Positions 1 to 64,000 of a stretch of DNA of 64,000 nt are shown piece after piece (the stretch's first letter is position 1; the number at the start of each line of letters is the position of its first letter). Below the pieces are notes generated by a model, which saw only the letters and a list, made by a program, of their open reading frames with translations, searched no databases and was not told where the DNA came from. A program made the translations under genes and the position numbers. Source of the DNA: an uncultured delta proteobacterium (GTDB lineage: Bacteria > Desulfobacterota > BSN033 > UBA1163); assembly GCA_963827685.1 (NCBI GenBank), contig CAWHBU010000004.1, positions 544,001-608,000 on the forward strand, given 5' to 3'.

Positions 1-864
1 GGCACAGAGGCTTTTCCCACATCCTGAAAGACCGGTGATCAAGACCCCCTTTGGGAGTTGGAGACCAAAGGACTTCCCCTCACTGCTCAACACTTTGGAC
101 CTTTTCTTCAGCCAATCTTTGAGGTTTTCCAGCCCGCCGATGTCTTCGAGAGCAGGCCGATTGGTCACCAGATTGAGGATCCCCGATTTCTTAATGAGCT
201 GCCCTTTTTCCTCAATCACCGCATCGATCAAAGAGGGATCAATGGCTGTCCTTCCGATCAGGGCACTCCGAAAGGCCCGGGCCACCTGGTCGAGAGAAAG
301 ACCAAGGGCTGCCTTCACCATCCGATCCTTCAATTCCGGTGTCAGGGATTCTGTTAACTTAGCAGCCTGGGGACTTGCGGAGACGACTCCCATCAGGGTT
401 CGCTCCACTTCCATTGCATCCGGCATGGGAAGTTCGTAGACCACCATGTCCCGCTTCAGTTCTTCTGGAACGACCAGAACAGGAGCCACGATAAAAAGCG
501 TCGCGTACCGATTTCGAAGAGCACGGTGGAGATCTTTTAACTTCCTGGGAAGGGAGAGGTCTGTCGCGAGATAGGGGTGGAGTCCCTCAAAGAGATAAAA
601 AGCCTGTTCCGTACTCTGGATCACTTTATCCAGAGCCTCAATAAAGTTCTTCGAATTCCCAATCTTTTCATTCTCCCCGACCAATCCTTGGAAAGGGTTC
701 CAGATGAAGAGTTTGGGCTTGGGTTGAAAGGTGGCGCTGAGTTCTTTGAGCAGGTCTTCGACCCGATCTTCTTCATCGGATTGGATATAGACAATGGAGG
801 TCTTCGACAGAATGAATTTCTTTAGATCTTGCAGAATTTGTTGTTTTTTAGAGGTTTCTTCCAT
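1..864 (-). CDS. AAA+ ATPase (Ycf46-like), 3' part outside window
   Basis: Not in ORF track; hand translation from ATG at 864 (MEETSKKQQILQDLKKFILSK...EDIGGLENLKDWLKKR...LPKGVLITGLSGCGKSLCA) reaches a Walker A motif at the window edge. Confidence 0.85.
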   Translation of the reverse strand, partial: MEETSKKQQILQDLKKFILSKTSIVYIQSDEEDRVEDLLKELSATFQPKPKLFIWNPFQGLVGENEKIGNSKNFIEALDKVIQSTEQAFYLFEGLHPYLATDLSLPRKLKDLHRALRNRYATLFIVAPVLVVPEELKRDMVVYELPMPDAMEVERTLMGVVSASPQAAKLTESLTPELKDRMVKAALGLSLDQVARAFRSALIGRTAIDPSLIDAVIEEKGQLIKKSGILNLVTNRPALEDIGGLENLKDWLKKRSKVLSSEGKSFGLQLPKGVLITGLSGCGKSLCA

Positions 865-976
865 AAAATTACTAAAATTATACATAAATTAATATGGGAC
901 GTCAATCTTATTTAATGTTCTTATTTAATGTTCTGGTCCAATTCGGACACTGGACTCTCGCCTGCCAAAGAACTTG

Positions 977-1010
977 CCTGCCTGCGCGAAGCCGCTCCGG
1001 CGGAGGCAGG
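977..1010. repeat. 34-bp CCTGCC...GGCAGG palindromic mini-element
   Basis: cctgcctgcgcgaagccgctccggcggaggcagg; its exact reverse complement recurs at 17173-17247, split by an insertion. Confidence 0.8.
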
Positions 1011-1224
1011 TTCGGCGAGCAGGTCAGATATTGGACATCAGATAAGCATTTCGCACAGGTTCAGATTCAGATTTAGAATTTCTCAACCTCAACCTTGGCC
1101 TCAACCTCGGGTTTCATTCTCCTGTCTGAGGTCTATAGTCTTACTGTCTGAACCAAAGAATGTTCTGAAAAGTGCTTGAATATTTGCCCGTTCTCCAATA
1201 AAATTGAAACATCAGGAGAAAACC

Positions 1225-1995
1225 ATGACCGTCCATATCGATCCGATTCTGGTTCAACTCGGGCCCATTCGCGTCAGTTGGTATGGGTTAATGTATGTTT
1301 TCGGGTTCTTCGCCTCCTATCTCCTCGTCCGGTATCAAATGAAACGAAAAGATTTCGGTGTTTCAAAACTGGACGTGGAAAATCTGTATTTTTATCTCAT
1401 TCTCGGGTTGATCATCGGGGCGCGCTTAGGGTATGTGCTATTCTATGATCTCAAGAGATATCTTAAAGATCCCCTTGAGATCTTTGCCATCTGGCATGGC
1501 GGCATGTCTTTTCATGGAGGGTTGATCGGCGTCCTCATCGTTGCGATTCTTTTTTCCTGGAAGAATAAAAAGCCGTTTTGGAAGATCGTTGACCTTTTCA
1601 TTGTCACCGCTCCGATTGGATTGGGTTTAGGGAGAATTGGTAATTTCATCAACGGGGAGCTCTATGGTCGGGTCACTCAAGTCCCCTGGGCGATGATCTT
1701 CCCAAGTGGAGGCCCCCTTCCCCGGCATCCCTCTCAACTTTATGAAAGCGCCTTGGAAGGAGGCGTCCTCTTTTTGATCCTCTGGTTTCTGAAAAATAAG
1801 AAACTTCCTGATGGCGGGCTTTTAGCAGTATTTCTTTCTCTTTATGGGGTATTTCGATTTTTTGTGGAATTATTCAGGGAACCGGACGAACAGCTTGGAT
1901 TTATCCTCGGTCCCTTTACCATGGGACAGACGCTTTCATCCTTTATGATTGTTGGGGGAATTGTCCTGTTCCTCATCTTGAAGCGCAAGGAGTAG
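1225..1995 (+). CDS. lgt: prolipoprotein diacylglyceryl transferase
   Basis: WYGLMY, IWHGGMSFHGG, GRIGNFINGELYGR and RHPSQLYE motifs; AGGAGA RBS before ATG 1225 (ORF track start 1204). Confidence 0.97.
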   Translation: MTVHIDPILVQLGPIRVSWYGLMYVFGFFASYLLVRYQMKRKDFGVSKLDVENLYFYLILGLIIGARLGYVLFYDLKRYLKDPLEIFAIWHGGMSFHGGLIGVLIVAILFSWKNKKPFWKIVDLFIVTAPIGLGLGRIGNFINGELYGRVTQVPWAMIFPSGGPLPRHPSQLYESALEGGVLFLILWFLKNKKLPDGGLLAVFLSLYGVFRFFVELFREPDEQLGFILGPFTMGQTLSSFMIVGGIVLFLILKRKE

Positions 1996-2028
1996 GGAAA
2001 CGCCCTCTTTTTTTGCGAGAGGTGATTT

Positions 2029-3453
2029 TTACTTTTTCTTTTTTGCTGTTCTCACCGGGGCAATCATTAATCGAGGATCGAGTAAACGATTTAACTCATC
2101 CCTTGAAAAAAGTCCTTCTTCTTCTACCACCTTGCGAATAGTCTTATTCTGCAGGTAAGCCTTTTTTGCGATCCGGGCTCCTTCCTCATATCCAATTTTC
2201 GGAGTCAACGCCGTGGCCAGGGCTAAACTTTTTTCAATCATCTCTTCGCAACGCTTACGATCTGCCTTCAATCCCTGGATGCATTTTTTCGAAAAGGGGT
2301 TCACCGCATTGGCGAGGAGGTGAATGGATTGCAATAAATTGTAAACGATCAATGGCATCATGACATTCAGTTCAAAATTGCCGCTGAGCCCCGCCAGGGT
2401 AACGGCGGAGTCATTTCCAATCACTTGAACGCATACCTGGATGAGGGATTCTGGGATAACAGGATTGACTTTCCCCGGCATGATCGAAGAGCCAGGCTGG
2501 GTGTCCGGGAGACGAAGTTCCCCAATCCCACACCGAGGGCCCGAACCCAGCCACCGGATGTCGTTAGCGATTTTAATCAGACTCACTGCCACTGTTTTCA
2601 GAGTTCCGCTCATTTCTACCAGGGCGTCTCGTGCACCCTGAGCCTCAAAATGGTCGGTCGCCTCATCGAAGCGATAACCTGTCTCCTTATTCATGAGGGC
2701 GATGGATTTCTTGGCAAAAAAGGGATGGGTATTGATCCCTGTCCCAACGGCGGTTCCTCCCAAAGGAAGTTCAGAGAGGGACTTCATGCCATTCTCGATT
2801 CTGTGAATTCCCAATTCGACCTGGCGCGCATAGCCTCCAAATTCCTGGCCCAGGCGAATCGGCGTGGCGTCTTGGAGATGCGTTCTTCCAATTTTAAGGG
2901 TGGAATAGAATTCTCTTCGCTTAACCTTTAAAGCCTTATGGAGATCGCTCAGGGCCGGGAGGAGTTTTTGCCGGAGGAGGGTGACCGAGGCAATGTGGAT
3001 AGAAGAAGGGAAGACATCATTGGTCGATTGACCCAGATTCACATGGTCATTGGGATGGACAGGCCGATAGATCCCTCTTTTGCTTCCCAAAATTGCATTG
3101 GCACGATTGGCAATCACCTCGTTCGCATTCATGTTGGTGGAAGTTCCGGAGCCGGTCTGAAAGATATCCACCACAAATTGTTCGTCCCACTTTCCCTCCA
3201 TCACCTCTTGAGAGGCCTGTGCGATGGCCCTGGCGACTCTCTTTCCCAGGAGGCCCAGCTCAGAATTCGTCTTGGCCGCAGCAAATTTGATCAGACCCAG
3301 GGCATAGATAAATTCCCTCTGAAATCTCCAACCACTGATCGGAAAATTCTCAATCGCCCTTTGGGTCTGAGCGCCATAGTAAGCTTCTTTGGGGACCCTG
3401 ACCGGGCCCATCGAATCTTTCTCAATTCGGTATTTTTGATCTGAGCTCGTCAT
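2029..3453 (-). CDS. fumC: class II fumarate hydratase
   Basis: GSSIMPGKVNP signature, QTGSGTSTNMNANEV, KIGRTHLQDATP. Confidence 0.95.
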   Translation of the reverse strand: MTSSDQKYRIEKDSMGPVRVPKEAYYGAQTQRAIENFPISGWRFQREFIYALGLIKFAAAKTNSELGLLGKRVARAIAQASQEVMEGKWDEQFVVDIFQTGSGTSTNMNANEVIANRANAILGSKRGIYRPVHPNDHVNLGQSTNDVFPSSIHIASVTLLRQKLLPALSDLHKALKVKRREFYSTLKIGRTHLQDATPIRLGQEFGGYARQVELGIHRIENGMKSLSELPLGGTAVGTGINTHPFFAKKSIALMNKETGYRFDEATDHFEAQGARDALVEMSGTLKTVAVSLIKIANDIRWLGSGPRCGIGELRLPDTQPGSSIMPGKVNPVIPESLIQVCVQVIGNDSAVTLAGLSGNFELNVMMPLIVYNLLQSIHLLANAVNPFSKKCIQGLKADRKRCEEMIEKSLALATALTPKIGYEEGARIAKKAYLQNKTIRKVVEEEGLFSRDELNRLLDPRLMIAPVRTAKKKK

Positions 3454-3516
3454 CTTTGGCCTCCTTCTTGTAACTCGTTCTGGTTAGTTCGTCTGACGGA
3501 GAAGAGAAGAATTCCT

Positions 3517-3978
3517 TTATTTTCGAAGCAGGCGTCTATCAAATATATAACGTTCGACACCGGAAATAACCACTCTGTTCATGTCCGGATGTTTTGGATT
3601 GATCAGTATGTTGAATTCATCCGGGACAACCACCGAAGGGACACGGAGCAAAAGTGAACGCATGGCTATGGCCCATTCGGATCCCAATTCAGCCAATTCT
3701 GGAGGGGCGGGGTAGTGCCGCCAATTCTTTGGCAGATCGGCTATCGAGATCTGTTCAACAATGATGTCATCCGGTATATCAAGACAGGCGATGCTTAGAT
3801 TGTTCGGTAGCAGGGATAAAGGGACATGGACCAAAAATTCCAATGTAGCAAGCGATCTATTTTCTGAGGCATAAACGACAGGGATATCCTTTCGATTCCA
3901 TCTTCCCCCATGCAACCTTGCTCCGGTTCCTGATAGATCGCGAATGGATCGAGTTTTAGCAATCCGGAAGACTTGCAC
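3517..3978 (-). CDS. RES-domain toxin (putative NAD+ phosphorylase)
   Basis: GARLHGGRWN, YASE..SLATLE, LRVPSVVV, NILINPKHP. Confidence 0.9.
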   Translation of the reverse strand: MQVFRIAKTRSIRDLSGTGARLHGGRWNRKDIPVVYASENRSLATLEFLVHVPLSLLPNNLSIACLDIPDDIIVEQISIADLPKNWRHYPAPPELAELGSEWAIAMRSLLLRVPSVVVPDEFNILINPKHPDMNRVVISGVERYIFDRRLLRK

Positions 3979-4409
3979 TAAGAGAGCACCCCTTGCTCGA
4001 TTCGCCCAAGTTCATCGAGGACCATTTGCGTCCCGAACCTTGAGCTCAGCAGGTTGAGAGGCGTTCTATTCCCGAGTGCAACATTGGGTTGTTTCATCCA
4101 GAGGAGAAATTGGTTTTTATCTTCAAAGACCTCAACCCCTTTTGCAACCACTTCGGCAATTTGTAAAATCTGTTCTGATACGGCGCGATTAAAATGTTGG
4201 CGAGAGTTGTATCTTTGTATGGTCCGGCCGCTGATCGGCAGAAGCGCCGCAATTTGATCTATCGGAAAAGACAAATATCTCGCGAGATTCAACAGGGCAC
4301 TTTTCGTCACCCCGTGATCACTCAACGCGATCAAGTCCTGCCGCTTCTGTATTCTCATATGAAGCACCCTTTGTCCGCCTAATATTCTTTCAATGGCAGA
4401 TAATTGCAT
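3978..4409 (-). CDS. Xre/MbcA/ParS antitoxin of RES-Xre TA pair
   Basis: HTH plus C-terminal W...PNVALG..PL.LL.S.FG..MV..EL.RIE.G; GGAGG RBS before ATG 4409; overlaps the toxin start. Confidence 0.9.
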   Translation of the reverse strand: MQLSAIERILGGQRVLHMRIQKRQDLIALSDHGVTKSALLNLARYLSFPIDQIAALLPISGRTIQRYNSRQHFNRAVSEQILQIAEVVAKGVEVFEDKNQFLLWMKQPNVALGNRTPLNLLSSRFGTQMVLDELGRIEQGVLS

Positions 4410-4429
4410 GTGGCCTCCTCCGTTCGATA

Positions 4430-4462
4430 GGACATTTGTCATAATTATAATGACATATGTCG
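4430..4462. promoter_or_regulatory. putative autoregulatory operator of RES-Xre
   Basis: two palindromes GACATTTGTC / GACATATGTC just upstream of the antitoxin. Confidence 0.5.
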
Positions 4463-4666
4463 CAATTCTTTGTCAAGAAAATAATGACGGAGTGGAATGT
4501 CTTAAGATTTTAGGTGCTTCGAGTAACGCTGCGGGAGATTCGATTGACAAATCCGAGGGCCATCGATTATCATTCTTGAAATTTCTGAAATAATCCGGGA
4601 ATCTGAGAGAACGTGAAATTTTTTTCTGAGTTTTCTTCTTTTACGAGATTGTTGGAAAGGGGATCG

Positions 4667-6610
4667 ATGGGCAAGAATCTTGTACAGAAAATCTTTGAGA
4701 CACACCTGGCCACGGGAAGATTGGTGCCTCATGAAGATATTGCCGTTGCCATTGACCAGACCCTCACGCAAGATGCCACCGGTACGATGGCATCCCTTCA
4801 ATTTGAGGCTTTAGGAATCCCGATAGTCAGAACAGGATTCTCGATCAGTTATGTCGACCACAACATGCTCCAGACCGGATTTGAGAATGCCGATGACCAT
4901 CGATTTCTGCAAACCTTTGCCTCAAAATATGGGGTCTTCTTCTCCAAACCCGGCAATGGCATCTGCCATCAGGTTCATTTGGAGCGTTTTGCAAAGCCCG
5001 GAGAGATCCTTCTCGGTTCGGATAGCCATACTCCCAATGCCGGCGCAATGGGAATGATTGCGATTGGAGTAGGAGGGCTTGATGTCGCCCTGGCCATGGC
5101 GGGCGAGCCTTACTACCTCAAGATGCCCCAAATTGTTTTGGTGAGTTTGAAGGGGAAGCTTCCCCCTTGGGTGGCCTCAAAAGATATCATGCTGGAACTG
5201 CTGAGACGATTAACGGTCAGAGGAGGTGTGGAAAAGATCTTCGAATTCGGAGGGCCAGGGGTAAGGACGCTCTCCATCCCGGAAAGAGCCACGATTGCCA
5301 ATTTAGGAGCAGAACTGGGAGCCACCACCACGATCTTCCCGAGCGATGCAAGAACCCTCGAATTCCTGAGGGCGCAAGGGAGGAAGAAAGATTGGATTCC
5401 CCTCGAGCCGGATAAAGATGCGGAATACGACCAGGTGATTGAAATCGATCTCCGCGAGTTAGAGCCTCTCATCGCTCAACCCTCCAGCCCGGACCAGGTC
5501 TGTTCTGCCAGAGAAGTGGCCGGGATGGCAGTTAAACAGGTCTGCATCGGGAGTTGCAACAATTCCTCCTATTTCGATTTGATGGCGGTGGCCAAAATCG
5601 TAAAGGGGAAAAAGATTCATCCGGATGTCAGCCTCACCATCACCCCTGGATCAAAACAGGTCTTTGAGATGATTGATCGAGAAGGAGCTTTGGCCGACCT
5701 GATCAGTGCCGGGGCTCGCATTCTCGAAGCAACCTGCGGTCCCTGCATTGGAATGGGTCAGGCTCCTCCCTCGCATGTCATTTCCATCCGGACAATGAAT
5801 CGAAATTTTCCAGGCCGAAGCGGAACACCTGAGGATCAAGTTTATTTAGCCAGTCCCTATGTGGCCATCGCCTGTGCCTTGGAGGGATCTATCACGGATC
5901 CAAGAAAATTGGGTCCAAGACCACCCCGTGTTCCCATGCCCCCCAAATTTTTAGTTGATGACAGTCTGATCCTTCCTCCCTCTTCAAGGCCGGAGAAAGT
6001 GGCGATCGAGCGGGGGCCGAATATCAAACCTCTGCCCCTTCGTGGCCCCCTGGAAGATTTCATGGAAGGGTCGGTCATTTTGAAAGTGGGGGACAATATT
6101 AGCACCGATGATATCCTTCCTGCCGGAGCAAAGGTCCTTCCTCTCCGATCCAATATTCCTGCCATTTCGGAATACCTCTTCGAGAGGATCGATGCCCGTT
6201 TCGTCAAGAGGACAAAGCAATTGGGGGGTGGATTTGTGGTGGGAGGTGAAAATTATGGACAGGGTTCGAGTCGGGAGCATGCGGCTCTGGCTCCGATGTA
6301 CCTTGGGATCAGAGCCATCCTGACAATATCCTATGCCCGCATCCATCGTTCCAATCTGATCAACTTCGGAATTCTTCCTTTGGCCTTTAAAGACCCTGAT
6401 GAGTTTTCAAGGATTCAACAGGGAGATTCCCTCCGAATCACGAATCTGCGGAAAGGACTGAAGGTTGACAGTCTTCTCATGATTGAAAACGAGACACAAA
6501 AGAGGTCCTTTGAAGTCTTGCACGGGCTCAACGGGCGAGAAACGGAGATTCTCCTTGCCGGAGGGTTGCTCAACTATACTGCTTCCTCGGCAATAAAACG
6601 TCAATCCTAA
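4667..6610 (+). CDS. acnA: aconitate hydratase
   Basis: TQDATGTM, GICHQVHLE, GSDSHT, IGSCNNS, CGPCIGMG, NYGQGSSREHAA; likely ATG 4667 (ORF track 4613). Confidence 0.92.
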   Translation: MGKNLVQKIFETHLATGRLVPHEDIAVAIDQTLTQDATGTMASLQFEALGIPIVRTGFSISYVDHNMLQTGFENADDHRFLQTFASKYGVFFSKPGNGICHQVHLERFAKPGEILLGSDSHTPNAGAMGMIAIGVGGLDVALAMAGEPYYLKMPQIVLVSLKGKLPPWVASKDIMLELLRRLTVRGGVEKIFEFGGPGVRTLSIPERATIANLGAELGATTTIFPSDARTLEFLRAQGRKKDWIPLEPDKDAEYDQVIEIDLRELEPLIAQPSSPDQVCSAREVAGMAVKQVCIGSCNNSSYFDLMAVAKIVKGKKIHPDVSLTITPGSKQVFEMIDREGALADLISAGARILEATCGPCIGMGQAPPSHVISIRTMNRNFPGRSGTPEDQVYLASPYVAIACALEGSITDPRKLGPRPPRVPMPPKFLVDDSLILPPSSRPEKVAIERGPNIKPLPLRGPLEDFMEGSVILKVGDNISTDDILPAGAKVLPLRSNIPAISEYLFERIDARFVKRTKQLGGGFVVGGENYGQGSSREHAALAPMYLGIRAILTISYARIHRSNLINFGILPLAFKDPDEFSRIQQGDSLRITNLRKGLKVDSLLMIENETQKRSFEVLHGLNGRETEILLAGGLLNYTASSAIKRQS

Positions 6611-6721
6611 AGCCTCTTTTTCAGAACTGACAGATTCTATCCAAAATACAGGTTTTTTTTACGGCAAAATACAGAACAAACCCTATTTATTTCTCAATCC
6701 ACTTTCTGTAATTCTATAATG

Positions 6722-6982
6722 TAATCCTTCAGAAGCTGTGAAAAATTGGCGGTCAGTGCCTCGGCCCATAAGAATGGACGTCTTGTCGAAGCTTTAGGAT
6801 TGCGGGTCGTCAATGTTATGGGTAACCTTCCTCTTCAGTAAAACAGAGTAATGATCCAGGGTTAGGCCCTGTAATTTGATTTCAGAGGTTCCGCGCTAAA
6901 GCTTCTCCAATCCGCCCATTCTCGTGGGCCGGAACGGTGCTGGTTCCGGGAAAATATTTTTTTCACAGTTTCTGAGGGATTA
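6722..6982. mobile_element. MITE-like element with 24-bp imperfect terminal inverted repeats
   Basis: taatccttcagaagctgtgaaaaa (6722-6745) pairs with tttttcacagtttctgagggatta (6959-6982), 2 mismatches; no ORF of 60 aa or more inside. Confidence 0.65.
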
Positions 6983-7045
6983 TTCTAAAACGGATTTTAG
7001 CATTGATGTTTTTACCGTGACGATGTACATTCATTTCAGGGGGCG

Positions 7046-8251
7046 ATGAGGGAGGATTCGAAAAAGATGAAAGAGATCACGGAGACAAAGAACATCGGCC
7101 TTCGGGGAGTCAAGGTGGCGGATACCCGCATCTCGGATGTCGATGGGGAGAGAGGGCTTCTCATTTATCGAGGTCTCAATATCTGTGACCTTGTCGTCCA
7201 TTCCACCTATGAGGAGGTTTCGTTTCTTCTGCTCAATGACCATCTCCCTGCAGCAGAAGAGTTGAAAGGGTTTCAGTCAGCCCTCATCTCAGAAAGAGAG
7301 GTTCCTGAGGCCGTCCATCGATTCATGAGGATGATGCCCAGTACGACTCATCCCATGGATATATTGCAGGCGGCTGTTCCTGTTTTGGCGAGCGATGATC
7401 TCCGGTTGCACGATGAATCGAGGGAGGCAAATTTGAAAAAGGCAATCCGACTGATTGCCAAATTGCCAAACGTCGTTGCCGCATGGGATCGTATTCGAAA
7501 GGGGAAAAAAGCGGTTCGTCCCGATCCTGAACTCACCCATGCAGGAAACTTCTTATACATGTTATCCGGTTCTCTTCCCAACCCAGGAACAGCCAAGGAT
7601 TTTGACACTTGCCTGATTCTTCATGCCGAACATTCTTTCAACGCTTCCACCTTTGCTGCTCGGGAGGTCGCTTCGACCCACGCCCATCTTTATGCCGCTG
7701 TGGCGGCCGCGATCGGAGCGCTTTCCGGAGAACTCCATGGAGGAGCAAACAGCGAGGTGATGAAGATGCTTCTGGAAATCGGAGAGATGAATCGTGTGAA
7801 ATCCTGGGTTTCTGAGAGACTCCAAAAAGGAGGAAAAGTGATGGGCATGGGCCATGCGGTTTACCACACCGAAGACCCCCGGGCGACGATCCTCAGGGAG
7901 ATTTGCATCCGGCTGGCGGATCGTACAGGAGATCGGAAATGGTTTGAATTGACGAAGGCGGTTGAGGCAGCTACCAAGGAGGATTTTAGAAAGTTGAAAG
8001 GGAGAGAGATCTATCCCAATGTCGATTTCTACAGCGCCTCGGTCTATTATATGATGGGAATCTCGTTAGACCTCTTCACCCCTGTTTTTGCTGTGTCACG
8101 GATTTCAGGTTGGGCAGCCCATGTCATCGAAGAGAAGTTTGCTGAAGCCCAACCCAAACCCGAACTCTATCGTCCGGATGCGGATTATGTGGGGTCCTAT
8201 TGTGGTCCCCAGGCATGTCCCTATATTCCCATTGAAGAGCGATCGAAATGA
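7046..8251 (+). CDS. gltA: citrate synthase (type II / 2-methylcitrate synthase family)
   Basis: GLRGV, LHAEHSFNASTF, LSGELHGGAN, GMGHAVY..DPRA, YPNVDFYS. Confidence 0.93.
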   Translation: MREDSKKMKEITETKNIGLRGVKVADTRISDVDGERGLLIYRGLNICDLVVHSTYEEVSFLLLNDHLPAAEELKGFQSALISEREVPEAVHRFMRMMPSTTHPMDILQAAVPVLASDDLRLHDESREANLKKAIRLIAKLPNVVAAWDRIRKGKKAVRPDPELTHAGNFLYMLSGSLPNPGTAKDFDTCLILHAEHSFNASTFAAREVASTHAHLYAAVAAAIGALSGELHGGANSEVMKMLLEIGEMNRVKSWVSERLQKGGKVMGMGHAVYHTEDPRATILREICIRLADRTGDRKWFELTKAVEAATKEDFRKLKGREIYPNVDFYSASVYYMMGISLDLFTPVFAVSRISGWAAHVIEEKFAEAQPKPELYRPDADYVGSYCGPQACPYIPIEERSK

Positions 8252-9972
8252 CCTTCCAACACGATATCATCATTGTGGGAGCTGGCTTGGCAGGACTTCG
8301 GGCAGCGGTCGAGTGTGTGGGCCAGGCCGATGTGGCGATCGTGAGCAAGGTTTTCCCTACGCGATCCCATTCCGGAGCGGCCCAGGGAGGGATCACTGCC
8401 CCTCTCGGCAATGAGGAGGAGGATCATTGGGAATGGTATTTCTATGACACCGTCAAGGGAGGCGACTACTTGGGAGATCAGGATGCCATCGAGATCCTGG
8501 TCAAGGATTCGCCGCGGGCCATCTATGAATTGGAGCACATGGGAGTGCCGTTCAGCCGTACCGCCGAGGGGAAGATCGCCCAACGGAACTTCGGCGGTCA
8601 TACGCGTGACTATGGTAAGAAACCCGTCAAGAGGGCCTGCTATGCTGCAGACCATACCGGAAGAGTCGTCCTCGACACGCTTTTTGATCAGTGCCTACGG
8701 CATCAGGCCAAATTCTATTCGGAACACTACCTTCTTTCCCTGATCATGGACAAAAGGAGATGTGTGGGGGTAGTGACCTATGATCTCGCCACGGGAGAAC
8801 TTCAGCTCCTTCAGGCCAAAGCCGTTCTCTTGGCCACTGGGGGGTGCGGAAAAATTTACAGGACGACCTCCAATGGCAATGCGACCACCGGAGAGGCCTT
8901 CACCTTGGTCTACCATTTGGGAATTCCTCTCGAAGACATGGAGTTTGTCCAGTTTCATCCCACAGGCCTTTATCCTTTAGGCATCCTGGTGAGCGAAGCG
9001 GCAAGAGGCGAGGGCGGGCTCTTGCGAAACCAGTTGGGCGAGCGTTTTATGGAGCGATACGCACCCACCGTAAAGGATCTGGCGGCAAGAGATGTCGTCT
9101 CCAGAGCCATTCTCACGGAGATTCGTGAGGGGAGGGGGATTGGCGGAAAGGATTATGTCCACCTCGACCTCACTCATCTTGGAGAGCAAAAGATTCAGGA
9201 GAAACTCTGGGAAATTGCCTCCTTTGTCAGAATCTACACAGGAATCGATCCGGTCTACGATCCCGTTCCGGTGGCACCCACCTGCCATTATATGATGGGA
9301 GGCATTCCTACAGACGTCGATGGCAGGGTGTTGGCCGATGAGACGGGTTCGATCGTGCCGGGATTGTATGCAGCAGGAGAATGCGCGTGTGTATCGGTTC
9401 ACGGCGCGACCCGGCTCGGCTGCAATTCTCTCCTCGATCTCCTCGTCTTTGGCCGGAGAAGCGGGTTGGCGATGAAGGAAAGAATTAAAAAGGCTGATGT
9501 TCCATCCGTGTCGATGGATGCTCTGAAGCCATCGGAAGAGAAGATCGCCCGACTATTGACTCATCCAGGTCAAGAAAAAATCGATCCACTCAGGAAAAGG
9601 ATGCGGTCTGTGATGATGGAATATGGTTCGGTCTTTCGAGATGAGGATGGTTTGAAAAAGGGGATGGACGAAATCCAAAATCTGAAAGAACGTTACAAAG
9701 AGATTGGGATCGTGAACAAAGGGAAGGTCTTCAATTATGAATTGATGGAGGCGATCGAACTGGGCCATCAGCTTGAGCTCTCGGAGGTCATCCTTTATAG
9801 CGCCCTCGGTCGAAAGGAGAGCCGGGGAGCTCACTACCGGGAGGATTTCCCATCGCGGGCAGATCGATACTTTCTGAAGCATACCTTTGCTTTTCACACC
9901 CCGAAAGGGCCGGAGGTGAGGTATAAACCGGTGAAGATCACCCGATTTCAACCTGAAGCAAGGGTCTATTAA
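8248..9972 (+). CDS. sdhA: succinate dehydrogenase/fumarate reductase flavoprotein
   Basis: GAGLAG, RSHSGAAQGG, QFHPTG, SEAARGEGG, HYMMGG, ESRGAHYREDFP. Confidence 0.95.
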   Translation: MTFQHDIIIVGAGLAGLRAAVECVGQADVAIVSKVFPTRSHSGAAQGGITAPLGNEEEDHWEWYFYDTVKGGDYLGDQDAIEILVKDSPRAIYELEHMGVPFSRTAEGKIAQRNFGGHTRDYGKKPVKRACYAADHTGRVVLDTLFDQCLRHQAKFYSEHYLLSLIMDKRRCVGVVTYDLATGELQLLQAKAVLLATGGCGKIYRTTSNGNATTGEAFTLVYHLGIPLEDMEFVQFHPTGLYPLGILVSEAARGEGGLLRNQLGERFMERYAPTVKDLAARDVVSRAILTEIREGRGIGGKDYVHLDLTHLGEQKIQEKLWEIASFVRIYTGIDPVYDPVPVAPTCHYMMGGIPTDVDGRVLADETGSIVPGLYAAGECACVSVHGATRLGCNSLLDLLVFGRRSGLAMKERIKKADVPSVSMDALKPSEEKIARLLTHPGQEKIDPLRKRMRSVMMEYGSVFRDEDGLKKGMDEIQNLKERYKEIGIVNKGKVFNYELMEAIELGHQLELSEVILYSALGRKESRGAHYREDFPSRADRYFLKHTFAFHTPKGPEVRYKPVKITRFQPEARVY

Positions 9973-10085
9973 GAAAATTTCGGATTGCGGATTGCGGATT
10001 GAAGAATGGCGAAATATGAATCTGTTTATGATGAATGGGATAAATAGCTAATGCAGTGATTCAGAGAAATCTCTTTTCTTTATTT

Positions 10086-10145
10086 GTCATTCCGGGCTTG
10101 ACCCGGAATCCAGTGTTTCTAGGCTGGATTCCCGCCTTGCGGGAT
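10086..10145. repeat. REP-like palindrome (GTCATTCCGG...GGATTCCCG family)
   Basis: gtcattccgggcttgacccggaatccag...ctggattcccgc hairpin between sdhA and sdhB. Confidence 0.6.
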
Positions 10146-10171
10146 GAAGCAATCTCGGTGCGGGGTTATCA

Positions 10172-10885
10172 ATGCTCATTAAGCTGAAAATTTTTCGTTT
10201 TGATCCGAGTAAGGATGAAAAGTCCTATTACCAGACCTACGAGGTCGAGGCCGATCCCATGGATCGACTTCTCGATTGCCTCAACCGAATCCGCTGGGAA
10301 CAGGACCCAACACTCTCCTACCGATGGTCTTGTGGCCACGGCATCTGTGGATCGGACGGGATGAAGATCAACGGGATCTGTGGTCTGGCTTGCCAAAAAT
10401 TGGTCAAGGATTTTAAAGAAGAAGTTTTAATCGAACCTCTTCCCGTGTTTAAAGTGTTCAAAGATTTGGTGGTAGACCTCGATCCTTTTTTTGAAAAATA
10501 TAATTCCATCAAACCCTATCTCATCACAAAAACTCCTCCTCCTGATCAGGAAAGAAATCAGTCAGCGGAGCAGCAGCATCTCCTTGAGGAAGCCATCCGT
10601 TGTATCCTCTGCGCCTGCTGTACGGCATCCTGTCCTGTCAATCAGAATCCGGAGACAGCCAACTATGTCGGTCCTGCTGCTTTAGCCCGGTCCTTTCGAT
10701 ACCTCTTCGATTCAAGGGATGAGGGTTCGGAGGAAAGGATTGCTCTCCTGGATCACAAGGATGGGGCTTGGGGTTGCCAGACCCTATGGAAGTGCACGGA
10801 AGTCTGTCCCAAAGAGATTCCCGTTACCAAGGAGATTGGCCAGATCAAGAAACGCATCTACGAAACCAAACACCCCAAGAAATAG
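10172..10885 (+). CDS. sdhB: succinate dehydrogenase/fumarate reductase Fe-S subunit
   Basis: SCGHGICGSDG..LAC, CILCACCTASCP, CQTLWKCTEVCP. Confidence 0.95.
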   Translation: MLIKLKIFRFDPSKDEKSYYQTYEVEADPMDRLLDCLNRIRWEQDPTLSYRWSCGHGICGSDGMKINGICGLACQKLVKDFKEEVLIEPLPVFKVFKDLVVDLDPFFEKYNSIKPYLITKTPPPDQERNQSAEQQHLLEEAIRCILCACCTASCPVNQNPETANYVGPAALARSFRYLFDSRDEGSEERIALLDHKDGAWGCQTLWKCTEVCPKEIPVTKEIGQIKKRIYETKHPKK

Positions 10886-11112
10886 GATGGAGGAAGTAAG
10901 AAGTAAAAAGTTGACTTCACAGAAGGTGTTCTACTTGGCGCCTTCACTTATCTTCAATAGCAAGTTGATCTGAAAGCTGATGATTATGGATGAAAATATG
11001 GAAATAAAAAGGTAGAGCCTTCTCTGATCCCGCCTTTTCGCTCCTCAACTCAAAAGGCATTGGGGATGGTATTTCATTTAGTGTGGATTAAGGATGCAAC
11101 AGCCCAATAATG

Positions 11113-11667
11113 TCAAACAGCACGATACATATGTATGAAAGCCAACAGATAGAGAATGAAAAAAATACTCGGCAGCATCCAGGTCAGATGACGTGGTTTA
11201 GCAGCGCCTATGAATCCGTCCATCCGGGTGAGACCCTTCACTGGATATTGTAGGAGCTCCTTCTTATCAGGGCTCTCTATGTTCCGTATTTTAGAATTGA
11301 AAAAGATATCCTCATCAGAACAAAAGTTCTCGCCTTCTGAATCCATCTTCCGCTCAAGATATCTGGCTTGAAAATAACGAAGCTTCAGCTTAAGTTGCAA
11401 CCTCATCGCGGATGCAATCCAGAATATGCACACGAACATACCGATAACAAGCCAAAACAGAAAGAAATAGGTGCTTATGTAGAAATAGGATGAGCCGAAT
11501 GGTTTCAGTATATTGAGAGAGATAGTCGAGGTAAAGAAAATAAAAACATTGACGATTAAATACACTATTTCAGAACGGAGGAGACGGTCTTCCATAATAC
11601 CAATCAGATTCATCAACATTAGGTATTTCTGCAGAGTTTGTTCCATTTTCTCATTCGCTTCATCCAT
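11113..11667 (-). CDS. hypothetical membrane protein (about 3 TM segments)
   Basis: 184-aa ORF with AGGGGG RBS and three hydrophobic stretches; AT-rich relative to neighbours. Confidence 0.7.
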   Translation of the reverse strand: MDEANEKMEQTLQKYLMLMNLIGIMEDRLLRSEIVYLIVNVFIFFTSTISLNILKPFGSSYFYISTYFFLFWLVIGMFVCIFWIASAMRLQLKLKLRYFQARYLERKMDSEGENFCSDEDIFFNSKIRNIESPDKKELLQYPVKGLTRMDGFIGAAKPRHLTWMLPSIFFILYLLAFIHMYRAV

Positions 11668-11763
11668 AATACCCCCCTTATTTTGTTATCTGATGGCTAG
11701 TTTACAAGAGCCTGATATATAAGCATACCATAACACCATTGAAGATAATAGAAAAAAATCCCT

Positions 11764-11972
11764 CCGAAATCCCGATTTAGGATGCGGTCTTTGCGAGCGA
11801 AGCGAAGCAATCTCGCTTTTCGCGATGAGATTGCCACGCCTGCGTGCCGGAACGTTTGGCTGCACATATCTGCTTCATAAAGACAAGCACTTCGGCGTGC
11901 AGGCACGCACCTTTCAGGTGCTCGCAATGACGGATTGAGAAGGGGCTTCCCTTTTCTAAATCGGAATTTGGG
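11764..11972. mobile_element. three-level nested palindromic repeat (MITE-like shell, REP-like hairpin, CCTGC element)
   Basis: outer IR ccgaaatcccgatttag/ctaaatcggaatttggg; middle gtctttgcgagcgaagcgaagcaatctc...gctcgcaatgac; inner cctgcgtgccgg...ttcggcgtgcagg flanked by cacg on both sides. Confidence 0.6.
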
Positions 11973-12081
11973 TCCCTCTTCCTGGATGGTTTTTCCTCTA
12001 ATATCTTTTGTTCTTCTCAGGAATCAAAAATTATTTTGAAATTAAGGGCGTTATGTAAGATAATGGGTCGAGGTTTCAATC

Positions 12082-14625
12082 ATGTCCGGTACTCCAAAGA
12101 TGAAAGACGCTTATATAGCCATTCACGGTCATTTCTATCAGCCTCCACGGGAGAACCCCTGGCTCGAAATCATTGAGACCGAGGAGAGTGCCCATCCCTT
12201 TCATGACTGGAACGAACGGATCGCTCTGGAGTGCTATCGGCCCAATGCTCACGCTCGGATCCTTGATAGCAAAGGGAAGATTTTAGAAATCATCAACAAT
12301 TACTCCTCCATCAGTTTCAATTTTGGTCCCACGCTCCTCCCCTGGCTGGAGAAATATTTTCCTTCGGTCTATCAGAAGATCCTTGAGGCAGACCGGGAAG
12401 GTTTGAGGCGATTTGGCCATGGGAATGCCATCGCGCAAGTTTATAACCACATCATCATGCCTTTGGCCAATGACAGGGATAAAGAAACAGAAGTCCTCTG
12501 GGGAATGGCCGATTTTGAAAAACGGTTTCATCGTAAACCCGAGGCCCTCTGGCTTCCTGAGACGGCTGTTAACTACGCCACCCTTCAGGTATTGGTCAAA
12601 CATGGAATGCGCTATCTCATCCTGAGCCCCTTCCAGGCGTTGAGGGTAAGGCCCTTTGGGGGCAAAAAATGGACGGATGTCTCTCAAGGCCGGATTGATA
12701 CGACGCGACCTTACCGATGTTTTATCAAAGATGCCTCCGGAAAAAAACTCTCAGACCAGTTCATCGACATCTTTTTTTACAATGGGATCATCTCAAAGGA
12801 AGTTGCCTTTGGGGATCTTTTAAAAGATGGTACTATCTTCGGTAATCGATTTGCACAGTTCTATCAGGAGTCGAAAGAGAGACCTCAGTTGATTCACATC
12901 GCCACAGATGGCGAGACCTATGGGCACCACAAGAAATTCGGAGAGATGGCCTTGGCCTTTGCATTGGGCAATGGGTTTCTAACAAAGGGATTTGAAGTTA
13001 TCAATTATGGAGCTTTTCTGAAGCGTTTTCCTTCTGTTCATGAAGTGGAGATTGATGAAGGACCAAAAGGAGAGGGAACCTCCTGGAGTTGTGCCCACGG
13101 GGTGGGGAGATGGAAAGAGGATTGTGGGTGCAGCACCGGAGGGAAACCTGGATGGAATCAAAAATGGAGAAAACCTCTGCGGGAGGCTCTCGATCTTTTA
13201 CGGGATGAACTCAACCAGGTTTTTGAGAGAGAGGGAGGAAAGATCTTTCAGGATGTATGGAAAGCGAGAAATGGGTATATTGAAGTGATCCTTAATCGGT
13301 CTCCTGAAGGGATCAAAAACTTCTTCAATCAATATGGGGCAAAAAGCCTTGATGAAGAAGGCAGGATCAAAGGACTCAAGCTCCTTGAGATGCAGAGGCA
13401 TGCCTTGCAGATGTATACGAGCTGCGGCTGCTTCTTTGCCGACCTGGCAGGACTCGAGACGATTCTTGTCTTTGAGCATGCAGCCAGGGCCATCCAGTTG
13501 GCAGAAGAATGGGCAGGAGGAGAGATTGAGAAAAAATTCCTTCAACATTTATCTGAAGCCAAGAGTAATCTTCCTGGAATGGGGAAGGGCGATGAAGTTT
13601 ACCAGCGCCTGGTGAGGCCGAAATGGGTCACACCTGAAAGGGTGGTGAACCACTTTGCCATCACTTCTTTATTCGATGGCGGGGATGGGGAGAAGAAAAT
13701 CTTCTCCTATCGGGTGGAGAAGATTCGTTATGAAAAGATGGAAAAGGAAGAGAATCTGTTGGTCATGGGGCAGGTGCGGGTCACCTCCGAAATCATCCTC
13801 GAATCAAAGGAATTTCTCTTTGGATTGATTTCATCTAAGAAAGAGGTTTTTCGAACCTGGGTGTCGGAGAAGAAGGAAAAACTCGATTTCAATACCTTTA
13901 AGGAAAAAGGACAAGAGAGATTTGGGAAAGGTCAAGAAGAGATGGCTAAGGTTCTTACTTCACTCCTCGGGAATCGGGTCTTCACGATTCAAGATACGTT
14001 TGAGGAGGAGAGACAGGCCATCTTCCAGAAACTCATCCAGAAGGAATTTAATGAACACTGCCAGATTTATGCTGACCTTTTTGACAGGACGAAGCAGGCA
14101 GTCGAGGCATTGTCCAGAGGGGGGTTGGAGATTCCGTTCGAGATTCGTGTGGCGGCTGAGGTGACACTCAGCGATCGTTTGTTTCAAGAAATAAAGGAGC
14201 TGAAAAGGGATTTTAAAGGGACGATCGAAAGAAGGAAGATTGATGAGATTGTTGGAGAGGCAAAGGAGCACGGCTATCATCTGAGAAGGGAGAAATCTCT
14301 TTTTGCTTTGAATGAGATATTAATGGAAAGGATGAATGCCCTTCAGAAAAGCAAGGGTTCGGAACTTTCCCGTCAGTCAGAACAGGCTGAGGAGGTCATG
14401 GCACTCCTCGAGTTAGCAAAGAAGTGGGAATTCGAAATCTCCCTGGAGGAAGCTCAGAATTTAATGGGCGAAATATTGGAGGAATGTGTCGGGGATCTTG
14501 AGAAGTGCTGGTGGGAGAACGGGACTCCGAAACTATTCTCTCCGAATTTAATTACCCTGGCAGAGAAATTGGGGTTTAATGTGGAGAGATATTCGAAAAT
14601 AACTGGGCTGAGTAAAGAAGATTAA
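12082..14625 (+). CDS. glycoside hydrolase family 57 / DUF3536 protein
   Basis: IHGHFYQPPRENPW, HDWNERI..ECY, WLPETA, ATDGETYGHH, SWSCAHGVGRW. Confidence 0.9.
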   Translation: MSGTPKMKDAYIAIHGHFYQPPRENPWLEIIETEESAHPFHDWNERIALECYRPNAHARILDSKGKILEIINNYSSISFNFGPTLLPWLEKYFPSVYQKILEADREGLRRFGHGNAIAQVYNHIIMPLANDRDKETEVLWGMADFEKRFHRKPEALWLPETAVNYATLQVLVKHGMRYLILSPFQALRVRPFGGKKWTDVSQGRIDTTRPYRCFIKDASGKKLSDQFIDIFFYNGIISKEVAFGDLLKDGTIFGNRFAQFYQESKERPQLIHIATDGETYGHHKKFGEMALAFALGNGFLTKGFEVINYGAFLKRFPSVHEVEIDEGPKGEGTSWSCAHGVGRWKEDCGCSTGGKPGWNQKWRKPLREALDLLRDELNQVFEREGGKIFQDVWKARNGYIEVILNRSPEGIKNFFNQYGAKSLDEEGRIKGLKLLEMQRHALQMYTSCGCFFADLAGLETILVFEHAARAIQLAEEWAGGEIEKKFLQHLSEAKSNLPGMGKGDEVYQRLVRPKWVTPERVVNHFAITSLFDGGDGEKKIFSYRVEKIRYEKMEKEENLLVMGQVRVTSEIILESKEFLFGLISSKKEVFRTWVSEKKEKLDFNTFKEKGQERFGKGQEEMAKVLTSLLGNRVFTIQDTFEEERQAIFQKLIQKEFNEHCQIYADLFDRTKQAVEALSRGGLEIPFEIRVAAEVTLSDRLFQEIKELKRDFKGTIERRKIDEIVGEAKEHGYHLRREKSLFALNEILMERMNALQKSKGSELSRQSEQAEEVMALLELAKKWEFEISLEEAQNLMGEILEECVGDLEKCWWENGTPKLFSPNLITLAEKLGFNVERYSKITGLSKED

Positions 14626-14673
14626 GGGTCAGGTTTTGTATTAAGACAATTGCTTGATTGCAGGACCTGACCC
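14626..14673. repeat. 48-bp REP-like palindrome GGGTCAGG...CCTGACCC (copy 1)
   Basis: near-identical copy at 16756-16803; same ends at 15502-15633. Confidence 0.75.
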
Positions 14674-14724
14674 TCCTCCGATTTGGAATAGGTTGGACCC
14701 ATGAACCACTTTATCCTCTTCGCC

Positions 14725-14764
14725 TTGACGGCGTACTCTGTTTTGAGTACAATTGTACTCAAAA
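14725..14764 (+). promoter_or_regulatory. sigma70 promoter with overlapping operator for MNT-HEPN
   Basis: TTGACG-17-TACAAT; perfect 24-bp palindrome ttttgagtacaattgtactcaaaa at 14741-14764. Confidence 0.7.
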
Positions 14765-14777
14765 AGGAGTCCAATAG

Positions 14778-15353
14778 ATGTTAGAAAGTCTATACATTTC
14801 GAAATCAAAAATCAGACAGGATTTGCTCGCTCTTTTTTTTACCAATCCGTCTCAAAAATATTATTTGAGAGAACCGCAACGTGAATTAGGTTACTCAGCT
14901 GGTAGCATACGACGGGAGCTCTTAAAATTTCAAAAAGATAATTTATTTGATACCCAATCGGTCGGAAACCTAGTTTATTATGCCTTGAATACCAAGCATC
15001 CCTTATATAAAGAACTGAAAAGGATTGTTTCCAAAACGGTAGGAGTGGAAGGTAGTTTGAGGAAGACGCTTTCGTCTGTTCATGGAATAAGGTTTGCTTT
15101 CATATACGGTTCTTATGCGAAGAGGAAGGAAAAGGATAGCAGCGACATAGACCTTATGATCATTGGGAATCCCGATACCTCTCGCTTGAATGAAAAGATT
15201 GCTGAGTTAGAAAAAAGGCTTAAAAGAGAGATCAATCCAACCATCTATTCCTTGGAAGAATATCGGAGCAAGAAGAAGACCAAAAGTGGTTTCATCATGG
15301 AGTTATTAAAGAGTCCAAAGATATTGGTAATAGGTAAAGAAGATGATTTATAA
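14778..15353 (+). CDS. wHTH-fused minimal nucleotidyltransferase (MNT antitoxin)
   Basis: N-terminal wHTH; AFIYGSYA...SDIDLMIIG; REINP. Confidence 0.88.
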   Translation: MLESLYISKSKIRQDLLALFFTNPSQKYYLREPQRELGYSAGSIRRELLKFQKDNLFDTQSVGNLVYYALNTKHPLYKELKRIVSKTVGVEGSLRKTLSSVHGIRFAFIYGSYAKRKEKDSSDIDLMIIGNPDTSRLNEKIAELEKRLKREINPTIYSLEEYRSKKKTKSGFIMELLKSPKILVIGKEDDL

Positions 15354-15603
15354 AGAGTCGAAGGGAAATCTTTTGAAGCAAGGGTTAATGAAAAAATGTC
15401 CTGTGGATTGGAGAGCTATAAACAATCTTATGAAGCGGGCTTATACAGATTTGAGAACTGCCAAAAGAAACATCGATGATGATGAAGAATGTGCGGTTGT
15501 CGGGGTCCGGTCTTGCAATAGCACATTGAAGAAAATTGCGGAACATCTGGGTTTCCATTATGCTACTATAAGCCGGGGAATAAAGCGGGTGGAGGGGGGA
15601 TAA
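15343..15603 (+). pseudogene. HEPN toxin truncated by a REP-bounded insertion
   Basis: overlaps the MNT stop; HEPN-like N-terminus (..RAYTDLRTAKRNIDDDEECA) breaks at about 15495 and continues into unrelated HTH-like sequence. Confidence 0.65.
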
Positions 15604-15633
15604 AGTCAAATGTATGATTGCAAGACCTGACCC
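15502..15633. mobile_element. REP-bounded element carrying an HTH-like coding remnant
   Basis: ggggtccggtcttgcaat ... attgcaagacctgaccc ends; interior reads TLKKIAEHLGFHYATISRGIKR. Confidence 0.6.
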
Positions 15634-15843
15634 TTCTCGATTTTTCTAATCACGCTTTCTGTAAACGCATTGACACAAAATGTAATACATGAAGAATGGC
15701 CCCCTTAACCCGCAGTTCAATTTGTCCCGTGTCAAGGGCTGACCCCTATTTTGGACCTAAGGTCTGCTTGTTTCCCTCAAATTTTCCTAAACGAAACGAA
15801 ACCTGAAAAATGATATTTATTGCATCCGGTGTATTTTACTTAC

Positions 15844-16035
15844 TTATGGCTTCTTGGGGTCTTTCTCTGTCTTGATTACTCTTTGTTCATAAGGTTCAGA
15901 CATAAGCCGCTTCCAATCATCAAGTGGTCTGTCACCTTTGCCACTCTCAGGATGCCATTCCTTAATCCGTCTTGGCTTAGATTTACTGCTTGTCTTAATT
16001 GCCATTTGTTTTTGCCTCCTTTTGAGGTTTAACAT
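15844..16035 (-). CDS. small hypothetical protein
   Basis: basic ORF; AAAGGAGG lies before an internal ATG (MAIKTSSK...). Confidence 0.4.
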   Translation of the reverse strand: MLNLKRRQKQMAIKTSSKSKPRRIKEWHPESGKGDRPLDDWKRLMSEPYEQRVIKTEKDPKKP

Positions 16036-16178
16036 ACTTCGTCAGTTTGTACCAGACCCTATTAGGCCCTACCCCTTTATCGGAGACCTCCTTTCATCTG
16101 GAGAGGATCTTCTCATGGGTTTGCCGATGATCACCGATTGGAATCAAGCATGCTTATGAAAAAGTCGGGTTGTTGATT

Positions 16179-16406
16179 TCACTGAGCGTCATGAATTGGT
16201 TTGATTATGTTATCCACGTCTGGAGACCCTCCATCATAATAGTATGTGATCACCAATGCAACCTGGCCTTGAAAGGGTACTGAGCCAGCTGGCAATGCAG
16301 CGATTGCGGAGGCACGCACGTTTTGTTTCCAAGATTGGAGCCGCTGTTTGTTTCTCGTTTGTACAGAAACAGGGGGCCCTTTTATTGTAAATTCTAATGG
16401 TAACAT
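16179..16406 (-). pseudogene. RusA-like endonuclease, C-terminally truncated
   Basis: LEFTIKGPPVS..., PDVDNIIKPIHDA motif then a stop at 75 aa. Confidence 0.65.
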
Positions 16407-16589
16407 TTATACTTTCGAGACCTTTCTATTTTCACCCAACGTAATAGATACTGTGTTGGGACCTTGAATTATGAACCAAGCTTATTGAAGGTTTCGGGTA
16501 ATTTCGTCTCGGAAGCATCTTCTCGTTGAACCTAGTAGATATCTTCTTTGGTGCTTTGAAAGTTATGAGTGTAAGCTGGTTTTGATTTG

Positions 16590-16631
16590 CAAATCTTATC
16601 AAAATCAGACAAAAATACAACCAAAATTTTT
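16590..16631 (-). repeat. ~45-bp promoter-like repeat, copy A
   Basis: caaatcttatcaaaatcagacaaaaatacaaccaaaattttt. Confidence 0.8.
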
Positions 16632-16745
16632 ACGGTTTTCCACCGGATGAGCGCCTGATCAACACCAAAATGCCTACAATAATAAGAATCAGTGGCCACC
16701 ACTGAGCCATGAGCGAGCGAATAGGCGGTAGCCAGCCAAGATTGA
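16630..16745 (-). pseudogene. 5'-truncated duplicate of the small DUF5668-like membrane protein gene
   Basis: encodes NLGWLPPIRSLMAQWWPLILIIVGILVLIRRSSGGKP*; 5' half missing where the REP at 16756 sits. Confidence 0.7.
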
Positions 16746-16755
16746 GTCAAATTGA

Positions 16756-16803
16756 GGGTCAGGTCTTGCATTAACACAAATACTTGATTGCAAGACCTGA
16801 CCC
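16756..16803. repeat. 48-bp REP-like palindrome (copy 2)
   Basis: gggtcaggtcttgcattaacacaaatacttgattgcaagacctgaccc. Confidence 0.75.
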
Positions 16804-16824
16804 TCCTTCCTCCCGAGAAGCAAT

Positions 16825-17004
16825 CTACGGCTTTCCACCAGATGAGCGCCTGATCAACACCAAAATGCCAACAATGATAAGAATAATTGGCCACCACTGA
16901 GCCATGAGTGAGCGAATAGGCGGTAGCCAGCCAAGATTAGACAGGAGGAAAATGATACCCAACCCAATCAGGATGTACGCTCCGATTGCGGACTTAGATC
17001 TCAT
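16825..17004 (-). CDS. 59-aa two-TM membrane protein (LiaI/LiaF-like, DUF5668-type)
   Basis: not in ORF track; MRSKSAIGAYILIGLGIIFLLSNLGWLPPIRSLMAQWWPIILIIVGILVLIRRSSGGKP with GGAGGAG RBS. Confidence 0.8.
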   Translation of the reverse strand: MRSKSAIGAYILIGLGIIFLLSNLGWLPPIRSLMAQWWPIILIIVGILVLIRRSSGGKP

Positions 17005-17040
17005 AACGGCTCCTCCGTATGATGAATTTCATCCGCCTAC

Positions 17041-17325
17041 GCAGGAGACCACGGCCTTTGCCGTGGAGGAATGCGTTCATGCGCGACATACCATTTTGAC
17101 GATCAATGTATCATGCTTCGGCGGATTTCGCTCACCGGCGGATGACCCGCCGAAGCCTTGGCGCTTGTGCGCCCTGCCTCCGCCGGAGCGGCTCCCGCCT
17201 ACGCGAAGCCCGCGCTTCGGCGGGCGTAGGTAGGTCGCGCAGGCAGGCGAAGCGCTACAGCGCCTAGGTGCGTAGGTGGGTATGGTTTTTGGGGACCACG
17301 GGCTTGCCCGTGGGGCTCCATGCAA
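17041..17325. mobile_element. GC-rich non-autonomous element with IS200/IS605-like end hairpins and nested mini-elements
   Basis: hairpins ccacggcctttgccgtgg and ccacgggcttgcccgtgg near the ends; nested CCTGCC/CCCGCC elements at 17173-17247. Confidence 0.55.
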
Positions 17326-17340
17326 GACACTTCCGCTCAC

Positions 17341-17386
17341 CAAATCTTATCAAAATGGGATAAAAATACAACCAAAATTTTTGGGG
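17341..17386 (-). repeat. ~45-bp promoter-like repeat, copy B
   Basis: caaatcttatcaaaatgggataaaaatacaaccaaaatttttgggg. Confidence 0.8.
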
Positions 17387-17683
17387 GATTAAGGGGCAGA
17401 AGCATATGGCTGCAGCAATGCACTTTGATGTGAAAGACTTTCCTTTCTTAAGGAAGGCAAAGGTTTTGGACTGATTCGGCCTTGCCAATTCAATAAATCA
17501 TCCAGTTTAGCAAAAAAATAGTGCTTGACATTTAGGCCGCGTTTATGCGTCATATAGTTAATCCGGTTATCCGGAGGTGGATGGCGTAGCCATCGGGCCC
17601 GCAAGGGCCTTTTTTATTGCCCTCAAAGAAATTTTTTTCCAAAACATCGAGGTCCTTCCTGATCGTATTTTGTTTGCAGAATC

Positions 17684-17794
17684 TTAATCACCCCCAACCC
17701 AAATGGAGATATTTTCCCTGAGAATATGGTTTGGATTTTCTGAGCTTTCAAGGTCCGGGTTTCCCACTTCATCAATATAAATCCGATATTTCAT
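17684..17794 (-). pseudogene. DUF3800-like N-terminal fragment
   Basis: MKYRIYIDEVGNPDL resembles the Y-x-D-E-x-G start of DUF3800 proteins; ends after about 36 aa. Confidence 0.55.
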
Positions 17795-17863
17795 TCCGTA
17801 CTTGTTAATCTTCCCAATATCTTCAGTATTTTGAAGGTTATGAATGTTAGCCGGTTCGCTCAC

Positions 17864-17909
17864 CAAATCTTATCAAAATGAGATAAAATTACAACCAGAA
17901 TTTTTGGGG
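17864..17909 (-). repeat. ~45-bp promoter-like repeat, copy C
   Basis: caaatcttatcaaaatgagataaaattacaaccagaatttttgggg. Confidence 0.8.
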
Positions 17910-18079
17910 GATAGAAAGGTAGAACGATTGCCCTGTCGAAAGAAAAAAATTACGTCGGCACTAAATGCTGACGCTACATTATTCATGGAACTTATTACAC
18001 CGGGAAAGAATAGGGAGTCACGTTTTCAAAGGATATTGAAGAACCAATCTAAGAAGTGAAGCTCGCGCGCCCATCGGAC

Positions 18080-18349
18080 TCAGGCATCTTGCCTAAGCCT
18101 TTTTTCCTTATTCAAATGTTCCTTGATCCACATCCTGAGAAGCGACGTATAGCTCAGGCCCTTGTGTTCAGCAATCTTTTCTACCGATTTGATATCGTCT
18201 GGATCAAGCCTCACTGCGACAGTCCTCTTAGCTCTTCTGACGAATTTTATCCCGGCTTCTTTCGTTTCTCTGTAATAGTCCTGGAAATTATGGCTTTCCC
18301 AGAATCTTGCAGCTTCTCCATCGGTCTTAAATTTTGGTATCTTTTTCAT
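18080..18349 (-). CDS. brnA: BrnA/CopG-like antitoxin
   Basis: KKIPKFKT..EAARFWESH, VAVRL...A..KGLSYTSLLRMWI. Confidence 0.85.
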   Translation of the reverse strand: MKKIPKFKTDGEAARFWESHNFQDYYRETKEAGIKFVRRAKRTVAVRLDPDDIKSVEKIAEHKGLSYTSLLRMWIKEHLNKEKRLRQDA

Positions 18350-18351
18350 AA

Positions 18352-18633
18352 TTATTTGCCTCTTGTTTTAAAATAGGTCTTCTCCCACTCGCTCATGTCT
18401 CTTGCAGTAATAACCCTGACTTCCCCTTGCCTTATAAATCTGACTACCACAAAAAGAAATCTCCCGGAGTAGGTTTTCCCGAAAACATAATGTAGATTTT
18501 CTCTCCCCGATCTGATAAATGGAATCTCCTCCTCGTTGAAACATACTTCATCCACTTCCTCTGGCCTGACCGCGTGTCTTGCCACATGCTCTATGCTTTC
18601 ATCCGTCCATTTAATAGAGCTTATCGTCCTCAT
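18352..18633 (-). CDS. brnT: BrnT family toxin
   Basis: W...EHVARHAV.PEEV.EV, GKTYSGRFLFVV, RVITARDM. Confidence 0.85.
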   Translation of the reverse strand: MRTISSIKWTDESIEHVARHAVRPEEVDEVCFNEEEIPFIRSGRENLHYVFGKTYSGRFLFVVVRFIRQGEVRVITARDMSEWEKTYFKTRGK

Positions 18634-18796
18634 CTAAATTCCCATAAGCATCCGTGCCATTCCCGGCAATCATCTTAATGATAAACAAACGTATTGCATT
18701 TGTCAATAATAAGCCTTGTTCAGAGACCTGTTATCGATTGCATAATGTCATCGATTGTGCTATCGTATTACGAAATACGCATCGATGGAGGTACTC

Positions 18797-19003
18797 ATGA
18801 AGTCGGTAACCATTTCTCCGAAATATCAGGTAGTCATCCCGCGCGAGGTGAGGGAGTCCATGGAAATTAAACCCGGTTCAAAGGTCCAGGTCCTTTTGTA
18901 TGAGAACCGTATTGAATTGATTCCTATCAAAAACCTGAGGCGGATGCGGGGTTTCTTGAAGGGCATCGATACAACCGTGGAACGTGAAAGAGACAGGGTA
19001 TGA
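18797..19003 (+). CDS. vapB: AbrB/MazE-type antitoxin
   Basis: VTISPKYQVVIPREVRE; GGAGG RBS; overlaps the PIN gene. Confidence 0.88.
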   Translation: MKSVTISPKYQVVIPREVRESMEIKPGSKVQVLLYENRIELIPIKNLRRMRGFLKGIDTTVERERDRV

Positions 19004-19389
19004 ACCTCGTCGATTCGTGTGGATGGCTCGAATATTTCGCGGACGCTCCTCATGCCGATTTCTACGCCCCTGCAATCGAGGATGTTGAGAACCTCATTGT
19101 GCCGACCATCTGCATTTTAGAAGTTTTTAAACGGACCCTCCAGCAGCGCAACGAGGACGCCGCACTTCAAGCCATTGCTTTGATGCACCAGGGATTGATC
19201 GTCGATTTGACCTCAAGCATTGCCCTCGATGCCGCAAAGATCGGGGCCCAGCTCAAACTGCCACTTGCCGACAGTGTCATACTGGCCACTGCCCGCACCC
19301 ATGCCGCCGTCATCTGGACTCAGGACGAGGACTTCAGGGGTATCAAAGGCGTCAGGTATATCGAAAAAAGGACAAAGGGCCTCAGGTAA
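19000..19389 (+). CDS. vapC: PIN-domain VapC toxin
   Basis: VDSCGWLEYF, LPLADSVILATA, WTQDEDF. Confidence 0.9.
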   Translation: MNLVDSCGWLEYFADAPHADFYAPAIEDVENLIVPTICILEVFKRTLQQRNEDAALQAIALMHQGLIVDLTSSIALDAAKIGAQLKLPLADSVILATARTHAAVIWTQDEDFRGIKGVRYIEKRTKGLR

Positions 19390-19529
19390 CCAGGAAATCG
19401 GATAGGGGAATCAGGGACAATTCTCATCTTTACCGACGAAACCACAAGAACTGGGGGCGTGCAAGGAAAGGAGGGGGATAGTTCGACAACCATGATCTTG
19501 TAGTGTATTCTAATGAAAGGAGGTAAGGT

Positions 19530-19748
19530 ATGCGTTCAGTCCTTTCTGTGAGTTTACCCAAAAACATATCGTCCGAACTCGATAAATTCGCAAGGAGCAC
19601 AGGCCGAACCAAAAGCGACATTGTCAAGGAATTGATCAATCTCTACCTCTGGGAGGCACGATTCCGCAGGTTGCAGAAGCGGGTGGGGACGAAGGCCAAG
19701 AAGGCCGACATGGTCAGCGAAGAGGATGTATTCAAGGCCATATCGTGA
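19530..19748 (+). CDS. CopG/RHH antitoxin (orphan)
   Basis: SVSLP...ELD..A..TGRTKSDIVKE; AGGAGG RBS; the overlapping GTG AAA GCC GTT start downstream does not continue as a recognisable toxin. Confidence 0.8.
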   Translation: MRSVLSVSLPKNISSELDKFARSTGRTKSDIVKELINLYLWEARFRRLQKRVGTKAKKADMVSEEDVFKAIS

Positions 19749-19861
19749 AAGCCGTTGCAATATTTCTTGTGACCTATTGGGTCAAAGCACAGAAAGACAT
19801 CTTCCCGGAGGATGCCGGGTGAAAACGGCTCATTAGATCCCTTTTCTAATTCCTGAATATA

Positions 19862-20002
19862 TTCTGGATATTTCCCAATTCTATCCAGAGTATTCAACAC
19901 TTCGGTAAGAAAGGCGTCGCCGAGTCCGGGGATCTCATAATTGTAATACTCAATGGCATCATCCAGTTCAATCTGCGCGATCTCGAAGAACCGAATCCTC
20001 AT
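19862..20002 (-). pseudogene. RelE/ParE toxin, truncated
   Basis: MRIRFFEIAQIELDDAIEYY...GLGDAFLTEV...RIGKYPE; family-like sequence is lost after about 47 codons. Confidence 0.7.
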
Positions 20003-20010
20003 CCGTGATC

Positions 20011-20223
20011 CTACTTGTACCTTTCAAGAACTCTTTCCAATGTAACAGCCTTAATCGCCCCGCGTTCGTACGCGTCGATTCGGTTCTCCGCCTCCTTCGC
20101 CCAGAGACCCTCAAGCTCTGCATCCGGCTTATCCAGACTGGAGAGCAGCTTGTCGATTAGCTCCGCTTTTTCTGTAGGTTTCAGGGTTAACGCCTGTTTC
20201 AGAAATTTGTTTGTCGTAGCCAT
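20011..20223 (-). CDS. addiction module antitoxin component
   Basis: AL.L.P.EKAELIDKLLSSLD..D..LE..WAKEAE.RIDAYERG. Confidence 0.85.
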   Translation of the reverse strand: MATTNKFLKQALTLKPTEKAELIDKLLSSLDKPDAELEGLWAKEAENRIDAYERGAIKAVTLERVLERYK

Positions 20224-20407
20224 GTTGCCTCCTTCTACTCATTTAAGTTTACGCTCATTCTCTGTAATCATCAAGTTTTAAGACATCGTGTCAGGTATTG
20301 AAGTGTGAATCAAGCTCGTAGATGATTTCGAGTAATGTTATCTCAGAGACCATCTTCTCGTTCAACCTCACGGACATCTTGCTCAGTATTGTATAAAGTT
20401 ATGAATG

Positions 20408-20447
20408 CCCCGTTAGAAATAATGCCGCGCTGCAATTTCTAACGGGG
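20408..20447. repeat. CCCCGTTAGA...TCTAACGGGG mini-palindrome
   Basis: 13-bp IR; related element at 43163-43223. Confidence 0.6.
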
Positions 20448-20452
20448 TAAAC

Positions 20453-20498
20453 CAAATCTTATCAAAATGAGATAAAAATACAACCAGAATTTTTGGGG
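20453..20498 (-). repeat. ~45-bp promoter-like repeat, copy D
   Basis: caaatcttatcaaaatgagataaaaatacaaccagaatttttgggg. Confidence 0.8.
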
Positions 20499-20884
20499 AA
20501 TTAGAAGAACAGGGGAAATAGAGGTTCACTCCCCGATCCGTCTTCAATTGGGGGAAAACAGCATCCGTAAACCAGCTGGCAAGATAAATGGTATTCCAAC
20601 CATGGAAATTCGGTGTCAGGCATCGGTAATAAGGTATTTGCTTCCTTTAGGGTTTCAAAGATTCCAGAAAATCAATAAATTCTTGAAGAGGTGCAACCTT
20701 CACCCCATTTTCTAAGGGATAGGACTCCTTAACGGGCGCTATGATCCATGCTTCTTTAATTCTTACTTTGCATATTGGAAGTACAATATCCAATTTACAA
20801 AGATGCAAGTGTTACATTTATGAAGACGGGGGCATGAAGAGCGGGATGTTGGTTTTAAAACAACCTGGCAATTGAGAGGGAAGT

Positions 20885-22351
20885 TCAGAAACCGTTCTTT
20901 CTGCGCACCCGTCCGTATTGAACAAGGGCATACATTGCGCGAGCACACTGTTCTGGTGTGTCGTAAATCGGTATCCCGCCTTCTCTGAGGATGTCTTCCA
21001 TGATATCATGTTCCAGGCGGATAAATCGAAGACAAATAATGGGTTTGTTATATTTCTTCGGCAGCGATGCATAGACCTTTGCCCCCTCAAGGGCAACTTG
21101 AATAGGTTCGGGAAGTGAATCGGAATTCCTATCAATTTTCAGAGAACGATCCCAGATTTGCGGACTGACCGGCACGTTACTGATGACGCCGTCAATATAA
21201 TCAAGCTTGAGCAGCTTTTCTATTATTTCCGCCTCCTGAAGTGCTGTGCGTGAGCTTCCGGCAAAATCGATTGGATTTTTTGCCGGGGGTGCGTGTGCCG
21301 GAAGCAATGCGGTGATACTGGAGGCCGTGTCTGCGTCCAATTCCGGCAGCTCGAGGCCAAGAGAGGAGCAAGCATCTGTTCCGACAACCCCCTGCCCTCC
21401 GCTCCCGAGTATGGCTACCCGGTTACCGTCAGCCAAAGGTAACCCAACAAGTGCCTCGGCCATTTCAAAGAGATGAAAGGACTCATCAACCTGCAGCAAT
21501 CCAATCTGCTTGCACACACCGTCAAAGATCTTCTCAGATCCTGCAATCGACGCGGTGTGTGACAGGGTGGCCCGCGCACCAGCGGCAGAACGGCCACCCT
21601 TATAGACGACAATGGGTTTTTTCTTTATCACCTGGCGGGCGACCGTGAAAAAACGCCTGCCGTCTTTCAGTCCCTCGAGATAGAGCACAATAACCTTCGT
21701 ATCCTCATCGTCTGCAAGGTATTCGAGATAGTCAGATACCTCAAGATCAGCCTGGTTTCCGATACTGATGAATTTGCTCAGGCCGTATCCCTTACTACTG
21801 GCGACCTGTGCCATAGCAACGCCAAAGGTGCCGCTCTGTGAAATAAATGCAATAGGTCCCGCTTTGGGCGCCTGGGGAAAGCATAAACTGAGTTGTCCCG
21901 CGGCGCTCCATATCCCCATGCCATTAGGTCCCACCAGCCTGATACCGCCTGAACGGGCCACCTCCACCATTGCATGCTCAAATCCTCTCCCCTCTTCACC
22001 GACTTCGGCAAAACCGGCGCTTATCACAACGGCCCCCTTGATGCCTTTCTCGATACACTCAGACAAGAGGCCCGGAATGGTTGCCGCCGGCGTAGTCATA
22101 ACGGCAAGATCAATAACGCCCGGCACCGCGGACACGCTGGGGTAGGTAGGAAGTCCCAATATTTCGCCTTTTCCGGGGTTGATGGGGTAAATGGCCCCCT
22201 TGAACCCTGTCTTCAGAGGCCTCTCAACCATCAGGTACCCCCACTTTCTTGAGGTATCCGATGCTCCTATAACGGCTATTGATCTTGGTTTGAAAATGTA
22301 ATCGAGCTCTTCCGCTATCTTCTTTTTCAAGTACGACTCCTCGTTGCGCAA
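20885..22351 (-). CDS. acyl-CoA synthetase (NDP-forming), alpha/CoA-binding subunit
   Basis: F.PRSIAVIGAS, GPNGMG, FISQSG, SIGNQAD, SHTASIAGS, NPID. Confidence 0.9.
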   Translation of the reverse strand: MRNEESYLKKKIAEELDYIFKPRSIAVIGASDTSRKWGYLMVERPLKTGFKGAIYPINPGKGEILGLPTYPSVSAVPGVIDLAVMTTPAATIPGLLSECIEKGIKGAVVISAGFAEVGEEGRGFEHAMVEVARSGGIRLVGPNGMGIWSAAGQLSLCFPQAPKAGPIAFISQSGTFGVAMAQVASSKGYGLSKFISIGNQADLEVSDYLEYLADDEDTKVIVLYLEGLKDGRRFFTVARQVIKKKPIVVYKGGRSAAGARATLSHTASIAGSEKIFDGVCKQIGLLQVDESFHLFEMAEALVGLPLADGNRVAILGSGGQGVVGTDACSSLGLELPELDADTASSITALLPAHAPPAKNPIDFAGSSRTALQEAEIIEKLLKLDYIDGVISNVPVSPQIWDRSLKIDRNSDSLPEPIQVALEGAKVYASLPKKYNKPIICLRFIRLEHDIMEDILREGGIPIYDTPEQCARAMYALVQYGRVRRKNGF

Positions 22352-22712
22352 GGGGAAAAACCTACAAAAAAATCACTTCTTCAGGAACCCAATCGATTTA
22401 TTGTAACAGATATTGAATTTGGGGACTACCATCCCTCTCCCCCCTGCCTACCGGCAGGCAGGCAAGGGGAGAGGGGAGGGTGAGGAGACTTGAGCATTTA
22501 TCACGAAATTGGAGATGCTTCTTGGAAGGAGAAAATTTGTCGGAAATAGGGGATCTCCAAAAAATCATAAATTGAAAAACAACAGATAGAAGCGGCCCGT
22601 TTATTTCCAGGCGACGGGACCACAAAAACTGGGGGCGGGCAAGGAAACAAAAGTCTTGACATCTTAAAAATCTTTGGTTAAGTATTCGGCAAAACAAGAA
22701 AGGAGGCCTGTT

Positions 22713-22922
22713 ATGGCGTTTTCAACTGATTCGACGTTGGGGGAAATCTTAGATAATGAGAAGGGTAAGGCTGTTTTAGAGAAACACATGCCAGGCGTGT
22801 CGAAGGACCCACGAACGGCCATGGGTCGGGGCATGACTCTGAAGCAGATAGCCGCTTTTATGCCGGGGCAGATCACCCCTGCTCTGCTTCAAGCCATAGA
22901 AGCAGATCTGAAGAAGATATAG
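22713..22922 (+). CDS. 69-aa hypothetical protein
   Basis: AAGGAGG RBS, TTGACA at 22656; MAFSTDSTLGEILDNEKGKAVLEKHMPG...MTLKQIA. Confidence 0.75.
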   Translation: MAFSTDSTLGEILDNEKGKAVLEKHMPGVSKDPRTAMGRGMTLKQIAAFMPGQITPALLQAIEADLKKI

Positions 22923-23142
22923 AAAAAATACGTCGGCAATTCCTGCCTGCCGGCAGGCAGGAATGCGGACGCTACATCACTTCTGGTGCATACTGATACC
23001 TTGAACGAAACACAGGATCAGCCGGAATTTTTTTGATTGGATGATCTAAATTCGCGGCGGTATGCTCCAGCGATTTGAATACCATCTCCACCTCTTCCGG
23101 CGCACCGTCTTCGGGTTCCCACTCCCCTTTTCGGACTTCGGC

Positions 23143-23880
23143 CTAAAAAAAGGATGGCATCGATTTTTTTTCTCGGTAGATCTTTTCCATCTTAATCAGA
23201 GTCTCACCAAACTCAACGGTATGCTTTCCCATTTCCGTAGTGGCAGCCTTGGCGTCACCTGCCAAAACGGCCTCGACGATGGGACGGTGCATCCCTGCCG
23301 GATGCATGAAGTGTGGGTCAGGCTTTACCGCCTCTACGACCTTCCTTGTTAATCCCATCGCAGATTTGACAAGGGCCTCAAAAAAGCGATTGCCGCACAT
23401 CTCAGCCAGAATGAGATGCACCCTTTGCTTCCTTTCCACGTCTACGGATAAGGATGGTATAGGGAGCTCTTCGGCCTCCAAAGCGTCTTTCAACTGTTGC
23501 ATGTATTCCGGGGTAACATTTAAGGCTGCCAATCGGGCTACCTCGGGTTCTACAAGAATTCTCAGCTGATGCATTTCGGGAATGGAGATCTTGTTTGCCA
23601 TAAACAAGTCCAAGAAGGTCTTGGCCAAATTTTCGAAGGTCAGATCGGTCACATAAGCACCGCCATTTGCCCCCTGCCGGGTCACTAAAAATCCCGAATT
23701 CTCCAATGCCCGGAGAGCCTCTCGAATGGCTACACGACTCACCCGAAATTCTTCTGCGAGGCTTCGCTCTGCGGGCAGTTTATCTCCGGCCTTGAAATGG
23801 CCCTGCAGAATGGATTGTTTGAGCTGTTCGACAATTTCCTCTGAAACGCGAAGCTGGCTGATAGGCCTAAATCTGGCCAT
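23143..23880 (-). CDS. GntR/FadR family regulator
   Basis: GDKLPAERSLAEEFRVSRVAIREAL, FCD-type C-terminus. Confidence 0.92.
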   Translation of the reverse strand: MARFRPISQLRVSEEIVEQLKQSILQGHFKAGDKLPAERSLAEEFRVSRVAIREALRALENSGFLVTRQGANGGAYVTDLTFENLAKTFLDLFMANKISIPEMHQLRILVEPEVARLAALNVTPEYMQQLKDALEAEELPIPSLSVDVERKQRVHLILAEMCGNRFFEALVKSAMGLTRKVVEAVKPDPHFMHPAGMHRPIVEAVLAGDAKAATTEMGKHTVEFGETLIKMEKIYREKKSMPSFF

Positions 23881-23923
23881 TTTTCCTCCTTTGGAGTATG
23901 AGATATCAAGGATAGATATTTTC

Positions 23924-24075
23924 GGTCTGTCCCGAATTTATCGCTGGATAAGAGTCAAAAGAGATCTTTGGAGTAATAAGCAGTATTGAACTCCATGTGG
24001 CTCTTCGCTAAATAGAGGGGCATGATTTTCGAGAAGAGCATACTGACCGTCTCTTTAACAAATTCGGGACAGACC
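23924..24075. mobile_element. 152-bp MITE-like element
   Basis: perfect 16-bp TIR ggtctgtcccgaattt / aaattcgggacagacc. Confidence 0.7.
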
Positions 24076-24087
24076 CAATATTTTTTC

Positions 24088-24121
24088 TTGACAAATATTG
24101 ATTGGTCTAATATTATACCAA
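24088..24121 (+). promoter_or_regulatory. sigma70 promoter and putative FadR operator for the CoA ligase genes
   Basis: TTGACA-17-TATTAT overlapped by TTGGT-N10-ACCAA. Confidence 0.55.
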
Positions 24122-24171
24122 CCGATTTGTTATTTCAAGATTTTTTTGGGACGTAGGATCTTTAGTAAATT

Positions 24172-25674
24172 ATGAATATTTCAAATAACTTAGAAAGTGC
24201 TGCATTCTATTTCCCTAACCGCCCAGCACTCAGCGAAGCTGGACGCGAGATCACATATTCGGAATTCAATGATCGGGCTAACCGGATAGCAACCGGACTG
24301 ATCGCCTTGGGAGTGAGACCCGGCGACCACATTGGTCTTTTAGCTCCCAACTCAACAGATTGGCTTATTTTCTACTTCGGGGTGCTGAAAGCAGGAGCCG
24401 TGGCCGTAACTTTTTCCAGTCTTCTCACCCCAGATGAAATGGCTTTGTTGATCAACCACTCAAAGCCGAGGTTTCTTTTTACTTCTGGGGAGAAACTCAA
24501 TCTTCTGCAAAACTTAAGAGGAAGAGCGGGTCTGGAAAAAGTGATTTGTCCGGGTGGTGATTTGGAGCTTCGACAATTGATGGACATGGGAACGGGTTCC
24601 TTCAAAGCACTGGATCGGGACCGAACAGAAACAGCTGCCGTCCTTTATACCGGAGGCACGACAGGAACCCCCAAAGGGGTCATGCTGACCCATGAGAACA
24701 TCAACGTTTCAGCCCACAATGTAGCCTTCAGTGAGCACTCTACCGAGGCCGACCGGGCTCTCTGTTTTCTTCCCTTCAACCACGTATTTGGCCAGATGCA
24801 CATTATGAATGCCACGATCCTAAGTTGCGGATGCTTGGAGATTCTTCCCGGTTTTGATCTGGATCGGGTTTTGGAGACCACGCAGGCCCGCCGAGTCACC
24901 AAACTCTTTGCCGTACCGACAGTCTATGCACGTTTGCTGGGTCTGGATGGACTTATACAGAAACTGGGCATTGTCCGCTACTGCTTCTCCGCAGCGGCCA
25001 GCATGGCCGCAGAAATCGTCCGGCAATGGAAAGAGCGGACCGGCCTCACCATTTATGAAGGCTACGGGATGACGGAATCCGCCTCTGCAGTGACTTATAA
25101 TCATTATTATCGCCATGTCATAGGGTCCGTAGGAACCGCAGTGCCCGGTGTGGAGGTTCAGATCAGAGACAAAGATGGAAATAAGGTGGAACAGGGGCAG
25201 GAAGGTGAGATCTGTATTCGTGGGCACAATATCATGAAGGCCTATCTTAATAATCCGGAGGATACGCAGTCCGCCTTCTGGGACGATGTTTGGTTTAGAT
25301 CCGGAGATGTCGGTCACCTTGACAGGGATGGCTACCTCACCATTGTGGACAGAATCAAAGACATGATCATAACCGGTGGCGAAAATGTTTATCCCCGCGA
25401 GGTTGAAGAGGTTCTTTACACGAGACAGGAAGTAGAAGGATGCGCAGTGGTAGGCATTCCAGATAGAGAGTGGGGGGAACGGGTAACCGCTTTCATCACG
25501 CCAAGGCCCGGACAGAAAATCGTTCCGGAGCAGTTGAAGACTTTCTTAAAGTCCCGTTTGTCGCCCTTCAAGGTTCCCAAAGAGTATATCGTAGTGAACG
25601 AACTACCTAAGAGTCCTGCAGGCAAGGTCCTAAAACGTGAGTTGAGGAAGCAGTACCTGGAGCGCTCCAAGTAA
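24172..25674 (+). CDS. AMP-forming acyl/aryl-CoA ligase (copy 1)
   Basis: YTGGTTGTPKG, YEGYGMTE, RSGD, DRIKDMIITGGENVYPREVE, PKSPAGK. Confidence 0.92.
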   Translation: MNISNNLESAAFYFPNRPALSEAGREITYSEFNDRANRIATGLIALGVRPGDHIGLLAPNSTDWLIFYFGVLKAGAVAVTFSSLLTPDEMALLINHSKPRFLFTSGEKLNLLQNLRGRAGLEKVICPGGDLELRQLMDMGTGSFKALDRDRTETAAVLYTGGTTGTPKGVMLTHENINVSAHNVAFSEHSTEADRALCFLPFNHVFGQMHIMNATILSCGCLEILPGFDLDRVLETTQARRVTKLFAVPTVYARLLGLDGLIQKLGIVRYCFSAAASMAAEIVRQWKERTGLTIYEGYGMTESASAVTYNHYYRHVIGSVGTAVPGVEVQIRDKDGNKVEQGQEGEICIRGHNIMKAYLNNPEDTQSAFWDDVWFRSGDVGHLDRDGYLTIVDRIKDMIITGGENVYPREVEEVLYTRQEVEGCAVVGIPDREWGERVTAFITPRPGQKIVPEQLKTFLKSRLSPFKVPKEYIVVNELPKSPAGKVLKRELRKQYLERSK

Positions 25675-25799
25675 TATTGGCGAAGATGGGTTAGGCCCGA
25701 TCCGCGGGCGAGTGTGATGATAGGGTGATCTTTCCGTCACCATGCAGATTAAGGCGGGAAATTTGAAGAACCAATGTTGAATTTCTTACGGAGGCCGGT

Positions 25800-27332
25800 G
25801 TGAATCTTGCGCAGAACCTTGAAGTCTCAGCCTTCCTCTTTCCTGAGCGTCCTGCCATCAGAGAACGCGGGATTGAGATGACTTATGCTCAACTGAACGA
25901 TCGGGCGAACCGGGTGGCCACCGGCCTCATCAAAATGGGAGTTAAGCCGGGTGACCATATTGGCCTCTGTGCTTTGAACTCCGCCGACTGGATTGGCTTT
26001 TACTTCGGTGTGCTCAAAACGGGAGCGGTCGCGGTTACTCTGTCCGGGGTTCTCACCGGTGATGAGCTGGCGAATCTCGTCAATCACTCAAAACCACGAC
26101 TTATCTTCACGGTTGAAGCCAAGCTGAAGGACCTGGAGAAATTGAAGAGTTCGGGAGGGCTTGAAAAGGTGATTTGCCCAGAGGGTGACCTGGACCTTCC
26201 GCACCTCATGGAGATGGGATCGGGATCGTTTAAGGCAATCGAAAGGGACCGAATTGACACTGCCGCTATTCTTTATACTGGCGGCACAACGGGTATCCCA
26301 AAAGGGGTGATGCTGACCCACGAGGGCATCAATTTTTCCAGTCACAGCATAGCCTACTACGAGCGGTCGACTGAGAATGACCTTGCCGTCTGTTTTCTGC
26401 CCTTTAACCACGTCTTCGGCCAAATACACATCATGAATGCAACGATTCTGAGTGTCGGCTGCCTGGAGATCCTGCCCGCCTTCGACTTGGAACGAATCTT
26501 GGAAGCGATGGAAGCAGGCCGGGTAACGAAGTTCTTTGCTGTGCCTACGGTATATGTCCGACTCTTGACCCTTGATGACTTGAGGAAAAAACTGGGGAGA
26601 CTTCGCTACTGCTTTTCGGCAGCGGCCAGTATGGCGATGGAAATCGTCAAACAATGGAAAGAGCGCACAGGGCTTACGATCTCGGAGTCGTACGGGCTGA
26701 CAGAAGCCATGCCTGTATCCTACAACCACTATTATCATGATAGGCACGTTGTTGGATCAGTGGGTCCCCCGGTCCATGGGGTGGAAGTCCAGATCAGGGA
26801 TAGGTCAGGGAATCTTCTGGAACAGGGAGCAGAAGGCGAGATATGCGTACGAGGTCGTAACGTCATGAAAGGCTACCTGAATAACCCCGAAGGAGACCGC
26901 TCCGCGTTCTGGAAGGGCGACTGGCTCCGCACCGGCGACATCGGTCTGTTTGATCCGGACGGCTATCTCTACATCGTGGATCGACTTAAGGACCTCATTA
27001 TTACGGGGGGCGAGAACGTCTACCCTCGCGAGGTGGAAGAGCAGCTCTATGCGCGGCCGGAAGTAGAGGAGTGTGCGGTCATAGGGCTTCCCGACAAGGA
27101 GTGGGGCGAGCGCGTGACCGCCTTCATCGTGGGGAAACCAGGTCATCCTATTGTCCCTGAAGAGTTAAAGTCTTTTCTGAAGTCCCGTTTATCCCCCTTC
27201 AAGGTGCCCAAGGAGTATGTCGCGGTGAGCGAGTTTCCTAAGAGCCCTGCGGGTAAAATTCTGAAACGTGAGGTCAAAAGGCGGTTTCTCGAGGGGCCGT
27301 GCAGCCCGGGACGGGAAAACAGAGGTAGGTGA
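25800..27332 (+). CDS. AMP-forming acyl/aryl-CoA ligase (copy 2, paralog)
   Basis: same motifs, colinear with copy 1. Confidence 0.92.
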   Translation: MNLAQNLEVSAFLFPERPAIRERGIEMTYAQLNDRANRVATGLIKMGVKPGDHIGLCALNSADWIGFYFGVLKTGAVAVTLSGVLTGDELANLVNHSKPRLIFTVEAKLKDLEKLKSSGGLEKVICPEGDLDLPHLMEMGSGSFKAIERDRIDTAAILYTGGTTGIPKGVMLTHEGINFSSHSIAYYERSTENDLAVCFLPFNHVFGQIHIMNATILSVGCLEILPAFDLERILEAMEAGRVTKFFAVPTVYVRLLTLDDLRKKLGRLRYCFSAAASMAMEIVKQWKERTGLTISESYGLTEAMPVSYNHYYHDRHVVGSVGPPVHGVEVQIRDRSGNLLEQGAEGEICVRGRNVMKGYLNNPEGDRSAFWKGDWLRTGDIGLFDPDGYLYIVDRLKDLIITGGENVYPREVEEQLYARPEVEECAVIGLPDKEWGERVTAFIVGKPGHPIVPEELKSFLKSRLSPFKVPKEYVAVSEFPKSPAGKILKREVKRRFLEGPCSPGRENRGR

Positions 27333-27504
27333 ACGGCCACGAAAGGCTGCTGAGGCCGTAAATCACGCGGCGAATGCCGGAAAAAAAACAGACGGAGAAA
27401 TTTCGGTTGTGAGGGCATACTATTTGTAATGATTAAAGGACAAGATAGGGGGTAGAGGATTAGAGACAGGCAATCCTGTCCAACAAATGCACAAGGAGGT
27501 GTCT

Positions 27505-29124
27505 ATGCGACTTGAAAAAGAATTAATATTCACCGCTATCGCAGTCCTGGTCACTTTCTCGTTTGGGAGCAGCATGGGATTTAGCGCTTCCTGCAAGAAA
27601 TGTGAAGACCTTTTAACCACTGATTTTGGCCCAGGAGTGAAGATCATTTCAGCCAGAATAAGGAGCGAAGTAGACCCTCCCGGAGGCAAGGGGAATCCCA
27701 TCCCGGTACCCGAGTACTGTGAGGTTAGAGGGAAGGAATTGCCGGAGAATAATTTTGTTATCAAACTGCCCACGGAATGGAAAGGGAATTATTTCCAGAG
27801 AGGAAATGGCGGATTGGCCGGCTCCATTCAGGAGGACAATATAAACTACGGTTTGAAGCTCGGCTACGCGGCAGCAGGGGCGAATGGAGGCCATGATGGA
27901 GCCATAGTAGATGCCAGATTCGGCTATAACCCACCGGATAACTCCAACCCGAGTGCGAACGAAAAATTAGATGATTATTGTTTTGGATCGATCCACAAAA
28001 TGAACGTTCTGGCGAAGAAGATCATTAAGGCCTATTATTGCAAAGGGCCTAAATATTCTTATTATCAAGGGTGCTCCACAGGCGGGCGTCAGGGCTTGAT
28101 TGAAGCCCAACGGTATCCGGAGGATTTCGATGGGCTGATGATAGGCGCGCCCTTGGTTTATCTTACAAAGATAACCATGCGTGATATATGGCAAGCAAAG
28201 AAAATTGCGGAAGGTGAAGGGCTGACGAGTGAAAAGATGAGTATGGTTGCTGATGCGGTTATGAAAAAATGCGACAAGACCGATGGTCTGGTGGATGGTC
28301 TTATCGATGATCCCCGAAAGTGCGCCTTTGATGCCCTTAGGGAGTTGCCCGCCTGTCAGGGGGACAAGGACAATCCCAAGTGTTTTACCCTTGCTCAGAG
28401 GACTGCCATTAGCAAGATTTACGATGGCCCAAGGAACTCTGCAGGAGATCTGCTCTTCAAGGGAGCGCCTTTGGGGTCAGAGGCCATAGGGCCGGGACCT
28501 TTTGGCCCCAACAGTGGCTGGCATGGTTGGATTATTCCTTTGCCTAAAGCACCTATGAGCATAGGCGCCATGATGGGATCAAATTTTGTACGATATTGTG
28601 TTTCACCCCCTAAGGGAGGAGGACCCAATTGGGATCTTAAGACCTTTGACTGGGACACCGATTGGCCGAATGTGTTGGCAAAGATGTCATCCAAATGCGA
28701 TGCCTATGAGCCGAATCTGTTGCCCCTTAAGCTTCGCGGCGGAAAGATCATTCACTATCACGGGTTCGCAGACCCCCTGGTTTCACCATTCGCGTCAATT
28801 GAATACTACAAGTCTGTGGTTGACTATATCGGCGATAGAGCAACAAAGGAATTCTACAAGCTCTATATGATTCCCGGCCTCTTCCATTGCAGCGGAGGAG
28901 TCGGTTGCACCGACGACGATGCGATCTTTAATGCGCTGGTCAGCTGGGTTGAAAAAGGGGTTGAGCCAAAATCCATTACTGGATCGCGTATCGTTGATGG
29001 TAAGGTCGTCAGGACCCGTCCCATGTGTCCCTATCCGAGTGTCGCCAGATACAATGGCAAGGGCAGTATCGACGATGCCGCTCATTTCACCTGTGTGAAT
29101 CCTTCCGGCCAAGGTCCGAATTGA
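27505..29124 (+). CDS. secreted tannase/feruloyl esterase family hydrolase (copy 1)
   Basis: signal-peptide-like N-terminus; GNGG, GCSTGGRQG, YPEDFDG, HGFADP, GLFHC, RPMCPYP; AAGGAGG RBS before ATG 27505 (ORF track 27487). Confidence 0.9.
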   Translation: MRLEKELIFTAIAVLVTFSFGSSMGFSASCKKCEDLLTTDFGPGVKIISARIRSEVDPPGGKGNPIPVPEYCEVRGKELPENNFVIKLPTEWKGNYFQRGNGGLAGSIQEDNINYGLKLGYAAAGANGGHDGAIVDARFGYNPPDNSNPSANEKLDDYCFGSIHKMNVLAKKIIKAYYCKGPKYSYYQGCSTGGRQGLIEAQRYPEDFDGLMIGAPLVYLTKITMRDIWQAKKIAEGEGLTSEKMSMVADAVMKKCDKTDGLVDGLIDDPRKCAFDALRELPACQGDKDNPKCFTLAQRTAISKIYDGPRNSAGDLLFKGAPLGSEAIGPGPFGPNSGWHGWIIPLPKAPMSIGAMMGSNFVRYCVSPPKGGGPNWDLKTFDWDTDWPNVLAKMSSKCDAYEPNLLPLKLRGGKIIHYHGFADPLVSPFASIEYYKSVVDYIGDRATKEFYKLYMIPGLFHCSGGVGCTDDDAIFNALVSWVEKGVEPKSITGSRIVDGKVVRTRPMCPYPSVARYNGKGSIDDAAHFTCVNPSGQGPN

Positions 29125-29220
29125 GAGCTGTAAACGTTGAAGCTTGATGAGGGGAGCGATACGGTAAGGGTTGTGAAATAGGAAAAAAGGCACAGGCAAA
29201 GCCGACAAGTCCATTCTTGA

Positions 29221-29250
29221 GAAGGCAGGACCAGAAATGCCCTGCCTTTC
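29221..29250 (+). terminator. probable terminator hairpin
   Basis: aaggcagg...cctgccttt; duplicated at about 31638-31670. Confidence 0.45.
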
Positions 29251-29672
29251 CTGCTGAGCTTCGTTGGATGTGCCATTTTGCTATTCCTGTTCCCGGATAT
29301 AGCCCTTTATCTCCCCAGACTGTTCATCGGTGGATAGACCAGGCGGGGAACATTTTGTCTTTGGGTGTGTTTCAGTGTAACGTAGAATACAAGCATAAGA
29401 TATAGACAGTGACGTAACCGCGGACTTATATTGGAAGTTTCCTTCAGGTCGCAGGGCGGAGAGGGAGTGCCACGCTATTGGTAAGATATGGAATCCTTCG
29501 AGACCCGAACCGTCTTGCAGCATAAGGTCTCAAGAAGGGGGGTGGTTTACTATTACTAAAGGAGAAATTTCGTTTGTGAAGGTGTTGTATTGGTAATGGT
29601 TAACAGATAAGACAGGGGGTAGAGGATTAGAGACAGGCAATCCTGTCCAACAAATGCACAAGGAGGTGTAAA

Positions 29673-31598
29673 ATGTATCTACGAAAGCAATGGATTATTT
29701 TTTCCGCAGTACTGGTCGCACTGTTTTTCGGTGCAAGGTTGGGGTTCTGTAATATCTCCGATAAATGTTCAGACACAACCAATATTGATTTTGGCGCAGG
29801 AGTACAGATCACCTCGGCCGCGATAGTTCCTGCCGCTCCCCCGCTACCCGAGCACTGCCTGATACAAGGGAGGTTGTTGCCGGAAGCGGATCCTTTCATG
29901 ATTAAACTCCCGACGGACTGGAACGGAAACTATTACCAGGTCGGAAATGGCGGTTTGGCCGGTACCATAGACGAGCCTAATGTAAACTTCGGTCTGGGGC
30001 GAGGGTACGCGGCAGCGTCAGCGAGTGGAGGCTACGATGTGAGCGACCCCATCAATGCAGATGCGAAATTTTGCTATAACCCGTCGGGCAACTCTAACCC
30101 TTATGCAAAAGAAAAGCTGGATGGCTATTGTTTCGCATCGGTCCACAAAATGAATGTTCTGGCAAAGCGCATCATTAAGATCTATTATGGCAAGCGGGCT
30201 TATTACTCTTATTATAAAGGCTGCTCCACAGGCGGGCGTCAGGGTATGATCGAGGCACAGCGCTATCCGACGGATTTCGATGGGATCTTGGCAGGTGCCC
30301 CTTTGGTCTATCTCACCAAGGTAACCATGCGTGACGTGTGGCAGGCGCAGCAGGTGCTGGGACTGCCGACGCTCGCTACTGGTGCGGCGGATATGATGGC
30401 CAAAGTCTCTGCAGCGGTTTATAACAAATGCGACGGCATAGACGGCTTGGTGGATGGCATGATCGACGATGCCCGTAAGTGCACCTTTAATGCCCTGAGC
30501 GAGCTGCCTGCCTGTCTGGGGGATATCCCTGACCCTCAATTTAACTGCTTTACGACTGCTCAGAGGACAGCCATCCAAAAGATCTACGACGGGCCCCGGA
30601 ATTCTGTCGGCGAGCTGCTGTTCAAGGGGACGCCTGTAGGGGGAGAGGCCATAGAACCGACCTTGATAGGCCCCAATACCGGCTGGTGGTGGATCCTTCC
30701 TTTTGCCCCTGGCACGCTCAGCATCGGAGGCGGTATGGGATCAGAGTTTACGCAGTATTGCGGTTTGACTCCTGCCGGAGGGGGCCCCGGCTGGGATTAT
30801 AGGACCTTTAACTGGGACAGTGATTGGCCCTACGACATGACAAAACTGTCAGCCCGATGCGACGCCAATAACCCTGATCTTCGGCCGTTCTATAGTCACG
30901 GCGGCAAGTTGATCCAATATCACGGGTGGGGAGACCAATTGGTTTCGCCCTTTGCCATGGCCGAATATTATGACGCGGTTCTTGCTACTATGGGCAAAAC
31001 GACAACCGACAGGTTCTACAAGTTATACATGATCCCCGGCCTAAGCCACTGCTCCTTAGGGCTCGGTTGTTCTAACGACGCCGGGATGTTTGATGCGCTT
31101 GTCAACTGGGTGGAAACGAGGGTCGAGCCCGACGTGATCATTGGCTCACGGGACGCATACCCTCCGACGGGTATGTCGGCGAGGACCCGGCCTCTGTGCC
31201 CCTATCCCGGAGTTGCCAGGTATCTTGGCGCTGGCAGCATCGACGACGCGGCCAATTTTACCTGTGTGAAGACAATCAAGGCGCATGTTCGTATTGAACC
31301 GGAAACCCTAAAGCTTGGCAGCGGTGGAACGTTCACAGCCTTCGTTACGCTCCTGTACCAGGGCGACTGGCGCGTCACCTCAGCGGTCTGCGAAGGCGCT
31401 CCTGCATTGAAATTAACCAAGCATGGTTACAGCTATAGCGCTACGTTCAACAAGCAGGATCTCAAAAACATCACCGCGGGGGATGCGGTGACGTTCACGG
31501 TGACCCTATTTGCTGAGCAGCGAGGTTACCACTGTGGACATAGCGACGAGGACGAGATTGCGTTTGAGGGGAGCGATACGGTAAGGGTTGTGAAATAG
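29673..31598 (+). CDS. secreted tannase/feruloyl esterase family hydrolase (copy 2) with extra C-terminal beta-rich domain
   Basis: GCSTGGRQG, HGWGDQ, GLSHC, RPLCPYP; about 110-aa extension VRIEPETLKL...FEGSDTVRVVK. Confidence 0.9.
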   Translation: MYLRKQWIIFSAVLVALFFGARLGFCNISDKCSDTTNIDFGAGVQITSAAIVPAAPPLPEHCLIQGRLLPEADPFMIKLPTDWNGNYYQVGNGGLAGTIDEPNVNFGLGRGYAAASASGGYDVSDPINADAKFCYNPSGNSNPYAKEKLDGYCFASVHKMNVLAKRIIKIYYGKRAYYSYYKGCSTGGRQGMIEAQRYPTDFDGILAGAPLVYLTKVTMRDVWQAQQVLGLPTLATGAADMMAKVSAAVYNKCDGIDGLVDGMIDDARKCTFNALSELPACLGDIPDPQFNCFTTAQRTAIQKIYDGPRNSVGELLFKGTPVGGEAIEPTLIGPNTGWWWILPFAPGTLSIGGGMGSEFTQYCGLTPAGGGPGWDYRTFNWDSDWPYDMTKLSARCDANNPDLRPFYSHGGKLIQYHGWGDQLVSPFAMAEYYDAVLATMGKTTTDRFYKLYMIPGLSHCSLGLGCSNDAGMFDALVNWVETRVEPDVIIGSRDAYPPTGMSARTRPLCPYPGVARYLGAGSIDDAANFTCVKTIKAHVRIEPETLKLGSGGTFTAFVTLLYQGDWRVTSAVCEGAPALKLTKHGYSYSATFNKQDLKNITAGDAVTFTVTLFAEQRGYHCGHSDEDEIAFEGSDTVRVVK

Positions 31599-31936
31599 GA
31601 AAAAAGGCACAGGCAAAGTTAGTAAGTGTATTTCTTGAGAAGGCAGGACCAGAAATGGCCCTGCCTTCCTATTTATAGGGACTGATGAGGGGCTTAAACG
31701 GATGCCTTTTGTCTGGCCGAGCCCCTCTCCGAGCAGGTTGGCGGGGTGGGGTTGTCCGAGAGTCCTGGGGGAACCCAACAACTGGGGGTGGCTCAAAGGA
31801 AATTATAAATTGACAAAAGATTCACTTTTTGAAATAGTGAGACTGTTTTTTTACCCCCTTTTTTGACCTGAGGAGCCTGTTGTTTTAGGCGGTCCTACTG
31901 CAGAATGTCATTGAATGAGATTGATAAGGAGGGCTA

Positions 31937-32434
31937 ATGGACGAGAAGCTCAAAGAAGCTTTTCACAAGGTTTATGAGGGCGAGGCCAAGGCCGCGCTCC
32001 GGCTAAAAATCTTTGCCAAAAAGGCAGACCAGGAAGATCTACCCCAAATTTCCAAGCTCTTTCGCGTGATCGCTTTCAGTGAAGAGATTCACGGTGAGCG
32101 CGCGCTTCGGATGCTCAGGGAGATCAAAGATACCGATACCAATCTCAAAGAGAGCTTTCAATCGGAGACCACTATTGCGGGAGTGGCTTATGATAATTTT
32201 ATCGAGCTTGCCGAGGAGATAGAGGATACCACGGCTTCGAATATCTTCTCCAATTCAAGGGATGTGGAAGTGGGTCACGCCAAACTTTACAAGAACGCGA
32301 TCAACCACCTGATTGGAGAGCGGGAGACCAATTATTATGTGTGCCAGGTGTGCGGGTATGTGTCAGATGGAGTTTGGCCTGAGGTTTGTCCGGTGTGTTC
32401 AGCACCCAAGGACCAGTTTATAGAATTTAAATGA
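31937..32434 (+). CDS. rbr: rubrerythrin family protein
   Basis: EEIH and EVGH di-iron motifs; C-terminal CQVCGY...CPVC. Confidence 0.9.
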   Translation: MDEKLKEAFHKVYEGEAKAALRLKIFAKKADQEDLPQISKLFRVIAFSEEIHGERALRMLREIKDTDTNLKESFQSETTIAGVAYDNFIELAEEIEDTTASNIFSNSRDVEVGHAKLYKNAINHLIGERETNYYVCQVCGYVSDGVWPEVCPVCSAPKDQFIEFK

Positions 32435-32495
32435 AGGAAGGGATGCAGGAACTCTATCGAACCGCAGATGAATTATTTAACGATTAATGACCAAG

Positions 32496-33140
32496 TCAGC
32501 TACCGGCCATAATCTTTTGGCATAAACGGACCCCTTTCATGCCGTCGTTCGTCCAGTAATCCGATCGCACTTCCTTACATACAAGCTCATCAACCCGGCC
32601 ACCGATGATATAGGCACGAGGCGAAAGGTTCTCCGGGACATTTTCTCTCAAGAAAGTTATGGTCTCTCGCATGGTCTTGTATGCTGCACTGATTAAGCAG
32701 GAAAGCCCAACAATGTTGGGCCTGAATTCATGAATCGCTGCGAGGAACTTACGCGGCGGGACATCTACTCCAAGATCATGTACCATAAACCCGTATCCAC
32801 GGACTAGAACCTTAAAGATGTCCTTCCCGATGAAGTGAATATCGCCCTCGACCGTTCCAAGGACAATGCTCCCTGAATCCTCATTCGTGACTTTGTTTTC
32901 GAAAAGAGGAAGGACCAGTTGGCCAACCTGGCGCATGATCTCGCCAGCCATGATTAAACCCGATATATAGTATCGTCCTTGTTCATAGCGCTCTCCCACT
33001 TGAATCATCCCTTTATGGCATAGGTCGATGATTACTAACGGGTCAATACCATCTCCCAAGTTTTGCTCGACCAAGGCCAGTACCGCCTCCTCTTTAAGTT
33101 CGGTCATCAGAGTGATTAACTTATCTTGGTTGTCTGTCAT
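32496..33140 (-). CDS. cobalamin-binding (corrinoid) protein
   Basis: cap domain GMIQVGERYE; EGDIHFIGK, DLGVDV, GLSCL, IIGG. Confidence 0.88.
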   Translation of the reverse strand: MTDNQDKLITLMTELKEEAVLALVEQNLGDGIDPLVIIDLCHKGMIQVGERYEQGRYYISGLIMAGEIMRQVGQLVLPLFENKVTNEDSGSIVLGTVEGDIHFIGKDIFKVLVRGYGFMVHDLGVDVPPRKFLAAIHEFRPNIVGLSCLISAAYKTMRETITFLRENVPENLSPRAYIIGGRVDELVCKEVRSDYWTNDGMKGVRLCQKIMAGS

Positions 33141-33174
33141 GGGTATATAATCGTTAACCTCCTAAAATTCAGCA

Positions 33175-33936
33175 CTATATCACATTGCTGATTCCTACTT
33201 TGGTAGTGAATCTAAGACGATCCCCACGGCATATAAACCGTCCCCAACTGACGGGTTTGTCTTCGAAATCATAAAAGATATGTTCTATGCGGAATGCGGG
33301 CTGCATTTGAATGGTATTGAGGATATCCGCTTCCTCCTTTGTAAGGACTGCCGCCTCGATAAAGAGCTTCCCTCTTTTGAGTTTTGTTTCCCCTGTTCCC
33401 ACAAACAGACCATGTAGAGAGGTGAGTTCCATTTCAGCCTCCACAATCGGGCGGACTGGGTCGTAAATTAGTTGTTCTTTGTGGTAAATAATGGGGTCAC
33501 CATCCCGAACCAAAACCCGTCTGATGAGGATCGTTCTCTCTCCCTCGCTTATTGCCAACCTATTTGCCATTGTTTCATCGGCCTTGGTAATGAGCACTTC
33601 CAGAATTTTTACCTTGGTTCGCTCTTTGTCCTTGAATATGTTGTGAAATTCCTCCAGACTAAATGTTACTCCAGCCAAATCTGGGGCTTTTACATAGGTC
33701 CCGCTTCCCTGAATTGTGCTGACAATTCCCTGCTCCAACAGGACGTTGATGGACCGGCGAACTGTCATTGGACTAACCTGATAACGCCTGCAAAGCTCTG
33801 ATTCAGAAGGCAGACGATCACCAGGAAGAAAGACGCCCTTAGCGATCTGTTCCCTCAAAATGTTGACAAGTTGGACATATGCTGGTTGAAATGATTGGCG
33901 ATCTATATTTATTTGATTTTCCGGCATGGTCTTCAA
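33175..33936 (-). CDS. GntR/HutC (UTRA) regulator
   Basis: GDRLPSESEL...VSPMTVRR; UTRA-type C-terminus (RGDRLRF). Confidence 0.92.
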   Translation of the reverse strand: MKTMPENQINIDRQSFQPAYVQLVNILREQIAKGVFLPGDRLPSESELCRRYQVSPMTVRRSINVLLEQGIVSTIQGSGTYVKAPDLAGVTFSLEEFHNIFKDKERTKVKILEVLITKADETMANRLAISEGERTILIRRVLVRDGDPIIYHKEQLIYDPVRPIVEAEMELTSLHGLFVGTGETKLKRGKLFIEAAVLTKEEADILNTIQMQPAFRIEHIFYDFEDKPVSWGRFICRGDRLRFTTKVGISNVI

Positions 33937-34226
33937 TAGCCTGTTCCTTCAAACTAATTATACATATAACTTATTAAATTAATTGATGTCAAGATCTTAA
34001 TTTTTAATGAATTTTGGCATAAATATCCCCTTAATAATTTCTTTCCCTATATTATTATTATATATATGTTGTTAATATCATTTAATATTTTGTTATTTTA
34101 CCCCCAGATTTTTTTACTTGACAAAGTTCCCTATATAAGTTTAAATAGTAAAAAACATTCTCTCAAATTAACTCCTATGTCTTGAGATCGGTCATTGGAA
34201 ACGCGAATTCGAAAGGAGGAAAAGAT

Positions 34227-34877
34227 ATGTCTCAGAAATTGGTTAATGCGATGACCAACATGAACGAAAAAGAGACCCTTGAAATTGTCAGGGCTTTATT
34301 GGCCGACAATCAAGACCCTGTTCAGATTCTGGATGATTGCACTAAGGCCATGGAAACGGTCGGCAAGCGTTTTGAGGCAGGCGAATATTTTCTTCCTGAA
34401 CTGATGCTGGCAGGTGAGATGATGATGCAGATTTCTGAAATGGTCAAACCGAAGTTGAAAGGTGGTGTGGCCTCAAGAAAACAGGGTAAAGTGCTCATAG
34501 GAACGGTGGAAGGGGACGTTCATGATATCGGTAAGAATATTGTCTCCTTTCTGCTTGACGTTAATGGTTTTGAGGTATGCGACATTGGAATTGATGTTCC
34601 GCCCGGAAAATTTGTGGAAAAAATCAAGGATTTCAAACCCCAGGTCGTGGGTCTGAGCGGTCTTCTCACCCTCGCCTACGACTCCATGAAGAATACGGTT
34701 CGGGCTATTGAAAAAGCCGGCCTGCGTAACAGCCTAAAGATTATGATCGGAGGCGGTCAGATACGTGAAACGGTGAGAGAATATGCCGGGGCCGATGCCT
34801 TTGGTAAGGATGCCATGGAAGGTGTTACCTTGGCGAAAAAGTGGATTGGAACGAGACAAGATGGGTTCAGGAAATGA
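34227..34877 (+). CDS. methyltransferase cognate corrinoid protein
   Basis: YFLPELM, GTVEGDVHDIGKNIV, GLSGLLT, KIMIGG; AGGAGG RBS. Confidence 0.92.
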   Translation: MSQKLVNAMTNMNEKETLEIVRALLADNQDPVQILDDCTKAMETVGKRFEAGEYFLPELMLAGEMMMQISEMVKPKLKGGVASRKQGKVLIGTVEGDVHDIGKNIVSFLLDVNGFEVCDIGIDVPPGKFVEKIKDFKPQVVGLSGLLTLAYDSMKNTVRAIEKAGLRNSLKIMIGGGQIRETVREYAGADAFGKDAMEGVTLAKKWIGTRQDGFRK

Positions 34878-34892
34878 AATAGAGGTAATGGC

Positions 34893-35771
34893 ATGAGCCT
34901 TTTTTCGGTTACCCTTCAATATGCCATTTCAGGAATAACGGATGGAAGTATCTATGCGATTATCGGAATCTGCTGGAGCGTCGTCTACCTTATCACCAAG
35001 GTCCTCAATTTCACCACGGGTGAATTTGTCATGCTTGGCGGAATGCTCACCTGGGGATTTCACAGCTTAGGACTGGGAATATTTCCTGCAGCACTTGTTG
35101 CAGTGGCAGCCACCATCTGCATCGCCATCGTAATCGAAAGGGCAACGATCCGCCCCGTGCGCTATCCATCAGAGATGACTTACATGATGATTACCATCGC
35201 TTTAGCTTCGATCATTAAAGGTATCATCCTTCTCAAATGGGGCACAGAGGTCAGGAAAATAGATCCCTTCTTCGGTACGGAGGTGTTACACCTGTTTGGT
35301 GCCGCAATCACCCCTCAGATCCTCTGTGTCCTTGGGCTCCTCATCATCGTGACAGTAGGATTGACGTGGTTCTTAAATAACACCCTTTTTGGCAAGGCTC
35401 TGAGGGCTTCTGCAATCAACTTGACAGGAGCGAAACTGGTGGGAATAGATATCAACAAATTTAGGCTTTTCTCTTTTGGTCTTGCAGGAGGGCTTGGCGC
35501 CATTGCCGGGATTGTCACGACGCCTATTACCTTTACTGGATACCAGATCGGGATGCTCACAGGACTCAAGGGATTGGTTGCTGCCATCGTAGGGGGGTGG
35601 GGCATCATGGGGACTGTCATTTCTGCCATTGCTTTAGGACTGCTTGAAGGGTTTTGTGCAGGCTTTATCTCAACGGGGTTCAAGGATGTTCTTGCACTGC
35701 TTATTATGGTCATTTTTCTAGTCGTCAAGACATACCGCATAGCACCAACATTGAGGCGAACCTCTTCATGA
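34893..35771 (+). CDS. livH: Liv-type ABC transporter permease
   Basis: GSIYA, LNFTTGEF, GKALRA..N..GA.LVGI. Confidence 0.88.
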   Translation: MSLFSVTLQYAISGITDGSIYAIIGICWSVVYLITKVLNFTTGEFVMLGGMLTWGFHSLGLGIFPAALVAVAATICIAIVIERATIRPVRYPSEMTYMMITIALASIIKGIILLKWGTEVRKIDPFFGTEVLHLFGAAITPQILCVLGLLIIVTVGLTWFLNNTLFGKALRASAINLTGAKLVGIDINKFRLFSFGLAGGLGAIAGIVTTPITFTGYQIGMLTGLKGLVAAIVGGWGIMGTVISAIALGLLEGFCAGFISTGFKDVLALLIMVIFLVVKTYRIAPTLRRTSS

Positions 35772-36769
35772 AACCGATGAGAAAAATCCTCAACGGATGG
35801 TTTTTTATCGTTATTGCGATTGGGGTACTTCCTTTTATTATCCCCGGCCTTTATATGCACTATATCACTGGTGTCATGTGTTTCATTGCGATGTATGGGG
35901 CTCTTGCTCTGGGTATGGGGGTGCTTCTTGAGCAATCGGGGCTCTTTTCCCTGGCTCATCCGTCCTGGTTCGGTATCGGAGCTTACCTTACCGGCATCCT
36001 TGCGATGAGGGGTATGCCCTCTCTGGCTGCAATCATGATCGCTGCGATCTGCGTGGCTTTCCTTGCCTATCTTATTGGTGCACCCCTCTTACGCCTAAAG
36101 GGATACTATCTTGCTTGCGCCACCTTTGCCCTCCTTTTGATCGTAGATATTACTATTCCCCAATTGGGATCGATTACCGGAGGGCATGATGGTCTTCTGG
36201 GTATTCCTCCGCTCTCCGTTGCCGGCTTCGTATTCGAAGGTGATTTCCAGTTCTATTATCTCACCTGGGGACTTTGTCTCGGAACACTCTGGTTTCTCAG
36301 TAACCTCATGAGGTCACGGTTCGGCCGGGCAATCAAATCTTTCAACGACAGTGAAGTTGCAAGCAAAAGCGTAGGGGTCAATGTATCGGGATACAAACTG
36401 CAGGTTTTCATCCTAACTGCGGTAATGGCGAGCCTCGTCGGAAGTTTGTTCTGCTTCTATATCCGTTACGCCAGCCCTTTAATGTTTGGTTTCCCTCTCA
36501 TGGTAGAGCTCGTCACCATGATGATTGTGGGAGGGGGGAAGACGCTTTATGGTCCACTTCTTGGGAGTTTTATCATCCTGTGGGTCCGCGAGCTCATCCA
36601 CATCTATCTTGGCAAGATTCTCCCCGTGATGAACGCCCAGGTCGACGCCACCTTTTTCGGGGTCATCATTGTGGTCATCCTCATCTTTATGCCCGGAGGG
36701 CTGGCCGGTTGGCTGGAACAATTCATTCAGGCAGGAAGGAAGGTTCGTGAGCGTTTTGCAAGAGCATAG
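35768..36769 (+). CDS. livM: Liv-type ABC transporter permease
   Basis: LRLKGYYLA, TGGHDG, SRFGRA, FMPGGL. Confidence 0.88.
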   Translation: MKPMRKILNGWFFIVIAIGVLPFIIPGLYMHYITGVMCFIAMYGALALGMGVLLEQSGLFSLAHPSWFGIGAYLTGILAMRGMPSLAAIMIAAICVAFLAYLIGAPLLRLKGYYLACATFALLLIVDITIPQLGSITGGHDGLLGIPPLSVAGFVFEGDFQFYYLTWGLCLGTLWFLSNLMRSRFGRAIKSFNDSEVASKSVGVNVSGYKLQVFILTAVMASLVGSLFCFYIRYASPLMFGFPLMVELVTMMIVGGGKTLYGPLLGSFIILWVRELIHIYLGKILPVMNAQVDATFFGVIIVVILIFMPGGLAGWLEQFIQAGRKVRERFARA

Positions 36770-37556
36770 CATCCTCCTCGACGTAGTTGATGTAAGCAAG
36801 CACTTTGGTGGGATTTGTGCCCTCAATAAGGTATCTTTTACCCTCAGAAGAGGGAGCATCACTTCTCTTATTGGACCTAACGGTGCTGGCAAAACAACCT
36901 TTATTAATGTTGTTACGGGAGTCTATACGCCTGACGAAGGAGGGATCCATTTTCAGGGCAAAGATCTTTTTGGATTATCGGCCCATCTCGTTGCGTCAAA
37001 AGGGATTGGAAGGACTTTTCAACTCGAAGAACTCTTCGGCAGTCTTACTGTACTTGAGAATACAATGGCGGGGTGCCATGTCAATAGTCGATCAGGGATG
37101 CTTTCGTGCGGTTTTTCCCTTCCCTCAGCCAGAAAAGAAGAAAAACGGATCAGGGATGAGGCCGTGGAAAAACTCGCGCTGGTTGGCCTCGAAAAGAGGG
37201 CCTTTGACCCGATCTCCAAACTTCCCTTGGGGGAACGAAAACTGGTCGGCATTGCACGGGCACTCAGCATGAAACCAACATTGCTTATGCTGGATGAGCC
37301 TGTAGGTGGGTTAGCAGCCCACGAAATCAAAAAACTTGTCGACCTGATTTACACACTTCTCTCAAAAGGTCTAACCATCCTCATCGTGGAGCACAACATG
37401 CCTTTTGTCATGTCCCTTTCTGAAAAAGTTGTTGTATTGGACGAGGGAACAAAGATTGCCGAAGGTCGACCGGACGAGGTGAGAACGAACGATAAAGTCA
37501 TCAAGGCTTATCTTGGCGAAGAGGTCAGCGATGATGCATTCCACACCGGGCCCTGA
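36747..37556 (+). CDS. livG: Liv-type ABC transporter ATPase
   Basis: GPNGAGKTT, RTFQ, LDEP, VEH, AYLG. Confidence 0.9.
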   Translation: MSVLQEHSILLDVVDVSKHFGGICALNKVSFTLRRGSITSLIGPNGAGKTTFINVVTGVYTPDEGGIHFQGKDLFGLSAHLVASKGIGRTFQLEELFGSLTVLENTMAGCHVNSRSGMLSCGFSLPSARKEEKRIRDEAVEKLALVGLEKRAFDPISKLPLGERKLVGIARALSMKPTLLMLDEPVGGLAAHEIKKLVDLIYTLLSKGLTILIVEHNMPFVMSLSEKVVVLDEGTKIAEGRPDEVRTNDKVIKAYLGEEVSDDAFHTGP

Positions 37557-38310
37557 GATGTGTAAGGAGCGCAAAGAGCGAGCCGGTCCTTATCGCCTGT
37601 CTATCGAAGCCATCTCCACCTTTTATGGGGAGGCACAGGCATTGAAGGATGTATCAATCGCCGTGTATCCAAAGGAGGTGGTCACTATATTGGGGAGTAA
37701 TGGCGCTGGGAAAACGACCCTTCTTAAGACACTCATCGGTCTATTGTCTCCACGATTTGGGAAAATATTCTTTGAAGAGATATCCATTGAAAGCAGGCCT
37801 TCCCATGAGATTATCACAAAGGGTATTGCAAGCGTTCCCGAGGGAAGGGAGCTTTTTGGCTCGTTGAGTGTGATGGATAATTTGCTCCTTGGGACCTACT
37901 CGCTCCCCGAAAAAAAAAGAAAGCAAATACTTGTTAGTCGGCTGGAAATGATATTTACCCTTTTCCCAATACTTAAAGAAAGGCTGAAACAGAAGGCGGA
38001 AACGCTATCGGGGGGACAACAACAAATGCTCGCCGTTGGGAGGGCATTAATGGCAATGCCCACACTTCTTGCCCTTGATGAACCTTCGCTCGGACTCTCT
38101 CCGATTCTCGTTACAGAGATGATGAGAGTATTAAGAGAAATCTGCGATCAATGGGAGGTTTCACTCCTTCTGGTAGAACAAAATGCCCGTGCAGCGTTAA
38201 AGATCGCCGATTATGTCTATGTTTTGGAGAGGGGAGAAGTGGTGCTCCAGGGTGCTTGCAAAGAAGTGATCGATAGCCCAACCATCCAATCCGCTTACCT
38301 GGGTGGCTGA
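37531..38310 (+). CDS. livF: Liv-type ABC transporter ATPase
   Basis: GSNGAGKTT, PEGR, LSGGQQQM, DEPSLGLSP, VEQN; start uncertain. Confidence 0.9.
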   Translation: MMHSTPGPEMCKERKERAGPYRLSIEAISTFYGEAQALKDVSIAVYPKEVVTILGSNGAGKTTLLKTLIGLLSPRFGKIFFEEISIESRPSHEIITKGIASVPEGRELFGSLSVMDNLLLGTYSLPEKKRKQILVSRLEMIFTLFPILKERLKQKAETLSGGQQQMLAVGRALMAMPTLLALDEPSLGLSPILVTEMMRVLREICDQWEVSLLLVEQNARAALKIADYVYVLERGEVVLQGACKEVIDSPTIQSAYLGG

Positions 38311-38335
38311 GAAAAATGAAAAGGAGGATAAAGAG

Positions 38336-39529
38336 ATGAAGCGAATCATTTTAGTTTGTATCACGGTATGTTTTGTTCTGGGATTATTATTGACTGGTCA
38401 AAGCCACGCTCAAAAACCTTCGCCCTATGTGATCGGTGTCATCCTGGATATGACCGGCCGCCAATCGAACTTGGGTGTAGGATGCAAGAGGGGACTGGAT
38501 ATTGCAGTTGACGAGATCAATTCAGCAGGCGGTGTCAATGGGAGACAGCTTGAGGTGGTGCTTCTTGATGGAGAAAGTGATCCCGCAAAAGCAGTCATGC
38601 ACACGAAAAGACTCATAGAAGTTGATCGCGTATCAGTGCTTGCAGGTTATTCGGCAACTTCATCGACGATGGCCTCCATGCAGACCGCAGAAGCAGGAAC
38701 CACACCCCTTATCGCTGCTTGCCCTATTGTTGCCGCCGGACCGGCGGTAAAGAAGTGGATCTTTACTGTGGTGCCGCGGCAGAAGGAGGCATCGCTCCCC
38801 ATGTTACTGGAAAATTTAGTACAGCGAGGTGTAAAAAAGATTGCCTACATTTATATCGATAATGTCTATGGTCAAACAGGGCTGAAAGTATTGGAAGAAG
38901 CGGCAAAGGAGATGAACGTAAAGCTCGTACTTGTCGAAAAATATGCAGTAGGAAGTACTGACTTAGGCCCGCAGATTACCCATATCAAGACAGCAGGGGC
39001 CGATGGATTCATCATTACCGGAAACGTCCCTGATACGACGTTGGCAATCAAAAATGCGAGAGACCTTGGTTTTACTGGCCCCATTTTCAGTGATTATGCT
39101 ATCGTGAGCCCTGAATTTGTCGAGCTTGCAGGAAAATATGGAGAAGGGATCGTCAGCACCTCGTTGAAGACACTTGTTGCTCCAGACCTTCCCGCTAATG
39201 ATGTTCAAAAAAAGGTTTGCATGGACCTCTATACGAAGTACACGAAGCAGTATGGTGCTTTCAGCCTCTATGCGGGTCATACATGGGATCAGATTCATAT
39301 GATCGCTGATGTATTGAAAAAGGTGGACCCGAAGCTGAATCCTTCAAATCCCGCTGATATCGCGAAGATACGAGAGCAATTTCGGAACAATTACGAAAAG
39401 ATCAAAGCGTTTGTCGGGCAGAATGGTGTTTTTACAATCACGGCCGACAACCATAACGGCCTCCCGCTGAAATGCTACGTGCCTGTAGTGATTGAGAATG
39501 GTAAGTGGAAACTTTATAAAGGGAAATAG
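38336..39529 (+). CDS. Liv-type ABC substrate-binding protein
   Basis: signal peptide; AVDEINSAGGVNGR. Confidence 0.9.
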   Translation: MKRIILVCITVCFVLGLLLTGQSHAQKPSPYVIGVILDMTGRQSNLGVGCKRGLDIAVDEINSAGGVNGRQLEVVLLDGESDPAKAVMHTKRLIEVDRVSVLAGYSATSSTMASMQTAEAGTTPLIAACPIVAAGPAVKKWIFTVVPRQKEASLPMLLENLVQRGVKKIAYIYIDNVYGQTGLKVLEEAAKEMNVKLVLVEKYAVGSTDLGPQITHIKTAGADGFIITGNVPDTTLAIKNARDLGFTGPIFSDYAIVSPEFVELAGKYGEGIVSTSLKTLVAPDLPANDVQKKVCMDLYTKYTKQYGAFSLYAGHTWDQIHMIADVLKKVDPKLNPSNPADIAKIREQFRNNYEKIKAFVGQNGVFTITADNHNGLPLKCYVPVVIENGKWKLYKGK

Positions 39530-39631
39530 AGAGAACCAAGGGTTCCAGGGGTCGAGGATTGCAGGGTAAAAGTGAATTTCCCTCGGCCCCTTGAACCCTT
39601 TGAACCCAATCTTCTCTCAGAGGTGAGACCA

Positions 39632-40942
39632 ATGGACAAGACGGAAGAGATGCTTGAATTATGGTGTTCTGCGCAGGGAGCAAATTTTATCAATGAAGAT
39701 GCTGAAGAGGCATACAAAAAGAGAGCGCGCAGAGTCGCAGATGTGGTCCAACTCAAAGTGCCTGACAGAGTTCCCATCGTGCCGAGTTTTGGTATGTTCC
39801 CCGCCCTTGACAATGGGTTGACATGCGAAGAGGTCATGTTTGACTATGATAAAGCCCATCAGGCATGGATGAAGACACTTATTGACTTTGAGCCAGATCT
39901 CTATCGGGCCTCAAGCTATCCTTTTTCTGGGCATGTTTTTGAAGCTCTGGACTACAAACTGCTTAGATTGCCTGGCCGTGGGGTCCCTTCCAATCACGTT
40001 TTTCAGTTTGTTGAAGAAGAATATGTAAAAGCAGAGGAATTTTACGACGCATTCATCGATGACCCTGCCGATTTTTTGCTGAGGGTTTATTTACCGCGTG
40101 TATGTGGAGCCCTTGGACCTTTAAAAATGCTTCCATCATTCAATTCATGGTTTGGATACTACTTGGGGATTGTTGGTAATGTTTCTTTTTTTGGCATTCC
40201 TGAAATCGCCAGCGCATTAGAGGCTTTGCAGAAAGCAGGGGCCGAAGCACTAAAATGGCTTACCCATGTCCGTGAGGAAACTCAAGAAATGATGTCAATG
40301 GGCTTCCCGGATATCCTGGGCGGCCACTCTGCTGCCCCTTTTGATGTCATCGGAGATTGGTTTAGGGGGACACGCGGCATCATGCTGGACATGTATCGAC
40401 ATCCCGATAAACTGTTAAAGGCAATGGAAAGATTGGTGCCGATCCAAATTAGGATGGGAGCGACCCTTTCCAAAAGAATGGGAAAACCAGTTGTGATGCT
40501 GATGCTTCACAAGGGTCTTGATTCATTTATGTCCAATGAGCAGTACAAAACCTTTTACTGGCCAACTCTGAGAAAGGTCATGATGGGATTGATCGATGAA
40601 GGCCTCGTCCCTTTACCCTTGTTTGAAGGCAACAATACTTCACGCCTGGAGATTATTAAAGATATACCCAAAGGAAAGGCGATCTACTGGTTCGAAGAAG
40701 TTGATATTTACAAGGCCAAAGAGATCCTGGGTGATACGGTATGCTTCAGAGGAAATGTCCCGGGCTCGTTATTGTATGCAGGCACCCCCCGACAGGTAAA
40801 GGATTATGTTAAAAAGCTCATCGATGTTGTGGGTAAGGGCGGAGGTTTGATGGTTGATTGTGGAATTTGGTTTGACGAGGCAAAACACGAAAATGTGAAG
40901 GCCATGGTAGATTTTACCAAGGAGTACGGCGTCTATAGATAA
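39632..40942 (+). CDS. UroD/MtaA-CmuA superfamily protein (putative substrate:corrinoid methyltransferase)
   Basis: PDRVP, APFD...RG...MLDMYRHPD, FMS.EQY..FYWP, GNVP, GTP, GGG; in an operon with a corrinoid protein. Confidence 0.85.
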   Translation: MDKTEEMLELWCSAQGANFINEDAEEAYKKRARRVADVVQLKVPDRVPIVPSFGMFPALDNGLTCEEVMFDYDKAHQAWMKTLIDFEPDLYRASSYPFSGHVFEALDYKLLRLPGRGVPSNHVFQFVEEEYVKAEEFYDAFIDDPADFLLRVYLPRVCGALGPLKMLPSFNSWFGYYLGIVGNVSFFGIPEIASALEALQKAGAEALKWLTHVREETQEMMSMGFPDILGGHSAAPFDVIGDWFRGTRGIMLDMYRHPDKLLKAMERLVPIQIRMGATLSKRMGKPVVMLMLHKGLDSFMSNEQYKTFYWPTLRKVMMGLIDEGLVPLPLFEGNNTSRLEIIKDIPKGKAIYWFEEVDIYKAKEILGDTVCFRGNVPGSLLYAGTPRQVKDYVKKLIDVVGKGGGLMVDCGIWFDEAKHENVKAMVDFTKEYGVYR

Positions 40943-41202
40943 GCATGGGACAAGTTAAATGTGATTAAGGTTTGAACACCTGATCTAGCTGAGCCTATAA
41001 GTGGAAAAATGCTGGCTTTACGCTATTGATTTTGAAGCCGTAGTCTTAAGTAATACCGGAGTCGAGGCGTTAATTCAGCTAAATTTCTTACCGTTCAAGG
41101 TTCAACCTTAGAAATTTAGGAAATGTTGCAGAACGCTCAAGGGACTGACTAAATCTTTGGGAGATAAGCGCTTGAACTCCTGATCTTTGCAGTCCTTGAA
41201 CC

Positions 41203-42189
41203 CTATTTCATTCCTACTTTCGCTTTCTCTTTTAAAATCGGAATTACATTTTGAAAATCGTCCACAATCCCATAATCGGCCACTCCAAAGATGGGAGCTC
41301 GGGGATCTTTATTGATGGCGATGATTGTTTCAGAACCCTGCATCGCTGTCACATGCTGGAAAGCGCCGCTGATGCCAATGGCAATGTAGACCTTCGGCTT
41401 CACCGTTTTTCCAGAGATTCCAACCTGGCGCTCTTTGGGTAGCCAGTTTCGATCCACCACCGGACGTGAACAGGCCATCACCCCACCTAAACTTTTTGCC
41501 ACTTCCTCTATCATTGGAATATGTTCCGGTCCTCCGATCCCTTGGCCCACAGAGACGATGATCTCGGCTTGAGTGATATCTTCTCCCGTGATAGGGGCTT
41601 CAATATATTCTATAAATTTTTTTACATCGATCGTCCCTTGGAGGGAAGAGGACTCCATGATAATCCCAGACTTTTTATCACCAGGTACCGCGGGTACCGC
41701 GGGGCTGAAAACACCCGGCCGAACAGTGGCTACATAGCCTTTGGATTCCCTCAGAGATACTTTGGCATTTACCTTTCCTCCATAGATGGATCGAACGGCT
41801 TTCAAACGGCTCCCTTCAAACGAGAGGCCGATACAATCCGTGACCAGAGGGGACCCCATTTCCACGGAAAGGCTCGGCCCCAGGTCCATTCCAAAAGCTG
41901 TGTGACCTATCAGGGTAAGGAGGGGCTGATATTTTGCGATGAGAGAGGAGAGGACCTTTTGATAGAGAATGGAGTTAAAATGTTCGAGTTGCGCATCTTC
42001 TACGACCAAAACCTTCGATGTCCTTAAAGCCAACTCCTCAGCGAAAGTTTTGACATGATGACCCAATAGTACTGCGGTTGAAGAAGTTCCTTGCTGGGAG
42101 GCCAACTTCTCTCCAGCTCCTAACATCTCGTATGTGATATCCCGCATCTTACCTTGTCGATGCTCAACTAATACGAAAACTTCGCCCAT
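41203..42189 (-). CDS. etfA: electron transfer flavoprotein alpha
   Basis: SRPVVD, QVGISGKTVKP, GISGAFQH, AINKD..APIF; likely ATG 42189. Confidence 0.95.
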   Translation of the reverse strand: MGEVFVLVEHRQGKMRDITYEMLGAGEKLASQQGTSSTAVLLGHHVKTFAEELALRTSKVLVVEDAQLEHFNSILYQKVLSSLIAKYQPLLTLIGHTAFGMDLGPSLSVEMGSPLVTDCIGLSFEGSRLKAVRSIYGGKVNAKVSLRESKGYVATVRPGVFSPAVPAVPGDKKSGIIMESSSLQGTIDVKKFIEYIEAPITGEDITQAEIIVSVGQGIGGPEHIPMIEEVAKSLGGVMACSRPVVDRNWLPKERQVGISGKTVKPKVYIAIGISGAFQHVTAMQGSETIIAINKDPRAPIFGVADYGIVDDFQNVIPILKEKAKVGMK

Positions 42190-42215
42190 GCTATTAACTC
42201 CTCTTGTAAAGGTTT

Positions 42216-42308
42216 CCCCTCTCCCTCGATGGGAGAGGGTTGGGGTGAGGGTGAAATATGAGATACAATCCCCCTCCCCTTCATCCCCTCCCACCAGGGG
42301 AGGGGGGT
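42216..42308. repeat. CCCCTCTCCC...GGGAGAGGG palindromic repeats
   Basis: paired hairpins; similar copies at 22431-22482 and 43134-43288. Confidence 0.6.
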
Positions 42309-42344
42309 ATAGGGTGTAATTGCTTTTAAAAGGTAAGGCTGATT

Positions 42345-43112
42345 TCAGCCTTTTTTCTTCTTCAAGATTTCAGTCAATTGCGTTACGACCTCTTCAGGAT
42401 TGCCTTTTAATATTTCTGCTGTCTTTCCAACGGGTGGGAAGAATACTTGATCGATTTTTGTATCGACGGATTCGCCGGAGGCGATGCCTATCTCCTCCAT
42501 TCCGACCTCCTTGATTTCTTTATCTTCAGCCTCTAAGATAGCAGCCAGGGAAACATATTTCGGCTCATTGATGCCTGTCTGAATGGTTAAGACAGCAGGC
42601 AGTTTAAGTTCCATAACTTCATCGATTCCACCCTCCAATTCTCTTCGGACCTTTGCCTTGTCGCCTGTCATTTCGATATGAGTCACAATGGTGGCGTGAG
42701 GAAGACCCAACATCTGCGCCAGTTCAACCCCAACCTGCCCGCCATTGTCATCCTCTGCCTGAACACCTGTTAAGATGAGATCAAAAGGCTGATTTCTAAT
42801 TGCCTGAGCGAGAATCCTGGCAATCAGATGGCCGTCTTGAGCATTAGGTTTCTCAATCCTCAATGCTTTATCTGCGCCCATGGCCAAGCATCTTGTCAAT
42901 ACCTCTTTGGACTCTTCGGGCCCGACCGTGATGACAGTCACCTCCCCCCCGTATTTCTCTTTTAAAAGGGCTGCCTCTCTGACCGCATAACCGTCCCAAT
43001 CGTTGAGGGTGAAGACCAGATGATCTTTCTTAATGTCTGTACCATCCTTCTCGATAAAAATATCCGCCTCTGCAGTCTTTGGAATCCTTTTAATACACAC
43101 CGCGATGTTCAT
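42345..43112 (-). CDS. etfB: electron transfer flavoprotein beta
   Basis: IAVCIK..P, LAMGAD, DLILTG.QA.D..GQVG, INEPKY. Confidence 0.95.
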   Translation of the reverse strand: MNIAVCIKRIPKTAEADIFIEKDGTDIKKDHLVFTLNDWDGYAVREAALLKEKYGGEVTVITVGPEESKEVLTRCLAMGADKALRIEKPNAQDGHLIARILAQAIRNQPFDLILTGVQAEDDNGGQVGVELAQMLGLPHATIVTHIEMTGDKAKVRRELEGGIDEVMELKLPAVLTIQTGINEPKYVSLAAILEAEDKEIKEVGMEEIGIASGESVDTKIDQVFFPPVGKTAEILKGNPEEVVTQLTEILKKKKG

Positions 43113-43300
43113 TGAAGTCCTCCACAGCATAACTCTCCCCTCCCTTGGTGGGAGGGGATTCACCCTGTTAGATAGAATGTTTTCTGAACAACAGGGCCGA
43201 ATAAAGAACCTTATCTAACAGGGTAAAGGGGAGGGGGCCAAGAGTAACTCACCCTCACCGTCGCCCTCTCCCGTCGAGGGAGAGGGGAAAGACAAATTCA

Positions 43301-44434
43301 TCAGACTTCCAGCGCATCAGCGACCAGCTCCGTAATGTCTTTTACCGCGATCTGATCTGCTAAGCTTGAGGTTTTTACCGCATCTTCGAGGGTTAGAAGG
43401 CAGAAAGGACAAGCTGTAGCCATCACCTTTGCGCCCAAAGCAACGGCCTCCTTCACTCGAATCTCCCCATTTCGAGTCCCCTCTGTTCCTCCTTCAGCCC
43501 ACATTCTACCCCCTCCTCCTTCACAGCATAGACTCCTTTGCTTCGATCTTTCCATCTCGGCGAATTTCAATCCGGGGATAGAAGTCAAAATTTTTCTCGG
43601 TTCGTCGAAGACGAGATTCTGTTTTCCGAGAAAGCAGGGATCCTGATAGGTGACAGGGATGTCCAACGCTTTAGACATTTTTAGCTTCCCCGTCTCGATC
43701 AGATCTGCAATGACCTGCGTATAGTGTTGGACAGGGATGGCGAGGTCCGGATATTCATTTTTGAAAGCGTTGAAGCAATGCGGTGAGATGGTGATGATTC
43801 TTTTAATTCCAGACTTTTTAAAGAGGTTCGTATTGTCCTTGGACAGTTTTTTGAAAAGGGCCTGCTCGCCCATCCTTTTGATCTCGTTTCCGCAACAGGA
43901 TTCCTTCTTCCCGAGTATCCCAAAGTCGAGGTCTGCTTTTTGAAAGATCTTCACGAGGGCCGTTGAGACATTCTGAACCCTTGGATCATAAGAAGGAGCA
44001 CAGCCCACATAGAGCAGTGTCTCCGTGGTTGCCTCTTCAAGAATCTTTACTCCAAGATCTTTTGCCCAATCTGCCCTCCGATCACGGAATCGTCCCCATG
44101 GATTTCCCTGCAGAAGGGTATTTTCAAGGGCATCCCTGATGGTTGAGGGGACCTCGCCTTGATTGGCAAGAAAATTTCGTATCCCCATGATCAGCTCAAC
44201 GTTTTTTACTCCGGCAGGACAGCGAAGGCTGCAAGTGCTGCAGGTGGTGCAGGCCCATAATTCAGGCCTTTTAAATAACGGAGAAGGGTTAGCCGTGAAG
44301 CTTGTCTCCCTGACCAACCTTCTCATATTTAAAGGGGATCTGAATTTAATCGGGCATCCACCCGTGCACATTCCGCACTGGATGCATAATGTGAGATGAT
44401 AGTCCTGGACAAAAGTCTTAGGGTCTATTTTCAT
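43301..44434 (-). CDS. HdrD/BamD-like Fe-S oxidoreductase (2x[4Fe-4S] plus two CCG domains)
   Basis: CIQCGMCTGGCP, CTTCSTCSLRCP, ESCCG, DPCFLG, LCCEGGG, ACPFC. Confidence 0.88.
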   Translation of the reverse strand: MKIDPKTFVQDYHLTLCIQCGMCTGGCPIKFRSPLNMRRLVRETSFTANPSPLFKRPELWACTTCSTCSLRCPAGVKNVELIMGIRNFLANQGEVPSTIRDALENTLLQGNPWGRFRDRRADWAKDLGVKILEEATTETLLYVGCAPSYDPRVQNVSTALVKIFQKADLDFGILGKKESCCGNEIKRMGEQALFKKLSKDNTNLFKKSGIKRIITISPHCFNAFKNEYPDLAIPVQHYTQVIADLIETGKLKMSKALDIPVTYQDPCFLGKQNLVFDEPRKILTSIPGLKFAEMERSKQRSLCCEGGGGRMWAEGGTEGTRNGEIRVKEAVALGAKVMATACPFCLLTLEDAVKTSSLADQIAVKDITELVADALEV

Positions 44435-44520
44435 TTAGTATCGTTTTGGAACCTTATTCTGAAATTTGAAATTTTTTTTCTCTTTCCTTATTCCGCAATC
44501 CGCACTCCACAATCCGCAAT

Positions 44521-46470
44521 CTAGGTCACAACGCCTTCCACCTCTGCCAAGACCTGATGTTGGGTGAAATGGTTCTGTCTGGCTGCCTTATTAGGACAGA
44601 TTGCCGTGCAGGCGCCGCAGCCCTTACATAGAGCTTCGTTGACCGATGAGATCCCTTTGATATCAAGAAAATCGATTGCCGAATAAGGACAGATCTCGAT
44701 ACATAATTTGCAACCCGCACAGAGTGCGGGGTCGATCACGGCTGTGGTGGGTTCGACTTCGATCTGTCCTTTGGTCCCCAGAGCGGCTGCCTCGGCTGCC
44801 GCTGCAGAGGCGTGGGCCACTGTATCAGGAATATCCTTAGGTGCCTGACAGCATCCTGCCAAGAAAATTCCATCTACATTCGTACTCACGGGTTTCAGTT
44901 TAGGATGGGCCTCCATAAAGAAACCATCCGCACTCCGGCTGATTCCAAATACCTGTGCAAGCTTTTCGGCATCACGGCGTGCAGTTAAACCGGTTCCCAG
45001 GACGACCATATCTACGGGTATCTCCAAAGGAGTTCCGAGAAGGGTATCTTCTGCGGCGACGACGAGACGGCCATCCCGTTTAAAAATCTCAGAACCTTTT
45101 CCGCGAATAAAGTAGATTCCCTCTTCACGGACCCTCTTATAGAATTCCTGATACCCTTTTCCAAAGGCGTTGATGTCGATATAGAATTCATAAACCTCAG
45201 CACGGGTCTTTTCTTTTGCAAGATGGGCTTGTTTCATCGAAGCCATACAGCAGACCCTGGAGCAATAGAGGTTGGTATTTTCGTCACGGCTTCCGATGCA
45301 GTGGAGAAAGGCAATTCCCTTTGGGACCGTTCCTTCCTTGATCAACACTTCTCCGCTGGTCGGTCCGGAAGGGCTTGCGAGCCTTTCAAACTGGAGGTTG
45401 GTGATGACATTTTCATAAACGCCATACCCGTACTGGGGAAGGAGATGGGGGTCGAATAAATCGTACCCGGTGGCGATGATGATGGACCCCACTTCTTTCT
45501 CGATCATTTCCTCTTTCTGATCGAAATGAATGGCTTCTGCCTTGCAGGCTTCCACACAAGTCTTTTTACATTTCCCTTTGCTTAATAAGAGACAACTCTC
45601 TTTATCCACCACTGCCTTCAAAGGAACGGCTTGCGGGAATGCGATATAGATGGCTCTTCGCCTGCTCATCCCCTCTTCAAACTCTGAGGGCACCCCTTTT
45701 TTCAAAACGCAGGCCTCTGTGCAATCCCCACAGCCGGTGCACCGACTAAAATCCACGTAGGTGGGATGTCTTTTGATGGTCACGGTAAAGTTCCCGACAT
45801 AACCTTTCACCTCTTCCACTTCGGAACAGACGAGGAGTTCAATATTTTTATTTCGAGCCACCTCAACGGTTTTAGGTGTGAAGATGCAAGAGGCGCAGTC
45901 CAGGGTAGGGAAGGTCTTATCCAGTTGGGCCATGTGGCCTCCGATATAGGGGGCCTTTTCAACCAGATAGACTTTTATTCCTTCATTAGCAATGGTTAAG
46001 GCTGCCTGAATTCCAGCGATTCCGGCTCCAACGACTAAAACGGAAGGTTTGATCTCCACCTTTCTTGGGGTGAGCCCTTCTTGACGGAGAACCCTTGCCA
46101 CAGCTGCCCGAAGAAGTTGCTTGGCCTTCTCTGTAGCTTCTTCCTTATCTCTATGAACCCAGGAGCACTGTTCACGGATATTGGCAATATTGAGATAATA
46201 AGGATTGAGCCCTTCTGAGGAGATGGCATTTCGAAAGGTCATCTCATGCATTCGGGGAGAGCAGGCAGCGACCACCACCCGATCGATAGAGAGTTCGCGG
46301 ATATCCTTTTTGATCAAATCCTGTCCGGGGTCGGAGCAGAGATAACGGTAGTCCCGGGCTGCCTTCACTCCGGGAAGGGTGCCGGCGAAACTGGAAAGCT
46401 CATGACAATCCACTGTGGCAGCGATATTGGTACCACAGTGACAGATGTAGACACCAATCTGTTTCTTCAT
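44521..46470 (-). CDS. hdrA: heterodisulfide reductase subunit A-like flavoprotein
   Basis: GVYICHCGTNIA, AACSP, NIREQCSW, GAGIAG, KTFPTLDCASCI, YCSRVCC, EAHPKL, C-terminal ferredoxin. Confidence 0.93.
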   Translation of the reverse strand: MKKQIGVYICHCGTNIAATVDCHELSSFAGTLPGVKAARDYRYLCSDPGQDLIKKDIRELSIDRVVVAACSPRMHEMTFRNAISSEGLNPYYLNIANIREQCSWVHRDKEEATEKAKQLLRAAVARVLRQEGLTPRKVEIKPSVLVVGAGIAGIQAALTIANEGIKVYLVEKAPYIGGHMAQLDKTFPTLDCASCIFTPKTVEVARNKNIELLVCSEVEEVKGYVGNFTVTIKRHPTYVDFSRCTGCGDCTEACVLKKGVPSEFEEGMSRRRAIYIAFPQAVPLKAVVDKESCLLLSKGKCKKTCVEACKAEAIHFDQKEEMIEKEVGSIIIATGYDLFDPHLLPQYGYGVYENVITNLQFERLASPSGPTSGEVLIKEGTVPKGIAFLHCIGSRDENTNLYCSRVCCMASMKQAHLAKEKTRAEVYEFYIDINAFGKGYQEFYKRVREEGIYFIRGKGSEIFKRDGRLVVAAEDTLLGTPLEIPVDMVVLGTGLTARRDAEKLAQVFGISRSADGFFMEAHPKLKPVSTNVDGIFLAGCCQAPKDIPDTVAHASAAAAEAAALGTKGQIEVEPTTAVIDPALCAGCKLCIEICPYSAIDFLDIKGISSVNEALCKGCGACTAICPNKAARQNHFTQHQVLAEVEGVVT

Positions 46471-46644
46471 CAAACTAAATTCCAGTGAACAAATTCCAAA
46501 TTACAAATAATTTCCAATTTCCCAATGTCCGAATACCCAAACTGAATACCTCGAAAACCGGTTCTCGGTTTGATATTTTGGTCATATCACGGAGACGGAA
46601 CACGCCTGCCTGCCGGTAGGCAGGGACACGAGTCACGCTATTTT

Positions 46645-47793
46645 CTACGTCATGCCGAGGAGACGACGGCCAATGGCCATCTTCTGGATTTCTTTTGTTC
46701 CCTCATAGATCTCAAGGAGCTTGGCTGCACGGTAGAAACGTTCGATGGGGTAATCATCCAAGTATCCATATCCACCATGGAGCTGAAGTGCCTCATCCAC
46801 CACCCTGACGGCAACCTGGCAAGCCCACCATTTTGCCATGGCTGACAGTTGGGAATCGATATTTCCCCGGTCGAGATTCCAACAAGCCTTATAGGTTATG
46901 GACCTGGCCGTTTCGATGAGCGTTGCCATCTCAGCAATCTTAAATTGAGTCACCTGAAAAGAGGCGATCGTCTTCCCAAATTGTTTTCTCTTTTTTACAT
47001 AATCAATCGCTTGTTCCATTGCACCCTGGGCAAGGCCGACTCCATCACCCGCTATCATCACCCTTGAATAGTCGAGAAACTTCATCAATTGGATGAACCC
47101 ATTGCCTTCACCGCCCACCAAGTTTTCCTTCGGGACCCTTACATTATTGAAATAGACATTCGCCGTATCGGATGCATGAAGCCCCATTTTTCCATGAATT
47201 CTATCCGCCTTGTATCCAGGTCGATCCGTCTCCACCAGAAGAATGCTGTGTCGGCTTGATTTTGAGGTTTCTTCAGGATGGGTTAAACAGTAGACCAGAA
47301 GAAATTTGGCTTCCGTGCCATTGCTGATCATAACCTTATTGCCATTGATCACATACTCATCCCCCACTCTCTCCGCTCGAGCCGTTGCAGAGGCTGCATC
47401 GCTTCCAGCCTCAGGCTCAGTGATGGCAAAACCCATGACCCAGTCCCCTTTGACTAAGGGGGAAAGGTACTTCTTCTTCTGATCCTCAGAGCCATAGAGT
47501 AACAGTTCTTGGGCACCAAATGTCGTCTGAGAAAACACTTGGCCAAGCCCGGGTTCGGCCCTCCAGAATTCCTCCAGGATGATGCTGTGTTCAAGAGAAC
47601 CCAGGCCAAGGCCGCCATACTCTTTCTTGATATAGACACCGACGAAACCCAGCTGAGCTGCTTTCTTGATGAGATCTCTTGGAAACTCTCTTTTGGCCTC
47701 ACACTCTTTACCAATGGGTGCCAGTTCACCTTCAGCGAATTCTCGGGCAGCTAAACGGATCTGCTTTTGCCGGTTGGTCAGTTCGAAATCCAT
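46645..47793 (-). CDS. acyl-CoA dehydrogenase
   Basis: AITEPEAGSD, R.QFG, LQLHGGYGY, EIYEGT.EIQ. Confidence 0.95.
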   Translation of the reverse strand: MDFELTNRQKQIRLAAREFAEGELAPIGKECEAKREFPRDLIKKAAQLGFVGVYIKKEYGGLGLGSLEHSIILEEFWRAEPGLGQVFSQTTFGAQELLLYGSEDQKKKYLSPLVKGDWVMGFAITEPEAGSDAASATARAERVGDEYVINGNKVMISNGTEAKFLLVYCLTHPEETSKSSRHSILLVETDRPGYKADRIHGKMGLHASDTANVYFNNVRVPKENLVGGEGNGFIQLMKFLDYSRVMIAGDGVGLAQGAMEQAIDYVKKRKQFGKTIASFQVTQFKIAEMATLIETARSITYKACWNLDRGNIDSQLSAMAKWWACQVAVRVVDEALQLHGGYGYLDDYPIERFYRAAKLLEIYEGTKEIQKMAIGRRLLGMT

Positions 47794-47944
47794 AGTGACT
47801 CCAATTACCCAAAGTGAAGTTGTTTGTATGTGAAAATTTTAATACAAAAATTATAATACAAATTCAGAATTAGCGGAAGACAAGGAATGAACTTTGATTG
47901 GGAGATGCAATGGGTTGTACTCGTTTTATTCCATGGAAAAGGGG

Positions 47945-49585
47945 TCATTCTGCCTTTTCAAATCTTTTTCGTTCTTCTGCTCTTAGCTCACGTCTGAGAA
48001 GCTTGCCTACCTTGGATTTAGGAAGCATATCGCGGAATTCTATATATTGCGGGACTTTGTACGGGGCTAACCTCTCGCGGCACCACTTGAGGAGATCATA
48101 GGCGCTCACACCCTTTACATCCTCCTTAAGAACTGCAAAGGCTTTGATCCTTTCGCCGACCTTCTCATCCGGAACACCCACCACACAGGCAGAGATCACC
48201 GCAGGATGTTCCTGCAATACGGCTTCTATTTCTGAAACAGCTACACGATAACCCTTGTGCTTGAGTGTGTCCACAGATCGATCTAAATAGAAGAGCCAAT
48301 CATTCTGGTCTATTCGCACGATATCACGCGTCCGGTACCAGAGTTTCCCGTCTATCTCGATAAAGCATTCGGCGGTCTCTTCAGGTTTGTTCCAGTAAGC
48401 CAGGACCATATGCTCAGAGGAGACCAACAATTCTCCCGGTTCACCAGGAGGAGCGGGTTCAAGCGTGTCGGGATCCACAAGCCTGACCTTCTGAAGAGGT
48501 GTTACCCTGCCCGCACTTCCAGCTGGAGCCTGTTCATCCATTGGAGTGAGAGACACACGGCCACAAGTCTCAGTCGCTCCATACCCTTGATAGATGGGTT
48601 TCCCAAACTTTTTGAACCACCTCTCAGCCACCTCTTTGGGTAGGACATCACCACCGGAGAAGCAGTATCTGAGCGAGCTGAGGTTATAATAGTCCACTCG
48701 GTCATGCTCAAGGATCATGCGGTATATTGCAGGGACACCAAAGAAGGTTAGTATTTTATATCTTTCAATGTGGTCAAAAAGCCCGTCCAGATTCACTCTG
48801 GGGAGCAATACGACAGTATCGCCAGAAAGGATTCCTCCTAGACCCACTTGTTGACCAAGAATATGGAAAAGCGGACCTCCTTGAATGACGATGTCTTCCC
48901 CCTTGGGAATAAAGCGTTCACTTACTGCCCTCTGCTCAGCCGCCGCTTCCAGAAATAGAATGTTTGTAAAGGGCACCCCTTTGGGGAGACCGGTGGTGCC
49001 TCCCGTGTAAAGCATTTCAACCATTTCTTCAGGCTCTGTCTTTAAGGATGGCAGAACAGAAACAGGGCCGCTTTTTAGCAGTTTTTTAAAACGGAAGATA
49101 TTCCCTCCGGAATTAAACTTCCCTACCGGAATTTTATTAAAACCCCTTCCAATTAACCATTTCCACCAGGGAAGAAGTTCAGCCAAATTGGTGACGATCA
49201 CTCTCTTCAATTTGGTTTCAGGAAGAACCTGTGTGACATACCCAAAGTTGGTATCCAGACAAAAGATGGTCTCCGCTCCGCTGTCATTGGCCATGTATTC
49301 GATATCAATGGGCGTATAGATTGGCGAGATAGGGATGGCAATAGCACCGATGCGTTGCAAAGCAAGCCAGGTGATGACCCACTGTGGACAATTAGGGAGA
49401 TAAAGGACGGCCTTATCTCCTTTTGACACACCCATTCTGTGAAGACTGGCAGCCAGACTCTCAACCGCTTCGCGCAACTGAGAATAACCGTACTGCATGC
49501 CTAGGTAAACAAGGGCTGGTTTCTCCGAGAAATCCCGACAGACTTTTTCGAACTGCTCATAAATGGAACCAAGGTTTATTTCCAT
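47945..49585 (-). CDS. AMP-forming acyl/aryl-CoA ligase
   Basis: YTGGTTGLPKG, QGYGATE, LPKSKVGK. Confidence 0.92.
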   Translation of the reverse strand: MEINLGSIYEQFEKVCRDFSEKPALVYLGMQYGYSQLREAVESLAASLHRMGVSKGDKAVLYLPNCPQWVITWLALQRIGAIAIPISPIYTPIDIEYMANDSGAETIFCLDTNFGYVTQVLPETKLKRVIVTNLAELLPWWKWLIGRGFNKIPVGKFNSGGNIFRFKKLLKSGPVSVLPSLKTEPEEMVEMLYTGGTTGLPKGVPFTNILFLEAAAEQRAVSERFIPKGEDIVIQGGPLFHILGQQVGLGGILSGDTVVLLPRVNLDGLFDHIERYKILTFFGVPAIYRMILEHDRVDYYNLSSLRYCFSGGDVLPKEVAERWFKKFGKPIYQGYGATETCGRVSLTPMDEQAPAGSAGRVTPLQKVRLVDPDTLEPAPPGEPGELLVSSEHMVLAYWNKPEETAECFIEIDGKLWYRTRDIVRIDQNDWLFYLDRSVDTLKHKGYRVAVSEIEAVLQEHPAVISACVVGVPDEKVGERIKAFAVLKEDVKGVSAYDLLKWCRERLAPYKVPQYIEFRDMLPKSKVGKLLRRELRAEERKRFEKAE

Positions 49586-49750
49586 TACGTTAATCCCCAA
49601 CCCAATGGGATACCATCGACACTGAATTCCAAATGCCAAAATCTCCTGCTAAGGCGGGATCAAATGAATGACAAATGTCTTAATGTCAATTTAGACTTTG
49701 GAATTCGAGCTTCATTTGAAATCTGAACTTTGCCATTTGACATTAGCAGG

Positions 49751-50506
49751 CTATACTCCAAAATAAGCTGCTTTCACCTCCGGGTTATCCATCAATTCCT
49801 GTCCTGTCCCAGAGAGGACGTGTATCCCGTTCTCTATGACATACCCTCGATCAATAATGGGTAGAAGGGGCCTGGCGAACTGTTCCGTAACCAGAATGGT
49901 TACACCTTCCCCCCGAATTTGCTTGATGGCCCGTCTCAGATCGCGCTGTAAAACTGGAGAGAGCCCAAGCAAGGGCTCGTCCATCAGGAGGAGGCGGGGC
50001 TTGGTCATCAATGTCATGCCAATGGCGAGCATCTGTTGTTCTCCGCCGCTACAGAACCCAGCCTTTCTTTTCTTTATATCTTTTAAATGAAAAAAGACGG
50101 AGTAAACGAAATCGAAGGTTTTCTTTATCTCAGAATCTCTTCGAAGGTAGGTAGCGATCCTCAAATTTTCTTCTACACTGCTGTCAGGAAAGATCGGATG
50201 TCTTTCTCGACTTAAAACGATCCCTTTTTTAACCCTTTTGTCAGGCTCAATGTTCGTAATATCTTCACCTTCGAACCTCACCTCACCCAGTAGAGTAATT
50301 CTCTCGCCCCCCCTGCGGTCTTCTTTCCTCTTGATGTCAATCATCAAACCGGAAATCGTGTTCATCAAAGTCGTTTTCCCAGCGCTGTTTGAACCGAGAA
50401 TACCGACAATCTCTTCCTTCCGGACCTCCAGACTGAGATCGTTGATGGCAAGGGAGTTTTCGAAAAAGACCATCAGGTTTTTTACCTCAAGCATCTCAGT
50501 CCTCAT
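49751..50506 (-). CDS. livF: Liv-type ABC ATPase
   Basis: GSNSAGKTT, SGGEQQM, DEP. Confidence 0.88.
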   Translation of the reverse strand: MRTEMLEVKNLMVFFENSLAINDLSLEVRKEEIVGILGSNSAGKTTLMNTISGLMIDIKRKEDRRGGERITLLGEVRFEGEDITNIEPDKRVKKGIVLSRERHPIFPDSSVEENLRIATYLRRDSEIKKTFDFVYSVFFHLKDIKKRKAGFCSGGEQQMLAIGMTLMTKPRLLLMDEPLLGLSPVLQRDLRRAIKQIRGEGVTILVTEQFARPLLPIIDRGYVIENGIHVLSGTGQELMDNPEVKAAYFGV

Positions 50507-51254
50507 CCTCACTTCCAAGATAGGCTGCTTTCACGGCCTCGTTTTCCATCATCTCACGAGGAGGTCCGTCGGCAATTTTAGCTCCAAAATTCAGTGCGAT
50601 GACTCGATGAGCAATTCGGAAGAGCTCTTTTAGCCGGTGCTCCACCATGATGATGCTTAAACCCTCATAGTTCAGTTTTTCGATGATGGGCAGGGTACTG
50701 GCAACCTCTGACATGGACATCCCTGAGAAAAGTTCATCAAGAATAAGCAAATCTGGTCGAAGGGCCAGGCAGCGTGCCAGTTCCAAACGCTTGAGATAAC
50801 CGTGCGGGAGACTGGAGGCCACTTTGTAAGGAACAGAGGAGTCACGTTCGAAACCGACATCTTCCAGAAGATCAATGGCAACATCATCCCGATCACCGTA
50901 TTTACCTCCCCTCAACTTCTTCACCCGGGTAGAATATAAGGGGATGATGAGGTTCTTGAAGGCCGACAGTTGATAAAACGGCTTCACCATCTGGAAGGTG
51001 CGAGCAATTCCTAATTCTGCGATCTTGTAAGGCATATTACCCGTGATGTTCTTCCCCCCGTAAATCACCTTTCCAGAATCCGGTCTCACAAAACCTGTTA
51101 GCAAGTTGACCAGCGTGGTCTTTCCGGAACCGTTTGGGCCGATGATGCCAAGAAGCTCCCCTTTTTGCAAAGAAAAGTTTACCCTGACAATGGCAGCTAC
51201 TCCACCAAAGTTTTTACTTATTTCTTCGACCTTTAAAATGGCCCCGTCTTCCAT
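50496..51254 (-). CDS. livG: Liv-type ABC ATPase
   Basis: GPNGSGKTT, ARTFQ, VEH, AYLG. Confidence 0.88.
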   Translation of the reverse strand: MEDGAILKVEEISKNFGGVAAIVRVNFSLQKGELLGIIGPNGSGKTTLVNLLTGFVRPDSGKVIYGGKNITGNMPYKIAELGIARTFQMVKPFYQLSAFKNLIIPLYSTRVKKLRGGKYGDRDDVAIDLLEDVGFERDSSVPYKVASSLPHGYLKRLELARCLALRPDLLILDELFSGMSMSEVASTLPIIEKLNYEGLSIIMVEHRLKELFRIAHRVIALNFGAKIADGPPREMMENEAVKAAYLGSEDED

Positions 51255-51255
51255 C

Positions 51256-52278
51256 TTACCCCACATCCACCATTCTTTCGAATTGGTGATACTTTCTCCT
51301 TATGTAGTGAAAGACTCCTTCAGGAAGCCCCACAATGCAAATGATCAGAATAGCGGAGTAGAATACCACTCTCAATGTTCCAACGGCGCGAAGGACTTCA
51401 GAAAGAGGCATCAGAATAAAAGCGCCTATCGTTGGACCGGCGAAGCTTCCCACTCCGCCCAAAACAGCAGCGGTCAAAGGTAAGATCGAATAATCCATTG
51501 CGAAGGCAGCCATTCCCACGACCTGGCTGTAATGTGTCATGAAAGCTCCAGCAAACGCCCCTGCCAGACCGGCAATGAAAACCGCTTGGGCCTTGAACCA
51601 GTAGATGTTGATTGCTCCGCTCATGACCGCCCGATCATTATCACGAATCCCTTGAAGAACCAGCCCATAATCCTCATTGATCAATCTGCGAAAACCGAAA
51701 AGGCAAATGAGCAGCGCAAAAACAGGAACATAAAGTTCAACCCATATGTTGGGAAGAGGAGAAAGGGCACTCATTCCCTCAGTTCCTCCAAGAATTTTTG
51801 TTGTCTCAATAAATCGTGCGAGCAGTAAGGGTAAGGTCAAAGTGACGATGGCAAAGTATACCCCTCTTAATCTCAGAACTGGCAAGAGTAAAAGGGTACA
51901 GAAAAATGCTCCACCCAGAGTGCCCAAAGGAATGGTTAAAATGGGTGGCAATTTAAAGGTATAATTTAAAAAGCCTGTTATATAAGCCCCTGCACCGAAG
52001 AAAAGGGCTTGACCCAAGGATATCAATCCCACAGAGGCCATCAAATCCCAACTCAAGGCAAGCAATGCGATGGTACAGGTGATCATCAAGACCTTTTCCC
52101 AATAGAGTCCAATCACCCCTTTCAATAGAGGAAGGATGAGCAAGATCATGACTGGCAAGGCTCGAGGGAGCAACAGATATAACATTTCCCTGTAAGATGA
52201 AAGGGCGAAGATATCCTCACATCTCGCCTTAATTCCCCGATCCAGTCTCTCCCTTCGTAATCTCATTGCAGAACCCAT
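51256..52278 (-). CDS. livM: Liv-type ABC permease
   Basis: SLGQALFFG, LRLRGVYFAIVTL, GGTEG. Confidence 0.88.
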   Translation of the reverse strand: MGSAMRLRRERLDRGIKARCEDIFALSSYREMLYLLLPRALPVMILLILPLLKGVIGLYWEKVLMITCTIALLALSWDLMASVGLISLGQALFFGAGAYITGFLNYTFKLPPILTIPLGTLGGAFFCTLLLLPVLRLRGVYFAIVTLTLPLLLARFIETTKILGGTEGMSALSPLPNIWVELYVPVFALLICLFGFRRLINEDYGLVLQGIRDNDRAVMSGAINIYWFKAQAVFIAGLAGAFAGAFMTHYSQVVGMAAFAMDYSILPLTAAVLGGVGSFAGPTIGAFILMPLSEVLRAVGTLRVVFYSAILIICIVGLPEGVFHYIRRKYHQFERMVDVG

Positions 52279-52364
52279 TTGATTTGTCTTGTCCTTCCCC
52301 CTTTAACTCCCTGCTTTGCCTTTACGGATTTGGCATACTATAGTGAACGCCCCAAGAAAAGTTG

Positions 52365-52428
52365 TCGTTGCGAGGAGCGAAGCGACGTGGCAATCCCCTG
52401 AGATTGCTTCACTTCGTTCGCAATGACA
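52365..52428. repeat. GTC(A/G)TTGCGAG...CGCAATGAC REP-like palindrome
   Basis: same family as 11787-11931. Confidence 0.6.
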
Positions 52429-52470
52429 TTTTGAGGATGTCAACTCTTTCAAGTCGTTCATTCCGCATTC

Positions 52471-53343
52471 TTAGACCCTTTCCTCCAATTCCTTAAACTT
52501 CCCAAACAGACCCGATGGCTTGATCGCAAGAACTAAGACGATCGCTGCGAGATAGACGACCATCATCCATTCAGGCTTAAAGTATGTACCGGTGATGACC
52601 TGAGCGTATCCAAGGATGAGGCTTGCCACAAGAATCCCGGAAACGCTTTCCAGTCCTCCAACAATCCCAACGGCCACGGCTATCAGCAACACCTCATATC
52701 CCTGATTGATTGAAATGATACCCAGAGGAAGAATGACAACAGCAGCGACAGCAGCCATCGCCGAACCAAAGGCTAAGCTGAGGGCAGCGGTCCAATCCGA
52801 TCTTATACCGAGGGAGATCGCTGTACGCTCATTCTGAGCGATCCCCCTAAAGGCCAAACCAATCCGGGTATGGTGAGTAAAGAAATACAGAAAGAGGACC
52901 ATCGCCAATCCAATTCCAATGATGAAGAGACGCTGATAGTCGACCGGTGCTCCAGCGATGAACACCATCCCCTTTTTTAAATAAGGCAGGGTGTACTCAT
53001 AGGTGACAAATCCCAACCAGCGGAATAACTCCAATATCCCAACCCCCAAGGCGAATGTGGCGATCACCTCGGACAACGGTATCCCCCGCACCCTCAAAAG
53101 GATGACCCAGTAAGTAGCGAACCCTAGAAGTCCGACAACCCCTATCGTCACTACGATGGCCAGGATGAAGGGGAATTTAAGATAGTTGAGGAGCATCCAA
53201 ACAAGAAATCCACTGAGGATATAAAAACTTCCGTAGGCAAAATTAGCCACCCCACTAATACCGAATGTGAGGCTAAACCCCATAGCGATCAGGGCTAAAA
53301 TCACACTATTCACCAGACCGTATATGATTATGCTGCTTATCAT
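52471..53343 (-). CDS. livH: Liv-type ABC permease
   Basis: LALIAMGFSLTFG...NFAYG, T..GLAFR..AQN. Confidence 0.88.
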   Translation of the reverse strand: MISSIIIYGLVNSVILALIAMGFSLTFGISGVANFAYGSFYILSGFLVWMLLNYLKFPFILAIVVTIGVVGLLGFATYWVILLRVRGIPLSEVIATFALGVGILELFRWLGFVTYEYTLPYLKKGMVFIAGAPVDYQRLFIIGIGLAMVLFLYFFTHHTRIGLAFRGIAQNERTAISLGIRSDWTAALSLAFGSAMAAVAAVVILPLGIISINQGYEVLLIAVAVGIVGGLESVSGILVASLILGYAQVITGTYFKPEWMMVVYLAAIVLVLAIKPSGLFGKFKELEERV

Positions 53344-53490
53344 TTTCGCCACACTCGTTCTCCTCCCCCTTCAATGGGGGAGGATTAGCATGCCTACCGC
53401 AGGCAGGCGCGAACCACGAAAATCTATATTCCCCCCCTCTTCCCCCTTTGTATGGACTGGGAGGGATTTTATAAAACTATTTTCTAATTT

Positions 53491-53527
53491 AAAAATGGGG
53501 GCGATCTTTCATCGGAAGATCGCCCCT
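53491..53527 (-). terminator. rho-independent terminator/attenuator after the SBP genes
   Basis: ggggcgatctt...aagatcgcccc stem followed by a T-run on the minus strand. Confidence 0.65.
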
Positions 53528-53547
53528 TCGAAAGTTTAAACCAAGCT

Positions 53548-54831
53548 TCATTTCATATAAGCAGGAAGCTCAATCTTCCCCTCAGCAACTACCTCCGGGA
53601 AGATAACCATTCTTTTCCCAGGCTTCACCCATTGAAAACCACACCCAATTGCCGTCTCTTTAGGATCAAAACCATAAACGACCTGATGATCCTTGGTAAA
53701 TCTTATTCTTCCAACGACTCCTTGCATATCTGTTTGTTCGAGGGCTTTGACCACTGCATCCGGTTCGATGGTCTTGGCACGCTCAATCGCATTAGCCATA
53801 ATATAGACAGCATCATAACTCGGTCCTGGTCCATGATGTGAGAGTCTCTTCCTTGCTTCTTCTCCCCATTTTTTACCGAAATTCTGGTTAAAAGCAACGG
53901 ACTTGGGTACTGCTTTTACTGGAACTGGTCCAACTTCATATTGCATATTGATCATCCCCTCTACTTCTCCTTTAAAAACTCCCCAGGCATTCTCGGGGGC
54001 GAGCGGGCTTGTAGAACCAGCAAGCAGAGCCGGAATTTCCATCGCGCGAGCTTGCTTAAGCAAAATGCTGCTTTGTGGCATGTCAAATATAGGCACGATC
54101 ACCTGGGCCTTTTGAGCCCTCACCTTGACCAAGGATGGTGAGAAGTCAGAAGACCCTGTAGCATAAGCATCAAAACTGATAACTTCCCAACCGTTCTCCT
54201 TGTACCACTTCTCTAATCCTTGCCCGGTCCCCTTGGCCCACAGCACGTCTTGCGTGATAATGTATGCCTTGTTGAAGTTAAATTCCTTTTTTATAAACCC
54301 CATTACTCCGCCTAAATACGTCGCAAGGTAGGGAGTATTCATGCAATTTCGGAAGATATATCTATATTTGTCGTACTCATCCGTAACCTTTTTCTGCATG
54401 AGCGGGCTCATGGCAATAGAGCAAATGTAAGGCAATTTATATTTAGAAATAAGATCCATAGTTGACAATAAAACCTCAGAGCGGAAATTGCCCAGTACGA
54501 TTGCATGGGGCTTCTTCTCCAAGATGAGCTTCTCCGTCGCCGTCAACGCATCTTGCACCGGGATTCCGGGCTCATGCTCCCTCGTATCGATGGAATAGGC
54601 TTTAAGGAGGTGCTTTCTATTGCCTACCTGCACGCCACCCTTCGCATTGATCTCATCCACTGCCATCTGAATGGCCATCCAGCCGTCTCTCCCTTCGATA
54701 GAACCTAAGGCTGTTGGAACCCCAAAGACAATCGGGTCACCAGGTTTGAGTTGGGCAACGGCTGCATAAGGAAGGGTCATGAGAATCGCTAAAACGGAAA
54801 GAATAAGGATAAGACATGTGTTCTTTTTCAT
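53548..54831 (-). CDS. Liv-type ABC substrate-binding protein
   Basis: signal peptide; AVDEINAKGGV. Confidence 0.9.
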   Translation of the reverse strand: MKKNTCLILILSVLAILMTLPYAAVAQLKPGDPIVFGVPTALGSIEGRDGWMAIQMAVDEINAKGGVQVGNRKHLLKAYSIDTREHEPGIPVQDALTATEKLILEKKPHAIVLGNFRSEVLLSTMDLISKYKLPYICSIAMSPLMQKKVTDEYDKYRYIFRNCMNTPYLATYLGGVMGFIKKEFNFNKAYIITQDVLWAKGTGQGLEKWYKENGWEVISFDAYATGSSDFSPSLVKVRAQKAQVIVPIFDMPQSSILLKQARAMEIPALLAGSTSPLAPENAWGVFKGEVEGMINMQYEVGPVPVKAVPKSVAFNQNFGKKWGEEARKRLSHHGPGPSYDAVYIMANAIERAKTIEPDAVVKALEQTDMQGVVGRIRFTKDHQVVYGFDPKETAIGCGFQWVKPGKRMVIFPEVVAEGKIELPAYMK

Positions 54832-54859
54832 AAGCCTCTCCTCCTCGTGAACAAAGACT

Positions 54860-56142
54860 TTATTTCATATGAAGTGGAAGATCGATCTTCCCTTCTGCAA
54901 CGACCTCTGGAAAGACAACCACCCTGGTTCCGGGTTTTTTCCATTGAAATCCACAGCCCAGTGCTGTCTCTTTGGGATCGATCCCATATACGACTTGATG
55001 ATCTTTACTAAACCTGATCCTTCCCACAACCCCCATCATATCCGTCTTCTCAAGGGCAGTGACAAGGGAGTCGGGATCGAGAGTCTTAGCACGCGCAACC
55101 GCATCGGCAAAGATATAAACAGAGTCGTAGCTCGGCCCCGGACCATGACCTGAGAGCTTCTTTCTCGCTTCCTCCCCCCACTTTCTCCCAAAATTCTGAT
55201 TAAAGGCTACGGACTTGGGCACGGCTTTCACAGGGACCGGTCCAATTTCAAACTGCATGTTTACCATTCCTTCCACCTCTTTCTCAAACACATCCCAAGC
55301 ATTTTCAGGGGCAATAGGACTGATGAAACCGGTTAGGAGAGCCGGAATCTGCATCGTACGGGCCTGCTTTAGCAGAGTTCCACTTTGAGGCATGTCAAAA
55401 AAGGTTACGATTAACTGGGCTTTTTGAGCTCTGACCTTCATAAGAGATGGAGAAAAATCACTGGCACCCAAGGCATAAGCATCATAACCCCCCACTTCCC
55501 AACCATTTTCCTTGTACCATTTATCCAATCCTTTTCCGGTCGCTTGAGCCCATAACGTATCTTGTACAATAATATATGCCTTGTTGAAGCCAAACTGTTT
55601 TCTGATATACCCCATCACTTCTGCCATATACATGGCGAGGTAGGGAGAATTAAGACAATTTCGAAAGCAATATTTATATTTATCATAGTCATCTACAATC
55701 TTTTTCTGGAACAAGGGTGTCATTGCGATGCAACATATATAGGGCAATTTATACTTGGAAATAAGGTCCATCGTTGCAAACAATACCTCAGAACGGAAAT
55801 TACCCAGGGCAATCACATGCGGCTTCTTCTCCAAGATAAGCTTTTCCGTCGCTGTCAATGCATCCTGCACCGGAATTCCGGCTCATGCTCTCTCGTATCG
55901 ATGGAATAAGCTTTGAAGAGATGTTTTGTATTGCCTACCTTCACGCCTCCCTTTGCATTGATCTCTTCCACCGCCATCTGAATGGCCATCCAGCCGTCCC
56001 GCCCCTCAATAGAACCTAAGGCTGTTGGAACCCCCAAGACAATTGGATCACCGGGTTTGAGCTGGGCGACGGCGTTGTGAGATATACCAATGAAGACCGT
56101 TAGGACAAAAAAGAAAGAAACTAAAAATGCACTCTTTTTCAT
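54860..56142 (-). pseudogene. paralogous substrate-binding protein split by a 1-nt frameshift (or a sequencing error)
   Basis: ORFs 55855-56142 and 54860-55870 together are colinear with 53548-54831; HEPGIPVQ is broken at about 55879. Confidence 0.85.
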
Positions 56143-56298
56143 AACCCACTCCTCCTTTCTGTTATCTTTCTCATCGCACCCTCAAGAATTTAAGGGGATA
56201 TTACTAATTCCCTCACCAACAGACTTCATCCAGCTTTTTGCTTGGTCCATATCCCCACTTTTTAAAGAGTCTATTCTGTCAATGCTTCGCCCCCCTCC

Positions 56299-56650
56299 CT
56301 ATTTAGGAGAAGATGCGTGAGTCCGTATGAACTCAAGAATGTCAGGGCCGATGTACTCGTCGCTCGTGTTGATGTGGTATATCTCTGATAAGTGATTGTG
56401 ACCTATGAGTTGCTTGATCGCTGGACAGGCCTTGTCACGTTGACTCAAGGCCTGAAGCAATTCCACTGTTTGAACGTCAAAGTGATAAGGATTGAACTCG
56501 GCAAAGGCCTCTATGAACACGGGAATTTTGCGTCCCTCTATATGTCTTATCGACGCCATAGAGGGGTATTTTGACACATCTTCACCATAGTAAGCTGGTG
56601 CTGGGACCTTTGCTGGATCACAAAGTCCTGACATGAGTATTGCTCCATTG
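56299..56650 (-). pseudogene. alpha/beta hydrolase C-terminal fragment
   Basis: GAILMSG...GHNHLSE; no N-terminal half or GxSxG nucleophile motif. Confidence 0.6.
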
Positions 56651-56654
56651 ATCG

Positions 56655-56668
56655 ACCGAGTGATCGGT
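56655..56668. promoter_or_regulatory. putative TetR operator
   Basis: ACCGA-gtga-TCGGT palindrome; similar site and flank at about 57535-57560 next to the tetR start. Confidence 0.5.
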
Positions 56669-56913
56669 AGATTATTTTAATAGTTTATTTATCAGATAGC
56701 AAAATCTTTGTCAAGACTTTTTTTAACATTTAACTTTTATGTAATTTAGACATAGCCAAGGCACAGAACCGGATGACGCCCATTTTCCCTTCGAGCGGAG
56801 GAAGGGCGGGAATCGGGGAGGTAAGTCGAATCTTTTGAAATTCCAGAAAGAAAACGGAGGGGCAGGGCCGGGAGAGAAAACTGATTCTTAACATGCCGCG
56901 GAACATTTCCATA

Positions 56914-57492
56914 TTAGGCACCTGGGGCTAGTATTCCTCTGAGGAAAACCTCATTAAATATTATTCCTAACTGGTTTGGTCCGATCCCTCTTGTAGATTT
57001 GGGATTGTACCATTGGTACGTCCAGTGGACCATACCAAAAAAGATAAAGGCAAGGATCGAATGGTCTATCGGTTTCAAAAGCTTCCTTTTGGCCAAGTCT
57101 TTAAATAGGTGTTTTAATGCCTCTACGTAGTCACGTTCCTTCTTGATGCATATCTGTCGGTGTTCGGGGATAAGGGATTTCCTTTCGGAAATCAGAATGG
57201 TTAGTTGATGTTTATGTCCGGCGTATTGCTCGACATAGAACTTACAAATCTCACTCAATTTTTCTATTGGGTCGATGTCGGCGTTGTAGATTTCGATGAT
57301 TTTCTTGTACGCATTTTCCATGAACAGGGTCATGATCGCATAGAGGATCTCTTCCTTAGAAGAAAAATAATGGAACATCCCGGGTACGCTTAAGCCTGCT
57401 TTCTCAGCGATATTTCGCACGGAGGTTCCATCAAAGCCTTTCGGTGCAAACAGTTCTGTGGCAGCCTTTAGAATTCTTTCTTTGTTCGACAT
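56914..57492 (-). CDS. TetR family regulator (KstR2-like)
   Basis: ILKAATELF..KGF.GTSVR.IA..AG.S...YFSSKEEIL; GMVHWTYQWY; alternative start 57525. Confidence 0.92.
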   Translation of the reverse strand: MSNKERILKAATELFAPKGFDGTSVRNIAEKAGLSVPGMFHYFSSKEEILYAIMTLFMENAYKKIIEIYNADIDPIEKLSEICKFYVEQYAGHKHQLTILISERKSLIPEHRQICIKKERDYVEALKHLFKDLAKRKLLKPIDHSILAFIFFGMVHWTYQWYNPKSTRGIGPNQLGIIFNEVFLRGILAPGA

Positions 57493-57624
57493 GAATAATC
57501 TTGATCTATTCTGTTTTTTTACCATAAACGATAGAACGGGTAATCGGTAGAATATTTAAGTCGTTTACTTATCAAATGGCAACATTTTTGGCAAGACTTT
57601 CTTAAGAGATCATTCTTTGCCTTG

Positions 57625-58773
57625 TCAGTATTTCCCCAGAAGCTCTCGGGCTATAATTGTTTTTTCAACCTCTTTGGTTCCTTCGTAGATTTCGACCACC
57701 TTGCAATCCCGGTAGAAACGCTCGATAGGGTAGTCTCCGATAAACCCATATCCTCCGTGGAGTTGAAGGGCTTCTTCAGCGACCCTCACTGCCGTCTCTC
57801 CTGTGTACCACTTCGCCATGGAGATGAGGTGAGGTTGCACTCTCCCGTGGTCGAGAAGCCAGGCGGCTTTCCGGTAGAGATTTCGTCCCGCTTCGATTCG
57901 GGTGGCCATTTCTGCAATCTTGAACTGCGTGACCTGGAAGGAGGCGAGGGGTTTACCAAATTGTTGCCGCTTTCGAACATGTTTGATGGCCTGCTCCATG
58001 GCTCCCTGGGCCAGCCCTACCGCTTCGGCGGCTACGTGGAGCCGGGTGTGATCGAAGAAGACCATAAATTGCTGAAACCCTCGACCTGGGGTTCCGACCA
58101 GATTCTCTTTGGGTACCCTGACATCGCTGAAAGAGATTTCAGCCGTATCAGAGGCACGGAGGCCAAGCTTGTTTCTCAGCTTCGTGGCCTCGAAGCCTTT
58201 ACGATCTGTCTCAACCATGACCACACTGAATCGGTCATGCCGGGATTTGGCGTGAGGTTCTGTCACGCAAAGGACCAAAAGATAATCGGCAAGGGTCCCG
58301 CCGGTGATGAATGTTTTGGTACCATTGATGACATATTCGTTACCATCCAGAATCGCAGTGGTCCTAACCGAGGAGACGTCACTTCCCGCATCCGGTTCGG
58401 TGATGGCAGCTCCGGTGATGGCCCTCGCCTGCACCAGGGGAGGCACCCATTTCATTTTTTGCTCCTCAGTGCCAAAAAGGAGAATTATTTCCGAGCCAAA
58501 AGTGCCTGCCAGGATAAAATGGGCGATCCCAGGGTCAACCCGCCAGAATTCCTCGTTGATGAGGCAGTGCTCCAAGAACCCTAATCCTTGACCGTCGTAG
58601 GCCTCGGGAATGAAGACACCGACAAAGCCAAGTCTGCAAGCCTTTTCCCAGAGATGTTTTGGAGACTTCTCCTCCCGGTCGCACTCCTGGGCTAGATCCG
58701 GGAACTCTTTCTCAGCAAATTCTCTTGCGGCCTTGATGATATCCTGCTGTTCATGCGTCAGATCGAAGTCCAT
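57625..58773 (-). CDS. acyl-CoA dehydrogenase
   Basis: AITEPDAGSD, LQLHGGYG, EIYEGT; paralog of 46645-47793. Confidence 0.95.
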   Translation of the reverse strand: MDFDLTHEQQDIIKAAREFAEKEFPDLAQECDREEKSPKHLWEKACRLGFVGVFIPEAYDGQGLGFLEHCLINEEFWRVDPGIAHFILAGTFGSEIILLFGTEEQKMKWVPPLVQARAITGAAITEPDAGSDVSSVRTTAILDGNEYVINGTKTFITGGTLADYLLVLCVTEPHAKSRHDRFSVVMVETDRKGFEATKLRNKLGLRASDTAEISFSDVRVPKENLVGTPGRGFQQFMVFFDHTRLHVAAEAVGLAQGAMEQAIKHVRKRQQFGKPLASFQVTQFKIAEMATRIEAGRNLYRKAAWLLDHGRVQPHLISMAKWYTGETAVRVAEEALQLHGGYGFIGDYPIERFYRDCKVVEIYEGTKEVEKTIIARELLGKY

Positions 58774-59054
58774 GATTATCCTTCCTTGACCAACCGATTC
58801 CTTGTTTCCGTCTTCGCTAACTCCCGTGCGGCTAAACGGATCTGTTTTGCCGGTTGGCCAGTTCAAAATCCATAACAACTCCCTATTTTAAGATGAAACC
58901 AAACCTATTTTAATATGAGTGGGAAATGGTTTCAATGATCTATAAAGTTTTTGGGTCCCATCGATTCTTTGCCCGGATCAGTCGTCCTGGCCATGGCCTG
59001 GCTTAGTTCAAGTTTGCTGCCTCACTATAGTGGTTTTATATCTCCGGAAGATTT

Positions 59055-59858
59055 TTATTCTTTAGATCGCCGGGTCTTCACGTTCCCAAATTTCATCTGG
59101 GCCAATAATTTGTTTAGGGCCAATCGATGTTCCTCCGTCTTCATGGAGTCGAGAAATGTCCTGGCTTCATACTGTATGACTTGATCCAGAGTGGATTGCA
59201 TCCCATGACGTAGAATCTCTTTCGACCTTTGTACGGCCGTAGGCGGCATGGAGGCAATTTGTTTGGCCATCTTTTTGGCCTCAGGCATCAGCCGGTCGTG
59301 GGGAAATATCCGGTTCACCGCGCCTATCTCTAATGCCTCGTGAGCATCAAAGGGCCTGGCAGTGAAGATAAGCTCTGCCGCTTTGCCGTACCCGATGAGC
59401 CTGGGCAGAAAATAGGTGCTGCATAATTCCGGGGTGAGTCCGATCCGGACGAAGGCTCCGCTGAATGTTGCCCTTTCAGAGGCCAGACGAATATCGCAGG
59501 TTAGCGTTACGGTAAAACCAAAACCATAGGATAGCCCATTGATGGCTGCGATGATGGGTTTGGGGTATTGCACAAAGGCACGAGGTAAATCGAGCAGCCC
59601 GAATCCTAACTTCTTCTTACGATCCTTACCCTTTTGTTGGGCCTCTATGAACCTGTTGAGATCGGCTCCCGCACAAAAACCCGGGCCCCGCCCGGTCAGA
59701 ATCAGGACCCGGATGTTAGGATCTTCTTCTGTCTCCTTAAGGGCATGAACCAGCTCCACCATCATTGTTTCACTCAAGGCATTTAGAACTTTAGGCCTGT
59801 TGAGGCAGAGCAAAGCGATCCCTTCTTCTCTGATCAATTCAATATCTTCGTATTCCAT
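59055..59858 (-). CDS. enoyl-CoA hydratase/isomerase family protein
   Basis: FCAGADL, PKPIIAAING, CDIRLAS. Confidence 0.92.
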   Translation of the reverse strand: MEYEDIELIREEGIALLCLNRPKVLNALSETMMVELVHALKETEEDPNIRVLILTGRGPGFCAGADLNRFIEAQQKGKDRKKKLGFGLLDLPRAFVQYPKPIIAAINGLSYGFGFTVTLTCDIRLASERATFSGAFVRIGLTPELCSTYFLPRLIGYGKAAELIFTARPFDAHEALEIGAVNRIFPHDRLMPEAKKMAKQIASMPPTAVQRSKEILRHGMQSTLDQVIQYEARTFLDSMKTEEHRLALNKLLAQMKFGNVKTRRSKE

Positions 59859-60171
59859 GATTTTCTCCCTTCAAGAAAATCCTTTCGATCAAATTGTGGC
59901 TTCGTTCCATATCTTCCTGCCGGATGTCCCGGTAGCGGGGAGAGCCCTCATCATCCATCTCAACCCCATTCTCTCTTTGGACATTCACCAAGTCTTCGAG
60001 GGCGGGGGGCCTCCGGGGTGAGAGGAGAATCGTTGAACAAGACGAAGTTGGGTGTGACGAGGGTCTGAGTTTTTGAAGGTGGATATTGAAGCCCCCGGCA
60101 AAGATTAAGCGCCCCGGCTAAAAAGGCGGTATTGGACACCGATTCTTCTCCGAGGGGTTTCCCGCACAAAT

Positions 60172-60490
60172 TTATTTCTTTACTGAGTCGGGTCGCAGCA
60201 TGATTTCAGCGATCGCGTCTTTCTGCTCTTCCTCTGTTCCGAGTTCCACACCGATTGCCCAGGCATCCCGGAAGTAGTGCTCGATGGCTTGTTCTGCCAT
60301 ATCACCGTAACCGCCGAATATCTGGAGCGCCTCATCGACCATCCCGATCAATCTCTTACCGACCTCCAGTCGAGCAGTAGAGAAGAATCACAGGTCCAAT
60401 CTCCCCTGGTCATATTCTATAGCAGAGTTATATATTTCCCACACGGTTCCCAAGAGGCACCTTAACCTCTTTGGAATGGAACTCTCCATG
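60172..60490 (-). pseudogene. acyl-CoA dehydrogenase C-terminal relic
   Basis: hand translation VDEALQIFGGYGDMAEQAIEHYFRDAWAIGVELGTEEEQKDAIAEIML, with an in-frame TGA upstream. Confidence 0.7.
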
Positions 60491-60532
60491 GGGAGTGTCA
60501 GGCTCCCTCTCCTCCATCATCTTACAAATTTG

Positions 60533-61675
60533 TTAGAAGCCCGATTCTCGAGCGATTACCGTATGATGGATTTCGGAGGTCCCTTCGGTCACGGTGAAAA
60601 GTCTCCCATCCCTCCAGTAACGCTGTATGGGATACTCCATCGTGTATCCATACCCACCATGGATTTGCATGGCCTGGGCAAGGATTTCCTGGAGGGTCTC
60701 TGCGCAGAAGAGTTTCACCATGGAGGCCTCCTTCATCACCCGATTCCCATCATCGTAAAGACGGGCGACTCGATAAGTGTATGATCTCATGACATCTATC
60801 TTCATAACCATCGCTGCGAGCTTAAACCGGGTGACCTGAAACTGGATAATTGGGCGGCCGAACTGGGTTCGATCCTGGGCGTACTTCAGACTGGCCTCAT
60901 ACGCAGCCTGGGCCACTCCCGTACAACGTCCCCCATAGGTGATCCTTCCTGACATGAGGGTATCTCGAATCTGTTCGAATCCTTTTCCTTCCTTATCCCC
61001 GATCATGTTAGCGGCAGGGATACGACAATCATCAAAAAGTAATTCCCCGGTCTCGGCAGATCGGTTACCTACTTTCTCCAACTTCCGAGTAACAGCAAAA
61101 CCTGGCGTGCCTTTTTCCACCACAAAAAGACTGATGCCTTCTGCTTTACGAGCAGGATCTACGGTGGCCGCTACGACGGCATAGTCGCAAATCGTTCCGT
61201 TCGTAATGAAGGTCTTCGCTCCCCGAAGGATATAGTGATCCCCATCTTTTATTGCCCTCGTTTTGATACTCGCAGCGTCCGATCCTACGTCCGGCTCGGT
61301 AAGAGCGAAGGCCCCAATTTTCTCTCCTTTTATCGCCGGAAAAAGAATGCGCTCCTTGAGCTCCTGGGAACCGAACTGGTAGATTGGAACCGTAGCCAGG
61401 CCGCCCTGAACCATGAGACCTGCCGCAATCCCTGCGCAGATACGATTGAGTTCTTCTGCGAGAATGCATTCTGTTATCTTATCTGCACCGCCACCCCCGA
61501 TTTCTAAGGGATACCTGACGCAAAGATAACCCAATTGTCCCATCCTCCGGAATAGGTGCAAAGGGAACTTACCCTCGGCCTCCGCCTTTTCCACTAATGG
61601 TGCCACCTCTTTCTCAACCAAACGCCTTATTGCTTCTTTAGCCATTCGTTGTTCTTCTGTTAACTCAGATTTCAT
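60533..61675 (-). CDS. acyl-CoA dehydrogenase
   Basis: FALTEPDVGSD, MQIHGGYGY, EGTSEI. Confidence 0.95.
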   Translation of the reverse strand: MKSELTEEQRMAKEAIRRLVEKEVAPLVEKAEAEGKFPLHLFRRMGQLGYLCVRYPLEIGGGGADKITECILAEELNRICAGIAAGLMVQGGLATVPIYQFGSQELKERILFPAIKGEKIGAFALTEPDVGSDAASIKTRAIKDGDHYILRGAKTFITNGTICDYAVVAATVDPARKAEGISLFVVEKGTPGFAVTRKLEKVGNRSAETGELLFDDCRIPAANMIGDKEGKGFEQIRDTLMSGRITYGGRCTGVAQAAYEASLKYAQDRTQFGRPIIQFQVTRFKLAAMVMKIDVMRSYTYRVARLYDDGNRVMKEASMVKLFCAETLQEILAQAMQIHGGYGYTMEYPIQRYWRDGRLFTVTEGTSEIHHTVIARESGF

Positions 61676-61837
61676 GTCTCTCCTCCCGGTTTTAATTTAA
61701 TAGAAAAACTTTTTTGTGCCAGACCATCCGTTGCCGCCCATCCCCCTCTGAGGACTGAGAACCCAGGGGGGGCTGGTTTTTACTTCAAGACAAAGCCCGT
61801 TGAATGAATCGAGCGTAGGACAAGGGATGAAGTGATT

Positions 61838-62617
61838 CTAATGATTCTTAAAAATAGGTTTTCTCTTTTCCAAAAAAGCGGTGACTCCTTCTTTAAAATC
61901 CTTGGTTTTGTAAACTTCTCCGTAGAGCTCTGTATCCTTCTTCAAGGAGTCCAAATAGGAATGTCGAGAAGCCTCGAACATCGCCTTTTTTGCGAAATGG
62001 ATGGCTGCTGGTCCTCTGGCGATCTGCTTCGCCAAGGTCATTGCTTCCTCCATCAATTTTTCGTGGGGGACCACACGATTGACCAACCCGATCCTCTCCG
62101 CCTCTGCTGCATTAACGATCTTCCCCGCATAAATTATCTCTTTGGCCCAACCGGACCCGATCAGCCGCATCAGACGGACATTCCCTCCATACCCTGGCAT
62201 AATCCCCACCCGAACCTCTGTCTGACCGATCTGAGCCTTCTCGCTGGCGATCCGGATGTCGCAGGCCAATGCGATCTCACAACCCCCTCCCAACGCCCAA
62301 CCGTTGATCGCAGCGATCACCGGTTCTTCCATCGATTCCATGAAGACGAGGATCTCGTTGGCCTTCGTTGATGCATTGATCGCATCTTGAGGGGTTCGAT
62401 CCTTGAGCATGTTAATGTCCGCTCCAGCGATGAATGCCTCATCGCCCACACCGGTGATAATGCCCACTCTGAGATTGGGGTCTCCATGCAACCGCTTCAC
62501 TACATCTTCCAACTCCATCCAGGTCTCCCAATTCAAGGCGTTCCTCACCTCAGGCCGATTGACCTTAATGATTCCTATTCCATCACCCGTTTCATAGATC
62601 AAATTTTTGTAGGACAT
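61838..62617 (-). CDS. enoyl-CoA hydratase (crotonase)
   Basis: FIAGADI, ALGGGCE, GQTE..VG..PG; both catalytic Glu positions present. Confidence 0.93.
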   Translation of the reverse strand: MSYKNLIYETGDGIGIIKVNRPEVRNALNWETWMELEDVVKRLHGDPNLRVGIITGVGDEAFIAGADINMLKDRTPQDAINASTKANEILVFMESMEEPVIAAINGWALGGGCEIALACDIRIASEKAQIGQTEVRVGIMPGYGGNVRLMRLIGSGWAKEIIYAGKIVNAAEAERIGLVNRVVPHEKLMEEAMTLAKQIARGPAAIHFAKKAMFEASRHSYLDSLKKDTELYGEVYKTKDFKEGVTAFLEKRKPIFKNH

Positions 62618-62837
62618 ATGGATCCTCCCTCTTTTTCTTATCTTGGATAAAATCCAGCTTATCACTCATCACGGAGCATTAAAAAATTCAGACAATCAAA
62701 TCCCAATCACGCCAGGGCGGGCCCACATGATAATCCAGACTTTGATGAAAGGCTTGAGCATGCGTCATTGGGATTTGTGTTTACTATCGACGCTTGGAGC
62801 TTAGTTCTTATCGTCGTGAATGACTGAATGCGTCGTT

Positions 62838-63713
62838 TTACTTTTTCTTTGGGGTCCCGTCTGGGTTATACTCATACCAACCCCGGCCGGTTTTACGGCC
62901 AAGGTGGCCAGCCTTGATCTTACGCCTGAGGATCATAGGAGGGAACCAACGGGGGTCACCCGTTTCATGATACATAGACATCAAAGCGTTATAGGTGATG
63001 TCCAGACCTACCATGTCTCCCGTCTCAAAAATGCCCATCCTTCTGCCCGAGGCCAGACGAAGTCCCTTGTCGATGTCCTCTATCGTGCCAACGCCCTCTT
63101 CAACCATGCGCATGGCCTCCAAGGTCGAAGGATAATTGATGCGATTGATTAAGAAACCAGCTACGTCCCGATTGACCACGATGGGTTCCTTACCGATCTT
63201 TTGCACAAATTCCTTACCCATTGAAATGGTTTCGTCTGTGGTTGATGCTCCTTTGATCACCTCCACGGCCTCCATCATTGGTACGGGACTGAAAAAATGG
63301 AGTCCGAGAACCTTTTCCGGACGCTTGGTTACTACGGCAAGCTCGGTAATGGGAATGGCGGAGGTATTACTCGCAAGGAGTGTTTTCGCCCCACAGGCTT
63401 CGTCCAGCTTCCTGAAGACCTCCTGCTTCAGATCCAACTTCTCAAAGACAGCTTCAATGGCCAGGTCCACCTGGCCTGCGGCGGTGAAGTCAGTGCCGGT
63501 CTTGATGCGGCCCATGACGGTTTCCAGGTTCTCTTTCACCTTCCCCTTCTCAATAAATTTGCCCACTGACCAGGAGATATTCTTTAGGGCCCGGTCGAGG
63601 ATTTCCTGACCGATATCATTGATGGAAACCTGGATTCCGGACTGAGCACAGACCTGGGCAATACCGCTCCCCATCAATCCAGATCCGACAACAAATACTT
63701 TTTGGATAGCCAT
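62838..63713 (-). CDS. hbd: 3-hydroxyacyl-CoA dehydrogenase
   Basis: GSGLMGSGIA, IEAVFE, ASNTS, GLHFFSP, GRKTGRG. Confidence 0.93.
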   Translation of the reverse strand: MAIQKVFVVGSGLMGSGIAQVCAQSGIQVSINDIGQEILDRALKNISWSVGKFIEKGKVKENLETVMGRIKTGTDFTAAGQVDLAIEAVFEKLDLKQEVFRKLDEACGAKTLLASNTSAIPITELAVVTKRPEKVLGLHFFSPVPMMEAVEVIKGASTTDETISMGKEFVQKIGKEPIVVNRDVAGFLINRINYPSTLEAMRMVEEGVGTIEDIDKGLRLASGRRMGIFETGDMVGLDITYNALMSMYHETGDPRWFPPMILRRKIKAGHLGRKTGRGWYEYNPDGTPKKK

Positions 63714-63920
63714 CTCTCCCTCCTTAAAAATAATTTTAAGATCAGATCTTGTGAAATTTTTTGTAACCTTTTTGTAATGATCTTGTCAATATCTATCTTT
63801 GTCGAAAGTGTTGCTTGACAAAAAGGTTTCCGTCCGTTACTTAATGAAACATTCTTTCAGTTGAATGGATGATCATGGATAGATGGGAAAGAAAAAAATG
63901 AGAAGAGAGAGGAGAGAACC

Positions 63921-64000
63921 GTGAAAAAAGCCGTTATTATCAGTGGAGCGAGGACACCTGTCGGAAGATACATGGGGGCTTTAAAAGAGATCCCTGCCTA
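63921..64000 (+). CDS. acetyl-CoA acetyltransferase (thiolase), 5' end only
   Basis: GAGGAG RBS, GTG start, MKKAVIISGARTPVGRYMGALK. Confidence 0.85.
   Translation, partial: MKKAVIISGARTPVGRYMGALKEIPA

Follow-up and report, generated by a model that had tools for sequence, protein, structure and literature searches.

A promoter-like module with a dead transposase end, probably duplicated in a hypervariable chromosomal slot of uncultured Thermodesulfobacteriota

The four promoter-like repeats present in the window (the whole 64,000-nucleotide stretch of an uncultured delta proteobacterium that was analysed) belong to a longer intergenic module of ~250–350 bp, the best-conserved stretch of which is the 42-bp core. 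The module consists of a sigma70-like promoter, a palindromic hairpin, and the last ~38 codons plus terminal inverted repeat (TIR) of a TIRYT/RayT (Y1 HUH) transposase gene, in this order. On balance, we favour the reading that this promoter module has been duplicated within a hypervariable slot between pgi and tctABC/GH57, a hot spot of recombination. The locus looks like such a hot spot and not like an integron.

A sequence-only reading of the window had described four clustered copies of the core in one orientation, and they are found where it had placed them (A to D, Table 1), identical to copy B at 39–42 of 42 positions, with 1–4 nt differences from one another and with distinct flanks. 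Four uniform points would fall within 3.9 kb of 64 kb with a chance of ~9e-4. Neither strand of the 64-kb window holds a fifth site with at least 26/42 identity to the core, and a PWM scan of the 64 kb matched the four copies only. The CATAAC leader common to copies A, C and D, the alignment of A with D beyond it (~110 nt, 73% identity) and the overlap of copy A with the stop codon of a preceding gene fragment had all been read correctly; the fragment is a 113-nt duplicate of the 3′ end of a LiaI-LiaF-like transmembrane gene, presumably of the DUF5668 type. The origin of the A/D extension, a remnant of a TIRYT transposase, had been overlooked. The core has a sharp left edge, ungapped homology extending only 0–14 nt beyond it; selection would account for this edge, and a defined element end would do so equally. 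A role of the core as structured RNA or attC was dropped, the core having no stable fold (z 0.6–1.0 for copies C and D, −1.6 for A).

Read on the minus strand, the core has TTGTA(T/A), then 16 nt, then TAAGAT preceded by TG, as had been proposed. Its boxes match the consensus at 7/12 positions and were therefore not listed by our promoter scan, the threshold of which was 9/12. Among the seven intact copies not chosen by the exact search pattern, the −35 and −10 boxes contain 1 mismatch in 105 positions against 20 in 189 for the rest of the core (p 0.0015), and by variable columns 1/15 against 11/27 (p 0.03), both being Fisher tests that overstate independence, as the copies share descent. Mean identity is 89% for the core versus 79% for the tail, and 14 of 15 pairs are more alike in the core; in the flanking housekeeping genes, four-fold sites show 44–81% identity. 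Judged from these comparisons, the core behaves like a sigma70-type promoter maintained by selection, and we infer that it has promoter activity.

The high conservation and common orientation of the 42-mer, its sharp left edge and a weak dyad with a 7-bp spacer, which spans the promoter spacer, would also suit the site of a tyrosine or serine recombinase acting in trans on a cassette array. We regard this as very unlikely: conservation tracks the promoter boxes, the dyad is disrupted in copy A and in that of locus L002 without compensatory change, the sequence shared past the core varies in length, and the segments between copies hold several genes in both orientations and are not gene-plus-one-site units. 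A pdif/Xer module was likewise rejected by eye, as dyad polarity is opposite and the centre is 7 bp and not 6 bp in comparison with the dif consensus. The absence of integrase and attC from the layout, which the sequence-only reading had pointed out, holds for the window and for the five loci of relatives described below. No recombinase, integrase or transposase was matched by any of the 78 window ORFs of at least 130 aa (78/78 scanned), nor by 69 of the 92 relatives' locus ORFs of at least 125 aa, the other 23 being orthologues of scanned genes. A rule-based scan for attC gave no match in the window between 14.6 and 23.2 kb and one doubtful match in the five loci, where the control, 20.8 kb of housekeeping DNA, gave three; the rules were our own and not the IntegronFinder covariance model. 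One attC candidate, located behind the tail of L003, was rejected, since it folds no better than shuffles.

The tail of the module matches the C-terminus of 322-aa proteins with Y1_Tnp and Bac_DnaA_C domains. A profile built from 49 such proteins gave its best match in the window at copy D, with no decoy matches. Only the last ~38 codons remain, frameshifted, whereas a TIRtron comprises a Y1 HUH gene with a C-terminal HTH; intact RayT was found neither in the window nor in the relatives' loci. The right TIR, expected at the 3′ end of such a gene, is present in decayed form in 6 of 13 copies, 10–14 of its 16 positions being identical to a free remnant, and it terminates in GGTG versus the GGGGWSAS-like end expected of TIRYT. 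The module TIRs are decayed like the remaining tail, unlike the conserved promoter. When homologs were first sought with the tail profile, two ORFs only were obtained, each single-member, and no close TIRYT with its DNA context was found (best 41–42% identity). An earlier likeness of the tail to the 5′ end of an acetate-CoA ligase was dropped after the RayT match emerged. Searches of the module by blastn against plasmids and phages gave no matches; no Rfam family was matched at gathering level anywhere in the window, nor in 16.4–20.6 kb at E up to 1, and the window contains no tRNA or tmRNA.

Table 1. Features of the variable slot in the window (positions in nt).
Feature	Position	Strand	Basis or remark
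GH57/DUF3536 gene	12082..14625	+	conserved far boundary of variable slot
Probable internally deleted TIRYT, second family	15500..15633	+	interrupts gene after nucleotidyltransferase
RusA-like gene, 3′ half missing	16179..16406	-	
Linker, decayed TIRYT 3′ end and TIR after copy A	16453..16589	-	hairpin absent
Core copy A (A-tract, -35-like, extended -10-like)	16590..16631	-	
113-nt copy of DUF5668-type gene 3′ end	16631..16743	-	joined to core A
TIR doublet, hairpin z -8.4	16754..16804	.	at join of DUF5668-type duplication
LiaI-LiaF-like TM gene (DUF5668-type), intact	16825..17004	-	
Core copy B	17341..17382	-	
pgi fragment	17406..17473	-	ends at pgi nt 1469 (L001 numbering)
DUF3800 gene	17623..17794	-	~600-nt internal deletion
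5′ stub of tail after copy C	17820..17856	-	
Core copy C	17864..17905	-	
Remnant of pgi end and its downstream palindrome	17946..18001	-	upstream of copy C
BrnT toxin / CopG-type antitoxin pair	18080..18633	-	
AbrB/MazE-PIN toxin-antitoxin pair	18755..19389	+	95.5% identity to L005 pair
RHH antitoxin	19530..19756	+	PIN partner (intact in L001) lost after few codons
TIGR02574 antitoxin (20011-20223) and truncated probable RelE/ParE partner	19862..20223	-	
TIRYT/RayT 3′ remnant and TIR after copy D	20288..20407	-	profile E 5.6e-7
Palindromic hairpin, z -6.1	20408..20447	.	at predicted transcript start
Core copy D	20453..20494	-	
U1 segment	20843..20883	-	precedes core in L001, L004; here not core-adjacent
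CoA-binding acetate-CoA ligase family gene	20885..22351	-	degenerate core precedes its L005 counterpart
pgi 3′ end	22927..23107	-	starts at pgi nt 1470; abuts 17406-17473 fragment in gene order

When the exact core pattern was searched in 185,579 species genomes, five matches were obtained, all five at one slot downstream of pgi; this apparent confinement is to be read with the facts that the exact pattern caught five of the nine copies which the relatives carry locally and that the MAGs are incomplete. The nine further copies lie in five related Thermodesulfobacteriota/deltaproteobacterial MAGs (loci L001–L005), so that 13 copies, four of them from the window, could be compared. The pgi flank is present in the window (as a 3′ remnant only), L001, L002, L003 and L005, and the opposite flank, tctC or GH57, in the window and L001–L003; L004 is a 2.1-kb contig whose slot position was assigned via the ligase 3′ end and HigBA. 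Gene content between the conserved flanks differs in every locus compared. Whether cargo varies among strains had been posed as a check, and between genomes it does differ: eight gene types and one gene-free flank follow the 13 copies, the DUF5668-type gene being the downstream gene in four of them. Copies scattered genome-wide as IS or MITE ends, or an invariant cargo order in relatives, either of which had been named as contrary to a gene-capturing module, were not encountered in the exact-pattern search and the five loci. Gene orders across loci are largely collinear, and true reshuffling of order is therefore not demonstrated. The MazE-PIN pair of the window is closer to that of L005 (four-fold identity 42/45) than is the adjacent ligase (169/225, p 0.005), as would be expected from lateral exchange at the shared slot.

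The cargo itself is not confined to toxin- or defence-like genes, as had been supposed, but includes thrC, a reductase and a CoA ligase, and of the window's four, three are broken pseudogenes. The RusA label holds for 75 codons with a RusA Pfam match, corresponding to residues 6–82 of a 147-aa relative, and the DUF3800 label for a gene of which residues 1–23 and 221–256 of 256 remain, out of frame; the DUF5668-like gene is an intact LiaI-LiaF-like membrane gene, and the antitoxin is an intact TIGR02574 member. The antitoxin's partner is cut after ~47 codons and has no Pfam, NCBIfam or plasmid tblastn match; the ParE label draws on a weak lead from one Atlas cluster (14% ParE, score 0.90) and on the gene pairing. 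Copy B is followed by a palindromic-repeat cluster and carries neither hairpin nor tail. None of the four cargoes in the window was matched by a PADLOC model, and a 53-aa ORF at 20647–20808 matches no family, nor the ATPase of L002.

The 42-mer had also been thought of as a recombination site; breakpoints instead cluster 137–211 bp downstream of the core, at the transposase TIR, or are scattered. In the six tail-complete copies homology ends at the TIR end (6/6), and beyond it no sequence is common to them (across 15 pairs the smallest shuffle p is 0.01, uncorrected); the remaining 7 of 13 break elsewhere. With several distinct downstream breakpoints and no fixed crossover among the 13 copies, exchange is not fixed at one point inside the 42-mer. 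What stands of the proposed reusable, gene-capturing module is a promoter-like repeat with variable cargo at one slot; a crossover of cassette type does not. TIRs are found at further joins, namely at the DUF5668-type duplication, at the gene cut at 15500 and in L002, where an ATPase gene lies between ~115-nt direct repeats that end at a TIR. Two pieces of pgi, placed in permuted order across 5.7 kb, abut each other exactly in the gene sequence.

These TIR-associated joins could point to capture, in which an HUH transposase encoded elsewhere nicks the TIR in single-stranded DNA, attaching foreign DNA behind the fixed promoter, or to one-ended movement of the module. E. coli TnpA-REP cleaves and recombines BIMEs in vitro, according to the available text of PMC3333891. 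We nevertheless hold this to be rather unlikely, given that the module TIRs are decayed, no intact RayT is at hand and seven copies break elsewhere; no biochemistry for subclass 2.1 is reported in the accessible parts of PMC6006769 and PMC3733652. In its fullest form, a promoter-plus-TIR platform at a fixed slot, onto which a trans-acting TIRYT would load genes via single-stranded or circular intermediates, the idea appears doubtful.

The same sharp left edge, together with the fixed right edge, would alternatively make the whole module a non-autonomous, internally deleted TIRYT of MITE type, with the core being the transposase's own promoter and the element hopping locally. A probable example of another family, the element at 15500–15633, has both TIRs and a weak HTH remnant (E 5.6), and the hairpin-plus-tail wording recurs in short ORFs of other records (at least 4 of 26 matches). 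We find this origin improbable, however: no left TIR lies upstream of any core, a MITE having TIRs at both ends, no target duplication was noticed by eye, no part of RayT aligns to the core, and all found copies sit at one slot. An artefact of metagenome assembly might be suspected in a repeat-rich region with many gene fragments, and we consider it most improbable, as the copies differ by 1–4 nt between distinct flanks, the window contains no N, and the module recurs at this slot in five independent MAGs.

Under the duplicated-module reading that we favour, the promoter, hairpin and dead TIRYT right end would have been duplicated several times within one slot, and no dedicated recombinase would be needed for genes to be gained and lost there in this clade of sulfate-reducer-like Thermodesulfobacteriota. 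Portable homology for RecA-type crossovers may be provided by the repeated modules and the scattered right ends of TIRYT, and a gene behind another TIR end would thereby land behind the promoter. The terminal segment shared with free TIRYT ends can be as short as ~30 nt, which is short for RecA; a dependence on RecA is presumed. Cargo would be added and pruned by illegitimate deletions and, in at least one apparent case, by a circular intermediate, as the permuted pgi fragments suggest. The six breaks at the TIR are equally expected from transposase action.

Several known systems resemble this locus in part. Minimal mobile elements of Neisseria likewise place variable genes between conserved flanks, with alternative genes at a syntenic slot, and NIME arrays are mosaic repeats, variable in number, proposed to aid exchange of neighbouring genes (PMC1797815, available portion); the same portion describes NIME arrays as genome-wide and Neisseria-specific, whereas here the unit is promoter plus transposase debris at one slot in an unrelated phylum. 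TIRtron/TIRYT elements (TnpA-Y1 subclass 2.1.2) share the Y1_Tnp and Bac_DnaA_C C-terminus, a TIR near GGGGWSAS overlapping the gene 3′ end, and nearby TIR dimers, as set out in the accessible sections of PMC3733652 and PMC6006769, in which cargo turnover at TIRs is not reported; here only the right end remains, behind a conserved promoter and hairpin, with no gene. BIMEs and REPtrons are similar in their palindrome-linker mosaic, locus-level copy variation and link to a Y1 nuclease (PMC3333891, in part), but no GTAG-footed REP pair defines our unit, which carries a promoter and brackets whole genes. Integrons and CALINs share small accessory and toxin-antitoxin genes, a variable array and a promoter ahead (in part from PMC3948777); they differ from this locus in integrase, attC and gene-plus-one-site cassettes, the locus having instead a promoter per unit, mixed gene orientation, imprecise joins and metabolic cargo. 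No description of a promoter-hairpin-TIRYT module stood among the literature records listed.

The role of the TIRYT/subclass 2.1 nuclease is left open in the available text of PMC6006769 and PMC3733652, and it is as a lead here that the locus matters most: it supplies a natural substrate, and a sharp prediction follows from it, namely that joins fall at the TIR end. Were the capture platform true, it would amount to an integron counterpart working without a tyrosine recombinase, and subclass 2.1 TnpA-Y1 proteins would gain a first role. On the reading favoured here, the locus would be a modest instance of a gene-turnover hot spot, assembled in uncultured Thermodesulfobacteriota from a duplicated promoter and the remains of a transposase.

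Four copies of a 42-bp sequence (the core), 39–42/42 identical and all in one orientation, are found in the 64-kb window, and no others are present in it. They sit amid small genes and gene fragments, in a stretch bordered on one side by a GH57/DUF3536 gene and on the other by what is left of pgi; the rest of the window encodes housekeeping functions and fatty-acid or CoA metabolism. The sequence-only reading had described the repeat at these four positions as promoter-like, with a leader common to copies A, C and D, similarity of A and D extending beyond the core, and copy A overlapping a stop codon. All of this was borne out, the promoter-like character at the level of sequence. One genome scan with a 24-position pattern then gave five matches in five MAGs, titled Syntrophaceae, delta proteobacterium or Thermodesulfobacteriota. 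The DNA retrieved from these loci (L001–L005) holds nine copies, four of which had escaped the pattern, making 13 copies in total; a weak, incomplete sequence of similar type in L005 scores 11.7 against the PWM (vs. 34–68) and is excluded from all counts. In L001, L002, L003 and L005 the copies follow pgi and point the same way, and L001–L003 run on to tctC or GH57, so that the window and its relatives have one slot in common, with different content in every genome. L004, a short contig, is linked to the slot via a ligase end and a HigBA pair.

What follows a copy is a LiaI-LiaF-like membrane gene (4/13), thrC (2/13) or, in one case each, an aldo-keto reductase, CoA ligase, TcmP, RusA-like or DUF3800 gene or an antitoxin pair; an L003 copy has no recognised gene after it. 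Cargo does differ from copy to copy, as had been proposed, but it is metabolic after 4/13 copies, so that the label of toxin/defence cargo was too narrow. The RusA-like, DUF3800, ParE-like and PIN genes are all broken, and decay is widespread.

In a full module an upstream segment (U1, some copies only) precedes the core; next comes a palindromic hairpin (z −5 to −8), placed where transcription is predicted to start, and then a tail of ~120 nt. The hairpin is recognisable in 10 of the 13 copies (degenerate in one) and absent from A, B and C. A profile of tail translations, run on 1.84 billion protein representatives, matched 26 proteins, short ORFs for the most part. One of them, P0018, contains a Bac_DnaA_C domain and has 56 long relatives, mostly proteins of ~322 aa that combine Y1_Tnp with Bac_DnaA_C and in many cases bear the name RayT. 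A second profile, made from the last 45 residues of these long relatives, matches the tail of copy D (E 5.6e-7), three tails in relatives' loci (E 0.001–0.02) and two free remnants; reversed sequences searched with it as decoys gave no match. The tails of A and L003, too frameshifted for profile scoring, were assigned through DNA alignment. The tail terminates in a terminal inverted repeat (TIR) of the subclass 2.1.2 kind; this subclass is reported to have no REPs and to be delimited by TIRs that carry a GGGGWSAS motif (PMC6006769; PMC3733652). Upon combining the RayT C-terminal match with the terminal TIR, the tail is identified as a defunct right end from a TIRYT (Y1 HUH transposase) element. 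That the module is a MITE, the core being the transposase promoter, is rather unlikely.

Identity is higher in the core than in the tail (89% vs. 79%; 14/15 pairs), and the core is conserved beyond four-fold sites of neighbouring housekeeping genes (44–81%). Almost no variation is seen in the −35 and extended −10 columns, with 1/105 mismatches vs. 20/189 elsewhere in the core among seven intact, non-independent copies not selected by the scan pattern; this set excludes the degenerate copy that precedes the L005 ligase and has lost its −10. Three such copies from relatives gave 0/45 in the boxes vs. 15/81 elsewhere. A dyad across the promoter spacer is broken in two copies. Box conservation and the broken dyad favour a predicted promoter over a recombinase site, a preference tempered by the relatedness of the copies and by a consensus promoter score of only 7/12. 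The proposal that the 42-mer is itself such a site is a poor fit and quite improbable.

Six tail-complete copies show strong similarity as far as the TIR and none beyond in all 15 pairs, two of which reach uncorrected p 0.01 and 0.035 there on ~10-nt matches; the remaining seven break at the hairpin end, within the tail or just past the core. TIRs are also present where a local 113-nt duplication is joined, where the gene at 15500 is interrupted and where the direct repeats flanking an ATPase gene in L002 end. The repeat had been proposed as a promoter/recombination module of an integron-like cassette array, a view which is not supported as regards recombination: breaks fall at the TIR or elsewhere, and searches yielded neither an integrase, recombinase or transposase gene in the window and the relatives' loci nor an attC in the window slot. 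Integron or CALIN identity was rejected for want of integrase and attC over these same scopes.

The break pile-up at the TIR is real, but homology with free TIRYT ends, of which the region has many, would produce it just as well as catalysis. Exchange catalysed at the TIR by a TIRYT acting in trans is unlikely, if of some weight: recombination of BIMEs by TnpA-REP provides a precedent (PMC3333891), and the RAYT type present here may, by an inferred match to Group 1, be among the more IS-like ones (PMC5581495), but the TIRs are decayed (10–14/16 identical) and neither the window nor the loci yielded an enzyme.

Between genomes, one toxin-antitoxin pair has diverged less than the gene next to it (p 0.005). 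As gene orders are mostly collinear, sequence comparison documents gene gain, loss and duplication in the slot, order reshuffling being outside what it supports. An assembly artefact as the source of the mosaic fits poorly and is very improbable. The two pgi fragments of the window abut exactly (nt 1469/1470) with order swapped, 5.7 kb apart, and the 5′ part of pgi is absent from the window. This suggests an integrated circular intermediate, the simplest reading being that a 5.7-kb circle with copies C and D would have opened again at a point within pgi and integrated next to copies A and B. The ends of such a circle would coincide with neither core nor TIR. Two coincident deletions could also leave abutting fragments, which is possible, with a probability of a few percent by our own estimate.

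Further features were recorded (see table). The ~135-bp element probably derives by deletion from a TIRYT of another, second family; the nucleotidyltransferase upstream of the gene that it interrupts matches PADLOC PDC-M05A, and the interrupted partner gene is taken to be HEPN. RNA motifs occur beside DUF3800 genes; Rfam gave no match for the hairpin stretch. The shared ~80-nt segment lies upstream of an RHH gene and of a small gene at 22674. The 54-nt esterase copy points to an internal deletion.

Coordinates of core copies and other features in the window and related loci
Feature	Sequence	Positions
Core copies A, B, C, D (minus strand; starts)	window	16590; 17341; 17864; 20453
pgi fragments	window	17406-17473; 22927-23107
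Second pgi 3′ end copy, after flavodoxin-like gene	L003	9071-9250
AAA_14/DUF4143 ATPase gene between ~115-nt direct repeats terminating at TIRYT TIR	L002	14194-15690
GH57 3′ remnant adjoining the ATPase gene	L002	13939-14136
TIR doublets with strong hairpins	window	14625-14675; 16754-16804
TIR doublet with strong hairpin	L003	8206-8268
Gene after nucleotidyltransferase interrupted by ~135-bp element (TIRs at both ends, weak HTH remnant)	window	15343-15633
Group II intron 3′ end (RF00029), just downstream of core and membrane-gene unit	L005	47-122
GC-rich hairpin stretch directly after DUF3800 stop	window	17540-17625
Shared ~80-nt intergenic segment (multiple copies and genomes)	window	19440-19520; 22571-22651
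Shared ~80-nt intergenic segment	L001	9891-9970
Tandem tannase/feruloyl esterase paralogues	window	27394-31670
Exact 54-nt copy of second esterase 3′ end, after the first	window	29148-29201 (= 31565-31618)
RES-Xre toxin-antitoxin pair between fumarase and aconitase, outside slot	window	3517-4442
Periplasmic binding protein paralogue without N-terminal part (vs. 53548-54831)	window	54860-55870
Type II methyltransferase and neighbour (possible endonuclease) in slot, convergent on thrC	L002	11793-13318

The reading that we consider most likely, at somewhat better than even confidence, is that copies of the promoter module have arisen by duplication in a neutral slot, where repeats together with TIRYT ends would act as portable homology, while illegitimate joins and deletions would account for the remaining changes. 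The same kind of process has been proposed in Neisseria, both for NIME arrays and for minimal mobile elements (PMC1797815). No account of this module was found in the literature searched. The repeat module is a real, lineage-limited feature, and by analogy the locus behaves as do hot spots of the minimal-mobile-element or mosaic-repeat kind; its significance would be greater if catalysis by TIRYT were true.
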